Origin: a virus | IMG/VR virus record: IMGVR_UViG_3300006076_000002 | Span: 28,859-92,858 of that record | DNA: 64,000 nucleotides | Reading direction: 5' to 3' (one strand) | Shown: positions 1 to 64,000 of the stretch, piece by piece | How positions within the stretch are numbered: the first letter of the stretch is position 1 | Layout: every line of letters starts with the position of its first letter | Position numbers and translations under genes: made by a program | Notes under the pieces: generated by a model | Database searches by the model: none | What the model saw: only the letters and a program-made list of their open reading frames with translations | Told to the model about the DNA's origin: nothing

Positions 1-38
1 GTTAAATATACTGAAATATACAGAAGAAATAGTTAAAT

Positions 39-60
39 TTAAGGAAGAATACGGTATAAT
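39..60 (+). promoter_or_regulatory. sigma70-type promoter TTAAGG-N10-TATAAT
   Basis: Perfect -10 box plus the upstream TAAG motif that recurs before many genes in this window; upstream of ORF 116. Confidence 0.6.
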
Positions 61-115
61 TACTTATATTTAATAGCTCCAACTATTAAGTATAATAACC
101 GTATAAAGGAAAGTC

Positions 116-571
116 ATGAGTAATTATACACAAAATTACCTTAAAGTAGTAACTAAAGGTTACAAACCAAATAACAGTTACCCAATAGATGGTATTAAAC
201 CAATAAAGTATGTTAGAGGAGAATACATGTTATCACAAGAATTTAAACGAAATATAATAAAAACTTTAGGAGCAGATGCTTATATTTTATACGAGTATTT
301 TTATGATACTACTAGAGCCAATGGTAGAATGATACCCACTGATGATGAAGGCATAGGTAATACATTTGGATGGTCAAAATCTAAAGTGACTAGGTTAAAG
401 AGTCAGCTAAAAAAAGCTAACTATTTGCTTATTATAAAAGAGTCAACTACCAAAGGCACAATATTGTATAAAGTCTTATTAAATCCTAGTATTATAACAC
501 AATATAAAAATACTGGAGAACTACCTGATGAAATAGAAGTAATAGGCAAGGAAGAACGTGGAACCAACTAA
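116..571 (+). CDS. winged-helix DNA-binding protein (replication-initiator/regulator-like)
   Basis: AAGGA RBS; pattern AYILYEYF...DDEGIGNTFGWSKSKVTRLKSQLKKANYL resembles a wHTH. Confidence 0.5.
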   Translation: MSNYTQNYLKVVTKGYKPNNSYPIDGIKPIKYVRGEYMLSQEFKRNIIKTLGADAYILYEYFYDTTRANGRMIPTDDEGIGNTFGWSKSKVTRLKSQLKKANYLLIIKESTTKGTILYKVLLNPSIITQYKNTGELPDEIEVIGKEERGTN

Positions 572-587
572 CAACGAAGGATAACTG

Positions 588-1034
588 ATGAATACGTCAA
601 GCAGAATAAACAAAGTAATATACGAGCTAGTGTCATACTATATAGATAATCAACTACCTTTCAATATTATCGCACTAGATAAGGAAGATAGTTTTGATTT
701 ACCAAAAGAAGTGTACTACGATAATAGCAACGCAGTATCTATAGATATACTAGAATGGAATCTAGAGACTGCTGAGTATGACGATAAACATTTATATGTA
801 ACATATGTATATAACAATGAGGAAATACCTCTAACTATACCGCTAGTAAACATAAACACTATTATGGATATGACACATAGAAGTATAGTATTTGTAAACA
901 TATTTGAAACAAATATAGATGATGTAATAGTTACTGATACAAATCTAAAAGTAGAAAAATATGTAAAAACACATGAAAAAGAGATAGCTCATTCAATGAG
1001 TTGTTTATCTCTATGCAACAGTAAGGACGTATAA
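588..1034 (+). CDS. hypothetical protein, possibly SspB-like fold
   Basis: AAGGA RBS; pattern LP..V......I.I..WNLE...YDD..LYV......IPLTIPL.NI..I resembles SspB-type adaptors (by eye). Confidence 0.4.
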   Translation: MNTSSRINKVIYELVSYYIDNQLPFNIIALDKEDSFDLPKEVYYDNSNAVSIDILEWNLETAEYDDKHLYVTYVYNNEEIPLTIPLVNINTIMDMTHRSIVFVNIFETNIDDVIVTDTNLKVEKYVKTHEKEIAHSMSCLSLCNSKDV

Positions 1035-1366
1035 TGGCTAATATATTAGGACAAGACGAGATAGATGCATTGTTAGATGTATGCGATGAAACTACAGACT
1101 TAGAGAATTTACAATATCTAAGAGCCTTCTTTAGAGAAGCTCCTGTTGAAGGTACTGTTAATGACACCTATATACGAGTATCTAACAATTTAGCAAAAGA
1201 TATCATAAAGCAACTTGGTAGTGCTATCATAACATTGGAACGTTTAACAGAAGATGGTAGTAAGGCTAAAAATAGTTATAAAGAATGCGGTACTTGTACA
1301 GTGTGCGGAACATACAACGACCCAGACAGGCAGGTATGTAACTGCGCCAATAAGCAATTAATTTAG
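1034..1366 (+). CDS. small protein with FliM-like N-terminal peptide and C-terminal Cys cluster
   Basis: Starts MANILGQDEIDALLDVCDE; ends with CGTCTVCG...CNC; TAATG coupling and AAGGA RBS. Confidence 0.7.
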   Translation: MANILGQDEIDALLDVCDETTDLENLQYLRAFFREAPVEGTVNDTYIRVSNNLAKDIIKQLGSAIITLERLTEDGSKAKNSYKECGTCTVCGTYNDPDRQVCNCANKQLI

Positions 1367-1387
1367 ATATATTGATAAGGGCATATA

Positions 1388-1612
1388 ATGAAAGATATAC
1401 TAAATGAAAAAGAAGTAAATGAGATACTAAATATTTTAAGTAGCTATAGCGAGTTAGAGAACTTACAGCACATAAAAAGCTATTTAAAAGAAGTACCTAT
1501 ATCTGGTACAGTATTTAATTCTTATGTAGAAATACCTAGTAATACTGTAATAGATATTATTAAACAACTAGACAGAGTTATTACTATTTTAAAACAAACA
1601 GAAAATAACTAA
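1388..1612 (+). CDS. paralog of 1034..1366 lacking the Cys tail
   Basis: Shares LENLQ.....E.P..GTV...Y....N...DIIKQL...I..L with the upstream ORF. Confidence 0.75.
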   Translation: MKDILNEKEVNEILNILSSYSELENLQHIKSYLKEVPISGTVFNSYVEIPSNTVIDIIKQLDRVITILKQTENN

Positions 1613-1803
1613 TGTTTATATTAGAAGCAACAGTAAGTTATAACACGTGTAGTACGTTATACTATAGTTATTTTGGAGAATATACAGAAATAACATTAGA
1701 TAAAAAAGAGGCTTTAAAAATGGATAACATATTTGATGTTAAACAACTAATAAATAAACACAATCTTAAAAACTATAAAATAGTTGAAATAAAGAATAGC
1801 TGA
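1612..1803 (+). CDS. hypothetical protein (small NIFxxK family, copy 1)
   Basis: Translationally coupled ORF; DNIFDVKQ...YKIVEIK. Confidence 0.7.
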   Translation: MFILEATVSYNTCSTLYYSYFGEYTEITLDKKEALKMDNIFDVKQLINKHNLKNYKIVEIKNS

Positions 1804-2171
1804 TGATTGGTAAAGAATTGTTAAGTGAAATACTGGGCTATACTCCTAAAACAATTAAATTTGATAAAAATAGGAATGAAGTTATATGGTTAAAAGAAAT
1901 CACTTATAAAAGCTACGGTATTGAACAATCAGGTAATATTAAAATGTATATAAATATCTATGAGTTAGCACATAAGTGTAAAAAGTGGCTAATTAATAGT
2001 GATTATTTTATTACTATAAAATATGATCCTCGTATAGGGAGAACTAAAATTGAATTAATTGTATCTAAAGATAGTACTACTATATCCAGTGAAGAACACT
2101 TTTATACAAACACAGAACAAGATGCTATATTTCAAGCATGTGAATGGATACTTAAACAAAAGGATAACTAA
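1803..2171 (+). CDS. hypothetical phage protein
   Basis: Coupled ORF; KELLSEIL...INIYELAHKCKKW...TEQDAIFQACEWIL. Confidence 0.7.
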   Translation: MIGKELLSEILGYTPKTIKFDKNRNEVIWLKEITYKSYGIEQSGNIKMYINIYELAHKCKKWLINSDYFITIKYDPRIGRTKIELIVSKDSTTISSEEHFYTNTEQDAIFQACEWILKQKDN

Positions 2172-2356
2172 TGAAGTATAGACTAAGAATTAGTTATAAC
2201 CATAAATCTACTGCTATAGGCCCTGGTATCCCTCCAAACACTGAAGTACTGCCAAAAGTATACGATAACATATTTGAAGCTAAGAGAGCTAAAGAACTTT
2301 TTATAAAACATAATGATGGGTGTAGTTTTACCATAATTGAAATAAAGAGTAGATAA
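2171..2356 (+). CDS. hypothetical protein (small NIFxxK family, copy 2)
   Basis: AAGGA RBS, TAATG overlap; DNIFEAK...FTIIEIK. Confidence 0.7.
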   Translation: MKYRLRISYNHKSTAIGPGIPPNTEVLPKVYDNIFEAKRAKELFIKHNDGCSFTIIEIKSR

Positions 2357-2562
2357 TGTCTCAGTTGTATATACTACATACTAATTACCATACAGGTATA
2401 GATTTTCAAGTATATTACTATGCATACAGTAAAGATACAGCAAGTTATGGTGTGTGGGCTACTGATATGGAGTATGCAACTAAACTAAATATATTTGAAG
2501 CTAAACAGGTAGTACATGAGTATAAACTTAAAGACTACAATCTAATTGAAATAAAGGAGTAA
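2356..2562 (+). CDS. hypothetical protein (small NIFxxK family, copy 3)
   Basis: TAATG overlap; LNIFEAKQ...YNLIEIK. Confidence 0.7.
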   Translation: MSQLYILHTNYHTGIDFQVYYYAYSKDTASYGVWATDMEYATKLNIFEAKQVVHEYKLKDYNLIEIKE

Positions 2563-2564
2563 CT

Positions 2565-3077
2565 ATGAGTATTTTACTAAAAGAAAAAATAGCAAAACAT
2601 AGAAATGGTAGGTATATAGGACTATATAAATGTGATTGTGGTAACGAATATACAGCAGTACAGACAAAATTCAATTCAGGGCATAATAAAGACTGTGGGT
2701 GTAGAATTAATGCAAAAAATAAAAAAGCCTCCCCTGAAGTATTAAGGTTAAAACAAATACGCAAAGGTATGCTGCAGAGATGTTACAATGAAAAAGCTGA
2801 ACACTACGACTGTTATGGTGGACGTGGAATAACTGTATGTAAAGAATGGGTAAACGATAAGGATACTTTTATAAAATGGGCGCTATCTAATGGGTATAAA
2901 ATAGACTTAAATGAAAAAGGTATCAATAAACTATCAATAGACCGTATAGACAATAATAAAGGATATTACTCTAGTAACTGTAGATGGGTAGATAAAAGTA
3001 CCCAAATGAAGAACAGAAGACCATATAGAGTAGGTAAACCTAAATTAACTATAGAATCATTTGACTGGGTAATATAA
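2565..3077 (+). CDS. free-standing HNH-type homing endonuclease
   Basis: CDCG, MLQRCYN, YGGRGITVC.EW, LSIDRIDNNKGY...NCRW motifs. Confidence 0.85.
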   Translation: MSILLKEKIAKHRNGRYIGLYKCDCGNEYTAVQTKFNSGHNKDCGCRINAKNKKASPEVLRLKQIRKGMLQRCYNEKAEHYDCYGGRGITVCKEWVNDKDTFIKWALSNGYKIDLNEKGINKLSIDRIDNNKGYYSSNCRWVDKSTQMKNRRPYRVGKPKLTIESFDWVI

Positions 3078-3089
3078 AGGAAATGTGAT

Positions 3090-5564
3090 ATGTCAATAAT
3101 AAAAGTTAGCTACGAAATAGCTTCTACTAGTTATACTATAGGTAAGATACTACGTAAGCTAGAATCTGTACCATTATTAGCAGTGGATACTGAAGTAAGA
3201 AGTATCTACAGCAATAAAGAAATTAAAGAAGCCAAAGAATTACTTAAAGATACTACTAATATGTCTGTAGAAATAGTTAATGAACTAAAACTTATAGCAG
3301 GGAGTAGTGGACTTAGTTATCCTAAAATCACTAAAGTAACTCACTTTATTTTATCTTACGATAAAGAACATAGTTATATCCTATTACCTAGTACTCCCCA
3401 AGAAGAACTACGTATATGGAATTGGTTAGCTAAGTTTCAAGGTAAGGTATTAGTATGGAATAGTTTATTTGATATGAAAATCATGTATGAACGTATACAA
3501 CAATTACCTATAGATTTAGAAGACCCTATGCTTATGCTTAGAACCTTAATTAATGATGTAGATAGTTGGAAGTGTAGAACAGGTTTAAAAGAGTTTGTAG
3601 GCTCTTATTATGACCCTAAATGGGGTATGATGGAAGACTACACTAATGAAAACTATAAAGATGTTAGTTTCTTACAGTATTGTGCTAATGATACTAGTGC
3701 ATTATTATTGGCCTATGAATTAATCTGTGAAGAATCAAACTATGATGGTACTAAATCTGATAAACGTCCTTGGGAGATATTAGGTACTCTGCCTGAGCCT
3801 AAAGATTTTGACCCTTCAGAAGAAGAACCCTTATATTTTTATAAGCATTTTATACGACCTCTTATACCTGATATGATAAAACTAATGTGTAATGGTTTAA
3901 CTATGAATCAAGAAGCTATACAAGACTTAGATAAAGTAATAGTTAACGTACTAGACTCAGTAAAAACTACCTTAGCTAATAACACTGTTATACAAGAATT
4001 TCAAAAACTCCAGTATAAGAAAAACTATAAAGCACTTGAAGCAGAACAACGTTCTAAGTTTCGTACACTTGACTACTATCTTAAACCTTATAAGCAAGGT
4101 GATATGACTCATCGTACCTACTTAGTTAATTACTTACTTGACCAAGCTAGTCTATCTAAAGATAAACGCAGTAAATGGACTGTAAACGACTTAAAGAAGT
4201 ACAACCAGATAAATCCATTACCTATGTTTAAAGACATCATAGAGAAGACCGTAGACCCTACCAACGAGGTAGTATTAGATGTTATGAAATGTTTAGCACA
4301 AGAAAAACTTGACATATATAACAAATCTAAGCTAATTAAACTAGAAACTATCACTAAAGAAGAACTAGTTCCTCCTTTTAATGCCGGTAGTTCTAAACAG
4401 AAGACAGAGTTATTTAATTGGCTAGGTATTAAACCTTTAAAATTCAGTAAAGATACAGGTGAGCCAAGCTGGGGAAGAGAGCAGGTTGAGGAGCTATTAA
4501 AAACCGCTGAAGATGAAACACTAAGAGAAGTGTTACAAGCTTTTATAGATTATAGCTATAGCGCTATTATTAAAAACAACTTCTTAGAATCATTTTCACG
4601 TTATACTATTGACGGTACTCTTCACGGAGGGGTGCGTTTATTCGGAACTAAAACATTCCGTCCCACAGGACAAAACCCTAACTTCCTTCAACTCCCTAGT
4701 TCTGGTTCTATATATGCTAAACCTTTAAAGAAATGTATTGTAGCTAAACCTGGATATCTTGTATGGACTATAGACTATGATCAACTAGAGGATAGAGTAT
4801 TAGCTAACTTAACAAAGGATGAAGGTAAATGTAATATATTTTTAAAAAACCTAGATAGCCATTGTTACAATGCCTTAGGTTATTTTCCTGATAAAATCGC
4901 AGAACATATGCCATTAACAGGAGATCTAATTGCAGATACTTTAGAATTTAAAAGTAGGATAGAAAATGGAAATAAAGCTTTAAAGGATATCAGACAGCAA
5001 GGTAAAAGAGTTACGTTTGGAATTTCTTATGGAGCATTTCCCCCTAAAATAGCAGATTCTATAAAATGTTCAATAGAAGAAGCTACAGAAATATTCAACA
5101 ACTACCACGGTAAACTGTACCCAGGAATTACTAAACTACGTGAAGATATTATTATACCTCAAACAAGTAAGAATGGGTATGTACATATGGGATTAGGTGC
5201 TAGGTTATATACTAGTGATATCAATAAAGATACAAGAACTATATGGAATTCTGTATCTCAATTTTGGTCAATACTAACTCTTATAGCTATGAATGAATTT
5301 CATTATAGATTACAAGAAGTAAATCATGACATCACTATTAATGCAACCGTATATGATGCCTTATACGGTCAAATTGAGAATACCCCAGAAGCTATTGAAT
5401 GGTTAAATAATACTTTACCTGAAATAATGAGAAAAGATTTTTTATCCGATACCTTAGTACACAATAATGCAGCTGTAGAAATCGGCACTAGTTGGGCTAA
5501 TTTACATGAATTACCTACCAACGCTTCTCTGGAGCAAATAGAACAAACACTAAAGGATTTATAA
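3090..5564 (+). CDS. family A DNA polymerase with 3'-5' exonuclease
   Basis: Exo motifs DTE, NSLFD, YCAND; Pol motifs NPNFLQLP, DYDQLEDR (A), RQQGKRVTFGISYG (B), TVYDA (C). Confidence 0.95.
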   Translation: MSIIKVSYEIASTSYTIGKILRKLESVPLLAVDTEVRSIYSNKEIKEAKELLKDTTNMSVEIVNELKLIAGSSGLSYPKITKVTHFILSYDKEHSYILLPSTPQEELRIWNWLAKFQGKVLVWNSLFDMKIMYERIQQLPIDLEDPMLMLRTLINDVDSWKCRTGLKEFVGSYYDPKWGMMEDYTNENYKDVSFLQYCANDTSALLLAYELICEESNYDGTKSDKRPWEILGTLPEPKDFDPSEEEPLYFYKHFIRPLIPDMIKLMCNGLTMNQEAIQDLDKVIVNVLDSVKTTLANNTVIQEFQKLQYKKNYKALEAEQRSKFRTLDYYLKPYKQGDMTHRTYLVNYLLDQASLSKDKRSKWTVNDLKKYNQINPLPMFKDIIEKTVDPTNEVVLDVMKCLAQEKLDIYNKSKLIKLETITKEELVPPFNAGSSKQKTELFNWLGIKPLKFSKDTGEPSWGREQVEELLKTAEDETLREVLQAFIDYSYSAIIKNNFLESFSRYTIDGTLHGGVRLFGTKTFRPTGQNPNFLQLPSSGSIYAKPLKKCIVAKPGYLVWTIDYDQLEDRVLANLTKDEGKCNIFLKNLDSHCYNALGYFPDKIAEHMPLTGDLIADTLEFKSRIENGNKALKDIRQQGKRVTFGISYGAFPPKIADSIKCSIEEATEIFNNYHGKLYPGITKLREDIIIPQTSKNGYVHMGLGARLYTSDINKDTRTIWNSVSQFWSILTLIAMNEFHYRLQEVNHDITINATVYDALYGQIENTPEAIEWLNNTLPEIMRKDFLSDTLVHNNAAVEIGTSWANLHELPTNASLEQIEQTLKDL

Positions 5565-5743
5565 TGAAGCTAGAAGATATGACAACTGAAGAAAGAGTAT
5601 GTACTGTACTAAACAAACTAAATGAAATAGTGAATAAACCTGCAAGCACTGAAATTCCGCCATGGTTAGTAGAGTATAGAAAAGCAGAACATGCAGCAAT
5701 AGAAAAATGGTGTAATTCAGTAATGGCTAAAAAGGATTTATAA
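5564..5743 (+). CDS. hypothetical protein, 59 aa (MKLEDMTTEERVC...MAKKDL), below ORF-track cutoff
   Basis: AAGGA RBS and TAATG overlaps at both ends. Confidence 0.7.
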   Translation: MKLEDMTTEERVCTVLNKLNEIVNKPASTEIPPWLVEYRKAEHAAIEKWCNSVMAKKDL

Positions 5744-5952
5744 TGAAAACTGACACTCCATTAACTGATACTTGGGATCACGTAAAAGATATATCTTCTA
5801 TAGAAGCACAACTTAGTAGAACCTTAAACAATATGAAACAATGCTATGTATGTGGAAAGAAAGCTACACATAGTGTATATCACAAAGAACCTAACCAATT
5901 TATGGGAAGTTTTATAGGTCTATGTAACAACCATACTAAAAAGGATTTATAA
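5743..5952 (+). CDS. small putative zinc-binding protein
   Basis: CYVCGKKATH...LCNNH; AAGGA RBS. Confidence 0.65.
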   Translation: MKTDTPLTDTWDHVKDISSIEAQLSRTLNNMKQCYVCGKKATHSVYHKEPNQFMGSFIGLCNNHTKKDL

Positions 5953-6245
5953 TGAGTTTAAAACAAGAACTAGTAGGTTGGGTATTCTTTGATTCAGAAG
6001 AGCTAGAAGATAGAACAAACTTAATTAAAACAATAAGTATACATCTTGCAGGATTTAAACGAGACATAGCTAGTTATTCTGATGAATGCAGTGTAATCAA
6101 AGGGAAGTTAATTGTACCTGAACACGTAGTAGAGGATTTAAAATATATGTTAGATGCTTATGTATATAATTTATTAATGATATTCAAAGAAGTGGATAAA
6201 GGTATGTATGATAAACTCATAGAACAAACACTAAAAGAAAAGTAA
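5952..6245 (+). CDS. hypothetical protein
   Basis: AAGGA RBS, TAATG coupling. Confidence 0.7.
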   Translation: MSLKQELVGWVFFDSEELEDRTNLIKTISIHLAGFKRDIASYSDECSVIKGKLIVPEHVVEDLKYMLDAYVYNLLMIFKEVDKGMYDKLIEQTLKEK

Positions 6246-6255
6246 AGGATTTATC

Positions 6256-6588
6256 ATCGGATTCAGATCAGACGTATACATAAAATGTAAAAAAGAAAAA
6301 GTATTTGAATTTAAACATTTCCTACAAACATATAGAGAAAAGTTTAATGAAGATTTACAACAACAAGAAGAATTCTACACAGACGATGATTACTTATATT
6401 TAATTCTACGTGACTGGAAATTTTATTCTAGTTATCCAGAAGTAGATTTTATTACAGACTTTGTAGAACTAGAAGACTTAGACGAGTATATCGGTATGAT
6501 AGCTATTAATGAAGATTCTACTAAAGATGAATGGGGAAGTCCTTGGGATGTAGATTTAAATACCTATATGGAAATAGAAGGAATGTAA
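6256..6588 (+). CDS. 110-aa hypothetical protein with ATC at the start position (xGFRSDVYIK...EIEGM)
   Basis: Open frame fills the gap exactly; AAGGATTTATC-ATC has the same RBS spacing as neighbours with AAGGATTTATA-ATG. Confidence 0.6.
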   Translation: MGFRSDVYIKCKKEKVFEFKHFLQTYREKFNEDLQQQEEFYTDDDYLYLILRDWKFYSSYPEVDFITDFVELEDLDEYIGMIAINEDSTKDEWGSPWDVDLNTYMEIEGM

Positions 6589-6807
6589 ATGGAAACTTTT
6601 AATGATTCAAATGAAGAAAAACGAGCACAAGAATGTGTAAACAGAGGTAACTTTTGGGTATGTAAGGAATGTGCAGACAAATATAGTAAAAACCTATCTT
6701 ATGAAGGCATATTAACTATGCATAACGATGAGTGTTATATCTGTCAACAGCATAGAATGGTAGCTCCTAGCTATAAGCTATTTGGCTTTTATAAAGGAGT
6801 AATATAA
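6589..6807 (+). CDS. small zinc-ribbon-like protein
   Basis: CKEC...CYIC pairs. Confidence 0.65.
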   Translation: METFNDSNEEKRAQECVNRGNFWVCKECADKYSKNLSYEGILTMHNDECYICQQHRMVAPSYKLFGFYKGVI

Positions 6808-6998
6808 TGACAATACAAATTAAGAACATACAGTATTTCGAATGGAAAATACCAGATAACTTAGTTAAAGGCATAGCACCTGATGATTATGATAAATTAC
6901 AGCAACTAATCGATGAATATTTCATTCCAGATGACTGTACAGAAGTAGAGCAAATCAGTGATGATTACTACGAACTCGAACAAGTAGAAGCACAATGA
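6807..6998 (+). CDS. hypothetical acidic protein
   Basis: AAGGAG RBS, coupled ORF. Confidence 0.65.
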   Translation: MTIQIKNIQYFEWKIPDNLVKGIAPDDYDKLQQLIDEYFIPDDCTEVEQISDDYYELEQVEAQ

Positions 6999-7177
6999 CA
7001 CAAGCACAGCTATATCAACTGTATTTAGATGCTACTGAACTAATGGTACAAAATGACATGACAGAAGCTTATGATTTAATTGATTATTTAGCTCAAAAAT
7101 ACAATTTAATATTTGATGTATATTTAGCTAATAAATCATATCTAACAGAAGATAAATATTATCCACCAAAGGAATAA
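6995..7177 (+). CDS. hypothetical protein
   Basis: ATGA overlap with upstream ORF. Confidence 0.6.
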   Translation: MTQAQLYQLYLDATELMVQNDMTEAYDLIDYLAQKYNLIFDVYLANKSYLTEDKYYPPKE

Positions 7178-7179
7178 CA

Positions 7180-7347
7180 ATGATAATAGAAATAACAGTA
7201 AAACAGGGAAAAGATGTAGAAACTTATACACGTACAAATGTGAAGTTCTATAGTTTCGATAAACAATATCTAGCAATTACCTATAACGATAATTCTCATG
7301 GATACTATAGATTATCTACAGTACTAGTGATAGAGGAGGTAGCATGA
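7180..7347 (+). CDS. hypothetical protein, 55 aa (MIIEITVKQGKD...IEEVA)
   Basis: AAGGA RBS; ATGA overlap with next gene. Confidence 0.6.
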   Translation: MIIEITVKQGKDVETYTRTNVKFYSFDKQYLAITYNDNSHGYYRLSTVLVIEEVA

Positions 7348-8261
7348 AAGTAGGAACCCCAACCTCTCTTGATTATTATAATGGGCAAAATGAAGTACCT
7401 GAAGGTGCATTCCGTATTGGAGCATCTTCATTTAGTACCTTTGTGTCACGACCATGGCAGTGGTTCAAGGAACAAGTACTAGGTATTGGAGGATTTGAAG
7501 GCTCCACGAGCAGTATCTTAGGTTCTGTGGTGCATTACGTCTGTGAACAAAAAGCACAAGGCAAAGAACCGGATATTAATGAAATCGATCAGTACATCCT
7601 CAATAATCGGGGTAACCCTGATGTTGATGCATACATAGTTGAAAAAGAATGGAAATCTATGGCTATATGTGTTGTCAATGAATTTGTATTACCTAACATT
7701 AAACGCTATAGTTCAGTAGAGGAGTTCGTAGTACACGACCTTGGAGATGGTATCTACATTGGTGGTTCGATAGATGCTGTACTAGATGAATACAAAACCT
7801 ATAAAGTAAATGGTGCCTATATAAACGGCAAAAAAGAGTATGATAAGCTATCTTTAGATAAACAAAACGATTGTACTATAACTTCTACCTCAGGCACAAT
7901 AGTGGATTACAAAACAACGTCTGGACGTGTACCTACTAATATCCCAGCTAACTACAAGCAACAATTACTAGTTTATGCCTGGGTACTTAAACAACTAGGC
8001 AGAACTATGGATCGTATACAACTGGTATACATCACCAGAGAGAAGGATACTCGTGCTATCAGTGAGAAAACTGGCAAATCTATAGGGCGTTTACAGCTAC
8101 CAGAAACTACTGTGTTAACTGAGCAAATACAAGAATCAGATTTACAGTGGATAGAAGAGGAAATTATGTTATGTAAAGATAAACTATTACTTACAGAACA
8201 ACAACCAGATATAGCTAATCTTATTTGGCACTACCCTGAATCTTATTTAACTAATAATTAA
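7344..8261 (+). CDS. PD-(D/E)XK (RecB/Cas4-like) exonuclease
   Basis: GSVVH, GGSIDA, IVDYKT, QLLVYAW motifs; GAGGAGG RBS. Confidence 0.85.
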   Translation: MKVGTPTSLDYYNGQNEVPEGAFRIGASSFSTFVSRPWQWFKEQVLGIGGFEGSTSSILGSVVHYVCEQKAQGKEPDINEIDQYILNNRGNPDVDAYIVEKEWKSMAICVVNEFVLPNIKRYSSVEEFVVHDLGDGIYIGGSIDAVLDEYKTYKVNGAYINGKKEYDKLSLDKQNDCTITSTSGTIVDYKTTSGRVPTNIPANYKQQLLVYAWVLKQLGRTMDRIQLVYITREKDTRAISEKTGKSIGRLQLPETTVLTEQIQESDLQWIEEEIMLCKDKLLLTEQQPDIANLIWHYPESYLTNN

Positions 8262-8279
8262 GCTAACCTATTGTACAAT
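8258..8279 (+). promoter_or_regulatory. promoter TTAAGC-N10-TACAAT for the downstream endonuclease
   Basis: Matches window-wide motif. Confidence 0.55.
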
Positions 8280-8368
8280 TTTTCATAAGTCCTTTAAATA
8301 GGCAGTCTTATACGGATAACTATCTACGGTTATCTAAAGCCTTATTATTTACAATAAGGAATAATCAT

Positions 8369-9097
8369 ATGGAAAAGAAATATAATAGGTCTCATATAGG
8401 AGAAACTCACATAACTAAAAGTTCTTTAGGTGGTTACACACTAAAAGTTATAGATGCAAGTAGTAAACCTGGATACTGTAAAATACAGATAAAAAACTGG
8501 ATAAAAGAAGTAGTGTATACTCATGTAAAAAATGGTGTAGTAAAATACCCGTACCACCCAACAGTTTTTAATATAGGCTATTTAGGAGAGGGTATTTACA
8601 CAAAAACAGCTAAATGTTATAGAGTATGGCAGGGTATGCTAGAAAGGTGCTACAGTAATAGCTGTCAAGAAAATCATCCTAGTTATAAAGGGGTAACTGT
8701 ATGCGAGAAGTGGTATAATTATCAAAACTTTGCTGAATGGTTCTATAAAAAATCAAATTACCAAGAAGGGTGGCATTTAGATAAAGATCTACTGTCAGGG
8801 GATAATAAACTGTATAGTCCAGAAACTTGCATCTTTATACCACAAGCGTTAAATAGTTTTATGACTAACAAACAAGTTACAAATACAAGCGGATATACAG
8901 GTGTAAGTAAAATACGGAATTCTACAAAATTCAAAGCACAAATAAAAAAGAATAACAAAGTCTATCATTTAGGAAATTTTACAAGTAAGATAATAGCACG
9001 TATAGTATATTTAAAAGCTAGAAGTGATTATGCTTTAGAGTGGCAACAAAATATGAAAAATAAGCTACCTTTAAAGGTGATACAAAATATAAAATAA
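8369..9097 (+). CDS. free-standing HNH homing endonuclease with C-terminal AP2-like domain
   Basis: WQGMLERCY, YKGVTVCEKW.NYQNFAEW, LDKDLL...YSPETCIF; NTSGYTGVS...FKAQI...HLGNF. Confidence 0.85.
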   Translation: MEKKYNRSHIGETHITKSSLGGYTLKVIDASSKPGYCKIQIKNWIKEVVYTHVKNGVVKYPYHPTVFNIGYLGEGIYTKTAKCYRVWQGMLERCYSNSCQENHPSYKGVTVCEKWYNYQNFAEWFYKKSNYQEGWHLDKDLLSGDNKLYSPETCIFIPQALNSFMTNKQVTNTSGYTGVSKIRNSTKFKAQIKKNNKVYHLGNFTSKIIARIVYLKARSDYALEWQQNMKNKLPLKVIQNIK

Positions 9098-9273
9098 TAG
9101 GCAAATTGGTGCCTCCTACTTGTACGGTTTTAGTTGAGCAAATCACTTCAGATGACCTTAAGTGGATTGAAGATATGATTATGCTTGCAAAAGACAAGCT
9201 ATTAGCTACTGAGCAGTATCCTGAACTACAATCTCTGATTTGACATGCGCCTCAGAGCTACTTCGAAGAGTAA
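9097..9273 (+). pseudogene. displaced, diverged copy of the 3' end of the 7344..8261 nuclease gene
   Basis: Translates IGKLVPPTCTVLVEQITSDDLKWIEDMIMLAKDKLLATEQYPELQSLI*HAPQSYFEE*, colinear with the last ~59 aa of the nuclease; no start codon, TGA at a Trp position. Confidence 0.9.
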
Positions 9274-9350
9274 TTTTATTACCACGACTAGTCGATGCCC
9301 TAGTCTATATGAAGGTGGTGGTAACCACAAGTCCGAAGGCATCACTATAT

Positions 9351-9424
9351 GTACCATTAAGCTCAAAGGTAGAGCTCATTTCCTTTTAAGATTTGGGTTA
9401 CTGGTTCGACTCCAGTATGGTACT
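9351..9424 (+). tRNA. tRNA-Lys(UUU)-like gene, atypical
   Basis: Acceptor GTACCAT/ATGGTAC, D arm GCTC/GAGC, loop CTTTTAA, T arm ACTGG-TTCGACT-CCAGT; two U-U mismatches in the anticodon stem, no encoded CCA. Confidence 0.75.
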
Positions 9425-9539
9425 ACTGATTCTAAGTTGATTACTTGGCACCTACTACGAGGTGAATTCGTAGAATCTCTGGTTAAGCTACCCATGACAA
9501 AAATGAAAAGGCTAGAGTAGACTAATCATCTACTCGTAC

Positions 9540-9663
9540 ACTTTATATGTGTAGGCAGCTAAGTTTTTACCTCCTACAATAAATTTTATTACTTGCGGAT
9601 TTGAACCTCGTATATAACAAATCAATTAATAGATTTTTACTTAGCTGTCTACTAGTATAAAGT
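9540..9663. ncRNA. long imperfect inverted repeat / candidate structured RNA
   Basis: ACTTTATA-TGT-GTAGGCAGCTAAGT pairs with ACTTAGCTGTCTAC-TAG-TATAAAGT; internal hairpin GATTTG/CAAATC. Confidence 0.4.
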
Positions 9664-9670
9664 AAAGGCG

Positions 9671-9913
9671 GTGCCAATGAGATGGCTAATACAAATATGG
9701 CATAACATATGGAACTATCTTATAACTAAGGATAGAGATCGTGTATTAGCTCAAATGATAAAAGAAACTAGAGAACAGACAATATCTGAACCCTCTAAAC
9801 ATAAGTGTCCTAAAACAGGATTAACTATAGTTGATAAGCTACCAGCTAGACAACTTAAAATAAAAAAGAAAAGGAAAGCTAATGGGAGAACTAGAACAGA
9901 AAATGTACAGTGA
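9671..9913 (+). CDS. hypothetical basic protein (start may be ATG 9677)
   Basis: ORF with upstream AAAGG. Confidence 0.5.
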   Translation: MPMRWLIQIWHNIWNYLITKDRDRVLAQMIKETREQTISEPSKHKCPKTGLTIVDKLPARQLKIKKKRKANGRTRTENVQ

Positions 9914-10115
9914 AACTCCAGTAGGTGCAGGTTATTATGCTTTACGTGAAAATACCTCTAAATGTGGTAAGAAGTACACAAAATTAGTTAAAGCAAATCG
10001 TTCACCAGAACCAGCTTATGGGGTACTTAATACACCTCCAAAACTGACACCTTCAGTAGGGCATAACCAACGTAGACAAAAAATCCTAGATAAAAGGAAA
10101 ACTAATGGTAACTAA
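9882..10115 (+). CDS. hypothetical basic protein
   Basis: AAGGA RBS. Confidence 0.6.
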   Translation: MGELEQKMYSETPVGAGYYALRENTSKCGKKYTKLVKANRSPEPAYGVLNTPPKLTPSVGHNQRRQKILDKRKTNGN

Positions 10116-10779
10116 AGAAGGTATTAAACTACTAATAGTAGCTCCAGAGAATTCAGGTAAAACACGTCTTATTAGCAATATTGAAAGTGGTTTAGTTATG
10201 TCAACGGACAACAAAGCATTCCGTGGTAAAGTACCACACTTCCGTTATAATATTTACAATGGTTTAGATGACTTAATCGAAACAATTAGTTCTAAACTTG
10301 AGGCCTACGAATCTAAATTTGGCAAACTGCCAGAAACATTTGTAATTGATTCCGTAACTCACTTACAGAATATAATCATCAAATACAATAATGATAAGTA
10401 CACAGGTTTTAATATCTGGACAAATATTAACCGTGACGTATTAGCTATTAATTCATTCATTGAAGAGGAACTAATTCCAGCCGGAATAAATGTAGTTATG
10501 ACTGCTCACGTAGTTTACGACACTGAAGCAGCACGTTGGAAGATTGACAGTCCGGGTAACTTCGGTAAAACTGGGAGCTGGCTTAGTATAGTTGACGAGA
10601 GTGTGTTTATAGAAGTCAAAGGTAACAAACGTATTCTTCACTTCAGCACTATGAAGTTCCCATGCAGAACCCTTCAAGCAGATTTACCTGAATCAATCAA
10701 CGTAGACGATTTTGATATTAATAAACATATTAAACTGCTTGAATCATCCGTACAGGAAAGTGAGGAATGGGCGATATAA
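10105..10779 (+). CDS. AAA_24/Sak4-like ATPase (recombination)
   Basis: Walker A-like APENSGKT, Walker B FVIDS, VVMTAH; located near nuclease and SSB. Confidence 0.8.
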   Translation: MVTKEGIKLLIVAPENSGKTRLISNIESGLVMSTDNKAFRGKVPHFRYNIYNGLDDLIETISSKLEAYESKFGKLPETFVIDSVTHLQNIIIKYNNDKYTGFNIWTNINRDVLAINSFIEEELIPAGINVVMTAHVVYDTEAARWKIDSPGNFGKTGSWLSIVDESVFIEVKGNKRILHFSTMKFPCRTLQADLPESINVDDFDINKHIKLLESSVQESEEWAI

Positions 10780-10786
10780 GGACCAT

Positions 10787-10867
10787 TTAAGCACATTAGT
10801 TGTACAATTCGTACCCAACATTGGATATTACCTATAAAGGATTACTTAAGTTATGTTCTGTTATACT
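10787..10867 (+). promoter_or_regulatory. two tandem promoters (TTAAGC-N10-TACAAT 10787-10808; TTAAGT-N10-TATACT 10846-10867) with an orphan AAAGGA RBS between them
   Basis: Both match window-wide motif. Confidence 0.55.
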
Positions 10868-10943
10868 TTTAATCTACGCAGGGTTAATATACTGCACCAT
10901 CTAAACTTTACGGAATTGCCAAATTCTATAAAAAGGAGTTTAG

Positions 10944-11687
10944 ATGAACTCAAATGAAATTAAAGTACTACATAACAAACCTTTTAAAGGTAAATTTAAG
11001 CCACTCAAGCAAGAGAATTATGTTTTAAAGGTATTAGCGGATTTAGGTATGCAGTATCCTACTAAATCCTCTAAACAGAAAAAGCGTATGGTACATATTG
11101 AATGTAAATGTGGAGATATTCTTACTGTACAAGAAAAGCAGTTCAGAGATAATCACGCTAGAGTATGTAAAAAATGTTCAAATAAAGATAAAATTATATT
11201 TGGAGATAGTTATAAAGACTCTATCGGATTTTATCTTAGAAAAATACATTCTGGTGTTAAAGGTAGATGTACTAACCCTAAAAATAAAGATTACGAAAAA
11301 TATAGTAAGTTAGGTATATACCAACCTTGGATGGATTATAGTGTATTTAGACATTGGGCATTAACTAATGGATACAAACCGGGATTAACTATTGATAGGG
11401 TAGATAACAATAAAGGGTACTATCCAAATAACTGTAGATGGACTACTAAAAGTATACAAGCACAAAACACTAGAGTTTTACGTTCTACTAATAAATCTGG
11501 TTACAGAGGGGTTAGTTGGAATAAAAAAGAGAATATATGGAAAGTTAATATAATGACGAACGGTAAAAATAAATATTTAGGTAGATTTACTACAGCCTTA
11601 GAAGGCGCTAAAGCTTATGATACCTACGTAGTTGAACATAATACTCAACATAATATTAACGGAGTTTTATACTCTGAATTACGATAA
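10944..11687 (+). CDS. free-standing HNH-AP2 homing endonuclease
   Basis: CKCG, LTIDRVDNNKGYYPNNCRW, NKSGYRGVSW...YLGRF...AKAYD. Confidence 0.9.
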   Translation: MNSNEIKVLHNKPFKGKFKPLKQENYVLKVLADLGMQYPTKSSKQKKRMVHIECKCGDILTVQEKQFRDNHARVCKKCSNKDKIIFGDSYKDSIGFYLRKIHSGVKGRCTNPKNKDYEKYSKLGIYQPWMDYSVFRHWALTNGYKPGLTIDRVDNNKGYYPNNCRWTTKSIQAQNTRVLRSTNKSGYRGVSWNKKENIWKVNIMTNGKNKYLGRFTTALEGAKAYDTYVVEHNTQHNINGVLYSELR

Positions 11688-11724
11688 GTTAATTTAAAGA
11701 ATTAAATATAAAAGGAAATAATAA

Positions 11725-12411
11725 ATGAGTTTTTTTAAAACAAAAAGAGATAGTGAGTCAGTAAAAGAAAGAGTTGGAGGAAGTTCTAAATTTTTAAATA
11801 AAGCCGGAATATACGATGTAAATGTAATTGCAGCATTTGTAAATGAAGGTAAAGGTGGATCTTTAACAGTTGACTTTTTCATTGAGAAAGATGAGCAACC
11901 ACAACCATTATACGGATCTCTTAGAATTACCAACAATAACGGTGACGAGAACAAGATTGGTGCAGCAACATTCAATAAACTACTAGTTATTCTTGATGAA
12001 GATGAAGCAGCAGATCCAGAGGAAGCAACTCTACCAATGGGTAAAGATGGTGCAGACAAAGATGTAGCTGTAATTCCTAACCTAACGGATTTTGAAGTCA
12101 AAGTATGGGTAGCTATCGAGTATTCAGTATACAATGGCTCTATCAAAGAGAAGAAAGTAATTCGTAACTTTTACCGTGCAAACGATGGTGCATCAGCAGA
12201 GGAAATCGTTAATGAAGCAGAACCAGGTCAACAGTACGCTAAAGATCTTGAGTACCTTGAAACTTCAGAAAACAAAGGTGTAATCTACAAAGATAATCTT
12301 ACTGCAGACCAAGTACAAGAGTGGATCAAAGGCGGACGTAAAGAAGGCACTGTAGGTGGAAGCACATCAGCAGCTAAGCCTAATTTCTCAAAACGTAGAT
12401 TTGGAAAATAA
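11725..12411 (+). CDS. single-stranded DNA-binding protein (N4 gp45-like position)
   Basis: Follows AAA ATPase; GIYDVNV beta pattern, G/S/A-rich tail ending in FGK. Confidence 0.6.
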   Translation: MSFFKTKRDSESVKERVGGSSKFLNKAGIYDVNVIAAFVNEGKGGSLTVDFFIEKDEQPQPLYGSLRITNNNGDENKIGAATFNKLLVILDEDEAADPEEATLPMGKDGADKDVAVIPNLTDFEVKVWVAIEYSVYNGSIKEKKVIRNFYRANDGASAEEIVNEAEPGQQYAKDLEYLETSENKGVIYKDNLTADQVQEWIKGGRKEGTVGGSTSAAKPNFSKRRFGK

Positions 12412-12609
12412 ATAGTTTAAGGAAAGTTATCAGCCTTAAAGAGAGACTAAGTCTATCGTATACAGAGACTATAAACCTTGCACCCTAACTTTGTCAGTTA
12501 ACTAGGTTAAATAAAACTGATCGTCTAGAATTCACAAAGACGCAAACTTTTGAATCCCACGTCCAGCAGTACGGAGGTCAGTAACTACTGCTATTTATAA
12601 AGGAAAATA

Positions 12610-12900
12610 ATGGAAAATAAAGAATTGCAAGATTTACGCAAACAGTGCAGTAAATTAGAAAAACAAGTAAAGAAACACTTAAAGAATACGCTTAGTATTT
12701 ATGCAGAGCTATTGGCAGGTTTTGAAAAACAAGACTCGCTAGACCCTGACGAAGTAGGTGTTATCATAGCTTCTTTAGGTTTACAGACTTCACGTGTATT
12801 TGATACACTAAACGATAAAGACTTATCCGTACAAGAGTTGGCTTCTAAGCTTAAACGTATTAATAAAACACCAACTGTTACAACTACAAAGGAAAAATAA
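12610..12900 (+). CDS. hypothetical protein
   Basis: AAGGA RBS. Confidence 0.7.
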   Translation: MENKELQDLRKQCSKLEKQVKKHLKNTLSIYAELLAGFEKQDSLDPDEVGVIIASLGLQTSRVFDTLNDKDLSVQELASKLKRINKTPTVTTTKEK

Positions 12901-13181
12901 TGAACAAACAACAATTTATTGAAGAACTATCTCTACTAGAAGATTTTGAGTCTAAGGCAGCTGCAGCTCGTGCAGTCGAATTAGCTATCGATATTATTAC
13001 TAAACAAGTAGCTTCCGGTAACGAAGTAGTTATCAGTGGATTAGGTAAATTCTATCCACATAAACAAACAGGTAAAAGTGGGAAAGTTCCAGGTACTGAC
13101 AGAACATATACTACTCAAGATAAGATGGTACCTAAGTTCAAAGCAGCAAAAGCTTTCAAAGACACTGTAGCTGGAGTGTAG
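12900..13181 (+). CDS. hup: HU/IHF-family DNA-binding protein
   Basis: MNKQQFIEEL...GNEVVISGLGKF...GKVPGT...VPKFKAAKAFKDTV. Confidence 0.9.
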   Translation: MNKQQFIEELSLLEDFESKAAAARAVELAIDIITKQVASGNEVVISGLGKFYPHKQTGKSGKVPGTDRTYTTQDKMVPKFKAAKAFKDTVAGV

Positions 13182-13184
13182 ACT

Positions 13185-13307
13185 ATGTCTACTCTTCAAT
13201 ACATTAAAAATCGGCTAAACGAACAAGTACAATGTACAGTAGGTTTCAAAGTATTTACTTACTTATCCTTCGCATTAGTATGGCTCACTCTAGCGTTAGG
13301 AAAATAG
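13185..13307 (+). CDS. 40-aa small membrane protein
   Basis: GGAG RBS; C-terminal hydrophobic stretch VFTYLSFALVWLTLALG. Confidence 0.45.
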   Translation: MSTLQYIKNRLNEQVQCTVGFKVFTYLSFALVWLTLALGK

Positions 13308-13308
13308 C

Positions 13309-15453
13309 ATGGCTATTGAACTAGCAACTAATAAAACACACATAGTTGTCAAACGTGATGGAAGAGAAGAACCTTATTCTGAAGCTAAAATGAAACAAGT
13401 ACTTATGTGGGCTTGTCAAGGTAGTGAACCATTAGCTGATAGCATACTAGAAGCGATTGAAATACGCATTTACAACAAGATAGCCATAGAAACACTATTC
13501 GATGAAGTAATAGATACTGTATATAATATGATATCTAGACTTACACCACAATACGAAGAAGTACTAAAGCGCTTATTCATACAGAAAACCTATAAAGAGT
13601 TATGGGGTATTAAGCGTGCAGAGTATCCAACATTAGCACAATATTTTGCTGAGTTTAGTGGACAGGATAAAGAACTAATCGATCCAAAATTATCTCCAAC
13701 TGAGTTAGAGCAACTTGATTTAGCTATTAAGCCGGAAAGAGACTTATTAAGCCCATATCTAGGTTTAACGGTATTCTTTGAGAAGTATTCTATACGTGGA
13801 AAAGAACTATTACAGCATGGTTTTATGCGTGTAGCTATTCAACCTTATGTAAATGATACTTCACCAAATAGAATTCAGAAAATTATCAACCGTTACAATA
13901 ACTTATCTTTAGGTTACTATACAGAAGCAACTCCTAAATTTAAGAACTCTCTTAAGCATAAGTTTTACGGGGCATCTTGCTGTGTACACAAATCAGCAGA
14001 TAACTCTGAATCAATCAATGCCGTAACTTCTGATATTGGTCAGTATTCTCGTGCAGATGGTGGTAATGCTTGTGATGTATCTGATTGGAGAGCATCTAAC
14101 TCAACTATCGGATTAGTAGGTAAGTCTGATGGTCCTATACCATTTATTAAAAAACTTGAAGCATCTGTTAACGCATTTAATCAAAATTCTACTCGTCCTG
14201 GTGTATGTGCAGTATACTATCAATGGTGGCATGCAGACGTTATGGCACTACTTCCGTTAATGGATGAAGGTGGTAAAGAAAACCAACGTGCCAGAGGTCT
14301 TAAATTTGGTATCAAACTTAACCGTCTATTCTTACGTGCTATTACAGCTAACGAAGATGTACATTTATTTGATCCGAAAGTAGTACCTCATTTGAACAAC
14401 CTGTTTGGCACAGAATTCGATGAAGCCTATGATCAAGCTGTCAAAGCTAAGTTGTACACTTCAGTGATACCAGCACGTACTATTGCATTGGCCATAGCTA
14501 AAGAGCGTCTTGAAACAGGCAATTTATACATTTTCTTCATTGAAAATGCAAATGAGCACACTCCTTTCAATGATATTATTCATAGTTCTAATCTCTGTAT
14601 GGAAATATTTTTACCTACTATTGCTACTGAATTTAATAAAAGTAGGGTAGTAACAGATTTATCTACAGGTGAAGCCTATACTGAAAGCTACAATAAAACA
14701 GGACTAACTGCACTGTGCAATCTTAGTTCTATCAATGTAGATAAATGGATAAACATGTCATCAGAAGAACGAGATACTTTAGCTGCTGAGCTATTGGAGT
14801 CTTCTGATAATCTAATTGACTTACAAAGCTACCCTACTCCTGAAGGTGAATTATTCAACCGTAATTACAGAGCAATTGGTATTGGTATGAATAACTTAGC
14901 ATATGCATTTGCAAGCAGAAATATTAAGTTTACTGATGACGATGCAAAAGTATTAATGGAAGAAATATCATCTTCAATCCATGAAGTATTTAACCGTGCG
15001 TCATACAACCTAGCTATACAACGTGGTAATTTCCTATGGCATAATAAAACTAAGCTATCTGAACCTAGGCGTTTTGCAACATTGTTTGCTTTACCCCCAG
15101 GAGCTACAAACAGTTTAATTATTGGTGCTACCGAAGGTACTGAACCGGTATCTAAACTATTGAGTGAGAAAACAGGTACATACTCATCTAAACAATTAGT
15201 ACCTGAACTACTTAAGTACGGAATGAACTACCAGTTAGCTGCGGAGATACCTACAAAAGTATTATATGATTTAGCAGCGATTCGTCAACGCTATCTTGAT
15301 CAAGGACAATCTCTTAACACATATGCTAAAGATCCTTCAAGTGCATACGAAGTAGTTAATGCCATTATCTATGCTGAATCAGTAGGGCTTAAGTCGCTTT
15401 ACTATTTACAATCAAATACGGCAGTCGATGAGTGCCTTAGCTGTGGAGCTTAA
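13309..15453 (+). CDS. nrdA: class I ribonucleotide reductase alpha subunit with ATP cone
   Basis: VVKRDG ATP cone, ATP motif, SCC, SNLCMEI, CNLSS, KSLYY, C-terminal CLSC. Confidence 0.95.
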   Translation: MAIELATNKTHIVVKRDGREEPYSEAKMKQVLMWACQGSEPLADSILEAIEIRIYNKIAIETLFDEVIDTVYNMISRLTPQYEEVLKRLFIQKTYKELWGIKRAEYPTLAQYFAEFSGQDKELIDPKLSPTELEQLDLAIKPERDLLSPYLGLTVFFEKYSIRGKELLQHGFMRVAIQPYVNDTSPNRIQKIINRYNNLSLGYYTEATPKFKNSLKHKFYGASCCVHKSADNSESINAVTSDIGQYSRADGGNACDVSDWRASNSTIGLVGKSDGPIPFIKKLEASVNAFNQNSTRPGVCAVYYQWWHADVMALLPLMDEGGKENQRARGLKFGIKLNRLFLRAITANEDVHLFDPKVVPHLNNLFGTEFDEAYDQAVKAKLYTSVIPARTIALAIAKERLETGNLYIFFIENANEHTPFNDIIHSSNLCMEIFLPTIATEFNKSRVVTDLSTGEAYTESYNKTGLTALCNLSSINVDKWINMSSEERDTLAAELLESSDNLIDLQSYPTPEGELFNRNYRAIGIGMNNLAYAFASRNIKFTDDDAKVLMEEISSSIHEVFNRASYNLAIQRGNFLWHNKTKLSEPRRFATLFALPPGATNSLIIGATEGTEPVSKLLSEKTGTYSSKQLVPELLKYGMNYQLAAEIPTKVLYDLAAIRQRYLDQGQSLNTYAKDPSSAYEVVNAIIYAESVGLKSLYYLQSNTAVDECLSCGA

Positions 15454-15455
15454 CA

Positions 15456-16481
15456 ATGAAACATATAATCACACTTAACCCTCAAACAGACACATCTCTA
15501 TTTGGGCAATCAGACGGAGGTGTATTCCTTCGTACTGACAAAGTACAACATAGAATACTAAAAGACCTATGGGACAAATCTAACGCTTTATTCTGGACTG
15601 TAAACATGGTTGATTTCTCTAAGGACTCAATTGAACACATACCAGAAATTGGTCAACGAATGTTTAAACTAAACAACGGCTATCAATCTTTAATGGATTC
15701 AGGCGTAGTTGGTATTTATAATCACTTAGCTTTATTAACTACTTCCAACGAAGTAGCTTTATCTTATCAGCAGATAGCATTTATGGAAACAATTCATGCA
15801 ACTAGCTATTCTGATGGCTTATTGCAAATGTTTAATGAAAAAGCTACAGAGATAATTGATATAGTATATACAGATAAAGTAGTACAAAATAGATTATCTT
15901 CGGAGATAGACTATTCCGATAAAGTAATTATTGATCCAAGCAAGCATAACATAGCTTTATCAATAGCTGCGACATATTTGCTAGAATCTATTAAGTTCCC
16001 ATTCAGCTTCTTTGTAACCTTTTCTATTAATAAAGCTTACAGTAATTGCATCAATGGCTTCTCTCAGCTAATTTCACGAATAGCTACTGACGAATTGGAA
16101 ATCCATGTACCAACTAATAAGTACATTCTCAAACAACTGATAAAAGAAGGTGCGATACAGAAGCAGGAAATCTTAACTATGGCTAATACTATCCTAGAAC
16201 AAGAGCTTAACTGGAATCAGTACCTACAGCAAGATGGCCCAATACCTGGGTACAATAAAGAGATAGGTACACAGTTTATTAAGTACATGCACAATAAGTC
16301 TGTACGTGATCTAGGTGTAGATATAGATGTAATAAAACCAAACGATACTGTTCAATGGTTCAATCATGTAAGAAACCCAGACAACAAGCAAGTATCTCAA
16401 CAAGAACAAAAGTCAACGCAATACCAGAAAGGTGTTATGAAGGATAACTTATTCTTATTAGACAAGGCTGATAATGACTGA
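15456..16481 (+). CDS. nrdB: ribonucleotide reductase beta subunit
   Basis: FW, METIHATSY, LESIKF...FF, DELEIH, C-terminal QE....QY. Confidence 0.92.
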   Translation: MKHIITLNPQTDTSLFGQSDGGVFLRTDKVQHRILKDLWDKSNALFWTVNMVDFSKDSIEHIPEIGQRMFKLNNGYQSLMDSGVVGIYNHLALLTTSNEVALSYQQIAFMETIHATSYSDGLLQMFNEKATEIIDIVYTDKVVQNRLSSEIDYSDKVIIDPSKHNIALSIAATYLLESIKFPFSFFVTFSINKAYSNCINGFSQLISRIATDELEIHVPTNKYILKQLIKEGAIQKQEILTMANTILEQELNWNQYLQQDGPIPGYNKEIGTQFIKYMHNKSVRDLGVDIDVIKPNDTVQWFNHVRNPDNKQVSQQEQKSTQYQKGVMKDNLFLLDKADND

Positions 16482-16650
16482 ATCTGATATACGTAAAAAG
16501 ATTGAGCAGTATAGAGTTTCTGATGCACCAATTCACATCAAGGAAGCAGCTATTAAAGAGCTGGAACAAAAACTAATCTGTAATGACCAGGAAGCTCGTA
16601 CTCAGTACATTGAGGGCTTACCTGATACATCAGACATACAACAAGATTAA
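16474..16650 (+). CDS. hypothetical protein, 58 aa (MTESDIRKKIEQY...)
   Basis: Fills the gap between nrdB and the methyltransferase. Confidence 0.55.
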   Translation: MTESDIRKKIEQYRVSDAPIHIKEAAIKELEQKLICNDQEARTQYIEGLPDTSDIQQD

Positions 16651-16659
16651 AGGAACACA

Positions 16660-17295
16660 ATGAGCGCTAAAAATAGAGGTAGTACAACAATCTTACAAGA
16701 ATTTTACCCTACACCTACTACTACTGTAGATAGTATACTGGATGAAATAAATTGGAGTAAAATTACTACCTTTTGTGAACCTTGTAAAGGTGACGGAGCT
16801 GTGTATAATAAAGTACCCCTACTAGATGAGCATAAATACTATTTCGAACTAACAGAGGGTACTAACTATTTAGACCCTAAAAACTCAAAACAAGTAGATT
16901 TAATTTTAACTAATCCTCCTTTTTCGTTAGCAGAAGAGTTTATAACTAAAGCTAAAAAAGAAGCTAAGTGTGTGGTTATGCTCCAACGAGTAAATTTTCT
17001 AGGGTCACAAGCACGTAAAGAGTTTTGGAGTAAAAACCCACCTACCCATCTATTTGTATTAGCAAACAGACCTAAGTTTGTAGCTCGTTGTAATAACAAT
17101 AAACGCACAGAAGACGGGAAAAAAGTTTGTAACAATAAGGAATCTTACCAAATTACCGAACCGGCACAACCGTGTAATACGTGCGGTAAACTAACCGTAC
17201 CATCCAGTGATGCAACTGAATACGCATGGTTTGTATGGTGTGAAGAAAGTCATTTAGATATGATTAAAAAAGATAAAGGTGTATATGTTATTTAA
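16660..17295 (+). CDS. orphan DNA N6-adenine methyltransferase
   Basis: FYPTP, EPCKGDG (SAM binding), TNPPF (catalytic), YAWFVW. Confidence 0.85.
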   Translation: MSAKNRGSTTILQEFYPTPTTTVDSILDEINWSKITTFCEPCKGDGAVYNKVPLLDEHKYYFELTEGTNYLDPKNSKQVDLILTNPPFSLAEEFITKAKKEAKCVVMLQRVNFLGSQARKEFWSKNPPTHLFVLANRPKFVARCNNNKRTEDGKKVCNNKESYQITEPAQPCNTCGKLTVPSSDATEYAWFVWCEESHLDMIKKDKGVYVI

Positions 17296-17319
17296 CACAT
17301 CTATAAATAAAGGAATACA

Positions 17320-17880
17320 ATGAAATTTAAGAAATTCATGAAAAGAATTAAGCAGCTACACAAGCATCTACCAGAACAAGTAGAACTGCCATCAGAAGAA
17401 TGGTTCAAAGCTAATGTACCAAAAGAAGGCAGAATTGATTACTTAGCTAGAGGTGTACATAAGTTATTAACTGTAAAGCTACAAGAAGTTGACAATATTG
17501 AAGAACCTGCTAAAAACACTAACGAAGATACTACTGAATCCTTAACTGGTATCGACGCAACTCTAGCTGAACGTGGTTCTAACTACGGTAAATTCGAAAA
17601 CCACGCTAAATTATCACAAAGTTTGCAAGTACTTTTTGAGGGGCATGTACGCAGATATGGACAACCAGAGAAGTATACTGACTCTATGAACGAAGCTATC
17701 CAGCTAATCATGCACAAACTGGCTAGAATTGCTAACGGTTCGCCAATGTACATAGAGAACTTCAGAGACATATGCGGATATGCACAACTAATAATAAATG
17801 AGTTGGAAACTACTGAGGGTGCTACTGATGCTAAAGTATCTAAAATTGTAAGAGAAGATAATAAGTGGGTAGAGCAGTAA
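17320..17880 (+). CDS. DUF6378-like phage protein
   Basis: TLAERGSNYGKF...KLARIANG.P...NFRDICGYAQL. Confidence 0.65.
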   Translation: MKFKKFMKRIKQLHKHLPEQVELPSEEWFKANVPKEGRIDYLARGVHKLLTVKLQEVDNIEEPAKNTNEDTTESLTGIDATLAERGSNYGKFENHAKLSQSLQVLFEGHVRRYGQPEKYTDSMNEAIQLIMHKLARIANGSPMYIENFRDICGYAQLIINELETTEGATDAKVSKIVREDNKWVEQ

Positions 17881-18077
17881 TGTCCTATCTATCTCTTGAC
17901 TTTCTATTATATTTAAGTAGATGGGTAGTCTCAGCTTTCGCGGTTATGCCTGTACTATATATATTAGTTAAGTATAACTGTTGCAAAGGTAAATACGAAG
18001 AATACATTCACTTAATACTAGTACAAGTATTCGGTGCATTTATATTCTTTTATATTGATCAATGGATATTTTCATGA
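17880..18077 (+). CDS. small two-TM membrane protein
   Basis: TAATG start at 17880; two hydrophobic segments. Confidence 0.6.
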   Translation: MSYLSLDFLLYLSRWVVSAFAVMPVLYILVKYNCCKGKYEEYIHLILVQVFGAFIFFYIDQWIFS

Positions 18078-18712
18078 AGAAGTATGATATAGTTTATATA
18101 GATCCTCCTTGGCAATTTAACAAACGATCAAACACAAAAACTAGTTTTGGTGGAGGGGCAATGGCCCATTACCCTACAATGCCTATGAAAGATATAGCAG
18201 CATTAGATTTCACAGTATTTATGAAAGAAAATGCTCTTATGTACTGTTGGGTAACTCTAGCTAAACTGCCTGAATGTATTGAAGCTATACAAAAACCAAA
18301 TCTACAATTTGTAACTACTGGTTTCGTATGGGTAAAAACTAACCCTATAGGACACACAAAACCACAAGAGGGTATCAATATATTTAATCCTTCTGATAGT
18401 ACTTATCGTAAACCTTTTTATGGTGTAGGAAACTATACAGCATCTAACGCAGAGATTTGTTTAATATTCCGCAAAGGTAAAATGGTAAAACATAAAGAAA
18501 AAGTATCACAGGTTATACTATCTCCAAGAGAAAAGCACAGTAAAAAACCTAAAGAAGCTTATGACAGATTAGAAACTATGTATCCTTCTAACGAGTTTAA
18601 CAAGATAGAAATATTTGCACGCAATAGCGCTAAAGGTTTTGACGTAATAGGTAATCAGCATAATAACATACAAATTGAAGACTTTATCAAACAGTACGAG
18701 GATGCGGAATGA
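18074..18712 (+). CDS. MT-A70-family adenine methyltransferase
   Basis: YDIVYIDPPW, HYPTM, FVWVK, HSKKP, IEIFAR; ATGA-coupled start at 18074. Confidence 0.9.
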   Translation: MKKYDIVYIDPPWQFNKRSNTKTSFGGGAMAHYPTMPMKDIAALDFTVFMKENALMYCWVTLAKLPECIEAIQKPNLQFVTTGFVWVKTNPIGHTKPQEGINIFNPSDSTYRKPFYGVGNYTASNAEICLIFRKGKMVKHKEKVSQVILSPREKHSKKPKEAYDRLETMYPSNEFNKIEIFARNSAKGFDVIGNQHNNIQIEDFIKQYEDAE

Positions 18713-18927
18713 GCTGGGAACCAGGAACACATGTACAAGCATTTGGCGCTAAGTCTTTACATGCTGGGCAATCAGGTGTAGTTGTGCGAGATGATGGAGA
18801 ATACATTATGTTATTAGCAGATGATCCTTCGTATAAACAAGCACATAAAAACAGTATAGATGAGCCAGATTCACCAAATAGATATTTCTGGGTCAGTAAT
18901 CTGTGCTTAAAACAACTAAAGGATTAA
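18709..18927 (+). CDS. hypothetical protein
   Basis: ATGA overlap; GAGGA RBS. Confidence 0.6.
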   Translation: MSWEPGTHVQAFGAKSLHAGQSGVVVRDDGEYIMLLADDPSYKQAHKNSIDEPDSPNRYFWVSNLCLKQLKD

Positions 18928-18931
18928 ATAA

Positions 18932-19309
18932 ATGAAATGGAAAGATAGCCTTAAACACTGGCGTAAAAACCGAGGTTTAACAACACCACAAATAAGTATC
19001 AACCAAGAAACAGGCAATCCTGCAATTATAGATATGCTACTTGAAGAAGTGGAGGAACTCCGCTTAGCTTTACTAGATAACAATGAGCATGAAATCATAG
19101 ATGCTTGTAACGATCTAATTGTATTATCTGCTAATCATGTAGCTCAATCAGGATACGATATTGACCTTACAATGAAAGAGACTCTTAAAGAAATCTCATC
19201 TCGTGAAGGCTCAATCAACCCTACTACAGGTAAATGGCAGAAAGACAAAGCTCAAGACCCTTCTACTCTTTACAAGGCTGATTATTCAACCTGTAAATTG
19301 AAGTCTTAG
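18932..19309 (+). CDS. MazG-like all-alpha NTP pyrophosphohydrolase
   Basis: EEVEEL...EIIDACNDL...EISSR.G....GKWQK. Confidence 0.75.
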   Translation: MKWKDSLKHWRKNRGLTTPQISINQETGNPAIIDMLLEEVEELRLALLDNNEHEIIDACNDLIVLSANHVAQSGYDIDLTMKETLKEISSREGSINPTTGKWQKDKAQDPSTLYKADYSTCKLKS

Positions 19310-19311
19310 TT

Positions 19312-19488
19312 TTGACTTTAGAACAATTATTCTCGATTCTACGTAATCTTGAGGAACTAAAACTACAAGGCGGTAAACGCTATAAAGCAATTACCTTATT
19401 ATTGCAGAAGGAAGCTACAACACACAATTGTGCTGAAGCCAGAATTCTGCTAGATCAGCTACAGTCCTCTATGGATAGCCTCAACTAG
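19312..19488 (+). CDS. possible 58-aa protein (TTG start) overlapping the convergent gene end
   Basis: Open frame fills the gap; no clear RBS. Confidence 0.3.
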   Translation: MTLEQLFSILRNLEELKLQGGKRYKAITLLLQKEATTHNCAEARILLDQLQSSMDSLN

Positions 19489-22400
19489 TGGGATTTCTGT
19501 CCCACCATTAAGTAGACTGCCCAAACCGTGGAATGGATTAATTCTATTCCAGAATACAGAGAACAAGTTACTATCAAAGATATCCGATTCATCACCCAAC
19601 ACTGCTTGCTCTAATTTACTAGCTGCAACTCTTGCCGGTGATTCCTTCAGCATTTTAATATTAACTCTCTGTATATTTGCAAAATACGTCCAAAATGCTT
19701 CAGGACCCATTCTCTCTAACCATCTGACAGTTTTACTGTTTATAACTTTGCTATAGTTAATAAAGCTATCCGTAACAAACCTGAATACATCCTCCTCATT
19801 CTCACCTTTTTCCATCTTAGCCCAATACATAGCAGCTCTAAAGTGAAAGTCACTCTCTCTAGTAGCTCTCAACAAGAACTTACCTGCTGCACTTCTCTGA
19901 GTCAAGAACAACGTCTCAACTGCATCTCTAGCTAATCCTTCATCACCTGTAACCTTTTCAGATAATCCTCTCAATTTTTTACTAATTTTATTTGTATCAT
20001 CATATATTGCAACATCATCAATTACCGACTGGTACAAACCTTTAGCCATCAATGGTCTCAACGGATTATTATCCAACTTGTACTGCACATCTGATATGTT
20101 TCTCTCAAGATTAGCTTTTTTACTCCCACTAGCACCTTTAACCAATCTCTGCAATCTATGTAACTCCTCCTCATCTTTTTTCCAGGTATCTAATGATCTA
20201 ATACTTTTAATCATCAACGTAATTGCCTGTCTCACCGGCACTCCGCTATAAAACAGTATCCTCATATTCGACAGTATATTATTCCATATAGTACTAGGTA
20301 ATCTGACAACCACATTACCTTTGAGCAATCCTATGAAATCCTTCCAGTAACTTTCAACAACCTGTACTTTATATTTAGTTCCAACATCCACCTTATTAAA
20401 TATTTTCATATCTGTAATACTCGGCTCTTGATATCCGAATAACTGAGCTATCAAATCTTTACGTATATAAATCTCTCTCCTTGGATTGTCATCTACACTT
20501 TTAAGCTGTTCTTCCATTGTCATACGATATCTTTTATCTGTATCATGTATTCTCTTATACACCTCAGTACCAGGCTTTTTAGCATCTTCACGTATTTTAG
20601 CCTTATCTACTTCTATGTTATGCTTAATAATATTATCTCTGGCATCTGGCGGTAACAATCCCCATAGTTCCTCACCTTCAGTTTTAATCCCATATTTACC
20701 TTTATCCAGTAACTCTTTATTACCATTCTTATACATCTCACGTCTAGTCTCTTCACTTAAGTCAAAATCCTTAGCTCTTACGTGTATAAACAATCTCGAA
20801 GTATCTTTAGTTGGATCGTTAGACTTAATATAACTATCTGCATAATCCTTATACAATATCCTAAGTACCTTTTGATTCTCCTTATCTGTCATCGGTTGTG
20901 TGCCTACGTGTCCCTCACTCTTAGCCAACACTTCTGCACCTCTAGTATCTAATTCTAAATATCTAATTTTGTCTTTCTTGCTAATTCCGTACCTAAAATC
21001 TGTTATATACCCTTGATCATTGAACACTGGATGCATATTTCCTATATTTTCACCATCCATATATTTTTGCACTAATGCACTCCTACTTCTTATATACAAC
21101 TTCCATACAGCATCTTCAGTCAATCCTGGATTTGACATTCTTATCTTATCTCTAAGTAGCAGCCCTTGCACTTTTTCTCTCTGCAGACCTACCGAACCAT
21201 CTACACGTCCAGCTACCTGCAAGTTACTATTTACATACTTTCCGTACTGCACTGGATCAGCATCCTTCAAGTCTCTATCTAGCACTTCAACCAGTGTAAA
21301 CCCTAACTCATTCATCTTTTTCTTCTCAGATACCGGAGCTATCTGTAGTTCTCTATTCCTATTGTAAGTATCTCTCACCTGCCCTTTTACATAGCTTTGA
21401 GGTTCATACTTATCATACTCCTCTTTCACAGCTACCTGCAATCCTTTAGCGTACTCTGTATATGCCATAACCCCATCAGGATCTTTCTCCAGTAATTCCA
21501 GCATAGTATCTTTAGCTTTGTCATCTATATGTGTCAATGCGTACAACGATATCAGCTTATCCACATCTTTAACTAACTTCTCATCCACTTCTGTTTCCCA
21601 GTAAGGCTTCATCTCTATGTGTGTACCAAACCCTCTAACTATGTTCTCTGCATTGGTTCTCAACCCTACCCCAGTAACCGCATACTGAGCAGCTTTGTGT
21701 GCATCCTTAGTTATCGCTTTATACCAGAAGTCACTACCTTGCTTAGCTATTTTAGCCTCTAATTCTTTAATATCTTTCCCAGGATTAGTTATATACCCTT
21801 TTAAACCATATGCACTCTCAGCATCCAATGCCTGTAGATCTGCTGACATAATTACTGCTTCCAGTGCATGGTCATACTTCTTATTCTCTTTCTTAAGTAA
21901 ATCCACTTTCTTAAACATAGTCTTATACACATCTACCAGTGTACCTTCATAGTTCTGGTGTCTTAATCTATCTATGTGTGATCTAAACTCCATAGTTAAG
22001 TCGGTAACCAGCTCTAATGTCTTTCTACCTGCCGTAAAATCTGCAAACAACTTTCTCAAGAAGCTATCCTCTGCAATCTTCATAGCTGACAAATAGTTAC
22101 CCCATAGGATCGCTAGGTGTGGTCTCTGGTACTCATCTGCACCTTGTATAGCAGCTTTAAACTTAGGCAGTATTCTAGCTAACTTGATAAACTTGACCAG
22201 TATATTGTCACTGTCTTTAGGCCAATTATGCTTTATTGGATTATACAAATCATCAAACTCTTGTTGTGTCATACCTTGTTTAGTTACACCTAATGTATTC
22301 TGTAGTAAATCATCCACTCTACCCGATATTTTCTTATCTACTTCATCTAACACTTTATTCAATGTATCTGATACTTTTTCATCTGCATGCTTACCACGTC

Positions 22401-23679
22401 TCATTGCTGCTTCACTACCGTACTTATCCTTGATAGCCATCAACTTGTATATCGTTTTAACCGTCTCTTCTTCTACATTCTTACCCTTAGCACCTTTAAA
22501 CTTATGCACCACTTTAGCTAGAAAGTCAGCTATCATATGCACTACCTTATCATATGCACTTTTATATTCTTTCTCTTTCTTCTCTGTAGTTATACTTTCT
22601 AGTGCATTCTTCATCTGTTTATTCGTCATAGCATATGCCATAAACTCCTGCAATCTTACAGATGCTGCTCTAGTATCTTCTTTACCTTTTCTACCGAAGA
22701 TGTAATCATATCTATCTTTAGCAGCATCTTTCTCCGCTTCCGTATACAACCCATCCTTAACTAAATGTTCTGGTTTCAGAGTCTCTCTAGCCTTCTTATA
22801 CAGCTCTTGTATCTGTAACTTCAGTGCATCTGCTTCTGTACCTGCATGTTTATTGTCAAACACCCAATCCAATGCTGCATGTACTACTTCATGTACCAGT
22901 GTCTCCTCATTTGTCATAGTTAACCTATTTCTAGCTTCTTGACTTAATGTACCTGTCTTTATTTTTATCGGAGCTAGTGGGTCATTCTTATCAAACTGTC
23001 CGTAAGGCTCTACCACTTTAGCTATCTGTTCTGTATTCAGCTTAACTACTGTCTTACCCAGATCCTTACTCAGCTTCATCACATTGCTCAATACTTCATC
23101 TAAATGCTTCCCATGTTCACTGTCATACTCTTCACCCATCAGACTTTTATCTAGTCTTCTAAGCTCGTCTCTTACATTCAGTATCGTATTTTCTGTACTC
23201 TCTTCACCAAGAAACAGTCTATCTATATCCTCATCTGTGAGTTCATCTTTGTTGTACAGCACATCATTCACGTACCCTCGTTTAATTACCTCTGTAACCC
23301 CTGGCATCTCCACCACTGTTCCATTAGCTTTCGTAGCTATACTTTTCTCACTACCCCTCTCAAACGTGTACTGGTGATTGTTATCTAGCACAACTGTAGT
23401 CTTACCTGCTCTAGGCTTGTATATGACTTTCTTTATACCTAGTTTCTTACTCTCTCCACTCTTCAGTGGGTCCTTGTTGCTGTAGTGTACCCAGACATCC
23501 TTTGGCATGTTATCCTGTAGATATTTCTCTGTAGCCTTTTTACGTGACTGCCAGTATACCTTCTCAGCTGTAATCTGCTTAGTGAGAGCTTCTACTTCTC
23601 TCTCTAGCTCATCACCTTTATACTTACCTTCTAACTCTTCTCTTACTTTAGCTTCTATGCTTCTTGTATCACATGCCAT
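19459..23679 (-). CDS. virion RNA polymerase C-terminal portion encoded as a separate gene (zincin HExxH domain)
   Basis: ETLVHEVVHA and QEFMAYAMTN resemble the C-terminal region of N4-type vRNAPs; GGAG RBS and TAATG coupling; a single Cys (residue 3). Confidence 0.75.
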   Translation of the reverse strand: MACDTRSIEAKVREELEGKYKGDELEREVEALTKQITAEKVYWQSRKKATEKYLQDNMPKDVWVHYSNKDPLKSGESKKLGIKKVIYKPRAGKTTVVLDNNHQYTFERGSEKSIATKANGTVVEMPGVTEVIKRGYVNDVLYNKDELTDEDIDRLFLGEESTENTILNVRDELRRLDKSLMGEEYDSEHGKHLDEVLSNVMKLSKDLGKTVVKLNTEQIAKVVEPYGQFDKNDPLAPIKIKTGTLSQEARNRLTMTNEETLVHEVVHAALDWVFDNKHAGTEADALKLQIQELYKKARETLKPEHLVKDGLYTEAEKDAAKDRYDYIFGRKGKEDTRAASVRLQEFMAYAMTNKQMKNALESITTEKKEKEYKSAYDKVVHMIADFLAKVVHKFKGAKGKNVEEETVKTIYKLMAIKDKYGSEAAMRRGKHADEKVSDTLNKVLDEVDKKISGRVDDLLQNTLGVTKQGMTQQEFDDLYNPIKHNWPKDSDNILVKFIKLARILPKFKAAIQGADEYQRPHLAILWGNYLSAMKIAEDSFLRKLFADFTAGRKTLELVTDLTMEFRSHIDRLRHQNYEGTLVDVYKTMFKKVDLLKKENKKYDHALEAVIMSADLQALDAESAYGLKGYITNPGKDIKELEAKIAKQGSDFWYKAITKDAHKAAQYAVTGVGLRTNAENIVRGFGTHIEMKPYWETEVDEKLVKDVDKLISLYALTHIDDKAKDTMLELLEKDPDGVMAYTEYAKGLQVAVKEEYDKYEPQSYVKGQVRDTYNRNRELQIAPVSEKKKMNELGFTLVEVLDRDLKDADPVQYGKYVNSNLQVAGRVDGSVGLQREKVQGLLLRDKIRMSNPGLTEDAVWKLYIRSRSALVQKYMDGENIGNMHPVFNDQGYITDFRYGISKKDKIRYLELDTRGAEVLAKSEGHVGTQPMTDKENQKVLRILYKDYADSYIKSNDPTKDTSRLFIHVRAKDFDLSEETRREMYKNGNKELLDKGKYGIKTEGEELWGLLPPDARDNIIKHNIEVDKAKIREDAKKPGTEVYKRIHDTDKRYRMTMEEQLKSVDDNPRREIYIRKDLIAQLFGYQEPSITDMKIFNKVDVGTKYKVQVVESYWKDFIGLLKGNVVVRLPSTIWNNILSNMRILFYSGVPVRQAITLMIKSIRSLDTWKKDEEELHRLQRLVKGASGSKKANLERNISDVQYKLDNNPLRPLMAKGLYQSVIDDVAIYDDTNKISKKLRGLSEKVTGDEGLARDAVETLFLTQRSAAGKFLLRATRESDFHFRAAMYWAKMEKGENEEDVFRFVTDSFINYSKVINSKTVRWLERMGPEAFWTYFANIQRVNIKMLKESPARVAASKLEQAVLGDESDIFDSNLFSVFWNRINPFHGLGSLLNGGTEIPLVEAIHRGL

Positions 23680-26600
23680 TAGTCACACTCCAACTGATCT
23701 AGTATTTTATTTGCTATTATATCCATTTCTGGGTTAGTCTCTGCTTTAACCTCTTGCAAAGGTCTATTAGCTAACGGAGTATCAACCACCTCGTCGGGCT
23801 CAACACTATGATTTTCGTACACCAATTCTTTTGGTAATTTACTCTTATCTAGTTTATTCTTAGGCACTTTAGGTACGTATTCCTCTTTACCTTCAGCTCT
23901 ATACTCAGCACCATCTAATGCACTGTGTCCTACACTGAAGTCAGTCTCAAACAGCACTTTACGACCTTCTTCAGCTCTTTTCTGTAATTGTTCCATCTCT
24001 TTCACTGTACTTCTCATTGTAGGTAGATGTGTTATATCTCTCATTCTACCAACACTCATCATAGCTATCCTAGCATTATCACTCATATCCATTTCACTGA
24101 CTGTATTCAGGTACTCGTTGTAAGCATCGCTCAAATCACCATCAAGCTTACTCAGGAATGTTTTAACCGCAGCTAACACTTCATTTTGATTCTTACCTAT
24201 CTCAACTACTAATTCTTTCTGTTCTGCGTATGACAACCCGTCTAATGCTGTAGGTGCTTCACCTTGTATCATATCGTATATGTCACTTACCGGATTCGTA
24301 AGCATCTTTCTAACTACATTCAGTACAGACTCCATAGCCGTATCATCTTCTACTTTCTGTATGACTTCTTTATCTACACCATTCAACGTAGCATACAAGC
24401 TATCTAGCATCTCTGTAGTTAAACTCCAATCCTTGCTCAAATGATATGCAGACTTGTTGTAAGACTTAGTTACACCCATAGCTTTATCTACTGTAGCGAA
24501 GTTTGCATCATGCACTCCTAATGCTTCCCACTTAGCTAGCACTTCAGCTTGTATCGAAGCATCCTGTGCGTGTATCGGCATTACCGCTCCACTAGTAAAC
24601 GCAACTACCATCTTGTACAACTCACTGTTAGCTCTCAGCTTATCACCGTTAGCTCTCTCTATCTTACCCTGGAGGTTTATAGCAGTGTTCATAGTACCTT
24701 CTGTCCAATCACCTTTAGCAGTCTTGAACAGCACCATTTGATCCCCATTACCATTGTCTAATGCCATATTTATAATCGGTAAGATAACCTTATTAGCTTT
24801 GAGTATAGCATCCACTTCTTTAGTAGTTAACGGTACCCATTTACTTTTATGTTTACCCTCATTCTTCTTTTTAGTTTCTATATCTATTTGTTTATTCACT
24901 TCTTCTAATGCAATCTTACCTATCAACGCAATCGTACTATTCGTAGTTCTAGTAGCCTTAATCAATTCTCCATACTGTTCTTCAAATGTATCTCTAATCG
25001 GTTTACCAACCACTCTAGCTACATGCTCTTGTACCATCTCGTAGAAGTTATCCGGTATCTTCATGTTAAGCACATTCATCGGTGTTTTATCTAACTCTGC
25101 CCTCAACTTACCTAACCATGCATCTACAGCTTCACTTTGCTTATCGTAGTACATTTTCTTACCTGTAGACGGATCTACCATCAAATACGAAGATGCTTTT
25201 AATGCTCTCTTCATCAGGTCAAATGCACCCTCTACTTCACTTACTTTCTTAGATGTTGCCATCGTAGTCATTAACGCATTCAAGTTACTTTTAGAGGGAT
25301 ATGGTGTACCACTAGTAGATAATGCTCTCTTAGCTATACTATTGATAATACCTTTCATACCTGAACCGTAGTTAAGTACCATGAACGGATGTTTCATGAA
25401 TGCTCTAGATATTTCTTCTATCAGATGTTCTTCACCATCACGTGTACCTTCTCCAAGTAACTCCATAGCTACTTCCATACCTTGGAGTATACCTTTAGCT
25501 CTTTTCTCTATCTCTGCTTGCGTACCTTTAACTAAAGCTGGGTGTGGAACCGGTTTTCCTATGAAACTTGGTACCGGATCTACAAACTTTAATTCCGCTA
25601 ACCCTTTACTGTTATCGAGTACTACTCCTTTAATTTCACCCTTCACATTTATATTTACTTTTTTAGCGTTTTCCACTTTCTGCCTAAATAATTCAGCAGG
25701 TTCTTGGTATGCATCTCTCTTAGTCTTATCATCAGCTATTTCTGAATACTTTGGCACGTGTCCATCTTTTACTCTCATGAATCCACCACGCTCTAATTCT
25801 TCAAACGTTTTCTTCATGTCAAGTTTACCACCCTTCACGAATATTGGCATCTGTAGCATCTTGAGTATGTAACCGCTAGTTACTGCATCCGTCTCTAACA
25901 TGATCGTAGACATATATGCTTCATCACTAGCACTTTCTTTATGGTTCATGTACTTGAGTATTTCTATCATACCTTTTATACCATGCTCATCATGCACACC
26001 TAGCACATCCACTAACTCTTTCAGATCGTCATTTGTAATATCTTGTATTGTAGGTATCTTAGCATCACCAAACACTCCATTAACTTTAGCTTCTAACCCT
26101 GCATACTGTTTTATAGATTTACCCATAGGTAACTTATCTACATCAACACCTAGTGCTTGCCCGATAGCTAACTTTAATATCTTCTCTTCTGTACTACCTA
26201 GTTTAACTTCAGCTTTACCCATGTCTGTAGCAAATCTATGCAATAGTATTGATTGATGGTCAAATTTACCACCTATGATACCAAATCTAAAGTTTGTAAG
26301 TATTCTCCACTTCTGCCAGAATGGTTTCTTACCTTTATCTGTAGCTTCATACACTTCATCTAGTAGTTTCTTCTGTCTATCTATAGCGTCATTCTTACCT
26401 TTAGCACCTTCTCTTTCATTCACATATATCGTATCTGGGTCTACTTTACCTAATATCTTATCTAGCAGTGAGTATGGTACATCTTCTCCGTTCTCATCAT
26501 ATCCTGTAGTGTCTGCAATTCCATCTAGCTTATCTAACCCTGTCATGAAATCTTCACCGATAGTCAATCTTGTATCACTCTGCTTCTTAACTGCTTTAAC

Positions 26601-29600
26601 TCTAGGTTCCGACACTGAGAACAACTTAGACACACTTTGGTGTTCAGTAGGCGTATCCTCCATCTCATGCTTGTTATCTTCTGTGTATATACCCAATGAA
26701 TCCTCAGTAGGTTCTAATACCTTTTCTAAGTCTGTAGTCATACCTTTATGTGCTTTAATCAGATCTTTAGCTGTAGTTGTCAAATTGTATGTAACTATAT
26801 CTGGTTTACCTGCATCTTTATCATTCTCATATATCATTGCAGCTGGAGTCTTATACCCTTTCTTAAACACCATTTCTTTCTTAAGTTTTATATCTCTATC
26901 TTTAGCATTTAGTATTATATACTCAGCTTTCTCTAACGCTAACATACCTAGCATACCTAACTCTGCTTTTAGTTTCTGCTCTATATACTCAGTATCTAAC
27001 CCTTCTGGTGCATCCTTTACAGCTTTAAGTCCTAGTGCTTTCCAAGCCTTATTACCTATAGTACTTGACACATAATCCATTATTCCATCAAAGTCTTTGA
27101 TTGACATTCTATCAGTCTGGCTTACCGGAGCATTTTTATCCATACCCTTCAACGCTCTTACTGCATTGTTGTCTCTACGTTCTGAGTCAAACTTAGCCAT
27201 ACTATCTGTCAACACTTCTACTGCGCTTGTTGCCAATGCCTCAGCTACCTTACCGTTTAACTCTAGTTTACCTTTATTAGCGAACTCACCTTCAGGCACT
27301 GTATATGCCATTAGCATTCTACTTACACTTTGGAATCCTTCTACACTATCTGTACCAAACCACACCATGTTAGCTCTTGCAGATGATAAGTCATTCTCTA
27401 CTACACTTTGTACACTTCCTGTCAATTTCTTTATAGTTACACCTGCAGTAAGCAAGTTCTTCTGTGCTACACTTGACAGTGTTTCCTTTTTCTGTGCTAG
27501 TAACTCTCTTAGCACATCTAAAGCTGTAGCATTTAAATTCTTAGGCTCTGTAGCAGCTTTGAAGAACTCGTGTAAGTAACCTTTGCCGTATGCAACATCT
27601 ACACCATTTTTAGCTTCAGTAACGTGATGGGATTTATTGTCAGCAGTCCATGCAAGTATACTACTAGCTACTTTGTTATCTCTTTCAGCTGTTTTATCTA
27701 TCAGTTCAGATTTCTTTTCTTTGATTGCAGCTTTGGTGTCTTTTACCTTATTATTAACCTCTTGCATTTGTAATATACGCTTTATGGTTTTCTTTCTAGT
27801 TTCTGTTAATTTTCGTTCTTTGCCTTGTGTTTGGTCTTTTATGAAATCTTTTTTATATTCAAGCTCATCTTTTTTAGCTACCTTTTTGTCAATAGCCTGT
27901 TGTATACTACTTTCTACTTTTTTGTTGGTAGTTTCAGCTAGTTTATTATACAACGCATCAACACTGCTATCTATGCTTGCTATATAGCTATTTATACGCT
28001 TTATACTAGCATTAGACTTTTCTAACTGTTTAGCTGTCCACATCCTAGTTTGTATGGCATTTCTGAGTATATGTCTTTTAGTATTTTTAAAGTTATACCC
28101 ATCTGTCAGTTTATCTAGTGTGTTCTGTTTCTCGTATACTTCTTTTTCTAGCTCTTTAATTTCAACCTCTAAATTGGCTATTTCTTTATCTATACCTGTT
28201 AGCTCTTCTTGCTTAGGTTTTGTGCTCTCTGTATTGCCTTGTCCAGTACTTTGTTCTGTTCCTGTAGTAGTGCTTTTTTCTTCTGTAACAACTTTAGTTT
28301 CTTCATTTTGTTTTGCATCTATTTTTCCTTTATTTAGTAATCCTAATTTTTTAAGCGCAAATACATTTGCATCTTTTTCATATAATGCAGGATCAGCAGT
28401 ATATTTTTTTCTGAACTCTTCTTTTCCGTATTTGCCTATCTGTTGTGTATGTCGATACTCGTGTAATAACAGAAATTTACGTATATCTTGTGGGCTTAGC
28501 TTACTTATCGTATCTAAGAAGTCTATACTATAGTCTTTATTTATGCTATCTGTAACCTGTTGTTTAGTAAGTATAACCTCTTTAGACTTTTCGTCTTTAA
28601 ACTCTCTATGAGTACTTAAGTAATCTAATACCTTTTTTGCTGTAATGTTCTTACTGAGTCTAATTTTACTACCGTCAGAAGAGGTACCAGCCAACTGTCC
28701 ATTAGAAGCATCTGCCGAGTAGTATCTAATAGGTATACCAGCTACAGTAGCTGTCTGTACATTCGCATTTTTCTCTTTTACTGCACCTTCTACGACAGGT
28801 GCAGCTTCCTCAACCTTTTGCTGCGTAGTTTCAGCTTGTTGTGGCTTACCTACCTCTAGTGTACCGTTGATAGTGTCTGTAGCTAAACTGTTTATGTCTT
28901 GTAGTAACTTGTACTCTTTCTCTAATTTTGCTGTAAACCCTTCAGACTTTTTACCGTCATACACGTACTTACTTCCAGGATAGTTCACATCTACTTTTAG
29001 TTTAGCTAGGTCATTTTTAGCTTTATCTAACCCTGCAGCATCTTTACCTATAGCCTCTAAGTTTTTGATAGTTTCACGTAAGTTATCAGCCTTCTCTTTA
29101 TACACTCTTTGAGCAGCTTTAAATGCATCCCTCTTCTCTGCTTGAGTACTCATAAACTTATTCATAGCTATTATTGCACTATCTCTAGCTGTATCTGATT
29201 GAGCGTTTATGACTGCATCTAGGTGTTCTAGCATCCCTAGTTTTCGCTTACCTTTGTACTCTCCACCAAGCAGCTTTAACGCTAACGATTCATTCTTATT
29301 AGCTTTATCTACTACCGTAACCCCATTAAAGTCTTTACTATGTACCAGATCACTAACCAATTTCTCAGCTTTCAGTTTAGCTAACTCTTTTACCTTTTCA
29401 CTTTTAACAGTTTCATCTGTTATATCAGCTAACTCTGTCTGAACTTCTGCCATATCCTTAGCTATTTCTTTAGGGTCCCTATTCCCTAATATTTCTGATT
29501 CACCATTTAGTTTACGTCTAAGGTTCAGAGCATCTTGCAGATGTTTAGTAACTAACTCTTTTTCAGTTATTATCTCTGGAGTACTGTCTAATGAATCTAA

Positions 29601-31820
29601 TGTTGTTAAATGAGTCATTAAGTCATCTATATTTTTATTTAACCCAGGTTTACCATCTGAACTACCATTCAGTATAACCTTTTTCATAGCATCTTTAACT
29701 TTAACGTTCTTAGGATCATCAACCTTGCTAGCTATACTTTGAAACGTAGGTACATTTGTCATTGCTCTATTAGCGGCATCTCTACTAGCCGCTAGTTCTT
29801 CATCTGTAGTTACCTTGGCTTCTACCGGTTTACTACCTTTAGGTAATTTACTTTTTAAACTATTCACTGCGTTTGATAATTCTGCTACACCTTGAGTTGC
29901 ACCTGCAATGTGTCCACCTGCTAGCCCTTCTATACCAGCCACTTTAGCATCTAATTGATTCTTCTCATTAGCTATTATGCTTTGTAGGTCATCACCTTTC
30001 TTACCAGTATCCCACTGTTTACCTAGTATGTCTGCCCACTGTTGTAAGTACTCTTCAGTACCTTCTACTGCCATACCCTTACCGCCTGCAGCTGCCATCC
30101 TACCTGCTGACTTTAGTACTGAATGCCATAATTTATCAGTTGCTTTCTTACCTAGTACGCTAACTGAGTCTTTCAATGCTACTTTAATCGGTTTAGTGAT
30201 TACCATTGCACTCTCTAACCCTATGTAAGTCTGTAATGCTGCTGATATACTAGCTAATGCAATGTCTTCTCCTCCAGTGTGTTTCTGCCCTTCAGCTTCA
30301 TTTCTAGCTGCTAAGGTATCATTAGCTATTCCAGTGAACATCGCAGTAGCACCGGCTCTCTCTATTCCTTTAGCTAGTACTTTCTGAGCCATGTTTAGCT
30401 TGTTATTAGCAGCAGCAGTCAACTTCTCTGCTTGCACTACCTTACCAGCTTTCATTAACTGTGCAGCTTTCTCATATGCCTTACCTATTTTACTGCCATT
30501 CTTAACTACCATCATGCCAGCTTTTGCTTCACCAGCCCCTATCATGAATGTACCAACGCTACCAACTACGTTACCCACGATGTTACCACTACGCATTGCA
30601 TGCCATGCAGCCATCCCGTAGTTACCTTTCTTTATGTCATCCTCTACTTGTGCTTGTTCTCTTTGTGCTTGATCAGTGTTAACTCCGTATGTTGCATCTG
30701 CCATCTGACCTATGTTCTCGTTCGTGTAGTACTCTTTCGTATCGTTGTACCCATCACCACCTAACCAACTAGCTACTCCATTCATCTTGAAACTGTGGGC
30801 TATGGCATCTTTCTTCTCTGCTTCTAGTTTAGCTCTTTCTTCTTTACTTGTGGCATTAGCTATTTGATGGTCATAGTAAGCTTCTTCTGCTTTACCTATC
30901 AACCAGTCAGGTGCGTCATTAGCTACTGCATCTATTGCCTGACCTATTGTACTAGTAACTGTACTTGCAGTTCCTTTAGCGACCCCTTCTAGGAATCCTT
31001 GATCACCAAATTTAGCTTTGTTTAATGCAGCTAGTAATGCTTCTCCATTATCTACCGGTTGTATTTCACCTTTATTACCGAATGAGTCTTCGTATGCGAA
31101 TCTTCCACCTGTATTAACTTGGTTATCATTATGCATTACCGCATTTATGTCTACCCCTTCTTTATTCGCTAAGTATCCTAGTTCACGTGACATATTCGAT
31201 TTTTGTACACCTTTTACCTTTACTGGTATATTCATGCCATTGCCGCCACTGTAGGCATTTTTACTTAAGTCCGTCCTAGCTCCCGGTATGTATGGTGCTT
31301 CCCAGTCACTATTACCATTTACTATATCAGCTAGTTGCTGTATCTTATTCATGTTAGCTACATCTAGCATGTCTTGCTCAGTAATGTTAGCTGCAGTCTT
31401 GTGTGCATTTGGATTGTTTTGGTTTATTACGTCAGCAACGCCTTGTCTTTGTGCATCCATTGATAGTGCACTTTTACTGTATTTGTATTTTTCTGGTTGG
31501 TTACGCTTTAAGCTGGGTTCTACTCCATACATATCGTATGGACGATTACCGTGTAAGGTCTCTACTGCATCTATTCCAGCAGTTCTGTATGTGGATTCTT
31601 TACCTGTTGTAGGATCGATTGTAGTGAATCCATCACCGTCATCCCCTGTGTATTTGAGTATGGCATCACTGTAAGTACTAAGTCTATCTCCTGATAGTTT
31701 GTTAATCTTATCTTGTGCTCTTTGCTGTAAGTTGTCTACTTTAGTATTAGTTGAATTCGACCCAAATGCTGCTATGTTTTCCGCTATGTTTTCTGCTGGG
31801 TCTTGTAGGTATTGAGGCAT
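23679..31820 (-). CDS. giant virion-encapsidated single-subunit RNA polymerase (N4 gp50-like), N-terminal and catalytic portion
   Basis: Motif A LETDAVTSG, motif B RAFMKHPFMVLNYGSG, motif C GVHDA; 2713 aa; a single Cys (penultimate residue); N4 synteny. Confidence 0.88.
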   Translation of the reverse strand: MPQYLQDPAENIAENIAAFGSNSTNTKVDNLQQRAQDKINKLSGDRLSTYSDAILKYTGDDGDGFTTIDPTTGKESTYRTAGIDAVETLHGNRPYDMYGVEPSLKRNQPEKYKYSKSALSMDAQRQGVADVINQNNPNAHKTAANITEQDMLDVANMNKIQQLADIVNGNSDWEAPYIPGARTDLSKNAYSGGNGMNIPVKVKGVQKSNMSRELGYLANKEGVDINAVMHNDNQVNTGGRFAYEDSFGNKGEIQPVDNGEALLAALNKAKFGDQGFLEGVAKGTASTVTSTIGQAIDAVANDAPDWLIGKAEEAYYDHQIANATSKEERAKLEAEKKDAIAHSFKMNGVASWLGGDGYNDTKEYYTNENIGQMADATYGVNTDQAQREQAQVEDDIKKGNYGMAAWHAMRSGNIVGNVVGSVGTFMIGAGEAKAGMMVVKNGSKIGKAYEKAAQLMKAGKVVQAEKLTAAANNKLNMAQKVLAKGIERAGATAMFTGIANDTLAARNEAEGQKHTGGEDIALASISAALQTYIGLESAMVITKPIKVALKDSVSVLGKKATDKLWHSVLKSAGRMAAAGGKGMAVEGTEEYLQQWADILGKQWDTGKKGDDLQSIIANEKNQLDAKVAGIEGLAGGHIAGATQGVAELSNAVNSLKSKLPKGSKPVEAKVTTDEELAASRDAANRAMTNVPTFQSIASKVDDPKNVKVKDAMKKVILNGSSDGKPGLNKNIDDLMTHLTTLDSLDSTPEIITEKELVTKHLQDALNLRRKLNGESEILGNRDPKEIAKDMAEVQTELADITDETVKSEKVKELAKLKAEKLVSDLVHSKDFNGVTVVDKANKNESLALKLLGGEYKGKRKLGMLEHLDAVINAQSDTARDSAIIAMNKFMSTQAEKRDAFKAAQRVYKEKADNLRETIKNLEAIGKDAAGLDKAKNDLAKLKVDVNYPGSKYVYDGKKSEGFTAKLEKEYKLLQDINSLATDTINGTLEVGKPQQAETTQQKVEEAAPVVEGAVKEKNANVQTATVAGIPIRYYSADASNGQLAGTSSDGSKIRLSKNITAKKVLDYLSTHREFKDEKSKEVILTKQQVTDSINKDYSIDFLDTISKLSPQDIRKFLLLHEYRHTQQIGKYGKEEFRKKYTADPALYEKDANVFALKKLGLLNKGKIDAKQNEETKVVTEEKSTTTGTEQSTGQGNTESTKPKQEELTGIDKEIANLEVEIKELEKEVYEKQNTLDKLTDGYNFKNTKRHILRNAIQTRMWTAKQLEKSNASIKRINSYIASIDSSVDALYNKLAETTNKKVESSIQQAIDKKVAKKDELEYKKDFIKDQTQGKERKLTETRKKTIKRILQMQEVNNKVKDTKAAIKEKKSELIDKTAERDNKVASSILAWTADNKSHHVTEAKNGVDVAYGKGYLHEFFKAATEPKNLNATALDVLRELLAQKKETLSSVAQKNLLTAGVTIKKLTGSVQSVVENDLSSARANMVWFGTDSVEGFQSVSRMLMAYTVPEGEFANKGKLELNGKVAEALATSAVEVLTDSMAKFDSERRDNNAVRALKGMDKNAPVSQTDRMSIKDFDGIMDYVSSTIGNKAWKALGLKAVKDAPEGLDTEYIEQKLKAELGMLGMLALEKAEYIILNAKDRDIKLKKEMVFKKGYKTPAAMIYENDKDAGKPDIVTYNLTTTAKDLIKAHKGMTTDLEKVLEPTEDSLGIYTEDNKHEMEDTPTEHQSVSKLFSVSEPRVKAVKKQSDTRLTIGEDFMTGLDKLDGIADTTGYDENGEDVPYSLLDKILGKVDPDTIYVNEREGAKGKNDAIDRQKKLLDEVYEATDKGKKPFWQKWRILTNFRFGIIGGKFDHQSILLHRFATDMGKAEVKLGSTEEKILKLAIGQALGVDVDKLPMGKSIKQYAGLEAKVNGVFGDAKIPTIQDITNDDLKELVDVLGVHDEHGIKGMIEILKYMNHKESASDEAYMSTIMLETDAVTSGYILKMLQMPIFVKGGKLDMKKTFEELERGGFMRVKDGHVPKYSEIADDKTKRDAYQEPAELFRQKVENAKKVNINVKGEIKGVVLDNSKGLAELKFVDPVPSFIGKPVPHPALVKGTQAEIEKRAKGILQGMEVAMELLGEGTRDGEEHLIEEISRAFMKHPFMVLNYGSGMKGIINSIAKRALSTSGTPYPSKSNLNALMTTMATSKKVSEVEGAFDLMKRALKASSYLMVDPSTGKKMYYDKQSEAVDAWLGKLRAELDKTPMNVLNMKIPDNFYEMVQEHVARVVGKPIRDTFEEQYGELIKATRTTNSTIALIGKIALEEVNKQIDIETKKKNEGKHKSKWVPLTTKEVDAILKANKVILPIINMALDNGNGDQMVLFKTAKGDWTEGTMNTAINLQGKIERANGDKLRANSELYKMVVAFTSGAVMPIHAQDASIQAEVLAKWEALGVHDANFATVDKAMGVTKSYNKSAYHLSKDWSLTTEMLDSLYATLNGVDKEVIQKVEDDTAMESVLNVVRKMLTNPVSDIYDMIQGEAPTALDGLSYAEQKELVVEIGKNQNEVLAAVKTFLSKLDGDLSDAYNEYLNTVSEMDMSDNARIAMMSVGRMRDITHLPTMRSTVKEMEQLQKRAEEGRKVLFETDFSVGHSALDGAEYRAEGKEEYVPKVPKNKLDKSKLPKELVYENHSVEPDEVVDTPLANRPLQEVKAETNPEMDIIANKILDQLECD

Positions 31821-31855
31821 TTGTAGTCCTTAGTAGATATAATATTTATTATCGT

Positions 31856-31877
31856 ATTATACCATAACTAAGCTTAC
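31856..31877 (-). promoter_or_regulatory. promoter GTAAGC-N10-TATAAT (TGn extended -10) for vRNAP
   Basis: Matches motif; AAGGA RBS downstream. Confidence 0.6.
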
Positions 31878-33538
31878 TTTAGGTTCTTTCTAGCAGTTGG
31901 ATTTAGCAAGGTGTTAGCAAGGTTTATATTCCTACTTTGCTGCAATGCCTTTATATTACGCAGTTGTTCCGCAGATAATGAACTTTTTGAAGGTTCACGA
32001 TTTATTAACCCATTTAAGAAGTTCTCTACATCTCCCCCATTAGGTATTATATGCTTAGGGTGGGCTTTATCGTACTTTTCCTTAGCTATGTAGAATGATA
32101 AGGTATCAGGATATTCAGTCACCAGCATACCTGGTTTGTAAGGGTTTAAGGCAGATCTGTTTACCTCTTTACTAACTTCCTTACGCTTTTTATTATTATG
32201 GGCAGTATTTACTTTTATTCCTTTAGCTGCTTCATTTAGCCATATGCTATCATTTGCTATTGCTTTATTTACTCGACTTTGTTGTTTACTGCCTAATCCA
32301 CCATACATGCTTGCAAACCCTTCAGGATTATTTACTGCTAGGCTAGCTAATGCGTGATCCCCTTTAGGGCTGTTCAATGCATCTAGTAGTGCATTACTTG
32401 TAGGTGCTTCCTTCTTATGTTGAGTACTACTACTCTGTTTACCCGTACTTGTTGTAATTGACTTACCTAATCTGTCAAGTATCTTGTTGTAATTGTTTCT
32501 ATCAGCTAGTAACTGCCCTAACGACTTTGACGTAACGTAGTTTGGGGTAATCTTAGCTATCTGTTTATCAGTTAATCCTGGTACTGCTGCTTTATTTCTA
32601 CCTGCATAACCGTATTCATTACGTAAGCCATCAACGTACTTTGCAACGTCTTTAGCTATTTTACCATTATTCTGGTATTCGAACTTGTAGTTAGTACCCC
32701 ATGTACCTGGATCTTTTGAGTGTGTGATGTACTCGTATGCTTCTGCAGGTGTGTACCCTTTTATGATTTTTTCTTTACCATTTACTGTTTCAGTTCGTGG
32801 AGATGTTAGTAAGTTGAACAAGGTCTTAGCTTGTTTATCATCGTACTTGATCGGCATGTAATCAGGTGAAGCTTTATTAGTTAACAAATCTAGGTATTTT
32901 TCATTGTCGCCCGGTTTGTGTGCAAATGTATAATGACCACCAGTGGACTTACTACCATCTTTACTATTAGCTATGTTAGCTTTCATTCCCATTTGTACTA
33001 GGAACTGCTCTCTTTTCACTCTTTTATCTTCCGCGTCGTTGTACGCTTTAGTTTGAGCTGCTTCATTAGCTAGTATCTCTTTCTTAGTATCGAATTGTTG
33101 ACTCAGTAACTTTGCAGCATTAGCTGCTTCCTGTGCAGTACCACCAGCAGCAAGCACCTTATTCGATACGTATTGACTAGCTTCACTTTGTGTTGGATTA
33201 TACCCCTGTGTATACGTATCATTAAATACCTGCATCTCTTTAGGCGTAAGTTCGCGTTTACCGTTATTAGTTATTTGGTTATACTTATCAACAACAGCAG
33301 TATTAGTTCGCATTAGTAGGTCTTCTGGTCTTACTGATTGAGCATCGAATCCTTTAGCTAAGTCGGAAACTGCACTTTGCACACCCAACTTTCTCTGACG
33401 GTCTTCTTGCTCATCCTGGAACCGTTTAGCTAGTATCTGGTTCTGGAATGCTTGCTGATTTAATGCAACCTGATCTCGCATTCTTTGACGTGATGCATCT
33501 TGTAAATTGTGGCTTACCTGTAAAAATTCTGATTGCAT
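31874..33538 (-). CDS. internal virion/ejection protein (N4 gp51 position)
   Basis: Cys-free, Q/A/N-rich; immediately upstream of vRNAP. Confidence 0.6.
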   Translation of the reverse strand: MQSEFLQVSHNLQDASRQRMRDQVALNQQAFQNQILAKRFQDEQEDRQRKLGVQSAVSDLAKGFDAQSVRPEDLLMRTNTAVVDKYNQITNNGKRELTPKEMQVFNDTYTQGYNPTQSEASQYVSNKVLAAGGTAQEAANAAKLLSQQFDTKKEILANEAAQTKAYNDAEDKRVKREQFLVQMGMKANIANSKDGSKSTGGHYTFAHKPGDNEKYLDLLTNKASPDYMPIKYDDKQAKTLFNLLTSPRTETVNGKEKIIKGYTPAEAYEYITHSKDPGTWGTNYKFEYQNNGKIAKDVAKYVDGLRNEYGYAGRNKAAVPGLTDKQIAKITPNYVTSKSLGQLLADRNNYNKILDRLGKSITTSTGKQSSSTQHKKEAPTSNALLDALNSPKGDHALASLAVNNPEGFASMYGGLGSKQQSRVNKAIANDSIWLNEAAKGIKVNTAHNNKKRKEVSKEVNRSALNPYKPGMLVTEYPDTLSFYIAKEKYDKAHPKHIIPNGGDVENFLNGLINREPSKSSLSAEQLRNIKALQQSRNINLANTLLNPTARKNLK

Positions 33539-33548
33539 TATCTATCCT

Positions 33549-34139
33549 TTATTGTTTCGCATACATCTTAGCAGCTTCAGCATTCGCTTTAGCATAGTTC
33601 TCACCTCTAATTTTTCTATCATTTCTAGAGTCATCATACTTTCTTTTAGCTAGTCCGTAAGTTTTTAACCCTAAGTCATACTGTTTATTAATCTGATCTT
33701 GACGTTGAGCTAGTGTTTTATTATTAGAAGTTATTCCGTATATATCCATACCTACACCGTATAAGCTCTGTAGTCCTTTGAATCCAGCAGAAGTTGTGAA
33801 GTCACCACTAACTTTAATAGGCTCCATTTTACCAGTTTCTGGGTTAAATTTATAACTTGTTTGCTCTTGTGGTTTCCACGCTTTATCCCATTTTTCAGAG
33901 AATCCATCAAATATACCAGAGTTATTTGTAGTAGGTGCAGTTGTAGTAGGTTTAGCAAAGTATCCTACATTTTTATCATTAAATACTAATCCGTTAGCAC
34001 CCATCTTAGCAGCTAGTTCTGGGTACTTTTCTGCAAAAGAGTTAAATTTATTCATATCAATTAATGTAGAACCGTCATAACCTTTACCACTAACTAGTGA
34101 AGAAGCTAATCCACCATTATTTAAAAAATCGTAACCCAT
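33549..34139 (-). CDS. small ejection protein (N4 gp52 position)
   Basis: Cys-free; Gly-rich amphipathic segment followed by coiled coil; synteny. Confidence 0.6.
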   Translation of the reverse strand: MGYDFLNNGGLASSLVSGKGYDGSTLIDMNKFNSFAEKYPELAAKMGANGLVFNDKNVGYFAKPTTTAPTTNNSGIFDGFSEKWDKAWKPQEQTSYKFNPETGKMEPIKVSGDFTTSAGFKGLQSLYGVGMDIYGITSNNKTLAQRQDQINKQYDLGLKTYGLAKRKYDDSRNDRKIRGENYAKANAEAAKMYAKQ

Positions 34140-34188
34140 ACTATATCCTTATGTACTTTTATTAAAGTATTTCTATTAACGTATTATA

Positions 34189-37100
34189 TCATAATACTGG
34201 CAATTTTGCATCTGCTGATACTATCGGTACCATTACTTCTCGCATAGTGGAAGATAATAACACAGCAGAAGGTGCTGCTGTATCAGCTTGAGCAGTAACG
34301 CTTGAAGTATATACTAAGTAGTCTGGAGAGAAATTAGCACCTACTAACCATTCAGGGACATTTACAGGGTCGTAGTTTTCATCTTCTAAGGTACTAACTA
34401 ATATATCTCTAAATACTTCTACATATGACTCGTGTACACTATCTTTTTCAACTAATTTATTTAGTTCTTTATTTTTATGTTCTAATACAGCCATTTTAGT
34501 TTTATAGTCAGCATCCATATGTTTCATTTTCTGCTCAGTTTCGTAATCAGATATAGTAGAAGCTATACCTGCTATAGTACCGATGTTTTGTAGTAACGTT
34601 TGTTCAGCAAAGTGATCCACTATTGCTACAGCTATGTCTGATATAGATGCATTCTCAAGCGCAGTCAACAACTCGCTACTAACACCATTACCTATCGCTC
34701 CTGCACCCATGGTAAGTGCTGCGACAATTACCATTCTTAGCATCGGATTCATATCAGGAGCAAGTATGCTCATACCTATACTTATAGCCATACCACCTAC
34801 TAATCCTCCGAGAAATGACCCCAATGTTAATGAAGCCCCACCTGTTTCAGGGGCAGTAAGTATTATGATAGCTATTCCAGCTACTATTAATACAAACCCA
34901 AAGAAACCACTTTGGTACCATTTAATATGTACCACCTTTCTAGAGTAGGTGTACAGAAACAGGTTACTGCTATATAGTACAGTGTATTCCCTAAAAGCTA
35001 ATTCTTTATTTATAATATCAGGGTATACAATCACTAGTTGATCTAACTTGTCTCCACCTTTTATAGTAGTGGTACCCCAACCATTATCAGAACCTACTTG
35101 ACTAGTAGATATAGAGTATACACCGTCATAGGATTGAAATATTCCTGTAATGTTCTTATAAGTATATCTAATAGCTGTACCATCAGCAGCTATAAAATAT
35201 GCATAAAGAACTATAGTGTACAAATTGGTAGTTGTATCTGAATCCCCAATGTTAGTAGTAGTATAGGTACTTGTGTGTTCTTTAGCTATCCTAGCAGCGT
35301 ATTTAGGTCTCTTATTACCATTAGTAGCATATAACTCAGTATACTCGGCTGTAGTAGTAAAATTAGCTATTGTGTCTTTTACTATAGTATAAGAATAGGT
35401 TGCATTCATATTACTAGCATGATACGTAATGGTAGTAGCTGCTCCTTCCACTACTCCAGAACCTGTTAACTTATCCGCTAATTTATACATTACTTTTGCT
35501 CTAGCATTATAAGGATCAACAACTAGTTTTGTAGTATCTATAGTTGCTTCTGCGTCGTTACTACTTTCAAATATTGCTAAACCAACAAATATTGTAGACG
35601 TAAAAGTATCAGGAGACGAAACAGTAGACTCCATCAAACTACTAACACCATCTTCATCCATCCCTAAAGATTTCATTACTCTCAACATTTTTCCGAGTTT
35701 AGGGTCTGGATCTCCATCTTTATATTTATTTATTCCAGCAACTAAAGTAGCTTTTGAGTAATTACTGTCATATTTACTAATAAGATTCTCAAAATCAGGA
35801 TTTTTAGTATCCCATAAGTAGGTGTCTAATTCTTCAAAAGAGCCAACTATACTAGTATTACCGATATCCAGCTGAAAAGATACACTAAGATCTAAATCAG
35901 GCTGATTTTGTATTTGTCGCTCAACATAAGTACCACCTGTCCATCCATCTTCCACTTCCACTAGTTCATACTTAGGTTGAACATAAGTCTTAAGTAAATC
36001 TATAATATACTTTTTAGCCTTAAGCAGAGGAGTGTCTGCATAAACAGCCCAACCATTAGTTTTTAAAGGAATCATAGGAGTAGTATCTTCAATGTCAATA
36101 GTAGTAAGTACACTTTTATCAGCCAACATGTACATAGTACTATCTAACTCTACACTATCCCCTAAGCTATTGGTAACTGTCTTAGTATAGTTTACCGGAA
36201 CCACTTTAGAGGTTAACTCATAAAATGCTGTAGTATTAAATCCCAATCTAGCAACAAGGGTGAAACCGTCCAGTATAACTGCGCCTTTCATAACCGATAA
36301 TGCATTTGGTGATATAACAACACCATCAAAGTCTGATAACCCTGGTCCAGGTATAAGTTTTATTTCCTGCTCGTAGGTTACAAAACTATTATAGATTGTG
36401 GACTCCACAGGTTTTGTATAGTATATTGAATAGTTATTATTAGCGTAATTCCTAAATTGTTCTAAGGCAACCCATCCATGATACTTATCCGTCACAGTTG
36501 GTACTATTAGTTCTGTCTTTACAGGTCTATACTCAATAGGGGAGTTGGTAAGAACACTAATACCTATTCCACAGTTAAGAGGCTCATACTCAGTTACAAC
36601 TGTCGTAGTAACAGTTTTAGTACAAGTATCTACTGTAGTCTCATTACCGTCATCATCCGTCTCTGTTCGAGTACCTGCTGTATATGTAGTTTCCACTGTA
36701 GTGGTAACTATCTCATTCATATCGCCTTCTATAGTGTATTTAGCAGTAATGTCTAAAGTAGTAGATATTGATAAGTTGTTACTTATTGTGACTTGTGCTG
36801 TTTCACTTGTTTCAGGTTTAGTGTAGTATCCTTCATTAAGCGTTTCTACTACATCTGTAGTAACAGTATCTGATTCAGTACATTCTCCATCTTTAGTAGT
36901 CTCTTCAACAGTTACTTCATCTTCTTTACCCTTAGCTTTACCTGTTAAAGCACCTACAAAAACAGCAGTGTTAGCATCTATATTGCTAATTGTAGCATAG
37001 AACCAGTCTATTCCAGATATAGCTTTCAGACCTAACTCAAGAGTTCCAACCTCTATGGTACCTGCTATAGTATCTACTGAGTTAAGCCACCAAAAAGCAT

Positions 37101-37761
37101 TACCGCTAAATCTATCTTTCATAACTGCTAATAAGTCTTTGGGGTGCAAATAACCTTTTAAAGTGTTTATTTGAGTTTTATTATACTCAGTATCAATATA
37201 AATGTCTCTATAAGATAGTTCCTCTTCAGCATTTAAGTATATCTCTCTTACATGCTTTGATGGAGAAATACCGGTTATATTTCTACTGTAAACTGTTGCG
37301 GAATTTGAACTATAGGAAAATCTACAAACTATATCTAAATCATCTATCATATAACCGTCTACTTGTCGCAGGTTACCTACAATAGCTCTAACCTTATCAT
37401 CTACAGTTGTTAGATTGTTTAAAATTTCTGAACCAGATACTGATTTAACTACGATAGAATTGTCATTTAAATCACTTCTTAACTTACTTTGTATTGCAGG
37501 TATGTCAAATTTATATAATGCCATTGTAGAAGTAGTTGCTACTCCTGCTTTCTCTAAATACTTAGGTGAATACTTCTTACGTATTTGTTTGGCCATATAC
37601 CATTTACTTTTAGCATACCCTTCAACACCACCATCCATATAGGCTTTATTTAACCTTAACTTAGACTGTTTCCACAGGTCCTCTGACAGTTTAGGATTCG
37701 TTTTTAATGGCTGTATACCATAACTTTTATATACTTCATTATGACCACTAAACAAACCCAT
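34189..37761 (-). CDS. N4 gp53-like structural protein with C-terminal membrane segments
   Basis: Starts MGLFSG; KWYQSGFFGFVLIV followed by hydrophobic Gly-rich helices. Confidence 0.7.
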   Translation of the reverse strand: MGLFSGHNEVYKSYGIQPLKTNPKLSEDLWKQSKLRLNKAYMDGGVEGYAKSKWYMAKQIRKKYSPKYLEKAGVATTSTMALYKFDIPAIQSKLRSDLNDNSIVVKSVSGSEILNNLTTVDDKVRAIVGNLRQVDGYMIDDLDIVCRFSYSSNSATVYSRNITGISPSKHVREIYLNAEEELSYRDIYIDTEYNKTQINTLKGYLHPKDLLAVMKDRFSGNAFWWLNSVDTIAGTIEVGTLELGLKAISGIDWFYATISNIDANTAVFVGALTGKAKGKEDEVTVEETTKDGECTESDTVTTDVVETLNEGYYTKPETSETAQVTISNNLSISTTLDITAKYTIEGDMNEIVTTTVETTYTAGTRTETDDDGNETTVDTCTKTVTTTVVTEYEPLNCGIGISVLTNSPIEYRPVKTELIVPTVTDKYHGWVALEQFRNYANNNYSIYYTKPVESTIYNSFVTYEQEIKLIPGPGLSDFDGVVISPNALSVMKGAVILDGFTLVARLGFNTTAFYELTSKVVPVNYTKTVTNSLGDSVELDSTMYMLADKSVLTTIDIEDTTPMIPLKTNGWAVYADTPLLKAKKYIIDLLKTYVQPKYELVEVEDGWTGGTYVERQIQNQPDLDLSVSFQLDIGNTSIVGSFEELDTYLWDTKNPDFENLISKYDSNYSKATLVAGINKYKDGDPDPKLGKMLRVMKSLGMDEDGVSSLMESTVSSPDTFTSTIFVGLAIFESSNDAEATIDTTKLVVDPYNARAKVMYKLADKLTGSGVVEGAATTITYHASNMNATYSYTIVKDTIANFTTTAEYTELYATNGNKRPKYAARIAKEHTSTYTTTNIGDSDTTTNLYTIVLYAYFIAADGTAIRYTYKNITGIFQSYDGVYSISTSQVGSDNGWGTTTIKGGDKLDQLVIVYPDIINKELAFREYTVLYSSNLFLYTYSRKVVHIKWYQSGFFGFVLIVAGIAIIILTAPETGGASLTLGSFLGGLVGGMAISIGMSILAPDMNPMLRMVIVAALTMGAGAIGNGVSSELLTALENASISDIAVAIVDHFAEQTLLQNIGTIAGIASTISDYETEQKMKHMDADYKTKMAVLEHKNKELNKLVEKDSVHESYVEVFRDILVSTLEDENYDPVNVPEWLVGANFSPDYLVYTSSVTAQADTAAPSAVLLSSTMREVMVPIVSADAKLPVL

Positions 37762-37773
37762 ATTTATACCTTT

Positions 37774-38985
37774 TTAGGACTGTTCTGTAGATGGGAATGG
37801 TGCCACTCCTGCAGCCTCTCTAATTAAGTTTTCTAACCCATTAATACCTTTTTCTGTCCAAGAGTGTGGCGGCGTTTGTTTAGCAGCCGGTAAGTCTGCA
37901 TACGCCATTGCAAACCCTCCAGAAGCATCTTTAAATAAATCTTTGAGTAAACTATCTCCCAAAGCTTTTTCCTGTCTGGTTAATAAACTTGCTTGATTAG
38001 TTTTTACTAAGATATCTTTATCTTTAACTTCTCTAGTCTTAGCTGCGTTGGCTGCTACTTCTGCTTTTTGTGCGGCTATAAGGTCTTTTTCTGCTTCTAC
38101 CTTGTCTTTCTGTGCAGGAAGTATGTTTTCTAACTCATAATCTTTAGCCTCTTTGTTTACATTAACTAATGCTGTTTGAGCTGCTACTTCTGAACCTTGT
38201 GTGTCTATAAACTCAGTTTCTGCTTCAACTTTATTCTTTTGCGCTGGAAGAATATTAGTTTTTTCGTAATCTTTAGCTTCTTTATTCACATTGACTAGGG
38301 CTGTTTGGGCTTCTACTTCTGCTCCTTGTGCATTTACAAGTTCTGTTTCTGCTTCAACTTTACCTTTCTGCACAGCTTTATTTAATAAATCCTGTGCAGA
38401 TTGTGCCTCAGCTATGAGTGTTTTTCTTTCTTCTACTTCTACTTGTTTAGGTAACACAACTTCTACTTCATAATTTATCTTTGCCTTATTACTATCTTCT
38501 AGTGCTGCTTGTTTGTCTTTGAGTATTCTGTCTTTAACACCATTAGCTACCAATTCACTATCTTGAGTTTGCAGTAGATCTATTTCTTCTAATAGTTTAT
38601 TTTTCTGTTCAGGTAGTATGTTAGCATTCTCATAATCTTTACCTACCTTCTGAGAGTTTATCAATGCTGTTTGAGCTTCTATTTCAGCCCGTTTAGCAGC
38701 ACCATCCAACTCTGCTTGCTCTCTTTGAGTAATTAGTAAATCAGTCTGCGCTTCCACTTGTTTCTCTTGCAGTAAATATTGCATACTTTGTGCAATTACA
38801 CTTTGCATACCACCTAAGTAAACATTAGCATAGTCTGTAGATGTGATTCTACCTTGGTTATACTGTCCTTCGATATTCTTATTAACTGCTGAAATAAGCT
38901 TATCGAATACACCAGTACCAACCCACTCATTATTACTGTCTAATGAACCGTTAACTAAGTCTGTTATTACTAAATCTGTAGCCAT
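37774..38985 (-). CDS. N4 gp54-like structural protein
   Basis: GTGVFDKL...GRITSTDYANVY N-terminus; long coiled coil. Confidence 0.75.
   Translation of the reverse strand: MATDLVITDLVNGSLDSNNEWVGTGVFDKLISAVNKNIEGQYNQGRITSTDYANVYLGGMQSVIAQSMQYLLQEKQVEAQTDLLITQREQAELDGAAKRAEIEAQTALINSQKVGKDYENANILPEQKNKLLEEIDLLQTQDSELVANGVKDRILKDKQAALEDSNKAKINYEVEVVLPKQVEVEERKTLIAEAQSAQDLLNKAVQKGKVEAETELVNAQGAEVEAQTALVNVNKEAKDYEKTNILPAQKNKVEAETEFIDTQGSEVAAQTALVNVNKEAKDYELENILPAQKDKVEAEKDLIAAQKAEVAANAAKTREVKDKDILVKTNQASLLTRQEKALGDSLLKDLFKDASGGFAMAYADLPAAKQTPPHSWTEKGINGLENLIREAAGVAPFPSTEQS
38053..38310 (-). repeat. two tandem 129-nt (43-aa) repeats in the gp54-like gene
   Basis: AQTALVNVNKEAKDYE..NILPAQK.KVEAE twice, plus a diverged third copy upstream. 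Confidence 0.8.
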
Positions 38986-39007
38986 TGTTACTCCTCATAA
39001 ATATAAC

Positions 39008-39029
39008 AGACCCTACCTAAGTAGAGTCT
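39008..39029 (-). terminator. probable rho-independent terminator after the gp55-like gene
   Basis: AGACTCTAC-TTAG-GTAGGGTCT followed by GTTATATTT. Confidence 0.5.
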
Positions 39030-39035
39030 ATATAG

Positions 39036-39548
39036 TTACGCTTTCATGTCTTCGAAACTAACTGAGTAACGTTTTCTCAATTCAAGTCTAGACAATCCTG
39101 TCTTAGGATCTTTAACGTGCATAGGTATTTCAACTTCCTTAATCACATCAATATGCCCTTGCATTACTTCAACAGGCGTATTTAATGGTAGGATCATCTG
39201 ACCTAAGTCGAACCACTCATTACCACAATTCACTGACACTGTAGTTGTGAAGTTATTTTCACGTTGATCATTATCAACTATCGTGACTACTTTAGTCTTA
39301 CGAGCCTTTGCTTCCATCTTACGAGCTAAGTCACCCATCTTATGTACTGACTTTATGTCTGCACCTTTTTTATTCTCTTCGAACGACTCTTTAGCTTTAA
39401 TCTCTGCTTCAATCTTCTCATCAGCTTTCTTTTCTTCTGCTTCGTAGAACTCATTGATTCTTTCCTGAAGCTTAGCTTCACTAATATTTGGACTGAACGA
39501 AATATTTAACTCTTTCGCTTCTTGTTTTAGCTCATCAATTTTAGCCAT
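39036..39548 (-). CDS. N4 gp55-like protein
   Basis: LKQEAKELNISFSPNISEAKLQERI N-terminus; downstream of MCP. Confidence 0.7.
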   Translation of the reverse strand: MAKIDELKQEAKELNISFSPNISEAKLQERINEFYEAEEKKADEKIEAEIKAKESFEENKKGADIKSVHKMGDLARKMEAKARKTKVVTIVDNDQRENNFTTTVSVNCGNEWFDLGQMILPLNTPVEVMQGHIDVIKEVEIPMHVKDPKTGLSRLELRKRYSVSFEDMKA

Positions 39549-39591
39549 ATCTAAATTCCTTTTAGGTTGTTTTAGTTTTTATACTGGGTGT

Positions 39592-39620
39592 ATTATAACA
39601 TAGTATTGAGGGAATTGCAA
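39592..39620 (-). promoter_or_regulatory. canonical sigma70 promoter TTGCAA-N17-TATAAT
   Basis: Near-consensus -35, TGn extension and -10, directly after the HNH gene. Confidence 0.65.
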
Positions 39621-39623
39621 GAA

Positions 39624-40628
39624 CTAACTTGCATATCTGATGTAGTATCCAGCAGTTCTATACTTGGCAAAACCTAGCTTCTCGTTATCTCTAGCAGCTC
39701 TAGTTACTTTAGATCTATTAGCTCCTATAGCCTCTGCAGCTTTCTTACCACTATCATACCTATCCCAACTCTCTTTATCTTTAGACACTTCAACTGGACG
39801 TTCTAGCCCTTCTGAGTACAGTGTGTTATCTATTGTCATAGCTATGTTTTTAAACTTCTCAGGTAACTCTTCACCTATAGTATTGAGTACTATATACCCT
39901 CTGTATCTATATGGATTAATTGTAACGTCGTAGCCTTTATTCTTATCTAATGTGTCATTTTGTTTAGCAGCTTTGCCTAGCTTACTTGCATTAGCCATAG
40001 TGATACTTAGTTCTTTCTCTATTAGCTCTTTAGCATCTATTAAACGTGGAAAGAACTTCCACTCTTTACCATCTTTAGATACTGCACAGCCCTTATTTCT
40101 ACTATCTTGTAATCCAGTTTCCCATGCGTGTTTTAGATTATCTTCATTACTAATCCACTCTAAGTTTGTATAATGATTATTTAGTTTGTCACCGTCTTTA
40201 TGATTTACTGTAAGTGTTTGATCACCTTCTACAAATGCTCGTGCAACTAGTCTGTGTATATACTCTAATACTTTGTTTCCATCTATACTAGTAATATTTA
40301 CTACTTTGTACCCATTTTTACCAATAATAGGATTTAAGTACTTTAATGTTTTTAACGAGTATACTTCACCATTCTTAGTTATTGTATGGTTAGGGTACCC
40401 TTCAATTGGTTTACCTGGTACAGTCTCAGGAAAGGTTATTTTTATAAGGTATTCTATAGCTCTTCGTACTGAAGTACCATCGATTAGTTTTACATTAGTA
40501 GCTTCTGGACTATTTTTATACTTTACGGTTGAATATTTAGTACCATCATCACGCAGTAAAACGTATGAATTATTTAGTTTTTGGATTTTTAGGTTTTGAT
40601 AACCTGGGGTTTGTCGTGTGTTATTCAC
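39624..40628 (-). CDS. HNH homing endonuclease with NUMOD-like DNA-binding repeats
   Basis: YIHRLVARAF...VNHKDGDKLNNHYTNLEW; two C-terminal VSKD..W...A repeats; GTG start with AAGGAG. Confidence 0.88.
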   Translation of the reverse strand: MNNTRQTPGYQNLKIQKLNNSYVLLRDDGTKYSTVKYKNSPEATNVKLIDGTSVRRAIEYLIKITFPETVPGKPIEGYPNHTITKNGEVYSLKTLKYLNPIIGKNGYKVVNITSIDGNKVLEYIHRLVARAFVEGDQTLTVNHKDGDKLNNHYTNLEWISNEDNLKHAWETGLQDSRNKGCAVSKDGKEWKFFPRLIDAKELIEKELSITMANASKLGKAAKQNDTLDKNKGYDVTINPYRYRGYIVLNTIGEELPEKFKNIAMTIDNTLYSEGLERPVEVSKDKESWDRYDSGKKAAEAIGANRSKVTRAARDNEKLGFAKYRTAGYYIRYAS

Positions 40629-40656
40629 AGGAACTCCTTGTATAATTTATACAAGA

Positions 40657-40678
40657 AGTATACCTGGATTTACCTTAT
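40657..40678 (-). promoter_or_regulatory. promoter ATAAGG-N10-TATACT overlapping an RBS-sequestering hairpin
   Basis: Motif match; CTTCTTGTATA-AAT-TATACAAGGAG hairpin. Confidence 0.6.
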
Positions 40679-40695
40679 AGGGTACTTAAAGCTTC

Positions 40696-41877
40696 CTATT
40701 TCGAAGCGGCTACATATACAGCGAGAAGTTTCTCAGCCTCTAAAATAATCCCTGCGTACCATAGAGAATAAGAGAAAAATCCCTGATTTCCATATACATT
40801 AACATTATCAACGTCTTTAGGTGACTTAGAGTTAAACTTAATTTTACCTTGACCTTTAAGACCTACAGTTGCAAATGCACCTTCAGTTGGGAAAAGAATT
40901 GGGAATACATCAAAATGATTTTCACCAGAACCATTATCACTGTACTGTAGTGTACCAGCGTAACTATCTGGGATTTTAGCACCAGCAGCACGGTAAGTAA
41001 CAGCAGCTTCAGACTCAATGAAACGTACTTCATTCATATAACCAACTTCACCTTCAGCAAGTGTAGATGCAGCAGCATACTTATGAACAGGTACGAATAC
41101 AAATTCAGTCTCATAACTAGAACCACGTGTAAGCGTTTCAAGGTCAGCTTTTACATCAGCACCAATAACACCATAGTAAGCAGGAGCAATTGGTTGTGTA
41201 CCAATTTTAGTTGAACCAGTTACGATCTGTGTATTTTTCTTAGCACGGTTTCTACGTAATTTACGTACAGCTTTACGCATTAAGTCGTAAGACACTTTGT
41301 AAACATCATCAGTTGAACCATCAGCAGCAGCACCATCACCTACAGTAGCTTTTGATGTAGCAACACCAGAAAACATTACAGTTGGAGTACCAAGCATATC
41401 AAGTTGAATCAAGTCTTCAATACGACTATTAGCTAATTCACCTAGCTCTTCACGGTAACGTGTCTGAATATAATCTTCTGAGAAGAGTTCTACTTCATCA
41501 GTATATTCAATCATCTCACCGTATCTAGCAAGTGTAGTTTCCATTGTAACTTTACTAAGTGAACGTGTATTAACACGACCAGCACCCTCAGCAAGTGACG
41601 CATTAGATAGTGACTGGGATACTGCAGCAGCATCACGAGCAGTTAAGTAACCTTTAGCTGCAAATTCAGTATCTGCAAGATCACGGTCATACATATGTAA
41701 GAACTTAGAAATCTTGAAAGTCTTACCCATTTTTTTAGGCATTGTCTTACGGTCAGCGAACTGTCCATAAACATTTACACGGTTAGCAGCTTTGATACCT
41801 GCTCTGTCATAAAAGTGTGTTACTGTGTTAGCACCAGCTGTTGAGTTAGTACCATTACCATAAATATTCATACTCAT
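40696..41877 (-). CDS. major capsid protein, N4-gp56 family (start refined to 41877)
   Basis: AGGAGG RBS before MSMNIYG; QFAD...MPKKMGKT, VPVHKYAA, GEVG, DVFPILF...FATVG. Confidence 0.93.
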   Translation of the reverse strand: MSMNIYGNGTNSTAGANTVTHFYDRAGIKAANRVNVYGQFADRKTMPKKMGKTFKISKFLHMYDRDLADTEFAAKGYLTARDAAAVSQSLSNASLAEGAGRVNTRSLSKVTMETTLARYGEMIEYTDEVELFSEDYIQTRYREELGELANSRIEDLIQLDMLGTPTVMFSGVATSKATVGDGAAADGSTDDVYKVSYDLMRKAVRKLRRNRAKKNTQIVTGSTKIGTQPIAPAYYGVIGADVKADLETLTRGSSYETEFVFVPVHKYAAASTLAEGEVGYMNEVRFIESEAAVTYRAAGAKIPDSYAGTLQYSDNGSGENHFDVFPILFPTEGAFATVGLKGQGKIKFNSKSPKDVDNVNVYGNQGFFSYSLWYAGIILEAEKLLAVYVAASK

Positions 41878-41908
41878 TATTTTTGTGCCTCCTAAGACAC
41901 TACGATTT

Positions 41909-42466
41909 TTAGTCCCCTCTTTGTGGGCTCTTAATTTTTTTCCAGGTGTACCCTTTATGAACTGGTCCACGTTTACCAGAGATAGCTCTAGTTACACCAG
42001 ATAGTACAAATCCTGCATTCTCTAAATTCTTTTTACCGACTAAAGTGATTTCTTCACCAGTTTTAATATTTGTACCTATGTAGGTAGTCATACCTTTACC
42101 GACCATCATTTCCTTAGTTGATAACCCTGTTAACCAAGCATGATCTATATTTTGTTGTCGATCACACCATTCTAGATTCGATGCACAATTATTATGCTTA
42201 TCGCCATCTATATGATTAACCTCTTTTAACCCTAATGGGTTAGGAAGAAACGCCTCCGCTACTAGTCTATGTACGTATTTACTTTCTACAGGGTCATTCC
42301 ATTTTTTTCTTCTTAATGAAACTCTAAGATAGCCTTTATTGTTTGTAGCAGCTAACTCTTTTGTTGGAGTTTTACTGATACCTTCATTTCTGACTATCAT
42401 ACTGTATACTTTTCCGTTTTCACTTACAGTGTATCTACCATTGAATCCATTGACTTCTTTTAACAT
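41909..42466 (-). CDS. NUMOD4-HNH homing endonuclease (start refined to 42466)
   Basis: YTVSENGKVYS, VHRLVAEAFLPNP...VNHIDGDKHNN...NLEW. Confidence 0.9.
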   Translation of the reverse strand: MLKEVNGFNGRYTVSENGKVYSMIVRNEGISKTPTKELAATNNKGYLRVSLRRKKWNDPVESKYVHRLVAEAFLPNPLGLKEVNHIDGDKHNNCASNLEWCDRQQNIDHAWLTGLSTKEMMVGKGMTTYIGTNIKTGEEITLVGKKNLENAGFVLSGVTRAISGKRGPVHKGYTWKKIKSPQRGD

Positions 42467-42487
42467 AGTATATCCTTTCATGAATAT

Positions 42488-42509
42488 ATTATACCCTTAG
42501 TTGCCTTAT
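42488..42509 (-). promoter_or_regulatory. promoter ATAAGG-N10-TATAAT
   Basis: Motif match upstream of the HNH/MCP genes. Confidence 0.6.
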
Positions 42510-42525
42510 GGAAACCTTTTTCTCT

Positions 42526-43701
42526 TTAATAGAAATTCTCTACTTTATCTTTATACCATTTTTCAAACTCCTCGTCAGAATCATCTAGGTAATCAGTTAC
42601 AGTAGTTTTTGTTCCTGCACTCTTCTTCGAAGGTACAGCACGTTTACGTTGTTCGGCCTTTTGTTCAGTAGCTTCACGTTGAGCAGTTTCTTTTTGCACT
42701 CGTTCCAATTCAGCTTGCTTAGCTTGTTTGGCTTGCATTCTCATTTGTTCCTGTGCTTGCATAGCTTGCTGTGACTGCTCTTGCTCAGCAAAGTATACCT
42801 TAGCAGCCTCTTTGTAGTAATCTAGGTCTGACATTCGCCCACCATCATATACTTTCATTTTAGCTGCAATTGGTTGTACCCTATCAAACGTGCCATCACG
42901 TACATCAATGTGTAATGCTTTAATCAGCTGTGGGTCCTTAGTTATTTCATTCAGTGAACCTTCATCCCAATCTTTAGTTAGGACTGCCTCTGTACGCACA
43001 AACTCCGGATCTCTACTAATCTCATCTACCACATCTTGTATTGCGATAGCTGTTTCATCACGACCATAATCCTTCGGCACATAGTTACTCTCTTCCGTAT
43101 CTAAATCGAGGGCATCAACACCTGTTCTCTTTAGTAACGCTCCAATCGCATCTTTGTCACCCTTCAGCACATCTATAGCTAAGTTCAAGTCATTCTTATC
43201 GATGCCAGCTTGCTCAATAGCGTCAATCGTCTGTCGCCACGGTTTAATCTGTTGCATTTTCTTAGTATAGTCCATAGCCTGTCCAAACACACGAGGAAAC
43301 TGTTGTTTCATCTCATCTTCGGTAAACTCATATTCCATACCATTAGCTTTGAACTTGTACGTCTGTACTGGTTGTGTTTCCTCTTCCGCTTTGTCTTCCT
43401 CTGCTTCCGGTTGTCCTTCTTCCTCAGTAGTGTCCCCGTCAGGCTCACTAGCTTCAGTTTCTGGGTCTTCTTCAGTCTCTTCTTCCACTTCATTGTCAAC
43501 ATCAGCATTATCATCGGAGTCCTGGTCTTCAGGTTGTTCCAAATCATCTGCCTCATTATCTACTTCAGCAGGTTCTACGTAATCTTCATCCACGTTAGCT
43601 TCACCTACTTCAGTATTATCTTCATCTACCTGAGCTTCAGCGTATGCTTGCTCAAGTTCTTCGTCGCTCATATTATAGAGCTGATCTTCTGTAAATGCCA
43701 T
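42526..43701 (-). CDS. N4 gp57-like (scaffold/tape-measure-annotated) protein
   Basis: Acidic N-terminus, FKANG, MDYTKKMQQIKP, C-terminal SDEEFEK. Confidence 0.8.
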   Translation of the reverse strand: MAFTEDQLYNMSDEELEQAYAEAQVDEDNTEVGEANVDEDYVEPAEVDNEADDLEQPEDQDSDDNADVDNEVEEETEEDPETEASEPDGDTTEEEGQPEAEEDKAEEETQPVQTYKFKANGMEYEFTEDEMKQQFPRVFGQAMDYTKKMQQIKPWRQTIDAIEQAGIDKNDLNLAIDVLKGDKDAIGALLKRTGVDALDLDTEESNYVPKDYGRDETAIAIQDVVDEISRDPEFVRTEAVLTKDWDEGSLNEITKDPQLIKALHIDVRDGTFDRVQPIAAKMKVYDGGRMSDLDYYKEAAKVYFAEQEQSQQAMQAQEQMRMQAKQAKQAELERVQKETAQREATEQKAEQRKRAVPSKKSAGTKTTVTDYLDDSDEEFEKWYKDKVENFY

Positions 43702-43704
43702 AAT

Positions 43705-44037
43705 TTACTCCTCAGACTCAGTATCTTCATCGTCCTCATCTGGAGAGATATTACCCATAGCTTTTACTGTAGCAAAGTAATCTTCAAGTTGACTAATGGC
43801 AACTAATTGCTCCATTACATCACCCCTCTTACCTTGATCCTTGATCGCTGGATGTGCCAGTAAACTAACTCCATTAATTGCTTTATCTCTGAAGTAACCT
43901 TCTTTGATAACCTTAACGAAATCTGCATTGTTCTCTAATCTATCTAGAGCCTCTTTAAGCTCCACCCAGTACTGCATCTCTACAGTAGCTACTAATTCAT
44001 CTGAAACATTATCAGTCTGTGCTTGGTTAATCATCAT
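43705..44037 (-). CDS. N4 gp58-like protein
   Basis: ALDRLENNADFVKVIKEGYF; lies between portal and gp57-like gene. Confidence 0.75.
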   Translation of the reverse strand: MMINQAQTDNVSDELVATVEMQYWVELKEALDRLENNADFVKVIKEGYFRDKAINGVSLLAHPAIKDQGKRGDVMEQLVAISQLEDYFATVKAMGNISPDEDDEDTESEE

Positions 44038-44098
44038 TTGATGTATTCCTTAGTTGTTGATATGTTAGTTTTACGACAGTTACGGTCTAAACACTGTA

Positions 44099-44120
44099 AT
44101 TATACAATGCTTAAACTTAA
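44099..44120 (-). promoter_or_regulatory. promoter TTAAGT-N10-TATAAT
   Basis: Motif match; TTAAG repeated three times. Confidence 0.6.
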
Positions 44121-44127
44121 CTTAACC

Positions 44128-44421
44128 TTATCTTGCGCTTAACGCAGCTAATCCATCCATTCCCTGTGGTACTGGTTGCTCTTCTACTGGAGCCTGTTGT
44201 CCTTGCCCAGCTGCTTCCATTGCCATCTGAATCAACTCTTTAGGTACACCTTGCTCTTCTAACTGCTGAGGTGTAACCCCTTGCTTCAGCAATTCAACTA
44301 GTTGTGCCACTAGCTGCATAATCTGCTCTTGATCTGATTGTCCACCAGCTTGCTGAGCCTCAGCTTGCATACCTTGCTGCCCTGCCATTGCACTCTGTTG
44401 TGCTAATCCCTGATCCATCAT
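44128..44421 (-). CDS. small Gln/Ala/Met-rich putative virion protein
   Basis: Coupled to upstream gene; QGLAQQ motif. Confidence 0.65.
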   Translation of the reverse strand: MMDQGLAQQSAMAGQQGMQAEAQQAGGQSDQEQIMQLVAQLVELLKQGVTPQQLEEQGVPKELIQMAMEAAGQGQQAPVEEQPVPQGMDGLAALSAR

Positions 44422-44780
44422 TATCTATTTCCTCCGTATTGTTGTGCTAACCCTTGTGAGTGGGCTCTCATAGTCATTATGTCTTGCATATTAGGCATTC
44501 TACCTAGTAGTTGAGCTGCTCTCTGCACTTCTTCACTTGACACATTATCTCTAGGGTCTACCACTACCCCATCTCTCGGTGCAGCGTATGCAGCAGCTAA
44601 TCCGTGTTCCACTCCTTGTGCTAACCCAGCTTGATGAGCTTCTTGTGCTAATGCTTTCATCTGTGCAGCTTGTTGTGCTGCTCTCTCTTGTGCAATCGCT
44701 TGCTTACCTACTTGTGCATACCTAGAGTTTTCATTATCTATTGCTTGTGCCTTAGCTCTATCTTCAATTATACCCATCAT
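44421..44780 (-). CDS. small Gln/Ala-rich putative virion protein
   Basis: Directly after portal; GLAQ motifs. Confidence 0.65.
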   Translation of the reverse strand: MMGIIEDRAKAQAIDNENSRYAQVGKQAIAQERAAQQAAQMKALAQEAHQAGLAQGVEHGLAAAYAAPRDGVVVDPRDNVSSEEVQRAAQLLGRMPNMQDIMTMRAHSQGLAQQYGGNR

Positions 44781-46751
44781 TTATCCTTCATATATACCTA
44801 AGTTTTTGTCTCCAGCTTTTTGTTGCATTTGCATACTTAGCAAATTCATCTTAGCTTTCAACTCCTCTAACTCTAGCTTCTGTGCATGGTCTACACCCTC
44901 ATTCTCTTTGATGAACTTAAGGTCTGTCATATCCTTGTCACTAGCCAACTTCTCAGCCTTAGCCTCTTCTACCATTGCCTTAGCATTCTTCAATCTTAGG
45001 TCACCTTCATTCTCTTGGCCTCTTGATCTAATGTCTTCTATCTCTGCCTGTAGTTTACCTACTATTGCTTGCATTTTTTGTAGCTCTAGCTGTTTCTCTT
45101 GCTGTGCCATTGGATCTGGTTGTGGTTTGTAGTTAGCTATTTTATCTGCTAAATCTGGCATTTTCTGTAATCTAGCTATGTCTGATATAATTATCTGCAT
45201 CAGTTCTTGTCCCATGCTATTGCCTATAGTTTGCATTAAGAAACTTAGTTGTTGTGCTTTAGCGTTATTATCTTCAGCTGTACTGATAGCTATATCTATA
45301 TCTATTCTGCCTTGTAGGTCATCTCTACGAATAGGTACGAACTCACTATTAGTTACTCGTACTACTTCTTCCTCATCCAGGAACTCTGCATTGTATGCCA
45401 TCCATTTACGCATCAATGGCTTAAGCAGGTTCTCTGCCATATTTCTAACTAGGTTTAGCTTTCTCATTCCTGTAGCATCCATTGAAGCTCTCACTCCGGT
45501 TGCACTACTACCTAAACTATTACCTGATATACCTTGGTTGAAGCTCTTAACTCCAGTCTGACTCTCAATGTCATTATCCATCATCTGCAGTACATTGAAC
45601 ACACTACCTGGAATCTGATTGAAGCTACCTTGCCAGAAGTCTCCTGGTGTACCGTTGAACTCGAAGTTCTTCCCTGCCAGGAATTTCTTCTTATCAGCTG
45701 GACTCAATGCACCTTTACGCAACCCTACTTGACCATTATTTGATCTAGCCATATTATCTATGATCCCACGAGTGATTGCTGTTTTAACCTTTTGTCTATC
45801 GCCAATGTTCTCAGCTAATGCTTCACCTTCTAATTGGAAAGGGATCGGAGTGAATGGTACTACAAGGAATGGTGGTTTCTTATCCGGATACGGATTATCT
45901 TCTAATCTAATGATTACGTTATGCTCAGTCCATACGCACACAATCGGTATAGCTATACCATCACCTTTCATGTCGTAGTTGCCCCAGTATTCGTATACTA
46001 CGAACTTCTTACGTGGATCGTCTCTGAACTCGAAGTTACTTCTATCTTCTGGTATGTAATCCGTATCTTCACTAGCTAACTTCATACCTACGTGTTTCAG
46101 GTTCTTGTATCTACCGTCTTTTCTCAGTGTACTCAAGTCTGTTTCATATCTGTATATCACGAACTGTGCTTTGTCCATATCTCCCATACAAGTAGGATCT
46201 ACGAATACATCTTCATTTCTACATACATGAGCTGTAGGTTTATTAACTATTACTTTAGTACTCTCTACCTCAGTTTTAGCTACTTCATGCTTACCAGTCA
46301 TAGGATTAATAGCTATTACATCTACTTCTTCCTTAACCCTTTCATCTTGATAATCCCACCCAGTCTGTACTATACATGTACCTTCAGTAGCTAATACTCT
46401 AGCAGCTCTAGTTATGAAGTTGTATCTATCAAATTTTCTAGTGAACTGCGTATTTAGCACTAGCTCATTTTGCCTAGCTGACTCTACGTCTTCTGCAGTA
46501 ACTGGGTTACACTTAATCACATCAGGAGTACCTAGGAATGGGTCTACCATACTAGGTATTAGCCATTCTAGCTGTCTCTTGATATCCTTACTTACTATTG
46601 ATGAACGACCTTTCTGTTCATTTCCGTACCCCTTATTCCCGTAGGTCTCATCAACCCATTTATCTCTCCTAGCTATCCATTCCTTTTGATGTACTTCAGA
46701 GGCTTTATAGTCTGACTGCAAACTAACTAATAGTTCTTTTTTATTAATCAT
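44781..46751 (-). CDS. portal protein (N4 gp59-like)
   Basis: KGRSSIVSKDIKRQLEW, VDPTC, YEYWG, NPYPDKKPPF, GVKSFNQGISG, IDIAISTAE. Confidence 0.93.
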   Translation of the reverse strand: MINKKELLVSLQSDYKASEVHQKEWIARRDKWVDETYGNKGYGNEQKGRSSIVSKDIKRQLEWLIPSMVDPFLGTPDVIKCNPVTAEDVESARQNELVLNTQFTRKFDRYNFITRAARVLATEGTCIVQTGWDYQDERVKEEVDVIAINPMTGKHEVAKTEVESTKVIVNKPTAHVCRNEDVFVDPTCMGDMDKAQFVIYRYETDLSTLRKDGRYKNLKHVGMKLASEDTDYIPEDRSNFEFRDDPRKKFVVYEYWGNYDMKGDGIAIPIVCVWTEHNVIIRLEDNPYPDKKPPFLVVPFTPIPFQLEGEALAENIGDRQKVKTAITRGIIDNMARSNNGQVGLRKGALSPADKKKFLAGKNFEFNGTPGDFWQGSFNQIPGSVFNVLQMMDNDIESQTGVKSFNQGISGNSLGSSATGVRASMDATGMRKLNLVRNMAENLLKPLMRKWMAYNAEFLDEEEVVRVTNSEFVPIRRDDLQGRIDIDIAISTAEDNNAKAQQLSFLMQTIGNSMGQELMQIIISDIARLQKMPDLADKIANYKPQPDPMAQQEKQLELQKMQAIVGKLQAEIEDIRSRGQENEGDLRLKNAKAMVEEAKAEKLASDKDMTDLKFIKENEGVDHAQKLELEELKAKMNLLSMQMQQKAGDKNLGIYEG

Positions 46752-47481
46752 ATAAACACCCTTTAAATTTAACTTTAGTGTAACACTCAGTATGCCCTGA
46801 AAAAGACAGTGCAGGGGAATACTTATAATCCTTATTTAAATTATGATATTTTACTTCAAGCTCACTGATAGTTTTTGCATCTCCCTCAATAGTACCTATT
46901 ACAGTATAATGGTAAGGATTACTTTGCAATCTAGTAGAAACAGGTACAAAGGTTTTTCCTATCTTATAGAAAGTTTCTTCACCATCGTACATACGAACAA
47001 CATATAACTTGTATCCATCGAATTGTGAAGATGTTTTACTTTTTTCTTCCCACAAAGTGTGTGTCCAACCTGTATTAATATATCTACATTTTTGACATCC
47101 ACTCCCTTGCAGATGAGTAAGAGCTTGCTGTTTAAAGTACCCGTGTATTTTACACTTAATTAAGACTTTACCCTTTGCTTTAGTATATATAGTGCGGTCA
47201 TACTCGTATCTGTCTTGATGTACTTTTTTAGCTTTTTCAATGAACTCTCCAGTATTACTCAGGTTTTTCTGTGTTCTACGTTCTTTGCCACATTCAGGGC
47301 AACCTTCCTTACTGTTAGTATGGTCTGCAGCTCTGTTCTTAATAAAATTACCGTGAATAGGACATGTTATTATAACGGGTTCGGCAGCACCGTGGTAAAC
47401 AGTGTATTCATAGGTATATTTATCGTTATGAACTTGTTTTGCTTTTTGTACATACTCTTCAGTAGTAAGTTTTTTACTCAT
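46744..47481 (-). CDS. putative homing endonuclease (CPIHG zinc repeats plus GIY-YIG/T5orf172-like domain)
   Basis: Two KAK.VH.D.Y.Y...Y...C.IHG.F...GC..C repeats; LYVVRM...YKIGKT...RL...GHTECY. Confidence 0.75.
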   Translation of the reverse strand: MSKKLTTEEYVQKAKQVHNDKYTYEYTVYHGAAEPVIITCPIHGNFIKNRAADHTNSKEGCPECGKERRTQKNLSNTGEFIEKAKKVHQDRYEYDRTIYTKAKGKVLIKCKIHGYFKQQALTHLQGSGCQKCRYINTGWTHTLWEEKSKTSSQFDGYKLYVVRMYDGEETFYKIGKTFVPVSTRLQSNPYHYTVIGTIEGDAKTISELEVKYHNLNKDYKYSPALSFSGHTECYTKVKFKGCLYD

Positions 47482-47511
47482 TGTCAGCTGGCTCCATTAT
47501 TTATTAACATT

Positions 47512-47533
47512 ATTATACCATAACTTTACTTAT
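47512..47533 (-). promoter_or_regulatory. promoter ATAAGT-N10-TATAAT (TGn extended -10)
   Basis: Motif match upstream of the endonuclease/portal genes. Confidence 0.6.
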
Positions 47534-47563
47534 GTTGTAGTGCTTCTTCTATTACCTCAAGTG

Positions 47564-47977
47564 TTAAGCACTAAATAACACTATTTCTTTTACCCCAGTG
47601 TTAGCCAAATCTAGATGACACCAGCTAACATCCTTTTCTATTCGTCTGATATGCGGAAATTCCTCTTGGTTATTTAGAATATATTGCCTTACTTCTTCGG
47701 CTGTGTACTTGCTCCACACTATATCTAACGCATTACCGTAACTGTGCTGGCTCCCTACCTTGTAGTACTTACTATCTGGAGTTCTTATTCCACTCCATTC
47801 TCTATTACCACCCCAGTAGTAGTTATTGATTGTCATAGTTCCATCACTGAATACTTCTTTTAGCTTATCTATCGTCTCAATCAGTCTGACATCAACATAT
47901 CGCCAAGCTTTTTCTCCATACGTATCATAAAGCACCTTAGGAACCAGTTCATGTATTTTAAAGTGTTTAGAAGTCAT
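47564..47977 (-). CDS. endolysin, peptidase M15 family
   Basis: HFKIHEL, SGIR, SQHSYGNALD, WCHLD (HxxxxxxD...H zinc ligands). Confidence 0.85.
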   Translation of the reverse strand: MTSKHFKIHELVPKVLYDTYGEKAWRYVDVRLIETIDKLKEVFSDGTMTINNYYWGGNREWSGIRTPDSKYYKVGSQHSYGNALDIVWSKYTAEEVRQYILNNQEEFPHIRRIEKDVSWCHLDLANTGVKEIVLFSA

Positions 47978-47983
47978 AATATA

Positions 47984-48661
47984 CTACCTTTTGTCTGAGT
48001 GACTATTTCTATTTGTTTCATACCAATCTTTCATCAACTGATCAGTATCTTTCATGTCTCTAGTAAGCATTGAAATTATTTTAGTATTAGATTTATCCAA
48101 AGTATTGATAGATTGTACTACATAAGTGCCAAACATTATACTGTAAGCTATAATCAACCCTACTGCCCATTTAATTGTAGTAGGGCTTACATCCGCTGCT
48201 TTACTGGTTTCTATCTTTTCTATTCTAAGTCTTTGTTCCATTTCAGCACCAGACATACGCACAAACTCCCTATTTAAAGTTTCTACATCTTTGGCAAGCA
48301 GTCTTACGCTATTACACCCATTTCCACTTTTTTGTGTATTTGCTATTTCATCTATACGTGCATGTATTCGTTTGTTATTGTCAAACATAGCCTCATCTCT
48401 ACGTTTGAAACTTTCTCTAACTTCTCTATCCATAGTTTCAAGTTTAGTACCAAACACAGCTTGTTTAGCTAAATACTTGCTTATTTCCTCTAGTCTACTA
48501 TTAGTAGCCATCTGTCTTTCATTGGACTCTTTTTGTGCTTCTACTAGCAGTTCTACACTTGCTACTATTTTAGCGTTACTTGTAACTAAGTCTTCAATTA
48601 CTTTATCATGCTTAGTTACTAAATCTTTCATTGCGTCATCTGTCATCACTACACACCTCAT
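47984..48661 (-). CDS. coiled-coil membrane protein in lysis cassette (holin/antiholin candidate; start probably 48646)
   Basis: Long coiled coil and one C-terminal TM segment. Confidence 0.5.
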   Translation of the reverse strand: MRCVVMTDDAMKDLVTKHDKVIEDLVTSNAKIVASVELLVEAQKESNERQMATNSRLEEISKYLAKQAVFGTKLETMDREVRESFKRRDEAMFDNNKRIHARIDEIANTQKSGNGCNSVRLLAKDVETLNREFVRMSGAEMEQRLRIEKIETSKAADVSPTTIKWAVGLIIAYSIMFGTYVVQSINTLDKSNTKIISMLTRDMKDTDQLMKDWYETNRNSHSDKR

Positions 48662-48872
48662 TCACTCTTTTTAACTCTATAATACATTCTAACAAAGCAC
48701 TGATGACTTCGGTATCAGTTTTTCTGTCAAATGAACAGTTCACATCTGGAACTACACATTTCACAGGAACCTTTACTTCATAAGGCTTATCTACATATCT
48801 AACTATAGGTTTAGTAACGCAACCACTAAAGGTCACTGTAGTTAATACGCTTAACAGCACTGATTTGTTCAT
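48636..48872 (-). CDS. o-spanin lipoprotein (Rz1-like)
   Basis: Signal MNKSVLLSVLTTVTFSG-C lipobox; overlaps the 3' end of the i-spanin; Pro/Cys-rich. Confidence 0.75.
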   Translation of the reverse strand: MNKSVLLSVLTTVTFSGCVTKPIVRYVDKPYEVKVPVKCVVPDVNCSFDRKTDTEVISALLECIIELKRVNEVCSDDR

Positions 48873-49212
48873 GAAGTTTTTTACAGTCATTGCTTTTTAT
48901 CTTTCTAATTTTGTATATGGTATTATACCGTATTTCTGCAGGTTTTGCTTTCCATTCAGCTAGTTTTTTATCTGCTTTTTGCTTATCTAACTCTAACATT
49001 TCGATTTTACTAGATTGTTTATCTAATGCAGCCTTATACCTACTACCCTCTAATCTACTATTAGCTAGCTCTATGTAACTATCTTTAAGGTCATTCCTTA
49101 ATCCAGCTATCTGTACCTTCAAGCTATGTACGTAGAAGTATAATCCTATCAGCAGTGCAACTACCATACCAGACATAATTAAGTTCTTATACACGTTTAG
49201 TTGTGCAAACAT
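48826..49212 (-). CDS. i-spanin (Rz-like)
   Basis: N-terminal TM segment followed by coiled coil. Confidence 0.7.
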   Translation of the reverse strand: MFAQLNVYKNLIMSGMVVALLIGLYFYVHSLKVQIAGLRNDLKDSYIELANSRLEGSRYKAALDKQSSKIEMLELDKQKADKKLAEWKAKPAEIRYNTIYKIRKIKSNDCKKLHEQISAVKRINYSDL

Positions 49213-49422
49213 TCAGTTACCTTCACTAGGAGCCGTACTCCAATTACTTTTAACTACCCAACCTAACACACCAAATACGCTTGTGTATATAGCACCAACA
49301 GCTACTTCACCTACTTCTTTTATCTGTTGTAAGTATTCAGGTCTAGTCATATTCCATGCTAAGTATATAAAGAATACTATGATAGTGTACCTTACTGCTA
49401 TTTTTATATCTGACCTATTCAT
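49213..49422 (-). CDS. putative holin
   Basis: 69 aa, two TM segments, in lysis cassette. Confidence 0.55.
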   Translation of the reverse strand: MNRSDIKIAVRYTIIVFFIYLAWNMTRPEYLQQIKEVGEVAVGAIYTSVFGVLGWVVKSNWSTAPSEGN

Positions 49423-49763
49423 TGTATTGCCATTAAATCTTCAATAGTTTTTTGTTTTCCGTAACTAAAGTATTTACTACCAAATAATCTCACAGCTTTA
49501 TAGTAGGTATAAGCCCACACACTGTAGTATACTCGTTTAATTAAGCAATCTTCGTTTGCAGTGTCTAGTTGCATGTAGCTATAAAACGCATCATCTGCTT
49601 TTTTTCTATCTTCCTCTACACCGCCTTTCCAGTAAAGGAAGTCATGGTGGTCACATGATGCGTGAAATAGAAACTCAGGTGGATTAATAAACCCACCTTT
49701 TCCACCGCATCCATTACATATCTTAGTTTTTTGTTCTGGTGTTAAGTCTCTATAATGCAACAT
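49419..49763 (-). CDS. DUF1353/phospholipase-A2-like helical protein
   Basis: CNGCG...CDHHDFLY...RKKADDAF...YYKAVRLFG. Confidence 0.6.
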   Translation of the reverse strand: MLHYRDLTPEQKTKICNGCGGKGGFINPPEFLFHASCDHHDFLYWKGGVEEDRKKADDAFYSYMQLDTANEDCLIKRVYYSVWAYTYYKAVRLFGSKYFSYGKQKTIEDLMAIQ

Positions 49764-49764
49764 C

Positions 49765-50217
49765 TTATACCTCTATTGCATCTAACTCGTCTTGAGTAGT
49801 GCAGGCTTTAATAGCATCTCTCTTTGCTACCATAACACCTTCCCTTTGAGCTAAATAATTTACTTTTGCAAGTATAGAAGCAACATATTCCGCCTTAGTT
49901 ACAGTACCGTTATAACCAAGCAAGATATTATCTAGTATAGGTGTTGGAGAAGCACTGTCTAAGTCATAAGCTAAAGCTTCTCTCTTTTTGTCTTCAAATG
50001 TTGCTACTTCACTTTGTGGGTACTGAGCCAAGTAAGTATCGTATTCTTCTTGATATTTATCTTGAAGCTGTTTGATTTTTTGTTGTTTGAGTTCTTCAAG
50101 TGTTGGTGTTATCACAACCTCTGGCACTAACTCCCAATCTGAACTATCAACTCTATTGTCTATAAATTCTTGACTTGCTACAATTATATTACCTGTTTTT
50201 ATGTTTCTAAACTTCAT
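49765..50217 (-). CDS. tail fibre assembly chaperone-like protein (module 2)
   Basis: C-terminal half closely similar to 52441..52947 (KIKQLQDKYQE.YDTYLA.YP.SEVA.F...IKACTTQDELDAI.V). Confidence 0.65.
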   Translation of the reverse strand: MKFRNIKTGNIIVASQEFIDNRVDSSDWELVPEVVITPTLEELKQQKIKQLQDKYQEEYDTYLAQYPQSEVATFEDKKREALAYDLDSASPTPILDNILLGYNGTVTKAEYVASILAKVNYLAQREGVMVAKRDAIKACTTQDELDAIEV

Positions 50218-50218
50218 A

Positions 50219-50977
50219 TTAGTTATCCTTTATGTAAATTATTAAGGCAAAACCACTTGCCCCATCGGCACTTGCATAATACTCTCTGCACCCACTCCCA
50301 GCTCCTAGTATTGGAGGAGGTGGTGTTTGCGCACCAGCATCCCCACCATTAGCTAGTAGTGACCTTGCTCCTCCACTTTGCCATCTTGTACTATCACTAT
50401 TATTGTTGTTACCGTTTGTAAATCCAAAATTGTTATGTGTAGTGTCCAATAGTAGCTGTAATTCTTTTGAAGTATATACTTTTGTCGCTCCATTCTTATC
50501 AACCCCATCAGGAGCAAATAGTAAAGAAGGTTCATTGATAGATATGTATGAACCATCGGTAACGCCCACACCCCCGTTTTGTATTGATGCTGTAGAAAAA
50601 TAATCCCCAAATTGACTTATATCCCCTGCATTACCATCAGTTTTAGCAGTATCACTACCGTTCCCATCAACACCTGCACCACCTGCACCGATTGTTATAT
50701 CTATGGAATCGCCCTTAGCTAGAAATAAAGATTTTACAACCATATCACCACATCCACCACCAGTCCCATCACAATTATCAGCATTCCCAACAGCGGCACC
50801 AGAGCCTCCTCCACCGCTCAAAAAGACCAAATATCTTCCATTGTTTGGTACTGTCCAAGTTACAGAAGTATCTACTAATATAGAATATGTATTTATCTTC
50901 AAATAGTTAAATAGTGTATTTGTCAAATCATTTTTTACCTTATCAGAACCACCCATAAAATCTGTAAAATTACTCAT
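50219..50977 (-). CDS. glycine-rich tail/receptor-binding protein (module 2)
   Basis: WTVP...GGGGSG...ITIGAGGAG...G.ISQFG Gly-rich domain; start refined to the TAATG overlap. Confidence 0.7.
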   Translation of the reverse strand: MSNFTDFMGGSDKVKNDLTNTLFNYLKINTYSILVDTSVTWTVPNNGRYLVFLSGGGGSGAAVGNADNCDGTGGGCGDMVVKSLFLAKGDSIDITIGAGGAGVDGNGSDTAKTDGNAGDISQFGDYFSTASIQNGGVGVTDGSYISINEPSLLFAPDGVDKNGATKVYTSKELQLLLDTTHNNFGFTNGNNNNSDSTRWQSGGARSLLANGGDAGAQTPPPPILGAGSGCREYYASADGASGFALIIYIKDN

Positions 50978-52431
50978 TATTTTATCCTCCAATCCCCATT
51001 AATATAAATAAGTTCAAAACTTATGTTTTTTGTATCTACTACCATATCTTCAGCCAACCCCATTATAAGTTTTCCATTTCTTAGTATTGTTAGAGCATTT
51101 GTATCAAACATACCTTTAAAGTCTAAGAAACCTATTACACTGTTCTCTAGTGGTGTAGATGGCAGTGTTATGGTAATAGGACCTACTTTGTTCTCTACAG
51201 TAACAACTACTTGCATATTACCGTTAACGCTCACAGTAAATGCAGTTCCAGCCGTATTAGCCGTAAGCAATATAGTGGAACTACCTGAATCAGTTGCTGT
51301 TACATTATCATCAGATATCGCATCCAGTATACCATTAATTATGTCTTGAACAGTATCGGGTGGCACATTATCTGTTGTAGTAGATGTAGAGATGTTATCT
51401 GTATTTGTTGTACTGCTATCTATAACAACAGTTTGAGGTACACCAGCTGTAACGGCAGTTATTGTTACGTTACCATTACCATCACTTTCACCGTTCGATA
51501 TTAAATCAGCTATACCGTCACCAATAGACCCAACTGTAGAATCTGTACCAGCAGTATAGCTATATACAGTTCCATCTACATCTACTGCGTACACATCTCC
51601 ATCTACTGCTGTACCTACTACAACAGTGTCTACTTGTGCAACAGGGGTTGTTGAGGTATAGGTATAATCTGTACCATTTATGGTAACAGCGTAATCTGTA
51701 CTATCTACTACTACTATACCACTAATAGTATCTACTTGTGCTATACTTTCTGTATCTACGAATGAATACTCTTTAGCATTTACAGTTTTATCAGCAGTAA
51801 CTGTTGAGTACACAAACGCATTACCACCTGTAACTACCATCCAATCACTACTAATAAGGCTTGGAGTGCTAGTATTACTTGCAATCTTACTTATGTAAAA
51901 GTACTCATCAGTGTAACTGATAGTATCACCTATTGCGTATCCATTACCACTATTATAGTCACTTACCCAGTCACCTTTATAGTTAGCGGAACTTTGTGCT
52001 ATCTGTGCATTACCGTAAGCATCTTGTATAGCTGGCATATTAGTTACCACTGTATTAATGTTACTAGTATTATCTGCTACTGTAATGATGTCATCTTTAA
52101 TATCTAGTATACCCTGTACATTATCCGTAGCTGTAACTATATCTACTGCAGATATCATATAACTGATTGTTGCTACCACGCCTGAATCAAGCACTACACT
52201 CAAATCGGTACTGGCGCCTAGGTTGATCTTATCAGCCACAGCTAGTGTAGCTCCAGTAGCTATAGTCTCTGTGAATACAATAGTACCGTTAACTTTCACA
52301 GTTGCACTAGCATCTGCTCCGTTAGGGTTGTAAAACAGTATACTATATACTACATTTTCCTCTGTCGATGTACCAGAGATAGCAGTTAACTCTGTGCCAT
52401 CTCCGGTTATCGATACTGATCTGAATGCCAT
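50977..52431 (-). CDS. tail fibre/adaptor protein (module 2) with two nested domains
   Basis: Paralog of 53561..54451 (ANYKGDW, ITLP..P, RNG.LI.GL.ED, NGDWR). Confidence 0.75.
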   Translation of the reverse strand: MAFRSVSITGDGTELTAISGTSTEENVVYSILFYNPNGADASATVKVNGTIVFTETIATGATLAVADKINLGASTDLSVVLDSGVVATISYMISAVDIVTATDNVQGILDIKDDIITVADNTSNINTVVTNMPAIQDAYGNAQIAQSSANYKGDWVSDYNSGNGYAIGDTISYTDEYFYISKIASNTSTPSLISSDWMVVTGGNAFVYSTVTADKTVNAKEYSFVDTESIAQVDTISGIVVVDSTDYAVTINGTDYTYTSTTPVAQVDTVVVGTAVDGDVYAVDVDGTVYSYTAGTDSTVGSIGDGIADLISNGESDGNGNVTITAVTAGVPQTVVIDSSTTNTDNISTSTTTDNVPPDTVQDIINGILDAISDDNVTATDSGSSTILLTANTAGTAFTVSVNGNMQVVVTVENKVGPITITLPSTPLENSVIGFLDFKGMFDTNALTILRNGKLIMGLAEDMVVDTKNISFELIYINGDWRIK

Positions 52432-52440
52432 TATGCTCTC

Positions 52441-52947
52441 CTATACTTGAATTGCATCTAACTCATCCTGAGTAGTGCAAGCTTTAATTTGGTCTCTAAT
52501 TTCTACCATAGCTCCCTCTTTACCAGCTAAGTACAGTACCTTATTTAGGACTGACTGGATATACTCTTCTTTGGCTGTAGAAGGCATACTAGCTACAATA
52601 GCATCTATTATAGGAGTAGGTGAAGTATTATCTAAGTTGTAAGCTAAAGCTTCTTTCTTTTTATCCGGGAATGATGCTACTTCTGACTTAGGGTATTTAG
52701 CTAAATAAGTATCATAGTCTTCTTGATATTTATCTTGTAATTGTTTTATTTTAGCTTGCTTTTGTTCATCTAATGTCAGAGGTGACGGTAAAATAAAATT
52801 AGAACCATTGTAAGTGTCTCCAATACTTGGCAATGTTGCTAAATTCGTTACATCAATCATTACTATTGTGTTGTCAAACTCCGGTAGCACTTCATACTCG
52901 AATACTCCGTGTACTTTATTATTCACTATTTGTGCATATTTTTTCAT
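52441..52947 (-). CDS. tail fibre assembly chaperone-like protein (module 1)
   Basis: MKKYAQI.NNKV...PSIGDTYNG..F..P; ATGA-coupled start at 52947. Confidence 0.65.
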   Translation of the reverse strand: MKKYAQIVNNKVHGVFEYEVLPEFDNTIVMIDVTNLATLPSIGDTYNGSNFILPSPLTLDEQKQAKIKQLQDKYQEDYDTYLAKYPKSEVASFPDKKKEALAYNLDNTSPTPIIDAIVASMPSTAKEEYIQSVLNKVLYLAGKEGAMVEIRDQIKACTTQDELDAIQV

Positions 52948-53561
52948 TTTACTTGCTCCAATACTATACAAATTCCATCAGTTCCTGCACCGTTCGCTGT
53001 TCCACCAACCCCATAAGGTCTTGGACCTGCACCACCGCCGCCTGAATCACCATCTGCTGGCTCTCCTTGGAAAATTAGAGTATCACTTGTACCATCAAGT
53101 AAGAATGAAGACGTTGAAATAACTAGTAGATTAGAGATAATTTGAGGTACAACATAAATTCCACCATTTCCTGCACCATTACCATTTCCTGCAGCCCCGT
53201 TACCACCACCATTTACACCTATACTTCCACTGTCAGTTCCGACATTTCCTCCTATTGCACTTAAGTATGTCCCAAAAGACGTTGTACCACCAGAGGAGCC
53301 AGCAGCACCTCCAGTACCTATAGTTACATCTACTGATTCTCCTTTTGAAAGCGTAACTTTTTTTATTAAAAACCCGGAACCAGAACCTCCGTCATAATAC
53401 GATTCATCTGAACTACCGCCTCCACCTCCACAACAAACAATAATATAGTCTCCTGCGTAAGGGGCAACATATGTAGAATTTGTTGTTATCTCTGCAGCTT
53501 TTAATGAGAATGGATACACCACTCCTCCAGAACCACCTAAGTATTCTGTTATACTACTCAT
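52944..53561 (-). CDS. glycine-rich tail/receptor-binding protein (module 1)
   Basis: GGGGG...VTIGTGG...GGTTSFGTYLSAIGG...G.DGICIV. Confidence 0.7.
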   Translation of the reverse strand: MSSITEYLGGSGGVVYPFSLKAAEITTNSTYVAPYAGDYIIVCCGGGGGSSDESYYDGGSGSGFLIKKVTLSKGESVDVTIGTGGAAGSSGGTTSFGTYLSAIGGNVGTDSGSIGVNGGGNGAAGNGNGAGNGGIYVVPQIISNLLVISTSSFLLDGTSDTLIFQGEPADGDSGGGGAGPRPYGVGGTANGAGTDGICIVLEQVK

Positions 53562-54451
53562 TATCTCACCCTCCAATCACCATTTACAAACATCAATTCC
53601 ATACTCAATCCTTTTTTATCTAATGTTAAGTCTTCATCTAATCCAACTATTAAGTTACCGTTTCTAGCTACTGTAACATTGTTAGTATCAAAGCTGTCTT
53701 TCACGTCCATGAACCCTACTATATCAAAGTTAGCTGGACTTGCTGGTAGTGTAACTGTGAATGCTGCTGAAGTAGTATCTGCTAGTACGTAATCAAACAC
53801 ACTTGCTGTATAATCATCACTCTCTTCAACGTACTTGTATGCACTATCCTGATTGAATTTCCAGTTAGCGTCACTTGTGAAGTCTACCGGGCTAGCCGTA
53901 TTTGCATCTATCTTGCTTACATACGTTCTACCATTGAATGTAACTGAGTCACCTACCGCATACCCATCTATATAAGTATCATTCCAGTCACCTTTATAGT
54001 TAGCACTAGCTTTAGCACTATCTGCATATACTATTGCTTTATCTATGTTGTTCAGGTCTGCTGCTACTGCATCTAAATTGCTTTTATCTGCGTACAATAC
54101 ATCTATTGAAGGTTTCAAGTCTACAACTGTTTGTACTGTACTGTTTACTGATACTACATCAGCTGCTTGCAGCAAGTAGTTACATGTAATGTTTACTGCT
54201 GTACCTGCTACCACATCTAATGTGCTAGACGTATTTAAGTTAATTTTATCTGCTAGTTTTACACTTGCACCTGCGTCAACATCCACTTTATACACTGTTG
54301 TGTCATTTATCTGAAACTCTACTGTTTCAACTGCAGTACCACTGTTATACAGAAATATACTGTAAACTACTACTTCATTAACATCATTGGTAGTAACTAA
54401 GTTAACCGGTGTAGAATCATTACCTACTTTATATGAGCTTTTGAATGCCAT
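53561..54451 (-). CDS. tail fibre/adaptor protein (module 1)
   Basis: YAVGDSVTFNGRTYVS carbohydrate-binding-like segment; uninterrupted C-terminal DTTSAAFTVTLPASP...DWR domain. Confidence 0.75.
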   Translation of the reverse strand: MAFKSSYKVGNDSTPVNLVTTNDVNEVVVYSIFLYNSGTAVETVEFQINDTTVYKVDVDAGASVKLADKINLNTSSTLDVVAGTAVNITCNYLLQAADVVSVNSTVQTVVDLKPSIDVLYADKSNLDAVAADLNNIDKAIVYADSAKASANYKGDWNDTYIDGYAVGDSVTFNGRTYVSKIDANTASPVDFTSDANWKFNQDSAYKYVEESDDYTASVFDYVLADTTSAAFTVTLPASPANFDIVGFMDVKDSFDTNNVTVARNGNLIVGLDEDLTLDKKGLSMELMFVNGDWRVR

Positions 54452-54460
54452 ATGTAACCC

Positions 54461-54703
54461 CTATCCAAGTACGATAGCCATAGCTACCGCTTGCTGTTTA
54501 CCTGTAGCTTCTACTACAGCTAATCTACTTTGCACTTCAGACTCTAAGTCAGCTACTGTAGTATCTACATTTGTCATTTTGACATCTACATCTGCTAATT
54601 TAGTATCTACCGTGTTTGTCAGTTCATTAGATTTTGTCTCAAACTCGTCTAAGAACTGTTGACGTGTGAACTTTTGTGTAACTGATTTATAACTAATAGC
54701 CAT
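54461..54703 (-). CDS. small coiled-coil tail connector
   Basis: Heptad pattern ending AVAMAIVLG; TAATG start at 54703. Confidence 0.6.
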   Translation of the reverse strand: MAISYKSVTQKFTRQQFLDEFETKSNELTNTVDTKLADVDVKMTNVDTTVADLESEVQSRLAVVEATGKQQAVAMAIVLG

Positions 54704-57700
54704 TATTCGAATCTCCAATCATTATCTACACATACTAGTTCTATGTGCATGTTATCTACATCTAGTACGAGGTCATCTGCATTGCCATGTATTAATGCAC
54801 CGTTTCTATGCATAACTACATTATCAGTAGCGAAGTCACCTTTATCATCAACTATTTGTACAATTATACCATCTTCCGGGTTAGAAGGCAAGGTAATGTT
54901 TCTACATCCAGGTTGATTAGCTACTACGCTAGTTAATGACATGTTACCTTTAACTAAGGATATATCATACCCTACACCTGCTGTTTCAGCTGTAATAGTT
55001 ACCTCATTATTTTCATTAGTTGCTGTTAATTTTGAATTACCTAGATTATTAATAGCATCTGTCATACCTAGTACAATTTCTGCTAGTGTAGCTTCATCAG
55101 CTGAGTGTTCTGTTATATCCATATCTCCAGCACTAATAGTAACCGTTTGATCTTGATCATGGTCATCTGAAGATATAGTTAAGTACGTAGTCTTATCTAC
55201 TGCAGTCACAGGTTCACTTAATGCGTTAATTGCATCTACTAAACCAGCGGTAATTTCCCCTAGTTCGGCTTTCTCTGCTGCAGTAATTAGTGTTATTACT
55301 ACGTCATCACTATCCGTTGTGCTAAATGGGTCACCAGCATTACTTCCAGTCAGCTTTACTTTACTATCTACTATAGTTGCTACTACTGGTACGGAACTAT
55401 TATTAACTGCATCCTTCAATCCGCTTAGTATTTCATCTAATGTGGCTGTGTTATTAGCTCTAACAATAGCTGTACTCATTTGTCCTGATACGATATCTAA
55501 TGTAAACGCTACGCCTGCTACATCCGCTTCAACAAGTACTACGCCTGAACTTACTACAGAGGCAGTAACATCTGCACTTGTATTACTATCATTATTGATT
55601 GCATCTACCAACCCTTGAGTTATTTCTGCTTCTGTAGCTTTATCCGCTTCTACAGTTGTACTTACTTCCATATCACCATTAGACACTGAAGATGTAAACG
55701 CCTCACCTGCAGTATTACCTTCTATTTTTACATCCATATTATCAGCAGAGGCTGTAACTACTGCGCTAGTATCTGAGTCATTATTTATAGCATCTACCAA
55801 TCCATCCCTAATTTCGTCAACTGTAGCGTCATCATCTGAAGTATAACTAACTTCTGTACCAGCTATAATGATAGAGTACAATGCACTATCTGCTGCCGTT
55901 ATAGAAGTTATCTTATCTATCTGTGCTACTGCTGCATCTGATACGTATGCTACCTCATTACCATTAATGCTTACCTTATACGAAGTGCTATCTTCTACTG
56001 TAATACTGTCAATATTGTTTTGCTGTGCCACATCATCACTTGATACATAGCTAATTGTTGTATTATCAATACCAAACTCATAGTTATGGCTACTTTGTAC
56101 ACTCTGCACTTCTGCATCACTTACTTGTGCTACCAGTGGATCTGAGTGATATGTTGCATCTGTACTATTAACACTAATTGTGTAATCACTATCATGTGCA
56201 ACTGTGATGTTATTCACTGTGAATGTTTGATTAACGTACGCATCTGACGTATATGCAGCACTTTCCCCGTCAATGCTAACTTCGTATGTTGATCCATTCT
56301 CTGCTACTATGCTAGTTAATGTATCTTGCTGTGTTGTAGCTGTACTATCACATAGTACTAAGGATGTAGTATCTACTGTAATGTCACTATTTGCATTGAT
56401 TACTGTCTTACCTGTACCGTTAGTTACTTTGAAGTACGATAAGTCTCCATTATCCAACAGCACTTTATAGGTGTCTGTAGCATTCAACTTACCAGCAGTA
56501 CCACTTGGGTCTGTTGTAGTGTAGAACGTAACTGAAGCTATTCCTGGACCTGTATCACCTTTATCCCCTTTACCGAATGGTATTGCATTACTCCAGTCTC
56601 CTGACGTATCACTACGTTTAATATATAGCTCACCTGTATCTGTAGCTAGGAATGAGAAGTCTTTAGGCTGCCCATCGAAGTTATCTCTTTCAGCTAATGT
56701 TCCAGTCGCATTTACATTGAATGCATCACCTCTATCACCTTTAGGTCCTTGAGGAATACCTAGTATTAACTTGTTACCGTTCGAGTCATATGAAACACTA
56801 GCTGCACTTCCAGCTGTCAGTGTTAATGCATCTGCACCTAATGTGTGAATACTATTAGCTTGCGCTGTAGCAGTATCCGCTGCTGTCTGTGCTTGTTGGG
56901 CTGAAGCCGCTGCATTCTGAGCATTAGTTAATGATGCTAGTACCTCAGTGAGATTATCTACTACTGTTTGTATCTCTGCTTCTTTATCTGCAACTGTTTG
57001 TAAAGCGTTATTGTCAATCTTGCTAACTACTTTATCGATGTTACCGTTATCGATATTGTCTACTAATTTAGTCACATTACCGTTATCCACTTCTGTAACT
57101 ACTTTAGCTATATTACCAGCATCGATGTTACTTACTATCTTAGCTACTGATCCGTCATCCACTACTGTTACTATCTTACTTACATTACTATTAGTTATAT
57201 TATTGTATACAGTAGTTAACATATTCAAGCTATTTGCAATTTGCAATAGTATACTATTAGTACTACCCAACTGGATATCATCTGCTAGTGTTTTAATCTT
57301 TGATGAAGCATCCTGCAAGTCAGTTGCTACTGTAGTAGTGTAATTAGTACCACCTGCTTTTACATCATTATACAGCACTGTGAAGTTCGATATCTCTGCA
57401 TATAGGCTTTCTAGCTTATCTATGTTGCTGTATAAACTATCTGTATTTACTGTTAATCCACCTAGGTTGCTTTGTAGTAGTAATAACTCATCAATCTTAC
57501 TAGCTAGTGATACGATACTATTTATTTGTGCACCTATTGATATCAACTCAGATACCCTATTCGATAGTACCTCTAGTGATGATGTAGTTTGTGCCCAGTA
57601 GTACTCTTCCACATTCTTAGAAATATAATGCAGTAGCTCAATACGTAGGAACGTAGCAGTCTTACCGTCTGTATCATACAATCTAACTATTGTAGGCTTA

Positions 57701-58239
57701 TCTACTATTGTTTCATTCAGTAGTTCATACTCTACGTTAACTACATGTTTAAACTCATCTGGCTCATTTGCGTTATAATCCATAATTGCATCTTTAATAT
57801 GCTGTAGTATTACCGATGGTGACTCTGTTTCATTAACTACTGTTGTACCCGGTGCATAAAATGGCCACTCAATTGTAACCCCATCCTGCGTAACTATGTT
57901 TACTTGCTCAAACTTAGGAGCTACTCCATCCTCACCAATCAGCTTGGATAAGTCAATATCTATCTTTCTATTACCTAGGTAGTTACCTTTAGCTAAGTCT
58001 TGTGTAATCTCAATCAAGTTAGCTGTAGATAAGTCTGCTAGTGTCTGCGCAGATAGTGTAGTTAAGTTCTGTAGTGCAGCTGCCAGTACACTGAAGTCTA
58101 CTCCTGTACCTAGTTCATTAGCCAGTGTAACTACATCATTAATGTTTTTAGCTACTAATTCTACCTGATCGTATTTACTATTCAGCTGCTCACTGATAAC
58201 AGCTTCAATGTTACTGTTTAATATTGGTGTAATTGCCAT
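54703..58239 (-). CDS. long tail fibre/appendage protein with collagen-like triplets and five nested domains
   Basis: Coiled coils, GPKGDRGD and GKGDKGDTGPG, repeated YTSD and EI..GL.DAIN units; C-terminal ITLP...RNG...DWR domain. Confidence 0.8.
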   Translation of the reverse strand: MAITPILNSNIEAVISEQLNSKYDQVELVAKNINDVVTLANELGTGVDFSVLAAALQNLTTLSAQTLADLSTANLIEITQDLAKGNYLGNRKIDIDLSKLIGEDGVAPKFEQVNIVTQDGVTIEWPFYAPGTTVVNETESPSVILQHIKDAIMDYNANEPDEFKHVVNVEYELLNETIVDKPTIVRLYDTDGKTATFLRIELLHYISKNVEEYYWAQTTSSLEVLSNRVSELISIGAQINSIVSLASKIDELLLLQSNLGGLTVNTDSLYSNIDKLESLYAEISNFTVLYNDVKAGGTNYTTTVATDLQDASSKIKTLADDIQLGSTNSILLQIANSLNMLTTVYNNITNSNVSKIVTVVDDGSVAKIVSNIDAGNIAKVVTEVDNGNVTKLVDNIDNGNIDKVVSKIDNNALQTVADKEAEIQTVVDNLTEVLASLTNAQNAAASAQQAQTAADTATAQANSIHTLGADALTLTAGSAASVSYDSNGNKLILGIPQGPKGDRGDAFNVNATGTLAERDNFDGQPKDFSFLATDTGELYIKRSDTSGDWSNAIPFGKGDKGDTGPGIASVTFYTTTDPSGTAGKLNATDTYKVLLDNGDLSYFKVTNGTGKTVINANSDITVDTTSLVLCDSTATTQQDTLTSIVAENGSTYEVSIDGESAAYTSDAYVNQTFTVNNITVAHDSDYTISVNSTDATYHSDPLVAQVSDAEVQSVQSSHNYEFGIDNTTISYVSSDDVAQQNNIDSITVEDSTSYKVSINGNEVAYVSDAAVAQIDKITSITAADSALYSIIIAGTEVSYTSDDDATVDEIRDGLVDAINNDSDTSAVVTASADNMDVKIEGNTAGEAFTSSVSNGDMEVSTTVEADKATEAEITQGLVDAINNDSNTSADVTASVVSSGVVLVEADVAGVAFTLDIVSGQMSTAIVRANNTATLDEILSGLKDAVNNSSVPVVATIVDSKVKLTGSNAGDPFSTTDSDDVVITLITAAEKAELGEITAGLVDAINALSEPVTAVDKTTYLTISSDDHDQDQTVTISAGDMDITEHSADEATLAEIVLGMTDAINNLGNSKLTATNENNEVTITAETAGVGYDISLVKGNMSLTSVVANQPGCRNITLPSNPEDGIIVQIVDDKGDFATDNVVMHRNGALIHGNADDLVLDVDNMHIELVCVDNDWRFE
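57001..57189 (-). repeat. about five 12-aa repeats (VDxGNxxKxVxx) in the tail fibre
   Basis: VDDGSVAKIVSN/IDAGNIAKVVTE/VDNGNVTKLVDN/IDNGNIDKVVSK. Confidence 0.7.
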
Positions 58240-58880
58240 TATTCAAATCCTTTAGTTTTAATTCTATCATACATCTCTACAGATTCCGTTGAAAACATAC
58301 CATCCATTTCAATGCGTTTAACACTCAGCTCGAATCGCTGGTAGTGTGTGTTACTTTCTGCTTGTATATTTCCATTTACGCTTCCATGACCTCTGTACCC
58401 TATATAGTTCAACAATGCTTCTAGCATCTGATCAGGTATAGGCAATCGTTCATCCAACGTCTCCATAGTAACTAACGTGGGGCTAGCTACATACACTAAT
58501 GAGTATATATCACCTACTTCGATGTTATCTATCTGCACTGTGTCATATCCAATTGTATTAACTGAATTAGCTACTTCATCGCTGTTTATTTCTAGAAACT
58601 CTACATGAGAAGGATCAGTCATATCATACTGTGTTAAATCTTTAATCTTAACTTTATAGTGATATGCAGCTAATAACCACATGTAATCTGCAGGCATCTT
58701 ATATTTATCCACATTAGCAATACCTTCAATCAGGTACTCTTTAGTCTCGATAGGGAATCTTTTATATAATTCAATTAACCCTAAATTGATAAACCCTATT
58801 ACGGCATTAATATCATCTTTAACGGCAATTGTCTTTAGTTCACCATTCTGTGCTAGCGCTATCACTTCATTAGCTGTCAT
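58239..58880 (-). CDS. head-tail adaptor (N4 gp67-like)
   Basis: GELK...INLGLIELYKRF...EALLNYIGYR...KGF; directly after TerL. Confidence 0.75.
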   Translation of the reverse strand: MTANEVIALAQNGELKTIAVKDDINAVIGFINLGLIELYKRFPIETKEYLIEGIANVDKYKMPADYMWLLAAYHYKVKIKDLTQYDMTDPSHVEFLEINSDEVANSVNTIGYDTVQIDNIEVGDIYSLVYVASPTLVTMETLDERLPIPDQMLEALLNYIGYRGHGSVNGNIQAESNTHYQRFELSVKRIEMDGMFSTESVEMYDRIKTKGFE

Positions 58881-58904
58881 ACCATCCCCTAATCTATTTT
58901 ACGT

Positions 58905-58926
58905 ATTATACCATAATTCTACTAAA
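58905..58926 (-). promoter_or_regulatory. promoter TTTAGT-N10-TATAAT (TGn extended -10)
   Basis: Variant of window-wide motif. Confidence 0.5.
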
Positions 58927-61828
58927 ATATTAAACTACTATTGTAATCCTCATCATCGTCATCCTCACTAAAATCTTCACCCCATACACCGGACACTTTT
59001 GGTAGTGCATCAACATTAGGTGCACTATTGGAAGGGTTTATGTAATCTATCAAAGCTAGCTGTGACATACAATCTAAGAAGTCATCATGAAGAGAATTAT
59101 GAATAACTACCCCATTTTCTACAGTAAAATTATTAGCCTTATCTACAGATAAATCATATACTAACTCTCTCTTTCTCTTCACTATTTTTACGATCGAAAC
59201 GCTTACGACACCTAGTTCCGCAGAATCTTGATTCAACATCAACTTTTGTATAATAGGTTCCTCCACATTCTTCACATCTATGTTCATATTTCTGTTTACT
59301 TCTATTTGTTTTTGCACATTCTTCACTGCAGAACTTTCGTTTACTGTTTTTGAAGATTTCATAGCCTGTTCCACACTCCAAACACTTTCGTATTTCCAAT
59401 TTTGACCTACTTCGTTGGTACTCATGCTGTTTGTAGCACTCTGTTGAACAAGTCTTTTGATTTGGTGCCTTTTGCTTGAATTCATTACTACATATAATAC
59501 AAGTTTCCACACCCAAAGGTTTATAGTCTGGATTAACTCTTTTATTTCTATCACGCTCTCTGCACTGTGATGAGCAGAATTTTGTACCATCTTTGTCTGT
59601 GTCTTTGAGTGTAAACTCTTTTTCACACCAAACACAAACCCTCTTCTTATTTCCTTTAAGTCTTGTACGACGTTTCCTAATACCTTCATACTCCCCAGCT
59701 TTAGCTTGTTTAGCCAATTTACATAGCTTTTCTTGTTCTTCTGGAGTTCTGTTGTAGTAGTGCCTGTCTTCATCGTTTGCGTGATGCTCTTGGTGAGCAG
59801 AGCGTGATAATAATTCAAGATTATTTGGGCTGTTATCTTCCTTGTTATGGTTCTTGTGGTGAACATCCATACCTTTAGGTATATCCCCTTTAGTTTGTTT
59901 ATAGACGTATCTGTGTAACCAATCCCTACTCGCTCCAATCTTGGTTGTAGATTGATAATACCCTGACTTTTTTCTTGTCCATTTGTATCCACCGTATTCA
60001 ATTTGTTCCATGTTATATCTCCAGTTACTAATTTATCTGATACACCTAAATCACACACCTTCTTATACCCTGTTGTAGTAAGCACTTTGTGTTCTGCTGT
60101 TAAGTGCATTACACCAGTTTCAGTGTATATACTATACGTATCTTTTATACCTGTAAGTATAACATCAGTAACCTTAAAGTTTGCTACGTATCCTTGGTAT
60201 TGGGACACTACATTATCACCTATCCTTACATCTCTAATACTGATAAGTCCTTTATCTGTGAACACTTTAGTATCTGCTGATACACATCCCACTCCGGACC
60301 TACTCGTCTTTCTTATCTCCTCTAACGCTTCTTTCATAGCAGGACTATCTTCTAACTCTTTAGGGAATTTTATCTTATTTAGTTCGAAGTCAGGAAGCAC
60401 TCCTCTTAACCTCTCCATTTTATTCCCTTGACCCTTACTACGTATACCCACTTGGTTAGGGGATTTACCCTTCTGTCTTGCATACCTAAACCATATGTTC
60501 TTCTCAATCATCATAGCATCTAATCTGTTTATGTTTAACTGCTGTTGTCCATCTATTTCTATTCCTACCTCTAAGCTAGCTCCTTTACTACCCCATCGAC
60601 TAACTAGTTTAAACAGTGCTTCATACTGCTCCTGAATTGTACATTGTTCTAGAAACAAATCTATCAGGTATTTATCATCATTAGCGTTTATCGCCCATAC
60701 CGCTATACCACTATAGTCACCCTTCTTAGTGTTACCCGCTGTAAAGTCGGTAGTGATAACTATGGAGAAGTTCTGTATGTTCTTAACTATTAAGCTACGA
60801 GTATCATACCAACTGAGCATATATTCAGGTATTAATCTCTCAGCCTCTGAACTAATTTGTAACATTCGCTCTTGCTGAAAACTTTGTAATTCACCACTTT
60901 GTACTGCAGACTGGTATTGCTTAAGTATAGATTCAGGAGTATGCATAGCAGGCCACATGCTTTTTATGTCTTTTACTTTAGTGTCTTTATCTATATGTTC
61001 ACATATTGGAAATAACATAGGAGTATATACTCCACCAACCAACATAGACCATACTATATCACTTTCTGTAAAAGGTGTAGCTACTGATATTACATAGTTA
61101 TCTGTACCTGCTTCTAAAGCATTTAAGATATCACTGTATACTATAGTTTTTAATTGGTCCATTATAGTCTCTGAGTAAGCAGCTGCACTTGATGGGATTA
61201 TGTCATCTAGCAAGAATGCAGAAGGTCTTCTACCGTAACTGTCTCGAATACCACGGATACCACCAGACCATCCGACGTTACGCATTAGAAATGTCCTATC
61301 CGCTTTGGATCCTGGACCTTTACGTACTAATTCTATTTCCGTTTCAGTTGTTCTAATCTCTTCAAAGTAATTCTGACAAAATATGCTTTCATTGACCATG
61401 GAACCTAAAGTTTTACTTATAACCCTTGCTCCCCCTTGAGCCGAAGCACTGACAGAAGTTATAAAAGGTATTTTCTTACCGTTAGGCATACCTCCTTTGA
61501 TAGCTAAGTACAAAGGAAGGAAAGCGGTAAGTAAAGTAGATTTTGCACCACCACGGGAAGCTACAACAGCTATTCTGTGAGGGTCTACATTAATAGTGCT
61601 CTGCACTTCTTTAGAGTACGGGAACTGCTCTGCTTTAACTTTACCAAATACTACATCAATAGCGAAGTAATGCCAAGTAGGGGTAGTTACTAGAAAATCC
61701 TGACCATATACAAGCCTCATTAAGTTAAAAAACTCTAGAGACTCTTCACTGGGGGTGTATCCTGGAAAATCATAGTTTATTGTTTTTAGTGCTTCATCAG
61801 CATTAAATTTTTCCTTTAAATTACCCAT
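58922..61828 (-). CDS. terL: terminase large subunit precursor containing an intein (spliced product ~571 aa)
   Basis: Walker A SRGGAKST, Walker B FLLDD, nuclease TTDF...DYS and HDDFLD motifs. Confidence 0.93.
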   Translation of the reverse strand: MGNLKEKFNADEALKTINYDFPGYTPSEESLEFFNLMRLVYGQDFLVTTPTWHYFAIDVVFGKVKAEQFPYSKEVQSTINVDPHRIAVVASRGGAKSTLLTAFLPLYLAIKGGMPNGKKIPFITSVSASAQGGARVISKTLGSMVNESIFCQNYFEEIRTTETEIELVRKGPGSKADRTFLMRNVGWSGGIRGIRDSYGRRPSAFLLDDIIPSSAAAYSETIMDQLKTIVYSDILNALEAGTDNYVISVATPFTESDIVWSMLVGGVYTPMLFPICEHIDKDTKVKDIKSMWPAMHTPESILKQYQSAVQSGELQSFQQERMLQISSEAERLIPEYMLSWYDTRSLIVKNIQNFSIVITTDFTAGNTKKGDYSGIAVWAINANDDKYLIDLFLEQCTIQEQYEALFKLVSRWGSKGASLEVGIEIDGQQQLNINRLDAMMIEKNIWFRYARQKGKSPNQVGIRSKGQGNKMERLRGVLPDFELNKIKFPKELEDSPAMKEALEEIRKTSRSGVGCVSADTKVFTDKGLISIRDVRIGDNVVSQYQGYVANFKVTDVILTGIKDTYSIYTETGVMHLTAEHKVLTTTGYKKVCDLGVSDKLVTGDITWNKLNTVDTNGQEKSQGIINLQPRLERVGIGYTDTSINKLKGIYLKVWMFTTRTITRKITAQIILNYYHALLTKSITQTMKTGTTTTELQKNKKSYVNWLNKLKLGSMKVLGNVVQDLKEIRRGFVFGVKKSLHSKTQTKMVQNSAHHSAESVIEIKELIQTINLWVWKLVLYVVMNSSKRHQIKRLVQQSATNSMSTNEVGQNWKYESVWSVEQAMKSSKTVNESSAVKNVQKQIEVNRNMNIDVKNVEEPIIQKLMLNQDSAELGVVSVSIVKIVKRKRELVYDLSVDKANNFTVENGVVIHNSLHDDFLDCMSQLALIDYINPSNSAPNVDALPKVSGVWGEDFSEDDDDEDYNSSLIF
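59096..60286 (-). mobile_element. intein, 397 aa (Cys515-Asn911 of the precursor)
   Basis: Block A CVSADTKVFTDKG, block B LTAEHKVLT, block F VYDLSVDKANNF, block G VVIHN|S. Confidence 0.93.
59154..60011 (-). CDS. HNH endonuclease with four CxxC...C(S/G)xxC zinc fingers, nested out of frame in the intein
   Basis: WLHRYVY...IPKGMDVHHKNHNKEDNSPNNLELL...H; own RBS GGAG-N7-ATG and own TGA. Confidence 0.88.
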   Translation of the reverse strand: MEQIEYGGYKWTRKKSGYYQSTTKIGASRDWLHRYVYKQTKGDIPKGMDVHHKNHNKEDNSPNNLELLSRSAHQEHHANDEDRHYYNRTPEEQEKLCKLAKQAKAGEYEGIRKRRTRLKGNKKRVCVWCEKEFTLKDTDKDGTKFCSSQCRERDRNKRVNPDYKPLGVETCIICSNEFKQKAPNQKTCSTECYKQHEYQRSRSKLEIRKCLECGTGYEIFKNSKRKFCSEECAKTNRSKQKYEHRCEECGGTYYTKVDVESRFCGTRCRKRFDRKNSEEKERVSI

Positions 61829-61830
61829 AC

Positions 61831-62673
61831 TTATTCCTCTATCTCAGCGTCTACTGCATCACTGTTTAAGTTAATACCAATTTTCTGCACTGTAGAGATA
61901 TCTTCTCCTGCATCTAATCTAGCTTTCTGCATCTTAACTAGTTGGGCTAACTGCATATTCATTTCTTGTTGCATGCTAACCTCTTCCTCACTCTTACTTA
62001 CTGTCAGATCTATCTTAGCTGTCTCTGGCATCTTAGTAGCTTCTAGTAATGCCTTTGCAGCCAAATGCTGAACCATAGGGGAGCAAGTCATAGGCTCCCC
62101 ATTAGCGTTAGGTGCTGCTCTACCATTCATTAAGTCATACTGCTTCTTTATAGCTGCATGCTGATAACTAGCATACTGAATATGGAACGGTATCAGCATC
62201 TCTTTGTCTATCTCTTGAACTAACTTAGTACTGTTATACATAGCTACGTGATTAGCTATCTGCTTACCTTCCTCAACCAGTTTATCATATCTATCAGGAA
62301 ATACTATCTTCCACGCATCCTCATTAGTATGATTCCTCTTCAGGTTACAGAACTTAACTGCATTAATCAATTCAGTGACACTAGTTCTAGGAGCTTTCTT
62401 GAGTATATACATATAACTCATCACTTCCTCTTCAAGCAGCTCCTGTGGTAGCCCTGTGTCACTTTCCATGTTATCTACTAGTTCTAGTATCTCATCTGTG
62501 ATATTATGTTTACTTCCCTTCGGTAGCAATCCTTCTAACCTACTCTTAGTTATCTTTCCTGGTCTGCGCTTACCTAATGCTCTATTCGAACTGCTAGGTT
62601 TAGCTGCTCGCTTCTTATCGAATGTAGCTTCCTTAGCTCTGACCTCTGTCATGTTTGGTTTTCTTCTCGCCAT
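61831..62673 (-). CDS. putative terminase small subunit (N4 gp69-like)
   Basis: Directly upstream of TerL; INAVKFC, FPDRY, YNSTKLV, SPMVQ. Confidence 0.7.
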   Translation of the reverse strand: MARRKPNMTEVRAKEATFDKKRAAKPSSSNRALGKRRPGKITKSRLEGLLPKGSKHNITDEILELVDNMESDTGLPQELLEEEVMSYMYILKKAPRTSVTELINAVKFCNLKRNHTNEDAWKIVFPDRYDKLVEEGKQIANHVAMYNSTKLVQEIDKEMLIPFHIQYASYQHAAIKKQYDLMNGRAAPNANGEPMTCSPMVQHLAAKALLEATKMPETAKIDLTVSKSEEEVSMQQEMNMQLAQLVKMQKARLDAGEDISTVQKIGINLNSDAVDAEIEE

Positions 62674-62739
62674 TGTCTAGTCCTTGAAGTGGTTAAAAAA
62701 CGACCACCTATATAATCGCCTATTATAGGCCTTTGTAGT

Positions 62740-62762
62740 ATTATATCTGAATTTATGCTTGA
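62740..62762 (-). promoter_or_regulatory. promoter TCAAGC-N11-TATAAT for the terminase operon
   Basis: Variant of motif. Confidence 0.45.
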
Positions 62763-62769
62763 AGTCAAT

Positions 62770-62906
62770 TTGTGTAGTATGTAGTTACCTACCCGAAGGT
62801 AGGGAAAACTCAACGAGCTCCCAGTCCCAGTTCTTTTTTACGGAATCTATTTCTACCGGACTTATGATAGACCAACCCAGCCTTCCGTGCACGGTATCTG
62901 GGGCGT
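62770..62906 (-). ncRNA. candidate structured small RNA / leader
   Basis: GC-richer noncoding stretch after TGGTATAAT (-10 at 62913-62918); hairpins CCCAG...CTGGG and CCTACC-TTCG-GGTAGG. Confidence 0.4.
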
Positions 62907-62913
62907 TATGTAA

Positions 62914-63486
62914 TTATACCATAAGTTCTTTACGCTTAGCTAGTCTCTTTTCTATCTCTTCCTTGCCCATCCATAGATCTTGATCATTCATTACCTTCTT
63001 AATCTCAGCTGGCGTGAGGAATCCTTTGTACACTTCTTTGAATAGTTGCAGTGTAGTCTTCTCTACGAAGGCTTGTTGAGTCTTGAGCTCATTACCTTTA
63101 CCTTGTAATCCACCACTATAGTTATGCACCATGAATTCGATGTATGGAGCTATCTCTACCTCATCAAAAGCCATTGTAAGCATCGTAGCTGCACTAGCTA
63201 CCATACCACTTAGCTTACCTACCACTTTTGCTTCAGTTTTAATTATCGCGTCTAGTAGCATCGTAGCTGTGCTAAGTACACCTCCAGGGGAGTTTAGGAA
63301 CCATTCAATCGTGACAGTTTTATCTAGATCCTGAAGCAATTCAACTACATCAGCATAGTCCTGTGGAGCACCTATTTCATCCATCATATACACTCTATAC
63401 AATTCTTCATTCACTTTAACTATTGGGCATGGTGTATCCCATACTCTTTGATACGGATTTTTTATTTCTGGTATTGTTAATGTCAT
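62914..63486 (-). CDS. ClpP-like serine protease
   Basis: LNSPGG, VASAAT (catalytic Ser), FMVH (His), DLWM. Confidence 0.88.
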   Translation of the reverse strand: MTLTIPEIKNPYQRVWDTPCPIVKVNEELYRVYMMDEIGAPQDYADVVELLQDLDKTVTIEWFLNSPGGVLSTATMLLDAIIKTEAKVVGKLSGMVASAATMLTMAFDEVEIAPYIEFMVHNYSGGLQGKGNELKTQQAFVEKTTLQLFKEVYKGFLTPAEIKKVMNDQDLWMGKEEIEKRLAKRKELMV

Positions 63487-63999
63487 CTATTTCCCTTCAA
63501 ATATGTTTTCTGCAAATTCTGCAAATTCTGATCTAACTACTTTATCTAAGCTGACTACATGCATATCTATCTGTTGTTCACTTGTAGCTGCGTCTAGTAG
63601 CACACTTAACCCATTCGTATACTTAGTTACATAAGGATTATCTATTTGTTTATTACTCCCACCTATGATTATCTTACAGTTCTTACCAAATCTAGTTAGC
63701 ACTTTACGCATACTAGCTTTACTCATGTTCTGTGCCTCATCCAGTATTACTACTGCATCCTCAAATGTACGACCTCTCATGCCTAATCCTGTAAACATCT
63801 GTATGTCACAGTCCTCTGCTATCTTATCTACTGTCTGCTTTAGCTTTTCTTCTAGCTCTTTACCTCTCAGCTTAGTACCTATTCTCTGCTTAGCTATATA
63901 ACCTAATGCATCTAGTGCTGGATAGAAATACATAGCATTCTTCTCATCTGCACTACCTTTCAGGAACCCTACTGCTTCTACATCCTCTACATCATCCAC
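63487..63999 (-). CDS. phoH: PhoH-like ATPase, partial (5' end outside window)
   Basis: GFLKGS, MRGRTF, ILDEAQN, VLTRFG, QID, RSEFA. Confidence 0.9.
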   Translation of the reverse strand: MDDVEDVEAVGFLKGSADEKNAMYFYPALDALGYIAKQRIGTKLRGKELEEKLKQTVDKIAEDCDIQMFTGLGMRGRTFEDAVVILDEAQNMSKASMRKVLTRFGKNCKIIIGGSNKQIDNPYVTKYTNGLSVLLDAATSEQQIDMHVVSLDKVVRSEFAEFAENIFEGK

Positions 64000-64000
64000 A

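Follow-up and report, generated by a model that had tools for sequence, protein, structure and literature searches.

Phosphorylated CheY (CheY-P) docks on the N-terminal peptide of FliM (FliM-N). A 110-aa phage protein, here called P1, opens with a peptide of similar sequence, and the question raised by this locus is whether a virus has copied a host docking peptide and, if so, from which lineage and to what effect. The DNA analysed (the window, 64,000 nucleotides) comprises bases 28859-92858 of a complete 92,858-bp (ca. 92.9-kb) virus record, and coordinates refer to the window unless another sequence is named.

Genome of the phage and position of P1

The virus record has 99-bp direct terminal repeats and a G+C content of 35%. 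It is the complete genome of an N4-like podovirus, with an N4-like gene set: virion RNA polymerase, portal, major head protein, large terminase, and family-A DNA polymerase. The virion RNA polymerase gene is split in two, and the shorter ORF matches positions 2231-3009 of 3406 in phrog_2206:

19459-31820, - strand: virion RNA polymerase, split; a 2713-aa ORF and an overlapping 1406-aa ORF

The closest cultured relatives of the DNA polymerase are those of Alteromonas phages, at an identity of only 41%. DNA of this phage was present in one sequencing run only, a hydrothermal-vent metagenome from which it may originate. One phage tRNA, a tRNA-Lys (anticodon TTT), is encoded at 9351-9424.

P1 and the following gene, P2, are located in an array of small genes on the same strand. 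A DnaD-like protein is encoded on the 5' side, and an HNH endonuclease and the DNA polymerase on the 3' side; the P1 gene belongs to the replication (middle) module. Promoter-like sites were not more frequent than in shuffled sequence. The features of the two genes are:

1034-1366, + strand: P1, 110 aa; FliM-N-like peptide, small alpha/beta-hairpin/alpha core, and Cys cluster
1034-1090, + strand: P1 residues 1-19 (MANILGQDEIDALLDVCDE); copy, by sequence likeness, of the FliM N-terminal CheY-P/FlhG docking (EIDAL) peptide
1091-1258, + strand: P1 residues 20-75; family-wide core of helix, beta-hairpin, and long helix
1286-1345, + strand: P1 residues 85-104; Cys cluster C-x2-C-x2-C-x10-C-x-C, in P1 only and absent from P2
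1388-1612, + strand: P2, 74 aa, tandem paralog of P1; AAGGG at 1377-1381

The ATG of P1 overlaps the stop codon of the preceding ORF (TAATG), and AAGGA is found at 1023-1027, 6 nt upstream. Both ORFs were found where the initial annotation had placed them. It had also described the second as a paralog with a degenerate motif, and this holds: the two proteins are 36% identical over residues 1-70 (BLASTP, E 5e-20). The N-terminus of P2 (MKDILNEKEVNEIL) keeps the hydrophobic spacing of the peptide and has lost Q7, D/E8, D11, and A12; the FliM-N HMM described below reported no match to it.

Neither protein belongs to a Pfam family or matched FliM or FliMN_C at E-values up to 1, and PF02154 had no match anywhere in the phage genome. 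The possibility that P1 is itself a FliM was ruled out, as it has neither the CheC-like middle domain nor the C-terminal SpoA domain (Pfam), and without these it cannot be part of the C-ring. The body of P1 has no likeness to FliM, in keeping with the earlier description of a peptide fused to an unrelated body with a Cys cluster. The cysteines of that cluster (C85, C88, C91, C102, and C104) may form a small zinc ribbon, with a score of 14 bits against Pfam Zn_ribbon_RanBP, under the cut-off of 27, and a pLDDT below 50 in this region. The cluster was otherwise seen only in an unrelated 167-aa protein, P0011.

Likeness to FliM of the Campylobacterota

FliM was present in 77 of a sample of 81 Campylobacterota genomes, from which a set of 70 N-termini (56 distinct) was obtained. 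Most begin with MADILSQEEIDALL(E/D)VVD(E/D), which bears out the start that the initial annotation had given for this lineage. P1 is identical to the best of them at 15 of 19 positions, in a fixed register from Met1 and with the flanks included, and the mean for the phage family is 13 of 19. FliM proteins from Gammaproteobacteria reached only 10-11 of 19, even though that sample had been pre-selected for eight residues in common with P1. Residues 5-14 of P1, LGQDEIDALL, agree with nine of the ten positions of the core L-S-Q-x-E-I-D-A-L-L and lie within the first ca. 16 residues of the protein. D11 of P1 is the equivalent of Asp12 in E. coli FliM, which forms a salt bridge with CheY Lys119 that stabilises the complex (bioRxiv 10.1101/762922).

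A profile built from 49 distinct Campylobacterota FliM N-termini (the FliM-N HMM) gave P1 a score of 35.9 bits over 20 positions and 39.0 bits over 30 positions, with E-values of 4e-4 and 5e-5 at Z = 1.8e9. P1 alone scored among the phage ORFs of at least 60 aa. When a profile of the phage family was used instead, the FliM N-terminus ranked first in 55 of the 61 Campylobacterota genomes searched (16-31 bits, per-genome E 4e-7 to 0.015), while the best matches in 61 Gammaproteobacteria had only 11-16 bits (E >=0.02). In some Campylobacterota FliM the alignment with the phage-family profile reaches positions 28-36, beyond the docking motif. The HMM scores and the lineage specificity of the profile matches indicate that, at the level of sequence, the N-terminus of P1 is a copy of FliM-N, and specifically of its Campylobacterota version. 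The likeness, as scored, is far beyond chance, and the FliM-like EIDAL peptide described in the initial annotation is significant and closest to the Campylobacterota type.

The change from Ser to Gly at position 6 had been named as one that could weaken binding. This concern is lessened because position 6 is T, K, N, or R in natural FliM proteins; position 12 also varies in real FliM, with S or M. The nucleotide identity between the P1 peptide and the 5' end of fliM is ca. 75% over 57 nt, which gives no sign of recent capture.

The P1 family and a structure model

Searched with HMMER, 1.8 billion representative proteins yielded 10 matches, corresponding to about 8 relatives, all of them small metagenomic proteins. 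Seven are full-length relatives of 70-86 aa, including P2 and the cluster member P0012, and they come from short metagenome contigs (0.6-4 kb). Six of the seven start with MADILxQ(D/E)xI(D/N/E)xLL(D/S); the remaining one is P2. Loss of the motif from homologs had been named beforehand as an observation that would count against mimicry, and an EIDAL-type start was instead found in every full-length homolog, in degraded form in P2. Two shorter entries in the family have no peptide, and one of these (P0010) shares a 90% cluster with a full-length form that does.

The seven full-length members are 30-60% identical to P1, and with P2 left out, L5, Q7, I10, L13, and L14 of the peptide are invariant. 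Position 11 is D in three, N in three, and E in one, while position 12 is A, I, or E, which means that not every member has the full canonical set of contacts. Just after the peptide the family alignment has acidic insertions and indels of up to 6-7 residues. The core domain, in which L26, Q27, P37, G40, T41, L61, and I65 are invariant, is as well conserved as the peptide.

An AlphaFold2 model of P1 from a 9-row alignment had a mean pLDDT of 63.5. The core (residues 30-70) was modelled at a pLDDT of ca. 80, with a helix at 22-35, a hairpin at 39-46, and the first part of a helix at 51-81, and the C-terminal tail was unstructured. The N-terminal helix (7-18) had a pLDDT of ca. 55 and was neither freed nor packed with confidence. 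The model had no match to a solved fold (Foldseek against the PDB, best E 1.6; VIA wide, best Z 4.1), and the ESM Atlas held nothing usable for the fold of the P1 body. Co-folding of family residues 1-74 with E. coli CheY, a stand-in used with no alignment and no controls, scored 0.14 and 0.13, where the mark is 0.32; these scores speak neither for nor against binding.

Other searches for relatives returned little. A k-mer protein search found the query itself only; tblastn of P1, whole or as its first 20 aa, had no match among cultured phages, and a metagenome scan with alignment A2 had none. A 370-aa protein (L003) that appeared in viral-contig scans with P1, P0003, and P0007 was rejected as a spurious partial match that shares only TDLENLQYL. 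Two viral contigs (L004 and L005) encode a DNA polymerase 78-86% identical to that of the phage and carry no P1-family member. Both begin just upstream of the polymerase gene and therefore give no information on synteny.

The octapeptide across bacteria

Bacterial genomes were searched for the octapeptide of P1, QDEIDA(L/F)(L/F), back-translated into a degenerate DNA pattern. There were 121 matches, of which 103 (85%) were in one homology cluster of FliM, FliY, and FliN, ca. 6 residues from the start of the protein. Pfam analysis of 119 of the ORFs identified 87 FliM, 10 CheC, 16 CheX, and 3 CheZ. Only ca. 15 of the 121 matches resemble chance occurrences, and by this count the octapeptide is a hallmark of CheY-docking peptides.

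The sample includes the motif on several scaffolds: on FliY-type proteins (CheC/CheX with SpoA), on one FliN, and at the C-terminal end of three CheZ-family proteins. At the N-termini of FliY and FliN and in the C-terminal peptide of the CheZ family, the EIDAL-type motif is a portable docking module, as it may be in P1. These proteins, however, are host components of chemotaxis or of the motor with known enzymatic or structural domains, and P1 has none of those domains.

Three alphaproteobacterial proteins of 170-260 aa that cluster together (L011, L027, and L115) have ...SQDEIDALF(D/A) as their extreme C-terminus. Pfam CheZ was assigned to three members of the octapeptide ORF set, and these proteins look like CheZ-type phosphatases that end in a docking peptide of the FliM kind. 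At another locus (L055) the octapeptide lies within the N-terminal region of a FliN adjoining fliM.

The same peptide in Campylobacter phages

A 22-aa Campylobacterota FliM N-terminus was compared by tblastn with 50,697 phage records. Sixteen records matched, all of them Campylobacter phages and from both genera of the Eucampyvirinae; the single E-values are weak (0.5-5), and the striking part is the restriction to one group of hosts. As a control, the gammaproteobacterial FliM N-terminus had no match among the phages, to which the low-complexity filter may contribute. Two of the matching proteins begin with the peptide at their annotated start codons:

L197:1501-1866: CP21_042, Campylobacter phage CP21, 121 aa, starts MAQILSQEEIDALL
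L198:1501-1806: F341_068, phage F341, 101 aa, starts MAMILSQEEIDALL

The two are 46% identical and together make up phrog_8774, a group of small hypothetical proteins. Aligned with the P1 family by hhalign, the phrog_8774 proteins matched over only 19-23 columns in the N-terminal part, and the bodies could not be aligned. P1 likewise matched the phrog_8774 profile over residues 1-23 only (E 0.024). Membership of P1 in phrog_8774 was thus rejected, the likeness being confined to the N-terminal peptide; the FliM peptide that they have in common explains the weak phrog matches to P1 residues 1-15 and 1-23.

Like P1, the phrog_8774 proteins are small phage proteins in which the first ca. 14 residues are the FliM-N peptide (ILSQEEIDALL), and their hosts are flagellated Campylobacterota. 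Unlike P1, they keep the canonical Ser and Ala and have an unrelated body, and they are encoded by large myoviruses rather than an N4-like podovirus. The presence of one peptide on two unrelated phage proteins, with known or inferred Campylobacterota hosts, is the pattern expected of functional mimicry. A structural accident would not readily account for such recurrence.

The host

Three indirect lines of evidence point to a host among the Campylobacterota: the vent metagenome as possible source, the lineage-specific mimic, and a related N4-like phage in a Campylobacterota assembly (G315). The phage probably infects flagellated Campylobacterota. The related phage (G315:C10; loci L215-L218) is complete, with 63,229 bp, a 94-bp terminal repeat, and a G+C content of 34.5%. 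Its major head protein (major capsid protein) is 61% identical to that of the phage studied here; the corresponding values are 50% for the portal and 40% for the primase-helicase. No gene of the P1 family is present in it.

A second copy of the related phage is found inside a 565-kb chromosomal contig of 40% G+C (C1:167599-230827; loci L210-L214), with genes for AlaRS, PBP1, and RpoD next to one end and those for HisD and DsbD next to the other. The ends of this copy are identical to those of the stand-alone contig, with 40 mismatches between the two. Identical ends point to a join made in assembly rather than proving integration, and the embedded phage is probably such a join. The same assembly encodes CheA and a FliM that begins MADILSQEEIDALLEVVDE.

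A host similar to Alteromonas was considered and rejected: the polymerase is only 41% identical to those of Alteromonas phages, and the peptide agrees far less well with FliM from Gammaproteobacteria.

Possible targets of the peptide and alternative explanations

The likeness of P1 to FliM-N includes a free N-terminus, the same register from Met1, the core and overall identities given above, the Asp equivalent, and an acidic stretch after the peptide. The differences are the absence of the PF02154 and PF01052 domains, Gly in place of Ser at position 6, and the fact that P1 is encoded by a virus. The hydrophobic face of the docking peptide is kept in P1, as is the Asp (D11).

CheY-P is not the sole candidate target, as the EIDAL motif has a second known partner. 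In Shewanella putrefaciens the EIDAL motif of FliM is reported to be both required for FlhG binding and enough to bring it about, and the motif matters in Bacillus and Vibrio as well; in Vibrio, an E9K change alters flagellar number and chemotaxis (bioRxiv 10.1101/2022.04.21.489128). In C. jejuni, C-ring proteins control the localisation of FlhG, flagellar number, and polar division (PMC6946799).

On balance we lean towards an account in which P1 is a linear-motif mimic that docks on host CheY-P and/or FlhG, as competitor or as adaptor, with CheY-P the first candidate and FlhG the second. P1 would be an accessory protein, expressed from a middle gene, in which the free N-terminal 14-19 residues mimic the EIDAL peptide of host FliM. 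The peptide would occupy the site by which phosphorylated CheY normally docks onto the flagellar switch, and it may also, or instead, occupy the EIDAL-recognising site on the MinD-like ATPase FlhG. The result would be to disconnect motor switching and chemotaxis, or else the control of flagellar number and polar division, from the inputs that normally govern them. The core domain may add oligomerisation or a second contact, and the putative zinc ribbon of P1 may do likewise. Binding by the peptide, its target, and its effect on the host are what we infer from this likeness. Since cultured Campylobacter phages have this peptide at the start of an unrelated protein, both the vent phage and those phages probably interfere with the swimming of the host or with its flagellar control.

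The explanation that survives best next to this one is that the N-terminus of P1 is an ordinary amphipathic helix, used in structure or self-association, and that P1 has another role, for example in replication, with the likeness to FliM due to convergence or to an inherited remnant. The location of the gene between those for a DnaD-like protein and a DNA polymerase agrees with such a role, as do the conservation of the core domain, which equals that of the peptide, and the variation of the family at positions 11 and 12. In P2, the hydrophobic pattern is all that is kept, which would be compatible with a helix that serves the internal structure of the protein. An amphipathic helix has no need, however, of 15 of 19 identities in a fixed register that includes the lineage-specific flanks (MADIL and DV-DE), nor does it account for 36-39 bits against the FliM-N HMM. 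The peptide also heads an unrelated family and, among the 50,697 phage records, was matched only in Campylobacter phages, and the indels of up to 6-7 residues that follow it suggest a tether rather than a packed helix. We therefore consider a purely structural helix unlikely.

Somewhat less probable still is that the target is FlhG and not CheY, and that P1 disturbs flagellar number and, in those Campylobacterota that have no Min system, septum placement, as part of a takeover of division. Interference with host division is a common function of early and middle phage genes. Besides the binding of FlhG by EIDAL in Shewanella putrefaciens (bioRxiv 10.1101/2022.04.21.489128), this explanation draws on C. 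jejuni, which uses FlhG in place of Min and in which C-ring mutants mislocalise FlhG and make minicells (PMC6946799). Against it, a stable contact between FlhG and a protein of the C-ring has so far not been detected in C. jejuni (PMC6946799), and the sequence of P1 does not distinguish binding to FlhG from binding to CheY.

It is very improbable that the peptide is a functionless remnant of a captured host fliM 5' end that supplied a start codon: the similarity to some Campylobacterota FliM up to profile positions 28-36 could mean common descent, but the peptide is conserved in seven full-length members with L5, Q7, I10, L13, and L14 invariant, the nucleotide identity of only ca. 75% over 57 nt to fliM shows no sign of recent capture, and the peptide was acquired or kept independently on phrog_8774.

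Relation to known mimicry

The docking motif at the head of P1 is a known one, and what is new is its occurrence in a virus. Among eukaryotic viruses, short linear motifs that imitate signalling peptides of the host are well known. In the literature searched, no report was found of linear-motif mimicry at the bacterial chemotaxis or flagellar switch or of phage-encoded mimics of FliM or CheY, and no description was found of the function of phrog_8774. In the carrier state of Campylobacter phages, loss of motility has been attributed to a mutation of host FlhF, and FliM was not mentioned.

A wider proposal is that phages of flagellated Campylobacterota have repeatedly put the FliM docking peptide at the N-terminus of at least two unrelated small proteins, which would make up an unrecognised class of mimics intercepting CheY-P and/or FlhG; in the present phage, the mimic, its paralog, and a GGDEF enzyme (below) would together take over motility, flagellar number, or polar division. 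This proposal is a tentative one that we place a little short of probable.

If the peptide binds CheY-P or FlhG, a tag of 15 residues would let phages stop the steering of their host or re-set its flagellar number and division. Such mimics would be natural competitive inhibitors of the contact between CheY and FliM. They would also allow hosts to be predicted from sequence alone, since the flanks reproduced in the mimic are those of the host's own FliM and are specific to its lineage. A cultured system suited to a direct test is available in phages CP21, CP220, and F341 with C. jejuni, and F341 and its relatives have already been studied in connection with motility.

Other genes of the phage

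A stand-alone GGDEF protein of 146 aa is encoded 26.3 kb before the start of the window, on the - strand (G000:C1:2103-2546; locus L196:2103-2543), where its gene adjoins those for a DUF3307 membrane protein and a PIN-PhoH protein. It matches PF00990 with 38.6 bits against a cut-off of 23.8 and contains RIGGDEF, and it covers only positions 2-104 of the 161 in the profile. From this match it is a possible phage diguanylate cyclase of relevance to motility control, and if active, it would fit a wider attack on that control.

An ORF of 137 aa at 47564-47977 (- strand), which has no Pfam match, contains the pattern SQHxxGxAxD...H, which we take to recall M15-type cell-wall peptidases. It is 65% identical at the nucleotide level, over 300-350 nt, to two loci of a Campylobacterota genome, G018 (C18:21159-21458 and C4:22328-22683). 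The FliM flank of that genome (LLDVVEDE) is among the closest to the phage family.

Follow-up and report, generated by a model that had tools for sequence, protein, structure and literature searches.

In bacteriophage N4, the virion RNA polymerase (vRNAP) is generally held to have to be free of cysteine in order to cross the periplasm, its C-terminal domain (CTD) is required for encapsidation, and how packaging and passage through a tail of 30-45 Å are achieved for a protein of ~3500 residues is a standing question of the field. N4 gp50 and Pseudomonas phage DEV gp71 are each one chain of ~3400-3500 aa with 0 Cys, and N4 gp51 and gp52 likewise contain none; the statement in the initial annotation of this DNA that the N4 vRNAP lacks cysteine thus holds for gp50 (3500 aa). 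Suppression of cysteine has been documented for the ejection proteins of Schitoviridae (PMC11445570). The linker between the N4 polymerase and CTD is disordered and the protein is thought to be ejected unfolded, while the CTD carries an HExxH motif, autoinhibits the polymerase and represses transcription (PMC13434306).

Divided forms of such proteins have been described in two settings. Alteromonas phages vB_AmaP_AD45-P1 to P4 encode the polymerase as a large piece and the CTD as a separate one of ~1400 aa, and in the cultured AD45-P1 the split was verified in 2013 by PCR and resequencing of the stop codon and by a gel, on which two polypeptides of 270 and 175 kDa were observed (PMC3821669). 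The same authors noted the cysteines and took them to indicate that the protein is not injected, leaving their positions unremarked (PMC3821669). Cyanophage A4 belongs to another family (Saffermanviridae), and its cryo-EM structure (PNAS 2025) contains a disulfide between gp27 Cys1715 and gp26 Cys5 in the virion, located beside a C-terminal helix that is docked in gp26; no polymerase function was assigned to gp27 or gp26, and the bond was not presented as a general rule (PMC12002296). In the A-4L record, gp27 (1717 aa) has its only Cys at 1715 (-3) and gp26 (1114 aa) its only Cys at 5 (+5).

The window analyzed here is a stretch of 64,000 nucleotides of an N4-like phage from a hydrothermal vent metagenome, whose complete genome spans 92.9 kb and whose gene context includes N4-like portal, head protein and terminase genes. 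The following features define its vRNAP locus:

23679..31820, minus strand: vRNAP piece A, 2713 aa, from the ORF list and translation, with an N-terminal region and a putatively T7-like polymerase domain
19459..23679, minus strand: vRNAP piece B, 1406 aa, from the ORF list, equivalent of the N4 gp50 CTD
23677..23691, minus strand: coupled junction, with TAA at 23679-23681 overlapping ATG at 23677-23679, and GGAG at 23688-23691
23685..23687, minus strand: Cys2712 codon TGT, second-to-last residue of A (LECD*), from sequence and position count
23671..23673, minus strand: Cys3 codon TGT of B (MACD), from sequence and position count

The ORF coordinates and the sequence confirm the two coupled genes of 2713 and 1406 aa that the initial annotation had described, with an overlap of 1 base (TAATG) and a GGAG located 9-12 nt upstream of the ATG of B. 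Against the vRNAP family phrog_2206, piece A aligns with profile positions 687-2001 of 3406 (E 7e-56) and piece B with positions 2231-3009 (E 9e-117), and B aligns by BLASTP with N4 gp50 residues 2446-2950 and 3127-3500; there are 323 matching phage records, mostly annotated as vRNAP, while Pfam returned no domain in A or B and GenBank phages gave no nucleotide match to the junction sequence. By homology across the polymerase and C-terminal domains, A and B are thus assigned to the N4-like virion RNA polymerases. The locus has in common with the N4 gp50 type the homologous polymerase and CTD, the HExxH motif and the absence of cysteine apart from the junction, but unlike N4 and DEV it encodes two chains (4119 aa in total) with a terminal Cys pair, and the region on each side of the junction is longer than that of N4. 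Two elements mark the conserved domains:

22879..22893, minus strand: HEVVH (HExxH), residues 263-267 of B, marking subdomain C1 of the CTD
24504..25406, minus strand: candidate polymerase motifs B and C in A, matched by regular expression only, within the vRNAP-profile region

HExxH is invariant or near-invariant in the alignments labelled A1, A2 and A4, and its N4 counterpart is HELVH at 2228. The regular expressions place candidate motif B (R-x3-K-x7-YG) at A 2139-2152 and candidate motif C (VHDA) at A 2436-2439.

The junction is covered without indels by the source contig and by ~90%-similar contigs from other vent-metagenome studies; among the runs listed as containing the stretch, none is of RNA. 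Since these contigs are free of indels and relatives keep the split with differing junction geometries, the division of the gene is not an assembly error; one continuous ORF, which the initial annotation had named as evidence that would count against its proposal, appears in none of the independent contigs.

A computed count gives 2 Cys in the 4119 residues of A and B, one per protein and both at the junction, in agreement with the earlier reading by eye that the sole Cys of A is its penultimate residue and the sole Cys of B its third. The mean cysteine content of other ORFs of these phage contigs is 0.96%. If one Cys were randomly placed in each protein, both would fall so near the junction with a chance of ~1.6e-6 (2/2713 x 3/1406). 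Cys3 of B is among the few invariant columns of the same three alignments. The adjoining genes follow the N4 order gp52-gp51-gp50, and their products, as had been claimed, are free of cysteine:

31874..33538, minus strand: 554-aa protein in the position of N4 gp51, 0 Cys
33549..34139, minus strand: 196-aa protein in the position of N4 gp52, 0 Cys, a correspondence argued from position only

Family searches returned no match for the 554-aa protein and none for the 196-aa protein.

The conservation of the terminal cysteines in homologues with the same split, on which the earlier proposal depended, was found throughout the relatives. Among 17 non-redundant related loci, collected in part with a 15-sequence alignment and encoding vRNAP in 2, 3 or 4 pieces, a Cys pair occurs at 30/30 junctions, each time with one Cys 1-5 residues from the upstream C-terminus and one at downstream position 3-4. 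First pieces have Cys at the C-terminus only, last pieces at the N-terminus only and internal pieces one at each end, as in a 224-aa example (MSKC...RCKGSK*); the pieces end 0-4 residues past the upstream Cys and begin 2-3 residues before the downstream one. The junctions range from overlaps of -4 and -1 to gaps of 0 to +12 nt, all three relative frames occur, the downstream pieces have their own Shine-Dalgarno sequence and ATG, and both TGT and TGC are used as the Cys codon. As spacing, frame and codon all vary, the constraint acts on the protein and not on the RNA. The pair is also kept across a gap of 187 nt in one locus (L019), and BLAST shows no similarity between other first pieces and a possible distant partner piece in another locus (L026). 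The regions adjoining the junctions could not be aligned by BLAST between two-piece relatives and those with three or four pieces.

A wider census covered the 150 best representatives of 50%-identity clusters. Among them, 111 of the 115 stand-alone CTD-sized proteins have a Cys within the first 10 residues, at position 3 in 84 of them and at position 4 in 25, with only 6 further Cys in 227,940 residues, and all 11 fused full-length forms have none; the further fused vRNAPs L025, PT15-A5 and N4 gp50 also have 0 Cys each. Three seeming exceptions are truncated gene calls whose longer cluster members begin MGC, MPMNC or MAC, and the remaining representatives that have no N-terminal Cys are five (P0030, P0046, P0068, P0139 and P0096). 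One extra internal Cys is present in a few last pieces (P0005, P0013, P0021 and P0054). For the control set of 111 other ORFs from the same contigs, Cys is found at positions 2-7 in 4.5% and in the last five residues in 9%. AD45-P1 follows the rule, the sole Cys of each piece being at -3 (HCKQ*) and +4 (MTIC). In sequence this phage is very distant from the vent phage and absent among the 60 tblastn matches listed, all of which have <26% identity.

Both cysteines are flanked by predicted amphipathic helices:

23688..23732, minus strand: amphipathic helix at the C-terminus of A (NPEMDIIANKILDQLE), running up to the Cys, a proposed docking element
23509..23667, minus strand: N-terminal helices of B (5-16 and 22-57), which follow immediately on the exposed tail bearing Cys3

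Across 31 upstream tails, hydrophobic peaks are located at -3/-4, -7/-8, -10/-11 and -14/-15 relative to the Cys, and the pattern TNPE.D.IA.KILD in the tail of A is conserved with the related locus L007. In 125 downstream heads, hydrophobic residues recur past the Cys, and Pro and Gly are depleted at +5 to +12. The AlphaFold2 model of B 1-400 has residues 1-4 as coil, with pLDDT of 76-88 across the first 30 residues. A predicted complex of B 1-620 and the C-terminal 234 residues of A (score 0.22, mark 0.32) counts neither way.

Because facing cysteines occur at every split found in the relatives, a disulfide probably joins A to B, end to end, so that they are packaged and injected as one thread. 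That a terminal disulfide re-links the two halves had been suggested in the initial annotation, and the suggestion gains support from the conserved pairs, the Cys-free fused homologues and the A4 structure; in the vent phage itself, the disulfide would be the link by analogy with A4. The gp27/gp26 pair resembles A and B in being consecutive large ejection proteins with their sole Cys at facing termini, and provides the sole structural proof of such a link; its proteins, as judged from gp26, have no detectable homology to split vRNAPs. For gp26 the comparison with B gave a BLASTP E of 1.6 and an hhalign probability of 0.3% against the B family profile, and on this protein alone the resemblance is therefore one of analogy and not of membership. 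Taken as a whole, a gene fission in which a head-to-tail A-B disulfide replaces the missing peptide bond is a reading that we consider quite likely.

Under this reading, fission would have divided the vRNAP gene in the flexible linker that joins the polymerase domain to the CTD, and coupled translation would yield A and B in roughly equal amounts. The two proteins may first associate non-covalently, probably through contact of the C-terminal amphipathic helix of A with the first helix of B, after which Cys2712 of A and Cys3 of B would form the disulfide, giving a continuous, nearly linear chain with an overhang of 1-2 residues on each side. The CTD would then carry the polymerase piece into the capsid, and the whole protein would exit as one unfolded thread via the narrow tail. 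Since the N4 CTD autoinhibits the polymerase (PMC13434306), it is plausible that reduction in the cytoplasm frees the polymerase from an autoinhibitory CTD. The bond would be breakable in that reducing compartment, leaving the polymerase detached.

The same logic is known from AB toxins such as diphtheria toxin and the clostridial neurotoxins, in which one disulfide keeps a cargo chain attached to its carrier during membrane passage, and its reduction in the cytosol sets the active enzyme free. The two cases are alike in function only and are evolutionarily unrelated; the toxin chains differ in that they arise by proteolytic nicking of one polypeptide and have internal cysteines. Split inteins, which rejoin split-gene products by protein trans-splicing with a Cys at the junction, are another natural parallel and were rejected for this locus, as neither A nor B has an intein domain or any Pfam match, and only 1 residue follows Cys2712 and 2 precede Cys3. 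Lipidation and prenylation were also considered and set aside. Two circumstances count against a disulfide: phages assemble in the cytoplasm, which is reducing, and sulfidic vent water could disfavour such bonds. Thioredoxin and glutaredoxin had no match in the complete 92.9-kb genome; nothing was found for Erv1/Alr there either, nor in control genomes, which makes the latter search uninformative.

The oxidation problem would be solved if the two thiolates shared a metal ion, in a zinc-hook-like arrangement or a Cu/Fe bridge, as such a bridge would assemble in the reducing cytoplasm. The pairing rule suits any Cys-mediated bridge equally, and in the A4 map at 3.4-3.6 Å it is not trivial to tell a disulfide from a metal bridge. 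However, each terminus provides one Cys, and neither Cys has a conserved neighbour (His, Cys, Asp or Glu) that could serve as a second ligand, the N-terminal Cys being followed mostly by S, N, K or T and the C-terminal one preceded mostly by G, K, E or A; moreover, the A4 authors modelled a disulfide (PMC12002296). We regard metal bridging as unlikely. Why cysteines are present solely where the gene is split, always as a C-terminal and N-terminal pair, and are missing from the outer ends of first and last pieces and from fused forms, would be left unexplained if they bonded elsewhere (to a copy of the same piece, the capsid, the portal or a host component) or acted as redox sensors. Homodimers of A-A and B-B are compatible with the sequence in a two-piece system such as that of the vent phage, but the A4 pair is heterotypic, and this alternative appears quite improbable.

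Explanations at the nucleotide level fare worse. The downstream Shine-Dalgarno sequence (GGAG or AAGGA beside TGT) supplies the codons for the G, E and K just ahead of the C-terminal Cys, and the cysteines might accordingly be by-products of translational-coupling signals, including the stop/start context, or due to chance; yet no Shine-Dalgarno sequence includes the downstream +3/+4 Cys, the spacing, frame and codon vary, the pair persists across the 187 nt of L019 and possibly 5.3 kb in L026, and other coupled genes of the same contigs do not have the pattern, in proteins that are otherwise Cys-free, all of which makes this origin very improbable. A single real gene, whose stop would be either a sequencing error or a site of programmed frameshifting or readthrough, would agree with the GenBank label 'potential frameshift' on the AD45-P1 locus. 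This possibility is scarcely credible given that contigs of the source run, like those of other studies, span the junction with no indels, and that in AD45-P1 the stop was resequenced and the 270- and 175-kDa polypeptides were seen (PMC3821669). Nor does any single recoding mechanism fit relatives that are split in three frames, each with its own Shine-Dalgarno sequence and ATG.

Literature searches found no publication that describes terminal Cys pairs as a general feature of split vRNAPs. A broader generalization can be put forward only tentatively and is rather doubtful, namely that in the giant Cys-free ejection proteins of podophages fission would always be offset by a 'cysteine clasp', giving a disulfide-stitched thread of 2-4 products in which a cytoplasmic redox switch frees the polymerase from its autoinhibitory CTD, with independent origins in N4-like phages and A4. 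For the split vRNAPs themselves, the restriction of cysteine to facing pairs at gene-fission sites suggests that chain continuity itself is under selection. The rule would imply that the protein has to travel as one thread and that a disulfide is acceptable in place of a peptide bond. It would also correct the published view that the cysteines of the AD45 protein mean that it is not injected, as well as the published attribution of terminal cysteines in 'truncated' ejection proteins to sequencing errors, and it could be tested now in cultured AD45-P1 on Alteromonas macleodii. As such, it may offer a handle on the order of packaging and ejection and on the detachment of the CTD for transcription activation, as well as a natural design for the redox-cleavable joining of very large proteins.

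The vRNAP (virion RNA polymerase) of this N4-like phage is encoded by two long minus-strand ORFs that meet at position 23679 of the window, piece A with the polymerase domain lying upstream of piece B, the C-terminal domain (CTD):

23679..31820, minus strand, vRNAP piece A, ORF of 2713 aa with a single Cys at residue 2712
19459..23679, minus strand, vRNAP piece B, ORF of 1406 aa with a single Cys at residue 3

The junction reads ...GGAG TGT GAC TAATG GCA TGT GAT..., that is LECD* followed by MACD, with a one-base overlap between the stop codon of A and the start codon of B and with GGAG 9-12 nt 5' of the ATG of B. The initial annotation had described two genes of 2713 and 1406 aa with a TAATG overlap and a GGAG ribosome-binding site, in agreement with the ORF list and the junction sequence, and its reading by eye of one Cys per piece (penultimate in A, residue 3 in B) and none in the neighbouring ejection proteins was reproduced by computed counts (A2712 and B3; zero in both proteins whose genes lie directly upstream, of 554 aa and 196 aa). 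The mean Cys content of the other ORFs of this phage and of related phage contigs is 0.96%. The vRNAP of coliphage N4, gp50, is Cys-free in its record as had been claimed, as are the N4 ejection proteins gp51 and gp52, and the sequence observation was correct in all details.

Neither A nor B has any Pfam match, and both belong to the virion RNA polymerase family phrog_2206 of PHROGs, A spanning positions 687-2001 and B 2231-3009 of the 3406-position profile; the C-terminal part of N4 gp50 aligns with B. An HExxH motif that is invariant across relatives is present in B as HEVVH (residues 263-267; window 22879-22893, minus strand), and in N4 this zincin-like motif marks CTD subdomain C1 (PMC13434306). 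Polymerase motifs B and C were tentatively located in A, which places the break between polymerase domain and CTD, two parts that in N4 are separated by a disordered linker at 2102-2123 (PMC13434306). A second HExxH (HEYRH) was noted in the N-terminal third of A at residue 1120 (about window 28447-28461). The surrounding genes, among them those for portal, major head protein and terminase, form a structural module of the N4-like type, and the source genome is a complete virus record of 92,858 bp with direct terminal repeats from a hydrothermal vent metagenome. This module also contains a gene for an HNH endonuclease (phrog_59, E 1e-34; 39624-40628, minus strand), which is flanked by the genes of the major head protein and of a virion protein. 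The 968-aa terminase large-subunit ORF (58922-61828, minus strand), whose PHROG profile match is limited to residues 43-507, contains in another frame a 285-aa ORF (59154-60011, minus strand) with 17 Cys (6%).

The possibility that only one gene exists, its stop codon being a sequencing error or recoded, is excluded by several lines of evidence. The junction is covered without inserted or deleted letters, and without a continuous ORF, by the source contig and by independent, approximately 90% similar contigs from other vent-metagenome studies, which settles the check on junction reads in favor of a split. In the closest relative (L007, B 77% identical), the stop and start codons of the same two genes adjoin in frame as TAG ATG, as opposed to TAATG in the window, so that a common recoding mechanism could not produce a fusion in both; frames also vary among the other relatives. 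Moreover, a split vRNAP was reported in 2013 for the cultured Alteromonas phages AD45-P1 to P4 on the basis of resequencing and of two protein bands of 270 and 175 kDa (PMC3821669). The approximately 90% similar contigs, matching window 23300-24100, come from vent metagenomes of different studies and years (runs X2-X4), so that this phage lineage is a recurrent one in samples from hydrothermal vents.

Related loci were gathered from IMG/VR, using B and an alignment of its relatives as queries, and their large plus-strand ORFs were examined. The vRNAP is encoded in one piece in L025 (3679 aa, Cys-free), in two pieces in the window, L007, L009 and L024, in three in L008, L010, L011, L013 and L015-L021, and in four in L012. 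Every junction (30 of 30, from 17 non-redundant loci) is flanked by a Cys on each side, located 1-5 residues from the end of the upstream piece and at position 3 or 4 of the downstream piece, so that the terminal cysteines are conserved in split homologues, as the initial annotation had asked. No first piece has an N-terminal Cys and no last piece a C-terminal one in the 17 loci, and internal pieces have one Cys per end, even a piece of 224 aa (MSKC...RCKGSK*). For comparison, among 111 other ORFs of the same contigs a Cys occurs at positions 2-7 in 4.5% and within the last five residues in 9%. At the level of sequence, a facing Cys pair is the rule at vRNAP splits.

The four-piece arrangement (L012/L014/L022, 850-13960) comprises 1038, 1515, 374 and 1435 aa. 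The three-piece loci L008 (1351-13945) and L013 (1497-14209) include a small link between the polymerase and CTD pieces; such links of 224-374 aa have exactly two Cys each, one per end, and no counterpart is detectable in the window. Extra internal Cys were seen in four CTD pieces (P0005 residue 591, P0013 residue 666, P0021 residue 1087, P0054 residue 1103) and at residue 371 of the L020 piece 879-9344, and the L017 piece 3698-7606 has a second Cys seven residues from its end (...EEVCNDGTSC*). In L026, a 2388-aa piece starting with MAC (6137-13303) lacks a partner immediately upstream; a 5'-open ORF (2-817) located 5.3 kb upstream, with a single Cys and the ending ...IRECNV*, may be the partner, but no homology could be shown. 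Three ORFs separate the two, one of them 1330 aa long with 9 Cys, and if they do pair, partners need not adjoin as genes.

With residues 1-1200 of B as the query, 1.84 billion cluster representatives were searched exhaustively by HMMER, yielding 748 hits. Among the best 150 of these, 111 of 115 CTD-sized proteins have a Cys within residues 1-10 (position 3 in 84, position 4 in 25), all 11 full-length fused forms are Cys-free, and only 6 Cys occur in the 227,940 residues beyond the first ten. Of the apparent exceptions, three result from truncated gene calls, with longer cluster members beginning MGC, MPMNC and MAC, and another is part of a fused, Cys-free protein; five further representatives count as apparent exceptions as well.

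The residues flanking the cysteines also follow a pattern. The 31 upstream tails examined show hydrophobic peaks at -3/-4, -7/-8, -10/-11 and -14/-15 relative to the Cys, and none has a hydrophobic residue at -1, the pattern of an amphipathic helix ending two residues ahead of the Cys. The 125 downstream heads examined have recurrent hydrophobic residues at +2, +5/6, +8/9 and +13/14 and are poor in Pro and Gly at +5 to +12. Residues 1-400 of B were modelled with AlphaFold2 at a mean pLDDT of 67 (76-88 for residues 1-30); in the model Cys3 lies in a four-residue free tail followed by predicted helices 5-16 and 22-57. In the alignment of B relatives M1 and C3 are invariant and the next ~130 residues are highly variable. 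This helix-Cys facing Cys-helix arrangement points to a small docking element by which the two thiols would be brought together, and it could be the source of junction specificity in phages with three or four pieces.

A structural precedent is cyanopodophage A4 (A-4L), where cryo-EM revealed a disulfide between gp27 Cys1715 and gp26 Cys5 (PMC12002296). In the A-4L record these are the only Cys of proteins of 1717 and 1114 aa, exactly the signature of A and B. As gp26 has no detectable homology to B or to the B family profile, A4 represents an analogous case rather than the same family. In the AD45-P1 record, the only Cys of the two ORFs are at -3 (...SKHCKQ*) and +4 (MTIC...), and the fused Alteromonas vRNAP of PT15-A5 (3496 aa) is Cys-free. 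The AD45 authors concluded from the cysteines that the protein is not injected (PMC3821669). The study of phage DEV reported 0.00075% Cys in gp71 homologues versus 0.865% in proteomes, and treated Cys close to the termini of 'prematurely truncated' gp72 homologues as sequence errors (PMC11445570). Both sets of cysteines may represent clasp residues that went unrecognised. Separate publications have described split vRNAPs, the suppression of cysteine and a single disulfide linking two ejection proteins; the facing Cys pair at every vRNAP fission site, and its meaning, was stated nowhere in our literature searches and appears to be new.

The cytoplasm is reducing, which is a difficulty for a disulfide; no match to thioredoxin or glutaredoxin was found in the 92,858-bp phage genome, and sulfidic vent water may be a further difficulty. 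A metal bridge at the two Cys is a possible alternative, but there is no conserved second ligand. The terminal Cys might instead bond to other partners or form homodimers, which leaves unexplained why they occur only as facing pairs at splits. That they are a by-product of translational coupling signals is excluded, as junction geometry varies (the genes overlap by up to 4 nt or lie up to 12 nt apart, with a single case of 187 nt; every relative frame occurs, and the Cys codons include TGT as well as TGC) and as a downstream Cys is present as well.

As the most likely mechanism, we infer the following chemistry, timing and reversal of a disulfide. A and B would be produced by coupled translation and associate via the flanking helices, probably also via the polymerase-CTD interface known from N4, and a Cys2712-Cys3 disulfide would stand in for the lost peptide bond. 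Because both Cys are at the extreme termini, the joined product would have a nearly linear form and could thread its way, unfolded, through the 30-45 A tail channel, a mode of ejection proposed for N4 (PMC13434306). According to work cited in PMC3821669, the N4 CTD is required for encapsidation, and B would bring A along into the capsid. The N4 CTD, when in contact with the polymerase, represses transcription (PMC13434306), so that cytoplasmic reduction of the clasp could double as an activation step of the polymerase.

Follow-up and report, generated by a model that had tools for sequence, protein, structure and literature searches.

How does a tail-fibre protein come to carry five copies of one short repeat followed by five copies of a longer, different one, all of them in the middle of a domain that a neighbouring paralog keeps whole? 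This question is raised by P0001, a gene in the window, that is, the whole stretch of 64,000 nucleotides of viral DNA that was analysed. The gene was assigned to the long tail fibre, and residues 535-590 of its product match phrog_17587 'tail fiber protein' (E 1.4e-10). The source phage has been described as N4-like. The features of P0001, with the evidence that placed them, are as follows.

54703..58239, minus strand: P0001, long tail-fibre gene, 1178 aa (ORF and translation)
56338..56442, minus strand: host domain, portion N-terminal to the split, about aa 600-634, with VLCDSTA as its last residues (alignment with the P0003 strand before the hairpin)
55828..56337, minus strand: five A half-units of 34 aa each, aa 635-804 (period-34 diagonals, unit HMMs)
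56236-56337, minus strand: A1
56134-56235, minus strand: A2
56032-56133, minus strand: A3
55930-56031, minus strand: A4
55828-55929, minus strand: A5
54904..55827, minus strand: five B half-units of 59-63 aa each in the chain order B5-B4-B3-B2-B1, aa 805-1112 (diagonals, HMMs)
55639-55827, minus strand: B5
55450-55638, minus strand: B4
55270-55449, minus strand: B3
55093-55269, minus strand: B2
54904-55092, minus strand: B1
55639..55929, minus strand: A5+B5, the innermost AB domain, complete and contiguous, aa 771-867 (AB profile)
54706..54903, minus strand: host domain, portion C-terminal to the split, aa 1113-1178, RNITLP...DWRFE (homology with the P0002 and P0003 C-termini)

Unit HMMs read P0001 as AAAAABBBBB with per-unit E values of 1e-16 to 4e-30 (1e-16 to 2e-17 for A units, 1e-24 to 4e-30 for B units). 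This bears out the sequence-only reading, which had described five first halves of about 34 aa followed by five second halves of about 60 aa. When P0001 was compared with itself, the A-period diagonals (offsets 34, 68, 102 and 136; aa 635-751) and the B-period diagonals (59-64, 118-127, 179-186 and 243-245; aa 798-993) fell in separate stretches, as that reading had it. Its block of 54907-56337 held at the 56337 end, but the other end was computed as 54904. The sole contiguous A|B junction lies at aa 804|805 (nt 55827/55828, earlier put at about 55830), and the innermost pair is indeed the only contiguous one. This pair, A5+B5, has the layout that contiguous AB domains show in other proteins. 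In a search of the phage's own genome, which gave 9 matches in P0001, the pair matched all 95 positions of the AB profile (E 3.8e-37). That genome contains 7 A and 7 B units, confined to P0001 and P0002. Units of P0001 are 24-41% similar to one another, and their best DNA match, of the start of B5 with the start of B4, is 73% over 88 nt. With DNA-level similarity this weak, the repeat copies are judged to be old.

The block also interrupts a second, C-terminal domain. This host domain is broken in P0001 at a hairpin, between VLCDSTA (aa 628-634) and RNITLP (aa 1113). P0003 has that hairpin in one piece, and the comparison confirms that the block splits a domain left uninterrupted in the paralog. 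No A or B unit was found in P0003 with the unit HMMs or by profile search. A further paralog, P0002, has two levels.

53561..54451, minus strand: P0003, paralogous short fibre, 296 aa, host domain uninterrupted (level 0)
50977..52431, minus strand: P0002, paralogous short fibre, 484 aa, two-level nest
51643-51744, minus strand: A1 of P0002
51361-51642, minus strand: A2+B2 of P0002
51178-51360, minus strand: B1 of P0002

The same '..DT..' flank stands ahead of the nest in most of the two- to four-level relatives listed (9 of 12). Since the A/B block interrupts a hairpin of the host domain, its two ends must meet. A profile that takes in the C-terminal portion of the host domain matched residues 101-165 of CBA120 TSP4-N (XD1), though weakly (E 0.0037). 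P0003 alone also gave a weak match to XD1 (E 0.045-0.16). These alignments span 63-65 residues; the host domain aligns with TSP4 residues 99-165, and the unbroken hairpin where the nest sits is covered. PMC8825819 gives the XD1 beta-sandwich as residues 80-178 and describes this domain, of TSP4-N and T4 gp9-gp10 type, near the tailspike N-terminus, whereas the host domain of P0001 is C-terminal.

Five AB copies are thus most probably self-nested in one hairpin of the C-terminal host domain of P0001, as judged from sequence. A and B together are one surface domain of about 95 aa. Among 1.84 billion representatives, the AB profile matched 1802 proteins with an E value of at most 1e-3, of which 324 reach 1e-10 and 19 reach 1e-30; the proteins parsed into unit words take in the best 150 of these 1802 hits. 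In sets that include those best 150, at least 286 contiguous AB pairs occur in 159 of 172 proteins, and tandem ABAB is the commonest word among 165 proteins. The domain occurs on the sheath surface, in capsid cement proteins, in flagellin and hook proteins and in RTX adhesins. In the 13 proteins scanned, the repeats had no covering Pfam family and no family matched the AB domain. The sequence pattern suggests three beta strands for A and, for B, one helix together with three or four strands.

In the PDB, the AB profile matched aa 91-209 of gp130 of phi92, a tail sheath protein (21vm_B, E 9.6e-7), gp76 of 9zdk (chain S, E 1.3e-5) and the sheath 8kee_A (E 3.6e-4). A profile made solely from window sequences matches sheath structures as well (E 2.2e-5 and 1.8e-4). 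The sequence matches indicate kinship between the AB domain and the domain that protrudes from contractile tail sheaths, and the earlier comparison with nested sheath and flagellin domains was apt, because AB matches sheath outer domains by sequence. No sheath gene was found in the 64-kb window. Other searches returned less. The ESM Atlas holds no model of P0001, and its feature matches were unnamed clusters; a feature match to crAss_AuxCP (0.89) is given as a lead only. A word-index homolog search with a 14-row alignment gave only 9 proteins, one scan of viral contigs for homologs confirmed no locus, and another gave two weak loci (L001 and L002). A phage collection contained no DNA match to P0001, and at the protein level its matches were confined to aa 496-654, with none inside the repeats. 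Among the homologs, P0011 carries the source label Thiomicrorhabdus sp.

Nesting depth varies among the relatives. In a set that includes the best 150 of the 1802 profile hits, a pure run of A units followed by a run of B units was found in 23 proteins, and the survey for unequal counts found all 23 to be balanced at depths of two to five (two levels in 9 proteins, three in 5, four in 1 and five in 8). All of the five-level nests are long fibres, namely the 8 proteins of the P0001 family. P0157, with two A-like units that lack a B partner, is a real exception. More complex words were also seen: P0064 is a balanced bracket 'tree' by the automatic parser, P0034 is one only if a weak unit (E 3) is counted and is otherwise unbalanced, and P0085 is one only by manual reading of the sequence, the parser calling it unbalanced. 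The parser found 101 of 160 words balanced directly and 59 unbalanced (again in a set that takes in the best 150 of the 1802 hits). Of those 59, 33 balance if a gap of fitting size is taken as a missed unit; among the 26 others are fragments, giant proteins whose units are weak, and three five-level fibres in which the second A was missed by the family HMM. Because the shortness of the A model limits the parser, the claim of equal counts rests on the 23 pure nests that were read unit by unit.

Three other explanations of the locus were considered, and all three were rejected on the evidence that bears on each. In one, the A units would form a beta structure of their own, such as a trimeric beta shaft, and the B units a separate alpha/beta string, with no pairing between them. 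Short beta repeats whose folding requires the trimer are frequent in tail fibres, A and B do sit in two separate uniform arrays, and P0157 retains its two A-like units without B. However, independent arrays are difficult to reconcile with equal counts in 23 of 23 pure nests, with A and B being contiguous halves of one unit in the 286 pairs of 159 proteins, or with an interrupted host hairpin whose ends must meet. Comparison with relatives also argues against them. The single domains of P0006, P0008 and P0010 match the outer pair of P0002 (A1, B1) and that of P0007 matches the inner pair (A2, B2), both halves of a split pair thus matching contiguous domains in the same relative. Across proteins, the layers to which A and B are assigned agree in 29 of 32 comparisons in which both best scores are >=100 (15.7 expected), with weaker congruence at lower similarity (143 of 193, where 92 are expected). 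Pairs of related fibres are separated by a single indel at the A|B junction whose length is exactly one AB block, one A and one B being lost together: three-level P0049 differs from two-level P0106 by one block (aa ~161-256, A3+B3), and two-level P0031 differs from one-level P0090 by aa 128-220 (A2+B2). Independent arrays are consequently regarded as unlikely.

Alternatively, A and B might pair in an order other than the nested one, for example in parallel register or by a swap between subunits of the trimer. Chain swapping would be invisible from sequence. A pair-compatibility model was trained on contiguous domains of other proteins with the five-level family left out, and it placed the nested order 1st or 2nd of 120 in the sum over five fibres of the eight-member five-level family (K=10-200); with shuffled training partners the ranks scattered from 5 to 117. 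The nested order summed to about -251, while all orders averaged about -417 and full reversal (the parallel order) gave about -473. The resolution of this test is lower in places, in that the compatibility matrix does not separate levels 1 and 3, and in P0001 alone several permutations score near the nested one, which ranked 1-4 of 120, or 1 of 24 with the innermost pair fixed. Matrices of A-versus-B similarity likewise gave the nested order rank 2 of 120, and only 4 of 120 for P0001 alone. Per-level conservation of A and B was not correlated (rank 33 of 120), and 22 column pairs exceeded the shuffled-all maximum of A-B covariation but only 3 exceeded the within-protein swap maximum; this covariation is mostly family-level and no contact prediction is claimed. 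A5 and B5, on the other hand, are contiguous just as in ordinary domains, and the outer pair A1...B1 of P0002 is a contiguous domain elsewhere. A non-nested order is, if anything, slightly less probable than independent arrays. The remaining explanation, an artefact of assembly or gene calling, comes to mind because the record is of an uncultured virus on a metagenomic contig and repeats can mis-assemble. However, seven further proteins from other samples, orthologs at 41-79% identity, have the same 5+5 layout and order, and the frame is open over 1178 codons. With units so divergent and almost no repeats at the DNA level, there was nothing for an assembler to collapse or scramble, and an artefact is extremely improbable. 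Layer-congruent homology, AB-block indels and compatibility ranks together support the proposal that each domain was inserted into the same loop of the previous one.

The self-nested reading suggests the following architecture. Copy 1 would occupy the host-domain hairpin, and every later copy the A|B loop of its predecessor, such that the chain would run out through A1-A5, turn at the A5-B5 junction and come back through B5-B1, after which the host domain is completed. The five copies may stack as a rod-like side arm, one for each subunit of a presumably trimeric fibre. Such an arm should be stiffer than a tandem array, because two passes of the chain join neighbouring domains, and the host domain, being intact and terminal, should still be able to dock a partner. 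New levels would be added at the tip, as suggested by the innermost two levels being most alike (A4-A5 and B5-B4) and by the extra levels of relatives being innermost. The number of levels is five in all 8 long-fibre orthologs versus 0-4 in short fibres, and this constancy is compatible with, though not proof of, a size constraint. As a guess from the places where the AB domain occurs elsewhere (sheath, capsid cement, flagellin and hook proteins, and RTX adhesins), the arm is likely a passive exposed spacer or a weak-adhesion arm at the fibre end. More broadly, we give even chances to a view in which AB is a widespread unnamed surface domain with a bracket grammar, one loop taking a whole copy of the domain itself, or two in tandem, repeatedly. 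Phages would then grow stiff out-and-back arms from a fixed fibre-joint hairpin by adding whole domains at the tip, with the number held where length matters.

If the stack is real, it offers a simple modular route to a rigid side arm of set length that leaves the C-terminus of the fibre domain unmoved. The genome provides a ready series of paralogs with 0, 2 and 5 levels, to which the relatives add 1, 3 and 4, and this depth series is a natural test bed for the folding of discontinuous domains as well as an idea for scaffolds in fibre engineering. Annotators should not take such A-arrays and B-arrays for two repeat families, and callers that expect contiguous domains will miss the nested AB copies. 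The ~95-aa domain merits a family entry, given its presence on sheaths, capsid cement proteins, flagellins and adhesins.

Nested domains are known from sheaths and flagellins. In T4 gp18 (PMC3004832), domain I (aa 98-188) is an exposed six-stranded barrel with a helix, and the insertion chain places I in II, II in III and III in IV. The AB profile did not match T4 gp18, leaving position as its sole link to AB. The nested domains of sheaths are also mutually unlike, with an AB-like domain once at the tip, whereas P0001 has the same domain self-nested five times. The outer domains D4/D5 of the Geovibrio thiophilus flagellin are nested two levels deep (PMC11532411), compared to five in P0001, and neither of two AB profiles matched their structure in the PDB (E<=10 for one, E<=1 for the other). 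An AB-bearing relative, P0105, is itself a flagellin with Flagellin_N and Flagellin_C ends, but it is split after the first strand and not at the A|B loop as in P0001. P0105 thereby points to a second insertion loop, the one following strand 1.

Recursive self-nesting has already been published for Si3 of the cyanobacterial RNA polymerase and for a flagellin. No paper on nesting in tail fibres was found in the literature on nesting in tail fibres and flagellins, though the supplements of PMC13114784 and PMC11532411 might list cases. At the sequence level, P0001 shows features of a self-nested array, namely homologous copies, mirrored halves, equal numbers and only the innermost copy contiguous. 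Like P0001, Si3 has one small domain family inserted copy in copy over several levels in chains of the A1-B1-C-B2-A2 type, and its hosts are able to hold more than one insert. AB profiles matched no RNA polymerase chain in the PDB and showed no sequence relation to the Si3 SBHM. The class of protein differs as well, and probably the fold. Si3 lies in a catalytic loop of an enzyme, whereas the P0001 nest occupies a hairpin in a fibre domain of the virion. The architecture itself is already known from other proteins, and what the papers found do not describe is self-nesting in a tail fibre, where, unlike Si3, it takes the form of a clean A^5B^5 series accompanied by 0-, 2- and 5-level paralogs in one genome.

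The sequence-only reading held that the long tail fibre P0001 carries five first halves (A) followed by five second halves (B) of one domain, set inside a C-terminal host domain that is uninterrupted in the short-fibre paralog P0003, and each of these points was borne out. The self-comparison proposed as a check gave two separate sets of diagonals, one with period 34 (offsets 34, 68, 102 and 136, confined to aa 635-751) and one at 59-64 and its multiples, within aa 798-993. HMMs built from the units returned the order AAAAABBBBB, each unit scoring between E 1e-16 and E 4e-30. As had been claimed, only the innermost pair is contiguous, the sole A|B junction lying at nt 55827/55828. The nest is flanked by VLCDSTA and RNITLP, and the corresponding hairpin is intact in P0003.

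Fibre features of the window
54703..58239, minus strand: long tail-fibre ORF P0001, 1178 aa; phrog_17587 tail fibre (PHROGs), E 1.4e-10
54904-56337, minus strand: nest block of P0001, from unit coordinates
53561..54451, minus strand: short fibre P0003, host hairpin unbroken
50977..52431, minus strand: short fibre P0002, unit order A1 A2 B2 B1
49765-53576, minus strand: duplicated module, short fibre (P0003, P0002), then glycine-rich protein, then phrog_2618 protein (Pfam, PHROGs)

A Pfam scan found no family covering the P0001 repeats. A 95-position profile built solely from the window's units (profile A1) was searched against 1.84 billion representative proteins and matched 1802 at E<=1e-3, of which 324 reached 1e-10 and 19 reached 1e-30. 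Layouts were parsed for the best 150 of the 1802 matches plus earlier homologs (165 proteins), and contiguous AB, single or tandem, was the most frequent layout. Because contiguous AB prevails (286 pairs, spread over 159 of 172 proteins), A and B together make up one domain of about 95 residues. Ten AB relatives were scanned against Pfam; they include P0056, a capsid cement protein (PF22758), P0105, a flagellin of 1392 aa (Flagellin_N and Flagellin_C), and P0118, a DUF4347/RTX-repeat protein. The long-fibre orthologs P0017, P0018 and P0019 have an additional contiguous AB domain near the N-terminus (aa ~141-237); the HMMs gave no hit in the equivalent region of P0001, about aa 100-190.

Four indirect lines of evidence bear on whether each A_i belongs with B_i. 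When the single contiguous domains of the homologs P0006, P0008 and P0010 were scored against the halves of P0002, they resembled the outer pair (A1 99-124, A2 72-78; B1 128-171, B2 53-72), and the domain of P0007 resembled the inner pair (A2 121 vs A1 79; B2 138 vs B1 69). Among 26 proteins, being the 30 parsed minus four five-level orthologs removed against double-counting of kin, 143 of 193 confident comparisons placed A and B at one and the same level vs 92.4 expected, as did 29 of 32 vs 15.7 expected when both best scores were >=100, although these comparisons are mutually non-independent. In global alignment the three-level P0049 and the two-level P0106 are colinear save for one block, P0049 aa ~161-256, which is A3+B3 placed at the A2|B2 junction. 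Likewise, the two-level P0031 differs from the one-level P0090 by aa 128-220, which is A2+B2. Hence a level is gained or lost as one intact, contiguous domain, in the innermost place.

The nested order was also compared with other pairings using a compatibility model, a log-odds score computed from the A-B column pairs that covary most. Only contiguous pairs served for training, and the entire five-level family was excluded. Summed over five of the eight five-level fibres (P0001, P0016-P0019), the nested order ranked 1-2 of 120 at K=10, 20, 30, 50, 100 and 200; once the innermost pair was fixed, it ranked 1-2 of 24. In P0001 by itself the ranks were 1-4 of 120 and 1 of 24. When training partners were shuffled in 20 trials, the nested order ranked from 5 to 117. 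The signal came from levels 2, 4 and 5, levels 1 and 3 giving no discrimination. In three- and four-level proteins the nested order mostly ranked 1-2 of 6, and 3-13 of 24 in P0040. Only 3 A-B column pairs exceeded a within-protein swap control, and the covariation reflects lineage to a large extent, not contact; even so, the joint inheritance of A_i and B_i is evidence for their being halves of one domain. In similarity matrices averaged over seven five-level fibres, the nested order ranked 2 of 120 and the parallel order 70.

With each A taken to open a bracket and each B to close it, a pure nest is A^nB^n.

Pure nests by number of levels
n=2: P0002, P0004, P0011, P0012, P0031, P0041, P0054, P0092, P0106
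n=3: P0030, P0032, P0039, P0049, P0084
n=4: P0040
n=5: P0001, P0016-P0021, P0027

All 23 are balanced, though three proteins each have one unit that scored weakly or escaped the family HMM; it was recovered with a P0001-derived HMM in P0020 and P0021 and with a permissive threshold in P0027. Thus the expectation that homologs would have equal A and B numbers held for pure nests at n=2-5. It failed in P0157 (558 aa), the one clear exception, where two long A-like units without a B partner precede a normal AB AB (aa ~178-460). Its relative P0085 is a balanced tree when its sequence is read, but unbalanced by the parser; P0064 is a balanced tree (AABABB) by the parser, and P0034 is one only if a weak unit (E 3) counts, being otherwise unbalanced. 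The automatic parser called 101 of 160 words balanced directly, 33 more if a gap of fitting size is a missed unit, and 26 unbalanced, a count that mostly reflects detection because the 34-aa A model is weak. The flagellin P0105 (aa 556-1078) has five near-identical first strands followed by five near-identical remainders of the domain, a 5+5 layout cut after strand 1, not at the A|B loop.

The closest unit pairs in the similarity matrices are A4-A5 and B5-B4, and DNA similarity among units is highest where B5 and B4 begin (73% over 88 nt), which would fit growth of the nest at its tip. Five levels are kept in all 8 long-fibre orthologs (41-79% identity) and short fibres span 0 to 4; the constancy would fit a size constraint on the long fibre.

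The complete virus record (92,858 bp, direct terminal repeats, estimated completeness 100%) holds seven A and seven B units, restricted to P0001 and P0002. The particular value of this case is that 0, 2 and 5 levels stand side by side in one genome. The glycine-rich proteins after both short fibres match Gly_rich_2 (PF21722, E 3.3e-13 and E 1.6e-4, the second just below cut-off) and also phrog_863 'tail fiber assembly', and the duplicated modules may each encode a tip adhesin with its chaperone. The short fibres may bind polysaccharide. A sub-threshold CBM_5_12 match lies immediately ahead of the P0003 host domain (aa 164-187, E 0.0078, 16.7 bits, cut-off 26.2) and also occurs in P0002; the relative P0006 has a precomputed PF02839 annotation.

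Other features nearby
58239-58880, minus strand: 213-aa ORF directly upstream of the fibre gene; SU10 adaptor protein PF24175, E 6.8e-8; phrog_2125 'virion structural protein', E 4.6e-30
49419-49763, minus strand: 114-aa ORF; prokaryotic phospholipase A2 PF09056, E 5.5e-6, 27.4 bits, near-threshold (cut-off 29.4); weak PHROG match to tail assembly chaperone
58922-61828, minus strand: terminase large subunit, interrupted by an intein-like insert
59154-60011, minus strand: 285-aa HNH-motif ORF within that insert, in a different frame

The data show the order of the units, their equal counts, the homology between split pairs and contiguous domains, and indels of entire domains at the A|B junction. 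In the proposed model, each A_i would fold together with B_i, and the five domains would pile outward from the host hairpin to form an arm in which neighbours are linked by two chain passes. Such an arm might serve as an exposed spacer or a weak-adhesion element.

Of 12 listed nests with two to four levels, 9 occupy the hairpin that holds the window's nest, in the equivalent host domain; P0002, P0004, P0012 and the long fibres have like flanks when read from sequence, and P0032, P0054 and P0011 carry nests in other host domains. The host domain weakly matched residues 99-165 of CBA120 TSP4-N (E 0.0037 by profile, 0.045-0.16 with P0003 alone), a stretch within XD1, which PMC8825819 describes as a nine-stranded beta-sandwich resembling a T4 gp9 domain. 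A possible relationship to XD1 is a lead. Possibly the C-terminal host domain acts as a joint or for docking, and this would account for mass being added in a loop and not at the end.

An AB profile that includes short single-domain relatives (profile A4) matched, in the PDB, phage phi92 tail sheath protein gp130 at aa 91-209 (E 9.6e-7), 9zdk gp76 (E 1.3e-5) and the 8kee sheath (E 3.6e-4); the window-only profile A1 matched gp130 (E 2.2e-5) and 9zdk gp76 (E 1.8e-4). The phi92 paper describes gp130 as a sheath protein with domains I-III, and PMC3004832 describes T4 gp18 domain I as exposed (aa 98-188), a six-stranded barrel plus helix, with domain I within II, II within III and III within IV. 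The AB match in gp130 occupies a chain position comparable to this domain I. Because T4 gp18 itself was unmatched by the AB profile in the PDB search, we only infer that AB may share the barrel-plus-helix fold.

A literature search, with supplementary files outside its reach, found no publication on self-nested domains in tail fibres. In print, Si3 of cyanobacterial RNA polymerase has one domain family inserted recursively into itself to six levels (PMC13114784), and D5 of the G. thiophilus flagellin is a D4 duplicate placed in the D4 loop, a single level (PMC11532411). Tail sheaths are classic domain-in-domain chains of unlike domains. The nest in the long fibre thus appears to be a known kind of architecture, made from a domain related to sheath outer domains.

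Follow-up and report, generated by a model that had tools for sequence, protein, structure and literature searches.

The window, a stretch of 64,000 nucleotides from the viral record IMGVR_UViG_3300006076_000002, carries on its minus strand a terL gene (58922..61828) whose 968-aa precursor includes an intein, and for which a spliced product of 571 aa is predicted. This precursor is assigned to the terminase large subunit in PHROGs (phrog_38, 5.9e-47). The interrupted gene is one of DNA packaging and belongs to a marine N4-like phage. Inside terL, on the same strand, lies a second gene (59154..60011, minus strand) encoding a 285-aa HNH homing endonuclease, recognised through the Pfam family HNH_3 and AlphaFold modelling. 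Its start is located 1817 nt (= 3n+2) past the terL start, which places it in the +2 (= -1) frame, the same arrangement of ORFs that the original prediction had proposed from the letters alone.

The exteins were delimited by alignment to the intein-less terL proteins P0002 and P0004. The N-extein comprises residues 1-514 (60287..61828, minus strand) and ends in ...SGVG, and the C-extein comprises residues 912-968 and the stop codon (58922..59095, minus strand), starting with SLHDD, a motif conserved in the nuclease domain of terminases; the HDD motif has a role in terminase nucleases. In the alignment, P0002 and P0004 read ...G[IV]G-SLHDD with no insert, and theirs are the closest exteins (P0002, 90% over the N-extein; P0004, 85%). 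Intein-less relatives of this terL have lengths of 569-576 aa and identities of 84-89% to that of the window.

The sequence between the exteins is a class-1 intein of 397 aa (59096..60286, minus strand), beginning with Cys1 and ending in His-Asn followed by Ser+1. Pfam Intein_splicing matches the terL product over residues 545-911 (3.1e-9, 37.3 bits vs a cut-off of 35.8), and the predicted boundaries are confirmed to the nucleotide by an intein-less contig in a sister sample (run X4), in which 59095 adjoins 60287. The nucleophile at intein residue 1, Cys515 of terL, is invariant in 21 aligned inteins, as are the block-B H66 and the terminal N397, and Y377 is conserved. The window intein ends in ...IHN|S, while in its relatives the last intein residue is N and the next one C, S or T. 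Blocks A and B belong to the N-terminal half of the HINT domain (intein residues 1-90; 60017..60286, minus strand; AlphaFold pLDDT 88-96), and blocks F and G, with the final HN, to its C-terminal half (residues 361-397; 59096..59206, minus strand; pLDDT 91-96). In the AlphaFold model, both halves superimpose on the NpuDnaB mini-intein 4o1r with a Z of 20.4 and an rmsd of 1.6 A over 131 residues, the next fold matches being the natural split inteins gp41-1 (Z 19.6) and NrdJ-1 (Z 19.4).

The part of the intein frame between both halves (intein residues 91-360; 59207..60016, minus strand) is free of stops, without conserved sequence or a confident fold. Its approximately 270 residues are modelled with a pLDDT of 34-70, and their fold matches are only generic helical ones (Z <= 7.3). 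When compared with P0003, this spacer shows 36% identity vs 68% for the splicing halves (68%/67% taken separately), and the exteins reach only 56%/50%. Sequence comparison and modelling thus support the view that the terL insert is a contiguous intein, competent for splicing by its appearance, whose middle part is a mere stop-free spacer. It could also be thought that the intein has lost splicing and that TerL tolerates the 397 residues as a permanent loop, as has been proposed for the insert in the ShiLan methylase, taking into account that inserts of the ShiLan type, devoid of splicing domains, are known (PMC11855218) and that the loci L095 and L099 resemble them. This is very unlikely here, because the class-1 splicing residues are all present and conserved, the halves model as a complete HINT fold (Z 20.4), and the insertion falls immediately before the conserved SLHDD of the nuclease domain.

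The protein encoded in the other frame has HNH_3 (PF13392) as its sole Pfam family (4e-15, 55.6 bits vs a cut-off of 24.8), and PHROGs also describes it as an HNH endonuclease. Its catalytic core, of the beta-beta-alpha-metal type, covers HNH residues 31-74 (59790..59921, minus strand; Pfam match range), and V50, H51, H52, K57, N64 and H73 are invariant among 27 relatives. Since HNH_3 and Endonuclease VII-like nucleases share a beta-beta-alpha-metal core, a distant relation between both types is possible. The core is followed by four tandem zinc-ribbon modules (HNH residues 126-270; 59202..59636, minus strand), with the arrangement CxxC...CxxxC repeated four times, whose Cys pairs are invariant or near-invariant; the ligands of modules 1 and 2 are invariant or nearly so in the 27 relatives. 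The number of modules ranges from 2 to 4 among relatives. This region gives weak treble-clef and zinc-finger matches, and the array presumably binds DNA. The HNH model has a mean pLDDT of 90.9. Its closest PDB relative by profile is I-HmuI (1u3e, E 5.6e-4), a homing endonuclease of the HNH type that nicks DNA and is encoded in a group I intron from a Bacillus phage. The same structure is the top Foldseek match of the model, albeit a weak one (E 7.8e-3, TM 0.21-0.33, probability 1.00), and Foldseek found no PDB match to the HNH model at E <= 0.001. Apart from its group I intron carrier, as opposed to an intein, I-HmuI differs in its DNA-binding modules, the window HNH bearing a C-terminal zinc-ribbon array.

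The nested gene has its own signals. A Shine-Dalgarno-like GGAG (60019..60022, minus strand) is located 7 nt upstream of the HNH ATG, and comparable GAGG/AGGA motifs precede the HNH start in L006, L007 and L002. The TGA (59156..59154) lies within the Tyr-Asp codons of intein block F, and the last ~18 HNH codons overlap the C-terminal splicing half. In all these features the original prediction was borne out: an intein with every splicing block placed before SLHDD, a middle part devoid of motifs in the intein frame (with the low pLDDT indicated above and an identity no better than that of the third frame), a clean HNH domain with four zinc fingers in the -1 frame, and a Shine-Dalgarno-like motif and a TGA of its own.

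Several checks were focused on the start site and its RNA. No hairpin masking the HNH ribosome site, as occurs for mobE, was found, the region being unstructured as RNA (z = +1.31). A scan for promoters of the sigma-70-like type, as distinct from N4-like ones, gave no more sites than in shuffled sequences, with none immediately before the HNH start. No Rfam family, group I introns included, matched 58700..62000 at E <= 1. A programmed -1 frameshift joining the N-terminal part of the intein to HNH was considered and rejected, no slippery heptamer being visible by eye in the seven open codons before the HNH ATG. The sequencing runs containing the stretch are of DNA only.

Another explanation would be an artefact, in which the HNH is truly in frame with the intein and has been shifted by two compensating sequencing or assembly indels. 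The contig is a metagenome assembly, and its sole identical copy (run X1) probably belongs to the same data set as the window. However, the source run was also assembled separately in Logan, with an identical result and 0 gaps, and the HNH frame is open over 60032..59157 only, being shut 7 codons upstream of its ATG, with dense stops on both sides. Moreover, an artefact would leave unexplained a terL frame that is free of stops over 285 codons, and the +2 nesting is also found in contigs of independent origin and in the sequences of three isolates. An error of this kind is therefore hardly conceivable, and the two compensating indels that the original prediction had named as a possible refutation are, for practical purposes, excluded.

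The terL frame contains 0 stops across the HNH gene. When the HNH protein is kept fixed and its synonymous codons are redrawn according to the usage of the window, 10.5 stops are expected and 0/5000 redraws are stop-free; when the gene's own synonymous codons are permuted, the mean is 5.7 stops and the minimum 2 (stop-free, 0/2000). The ratio of observed to expected terL-frame stops across HNH is 0/10.3 in the window, 0/6.3 in L006 and 0/8.4 in L007, and the third frame is not depleted in any of them (44/44, 26/28 and 31/27, respectively). Neither is the terL frame of L002, a fractured Vibrio phage, depleted of stops (14/9.6). Before a purine, NTA accounts for 0/22 of the NTN codons of HNH, vs 46% in the long ORFs of the window; the eight NTA codons used each precede a pyrimidine, and the seven NTG codons (7/7) precede G and never A. 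The claims that both frames remain open over ~860 nt and that NTA is avoided before purines are thus substantiated, and the double opening is not due to chance. In this HNH_3 family the host frame is always HNH+1, probably because synonymous codon choice can clear only that frame: about 6-10 stops are expected in the HNH+1 frame, as against 26-44 in the other, and HNH+1 is probably the sole frame that can be cleared of stops in this way.

Regarding amino acids, the HNH frame reaches an identity of 37% over 55 pairs, as opposed to 20% for the host (intein) frame and 21% for the unused third frame. Selection against stops is confined to the terL frame, and that on amino acids to the HNH frame. 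A closer comparison is offered by run X2, from another study, which contains the whole element at 87% identity, the sole indels being a -1/+1 pair 3 nt apart. In 40 of the 173 differences from this copy, all located in the 3' third of the gene, 12 are synonymous and 15 non-synonymous for HNH, and 10 are synonymous and 20 non-synonymous for the terL frame; the apparent constraint on the HNH frame is in this case only modestly above that on the terL frame, and the picture is mixed.

The many non-synonymous changes in this subset could be taken to mean that the HNH gene is a relic, which once invaded the intein and is now silent or decaying, with selection acting on the terL frame only and with vertical inheritance of the whole. 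The existence of fractured and degraded versions agrees with such a decay, translation of HNH is itself deduced, and internal initiation within a translated gene is inefficient. Nevertheless, a relic is unlikely, taking into account that the HNH frame is nearly twice as conserved as the other two frames over the 55 pairs, that catalytic residues and zinc ligands are invariant, and that the ORF is intact, with a Shine-Dalgarno motif and an ATG, and gives a model with a pLDDT of 91. Furthermore, the intein is missing from the closest terL relatives and from the sister-sample allele, a distribution that fits a recent gain or loss.

The layout is not restricted to the window. Nesting of HNH in the +2 frame with an open host frame is also present in the viral contigs L006 and L007, and contiguous dual-coded inteins were found in 32 of the 80 metagenome loci surveyed. 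Fractured forms with split halves account for a further 11/80, in-frame fusions were detected at 2 loci, and degraded versions are also present. An Intein_splicing match was obtained in 20 of 21 sampled host ORFs, most of them with terminase domains. Among cultured phages, Highwayman, TJE1 and phiCDHM19 carry a nested HNH, which is unannotated in all three records, and HNH_3 is the only Pfam family for the window and five relatives, including that of the Tetrasphaera actinophage TJE1. The proteins P0003, P0006, P0026 and P0067 are known as protein only, and the residues possible in the +2 frame were decoded from them; they decode to an HNH with scores of 58-278, vs 20-27 for controls. This recurrence, together with frame conservation and fold predictions, upholds the proposal that HNH is a separate gene within a mini-intein, and the advised search for alternate-frame HNH genes in other inteins has been fruitful. 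The HNH_3 family spans phages of Proteobacteria and Firmicutes.

Homologues with other structures also exist. In the Vibrio phages 1.238.A and 1.245.O the terL frame of a homologous element is interrupted by stops, which leaves terL split ("fractured"), and at the loci L002, L003 and L023 the host gene consists of two ORFs with the endonuclease gene between them. The window HNH family also occurs in a DNA methylase gene and free-standing; thus, L095 and L099 are methylase genes holding a relative of the window HNH with the same frame relation. As for the searches, a blastn comparison of terL with the phage collection gave no match, an IMG/VR scan with the single HNH protein found nothing, the IMG/VR relatives of HNH being retrieved with an alignment query, and a search of IMG/VR with P0003 yielded only distant, intein-less terL genes.

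The original prediction had regarded this architecture as undescribed, which is not the case, since layouts of this kind were reported in 2015 in brucellaphage terL (PMC4422536) and in 2025 in actinophage inteins (bioRxiv 10.1101/2025.01.02.630785), as well as in ShiLan. In the preprint of Gosselin et al., 2025, actinophage inteins carry an endonuclease in a separate frame. As in the window, it lies on the same strand, in frame 3 (+2), flanked by the splicing blocks, and its host genes include terL. No fold can be recognised in the in-frame middle part, the hidden protein has its nuclease core at the N-terminal end, and the origin proposed is a free-standing endonuclease that invaded an intein. 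However, their type D is Endonuclease_7 (Endonuclease VII-like), and the window nuclease is of the HNH_3 (I-HmuI-like) type with zinc ribbons, 2-4 in the family. Other differences are the host of the window, a marine N4-like phage, the insertion at the HDD motif of the nuclease domain, and the occurrence of the HNH_3 family in fractured derivatives as well as in Proteobacteria and Firmicutes phages.

The terL intein of brucellaphages Tb and Pr (NC_019446 gp07/gp08; Virol J 2015, PMC4422536) also contains a separately annotated HNH gene, on the same strand and out of frame, a layout described as such in the paper. This nuclease belongs to another Pfam family, HNH (PF01844), and its zinc ribbons precede the catalytic motif, which covers residues 150-189; its frame is +1 relative to terL and not +2, and its intein interrupts the ATPase part of terL, unlike that of the window, located at the SLHDD of the nuclease domain. 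With hhalign, only the zinc ribbons align with the window family (probability 86%). The ShiLan element (Arsenault et al., Genes 2025, PMC11855218) hides an out-of-frame HNH within the DNA methylase gene of a phage, in an insert that likewise keeps the host frame open; however, it has no splicing domains, whereas that of the window is a full intein, and its HNH starts with GTG and has no detectable ribosome-binding site, leaderless initiation having been proposed (PMC11855218), in contrast with the GGAG and ATG described above. Finally, in fractured genes, a free-standing endonuclease gene stands between the two parts of a split intein (Dassa et al., NAR 2009, PMC2677866). The order is the same (N-extein and N-intein, endonuclease, C-intein and C-extein), and the 3' end of the endonuclease gene also overlaps the downstream intein part (6-69 bp there, PMC2677866). 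This is precisely the structure of the homologues in Vibrio phages 1.238.A/1.245.O and L023, but in the window the host frame is unbroken and the intein contiguous, and the endonucleases of Dassa et al. are GIY-YIG or Vsr-like, not HNH.

The location inside terL in many phages could also indicate that the nested HNH serves the terminase in DNA packaging and not homing, an idea raised in the brucellaphage paper (PMC4422536), where Kala et al. 2014 are cited for small HNH proteins that, beside cos-phage terminase genes, act in packaging. Such a function is highly improbable here. The element is dispensable, since it is entirely absent from terL relatives of 84-90% identity; an I-HmuI-like HNH_3 core with a predicted DNA-binding zinc-ribbon array is the build of a homing endonuclease, and members of the family reside in a DNA methylase gene or are free-standing.

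Taken together, the locus is best explained, with a probability of about 0.8, as a selfish element of composite nature, inserted in terL of an N4-like phage and made of a class-1 intein and a nested I-HmuI-like HNH gene. Ribosomes would read terL through the spacer, the HINT halves would fold together, and the intein would splice itself out, releasing the 571-aa TerL. A minority of ribosomes would initiate internally on the same late mRNA, giving low levels of the HNH protein. During co-infection, this enzyme would cut or nick an intein-less terL near GVG|SLHDD, and repair would copy the element into it (homing). Homing has indirect support in the presence/absence polymorphism of the element and in its patchy distribution. 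The most likely origin is a free-standing HNH gene that invaded a mini-intein, and where stops build up, terL turns into a fractured gene, of which Vibrio phages 1.238.A and 1.245.O are examples.

Since the kind of layout is already published, what is contributed here is breadth and a natural control and not a new principle. The arrangement may uncouple nuclease dosage from splicing, it illustrates that same-strand, fully nested ORFs are missed by gene callers, and the extent of stop-free spacer tolerated at the endonuclease insertion site of the HINT domain is useful for intein engineering. In the models of Dassa and Gosselin, free-standing endonucleases invade mini-inteins, giving rise to a split or a canonical intein, and the finding of contiguous (32 loci), fractured (11 loci) and in-frame (2 loci) forms in one nuclease family makes these models testable in cultured phages. 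It could tentatively be suggested, as a possibility that is still somewhat doubtful, that I-HmuI-like HNH_3/zinc-ribbon nucleases are an intein-dwelling lineage confined to one openable frame, with the contiguous copies as living intermediates on the way, through gene breaking, to natural split inteins. If so, the fractured terL of the cultured Vibrio phages 1.238.A and 1.245.O would be a recent derivative, whose halves would need protein trans-splicing for phage DNA packaging, and the series from contiguous to fractured to in-frame forms would be traceable step by step in a single nuclease family.

The large terminase gene of the window, terL (58922..61828, minus strand), encodes a product of 968 aa, matched by PHROGs as terminase large subunit and by Pfam as Intein_splicing. 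Its intein (59096..60286, 397 aa) retains all class-1 splicing residues and harbours, on the same strand, a nested ORF of 285 aa (59154..60011; Pfam HNH_3, PHROGs HNH endonuclease). The start of this ORF, hereafter HNH, follows that of terL at a distance of 3n+2 bases, placing it in the +2 (= -1) frame. The HNH frame stays open from 60032 to 59157 only, with dense stops flanking both ends, and across the HNH stretch the third frame contains 44 stops and the terL frame 0. A GGAG lies 7 nt upstream of the HNH ATG, and the TGA stop arises within the Tyr and Asp codons of block F of the intein. The original prediction, which placed an HNH gene with its own ribosome-binding site, ATG start and TGA within block F in the -1 frame of the intein, both frames being open, is thus confirmed by the agreement of ORFs, Pfam, PHROGs and the frame-stop map; domain profiles run on both frames gave Intein_splicing in the terL product and HNH_3 in the nested product.

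Predicted folds separate the two readings of this DNA. In an AlphaFold model built on a 21-sequence alignment, intein residues 1-90 and 361-397 reach a pLDDT of 88-96, and the 270 residues between them, termed here the spacer, 34-70. Taken together, the confident parts match the NpuDnaB mini-intein (Z 20.4, rmsd 1.6 Å, 131 residues) and two natural split inteins, gp41-1 (Z 19.6) and NrdJ-1 (Z 19.4); the middle yields generic long-helix matches only (Z ≤ 7.3). The HNH-frame reading is predicted with a mean pLDDT of 90.9, its best match among solved structures being the homing endonuclease I-HmuI (profile E 5.6e-4; Foldseek probability 1.00, but with a weak E of 7.8e-3), and four zinc ribbons are arrayed in its C-terminal part, two to four being present in relatives. 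The early description of a motif-less intein middle and, in the shifted frame, an HNH with four zinc modules agrees with these predictions (pLDDT 34-70 vs 90.9).

The window (GC 36%) derives from an IMG/VR viral contig of 92,858 bp that has direct terminal repeats and a completeness rating of 100%, and a hydrothermal-vent metagenome is the only run containing the entire stretch. The phage is N4-like, its portal, DNA polymerase and terL resembling those of Schitoviridae, and phrog_2206, the virion RNA polymerase family, is matched by two adjacent ORFs. This N4-type polymerase is encoded by two abutting minus-strand ORFs of 2713 and 1406 aa (23679..31820 and 19459..23679), not by one giant gene. 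A single tRNA-Lys gene (anticodon UUU) lies at 9351..9424 on the plus strand.

Since two compensating indels could simulate such an arrangement, independent assemblies were compared. Over 58900..60400, the assembly that Logan made separately from the probable source run matches the window without a difference or a gap, which speaks against the indels to be excluded at this intein. A contig from run X2, belonging to another study, has 87% identity over 59071..60286 and shows no indels except a -1/+1 pair spaced by 3 nt, so that both frames are kept. An artefact was dismissed. The 24 bases of the X2 contig past 60286 encode KVSRSGIG, the N-extein end of the terL relative P0002; the X2 copy is therefore inserted where the window intein is, but in a terL that has diverged. 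The word depth of this contig (1245 nt) is 66, that of neighbouring terL contigs of the run being ~3, and the X2 element may reside in a far more abundant phage or in several phages. In a contig of X4, a sister sample, C-extein passes directly to N-extein (SGVG-S(LHDD)), the junction falling exactly at 59095|60287, which confirms the intein boundaries and demonstrates a presence/absence polymorphism.

The absence of stops in the terL frame is not a by-product of the HNH protein. When this protein was kept and synonymous codons were resampled from the window's own usage, 10.5 terL-frame stops were expected and none of 5000 redraws was free of them; shuffling the synonymous codons of HNH itself gave a mean of 5.7 stops and a minimum of 2. 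It had been proposed that NTA codons are avoided before a purine and used only before a pyrimidine, a rule that turns out to be exact: NTA accounts for 0 of 22 NTN codons preceding a purine, against a background of 46%, and occurs before pyrimidines only, while all seven NTG codons precede G. Observed/expected host-frame stops are 0/10.3 in the window, 0/6.3 in locus L006 and 0/8.4 in L007, the third frame showing no depletion in any of the three. In every examined member of the HNH family the host frame is HNH+1. Low cost is a plausible explanation, taking into account that ~6-10 stops have to be removed, all through synonymous NTA/NTG choice, and that the other frame would be dearer (26-44 stops).

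The peptides read from the two frames are under different selection. Nucleotides threaded on pairwise HNH alignments of 11 N4-like-group members (55 pairs) gave a mean identity of 37% for the HNH frame, as against 20% for the host frame and 21% for the third, so that the spacer peptide shows no more conservation than a frame that codes for nothing; judged from these sequences, the lack of stops is its only detectable constraint. Between the window and the intein-bearing relative P0003, identity is 68% and 67% in the splicing halves, 56% and 50% in the exteins, and 36% in the spacer.

The nested layout recurs. Intein-less terL relatives (P0002, P0004) show 84-89% overall identity, and P0003, P0006 and P0013 bear an intein, have the same length as the window terL and possess equally featureless middles. 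The DNA of P0013 (L007 and L025) contains a 272-aa HNH in the +2 frame, and L006, an IMG/VR contig, has a terL ORF of 1185 aa whose second intein bears an HNH of 211 aa, likewise in the +2 frame; the truncated L005 has the same start. For P0003, P0006, P0026 and P0067, available as protein only, +2-frame decoding to HNH performed far better than controls. Related HNH-bearing inteins are inserted at three different points, no more than about 6 residues away from HDD (terL residues around 511-520): before SLHDD in the window, P0003 and P0013, after HDD in L006 and L005, and after HDDA in Vibrio phages, P0006 and L023. Besides the HNH-bearing intein near HDD, the terL of L006:1281-4838 and L002:233-3112 has another, canonical LAGLIDADG intein at the ATPase P-loop (after GLGK/GGAK).

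A metagenome scan with the HNH alignment as query retrieved 80 loci, sorted by script with HMMs of both intein halves. A dual-coded intein with an open HNH+1 host frame was found in 32, fractured loci with both halves in the HNH+1 frame and stops between them in 7, fractured loci with halves in other frames in 4, an intein part in the same frame as HNH in 2, and no intein next to HNH in 35, the last group including two DNA-methylase genes that hide an HNH in the same frame relation. In these (L095:2336-3955 and L099), an N6_N4_Mtase gene conceals an HNH relative (host = HNH+1, 0 stops) without intein halves. Intein_splicing was matched in 20 of 21 sampled host ORFs, one of the 21 being methylase L095, and many also carried Terminase_3, Terminase_6N or Terminase_6C. 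Acinetobacter phage Highwayman, Tetrasphaera phage TJE1 and Clostridium phage phiCDHM19 show +2 nesting in annotated terL, each with 0 terL-frame stops and HNH_3 in the hidden frame. The search for alternate-frame HNH ORFs in other phage TerL was thus rewarded both in the metagenomes (32/80) and in these three cultured phages.

The closest database relatives of HNH (43-45% identity) belong to Vibrio phages 1.238.A/B and 1.245.O (Schitoviridae, Pariacacavirus), whose elements lie at the neighbouring HDDA|C site. Their terL is fractured (L002:233-3964, 1.238.A, NC_055735; L003, 1.245.O, NC_055736), with the HNH homologue in the +2 frame and the order N-part plus N-intein half to a stop, HNH, and C-intein half plus C-extein. 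The terL frame meets a stop 114 nt into the HNH gene and has 14 stops across it (expected 9.6). It becomes open again 62 nt upstream of the HNH stop, where a 'hint domain' gene, annotated in its own right, continues in this frame. The metagenomic L023 is fractured alike, except that over the final 125 HNH codons the host frame has already reopened. Fractured loci are a natural control: stop avoidance is gone where terL need not be read through. Taking into account that the Vibrio phages are viable in culture, their terL halves presumably trans-splice or assemble; our incomplete literature search found no paper on such trans-splicing. Four human gut metagenome contigs of 57-103 kb (L035, L037, L039, L041) are of the fractured type in a different habitat, intein halves in the HNH+1 frame flanking an HNH relative with 9-10 stops between them.

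These results support the dual-coding reading of the window intein. The layout had been thought possibly undescribed, which does not hold, its kind being already known from a brucellaphage terL (PMC4422536) and from the actinophage inteins with separate-frame endonucleases of Gosselin et al. 2025 (bioRxiv 10.1101/2025.01.02.630785). The terL of Brucella phage Tb (2347..4893), annotated 'intein present', contains the gp08 HNH (3170..3856), nested like that of the window, although gp08 is read in the +1 frame, is a PF01844 member and has its domains in reverse order, whereas the window HNH is in the +2 frame and belongs to HNH_3. Antisense LAGLIDADG and Vsr-like genes are further reported by Gosselin et al. 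2025, who suggest that free-standing endonucleases invade inteins. The ShiLan element (PMC11855218), which the methylase loci L095 and L099 resemble, consists of an HNH hidden out of frame in a methylase gene that has no intein, the window HNH lying within one. The Vibrio phage and L023 loci are like the 'fractured gene' of Dassa et al. 2009, in which the endonuclease 3' end likewise overlaps the downstream intein half. The window adds an HNH_3/I-HmuI-like nuclease, an N4-like marine phage and the nuclease HDD site. The spread of a single nuclease family over contiguous, fractured and in-frame states, and the fractured terL of cultured Vibrio phages, may be new, neither having been found described in the same incomplete literature search.

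Anatomy, both kinds of selection, polymorphism and recurrence are observed; to these a proposed working may be added. The precursor would be translated through the spacer, and its two HINT halves would associate and splice to release a 571-aa TerL; splicing would be needed, given that the conserved SLHDD motif follows the insert directly. To make HNH, ribosomes would initiate internally at the GGAG-ATG site, around which the RNA is unstructured; the yield is probably low, since this start site is crossed by elongating ribosomes. Once produced, HNH would target intein-less terL, leading to homing.
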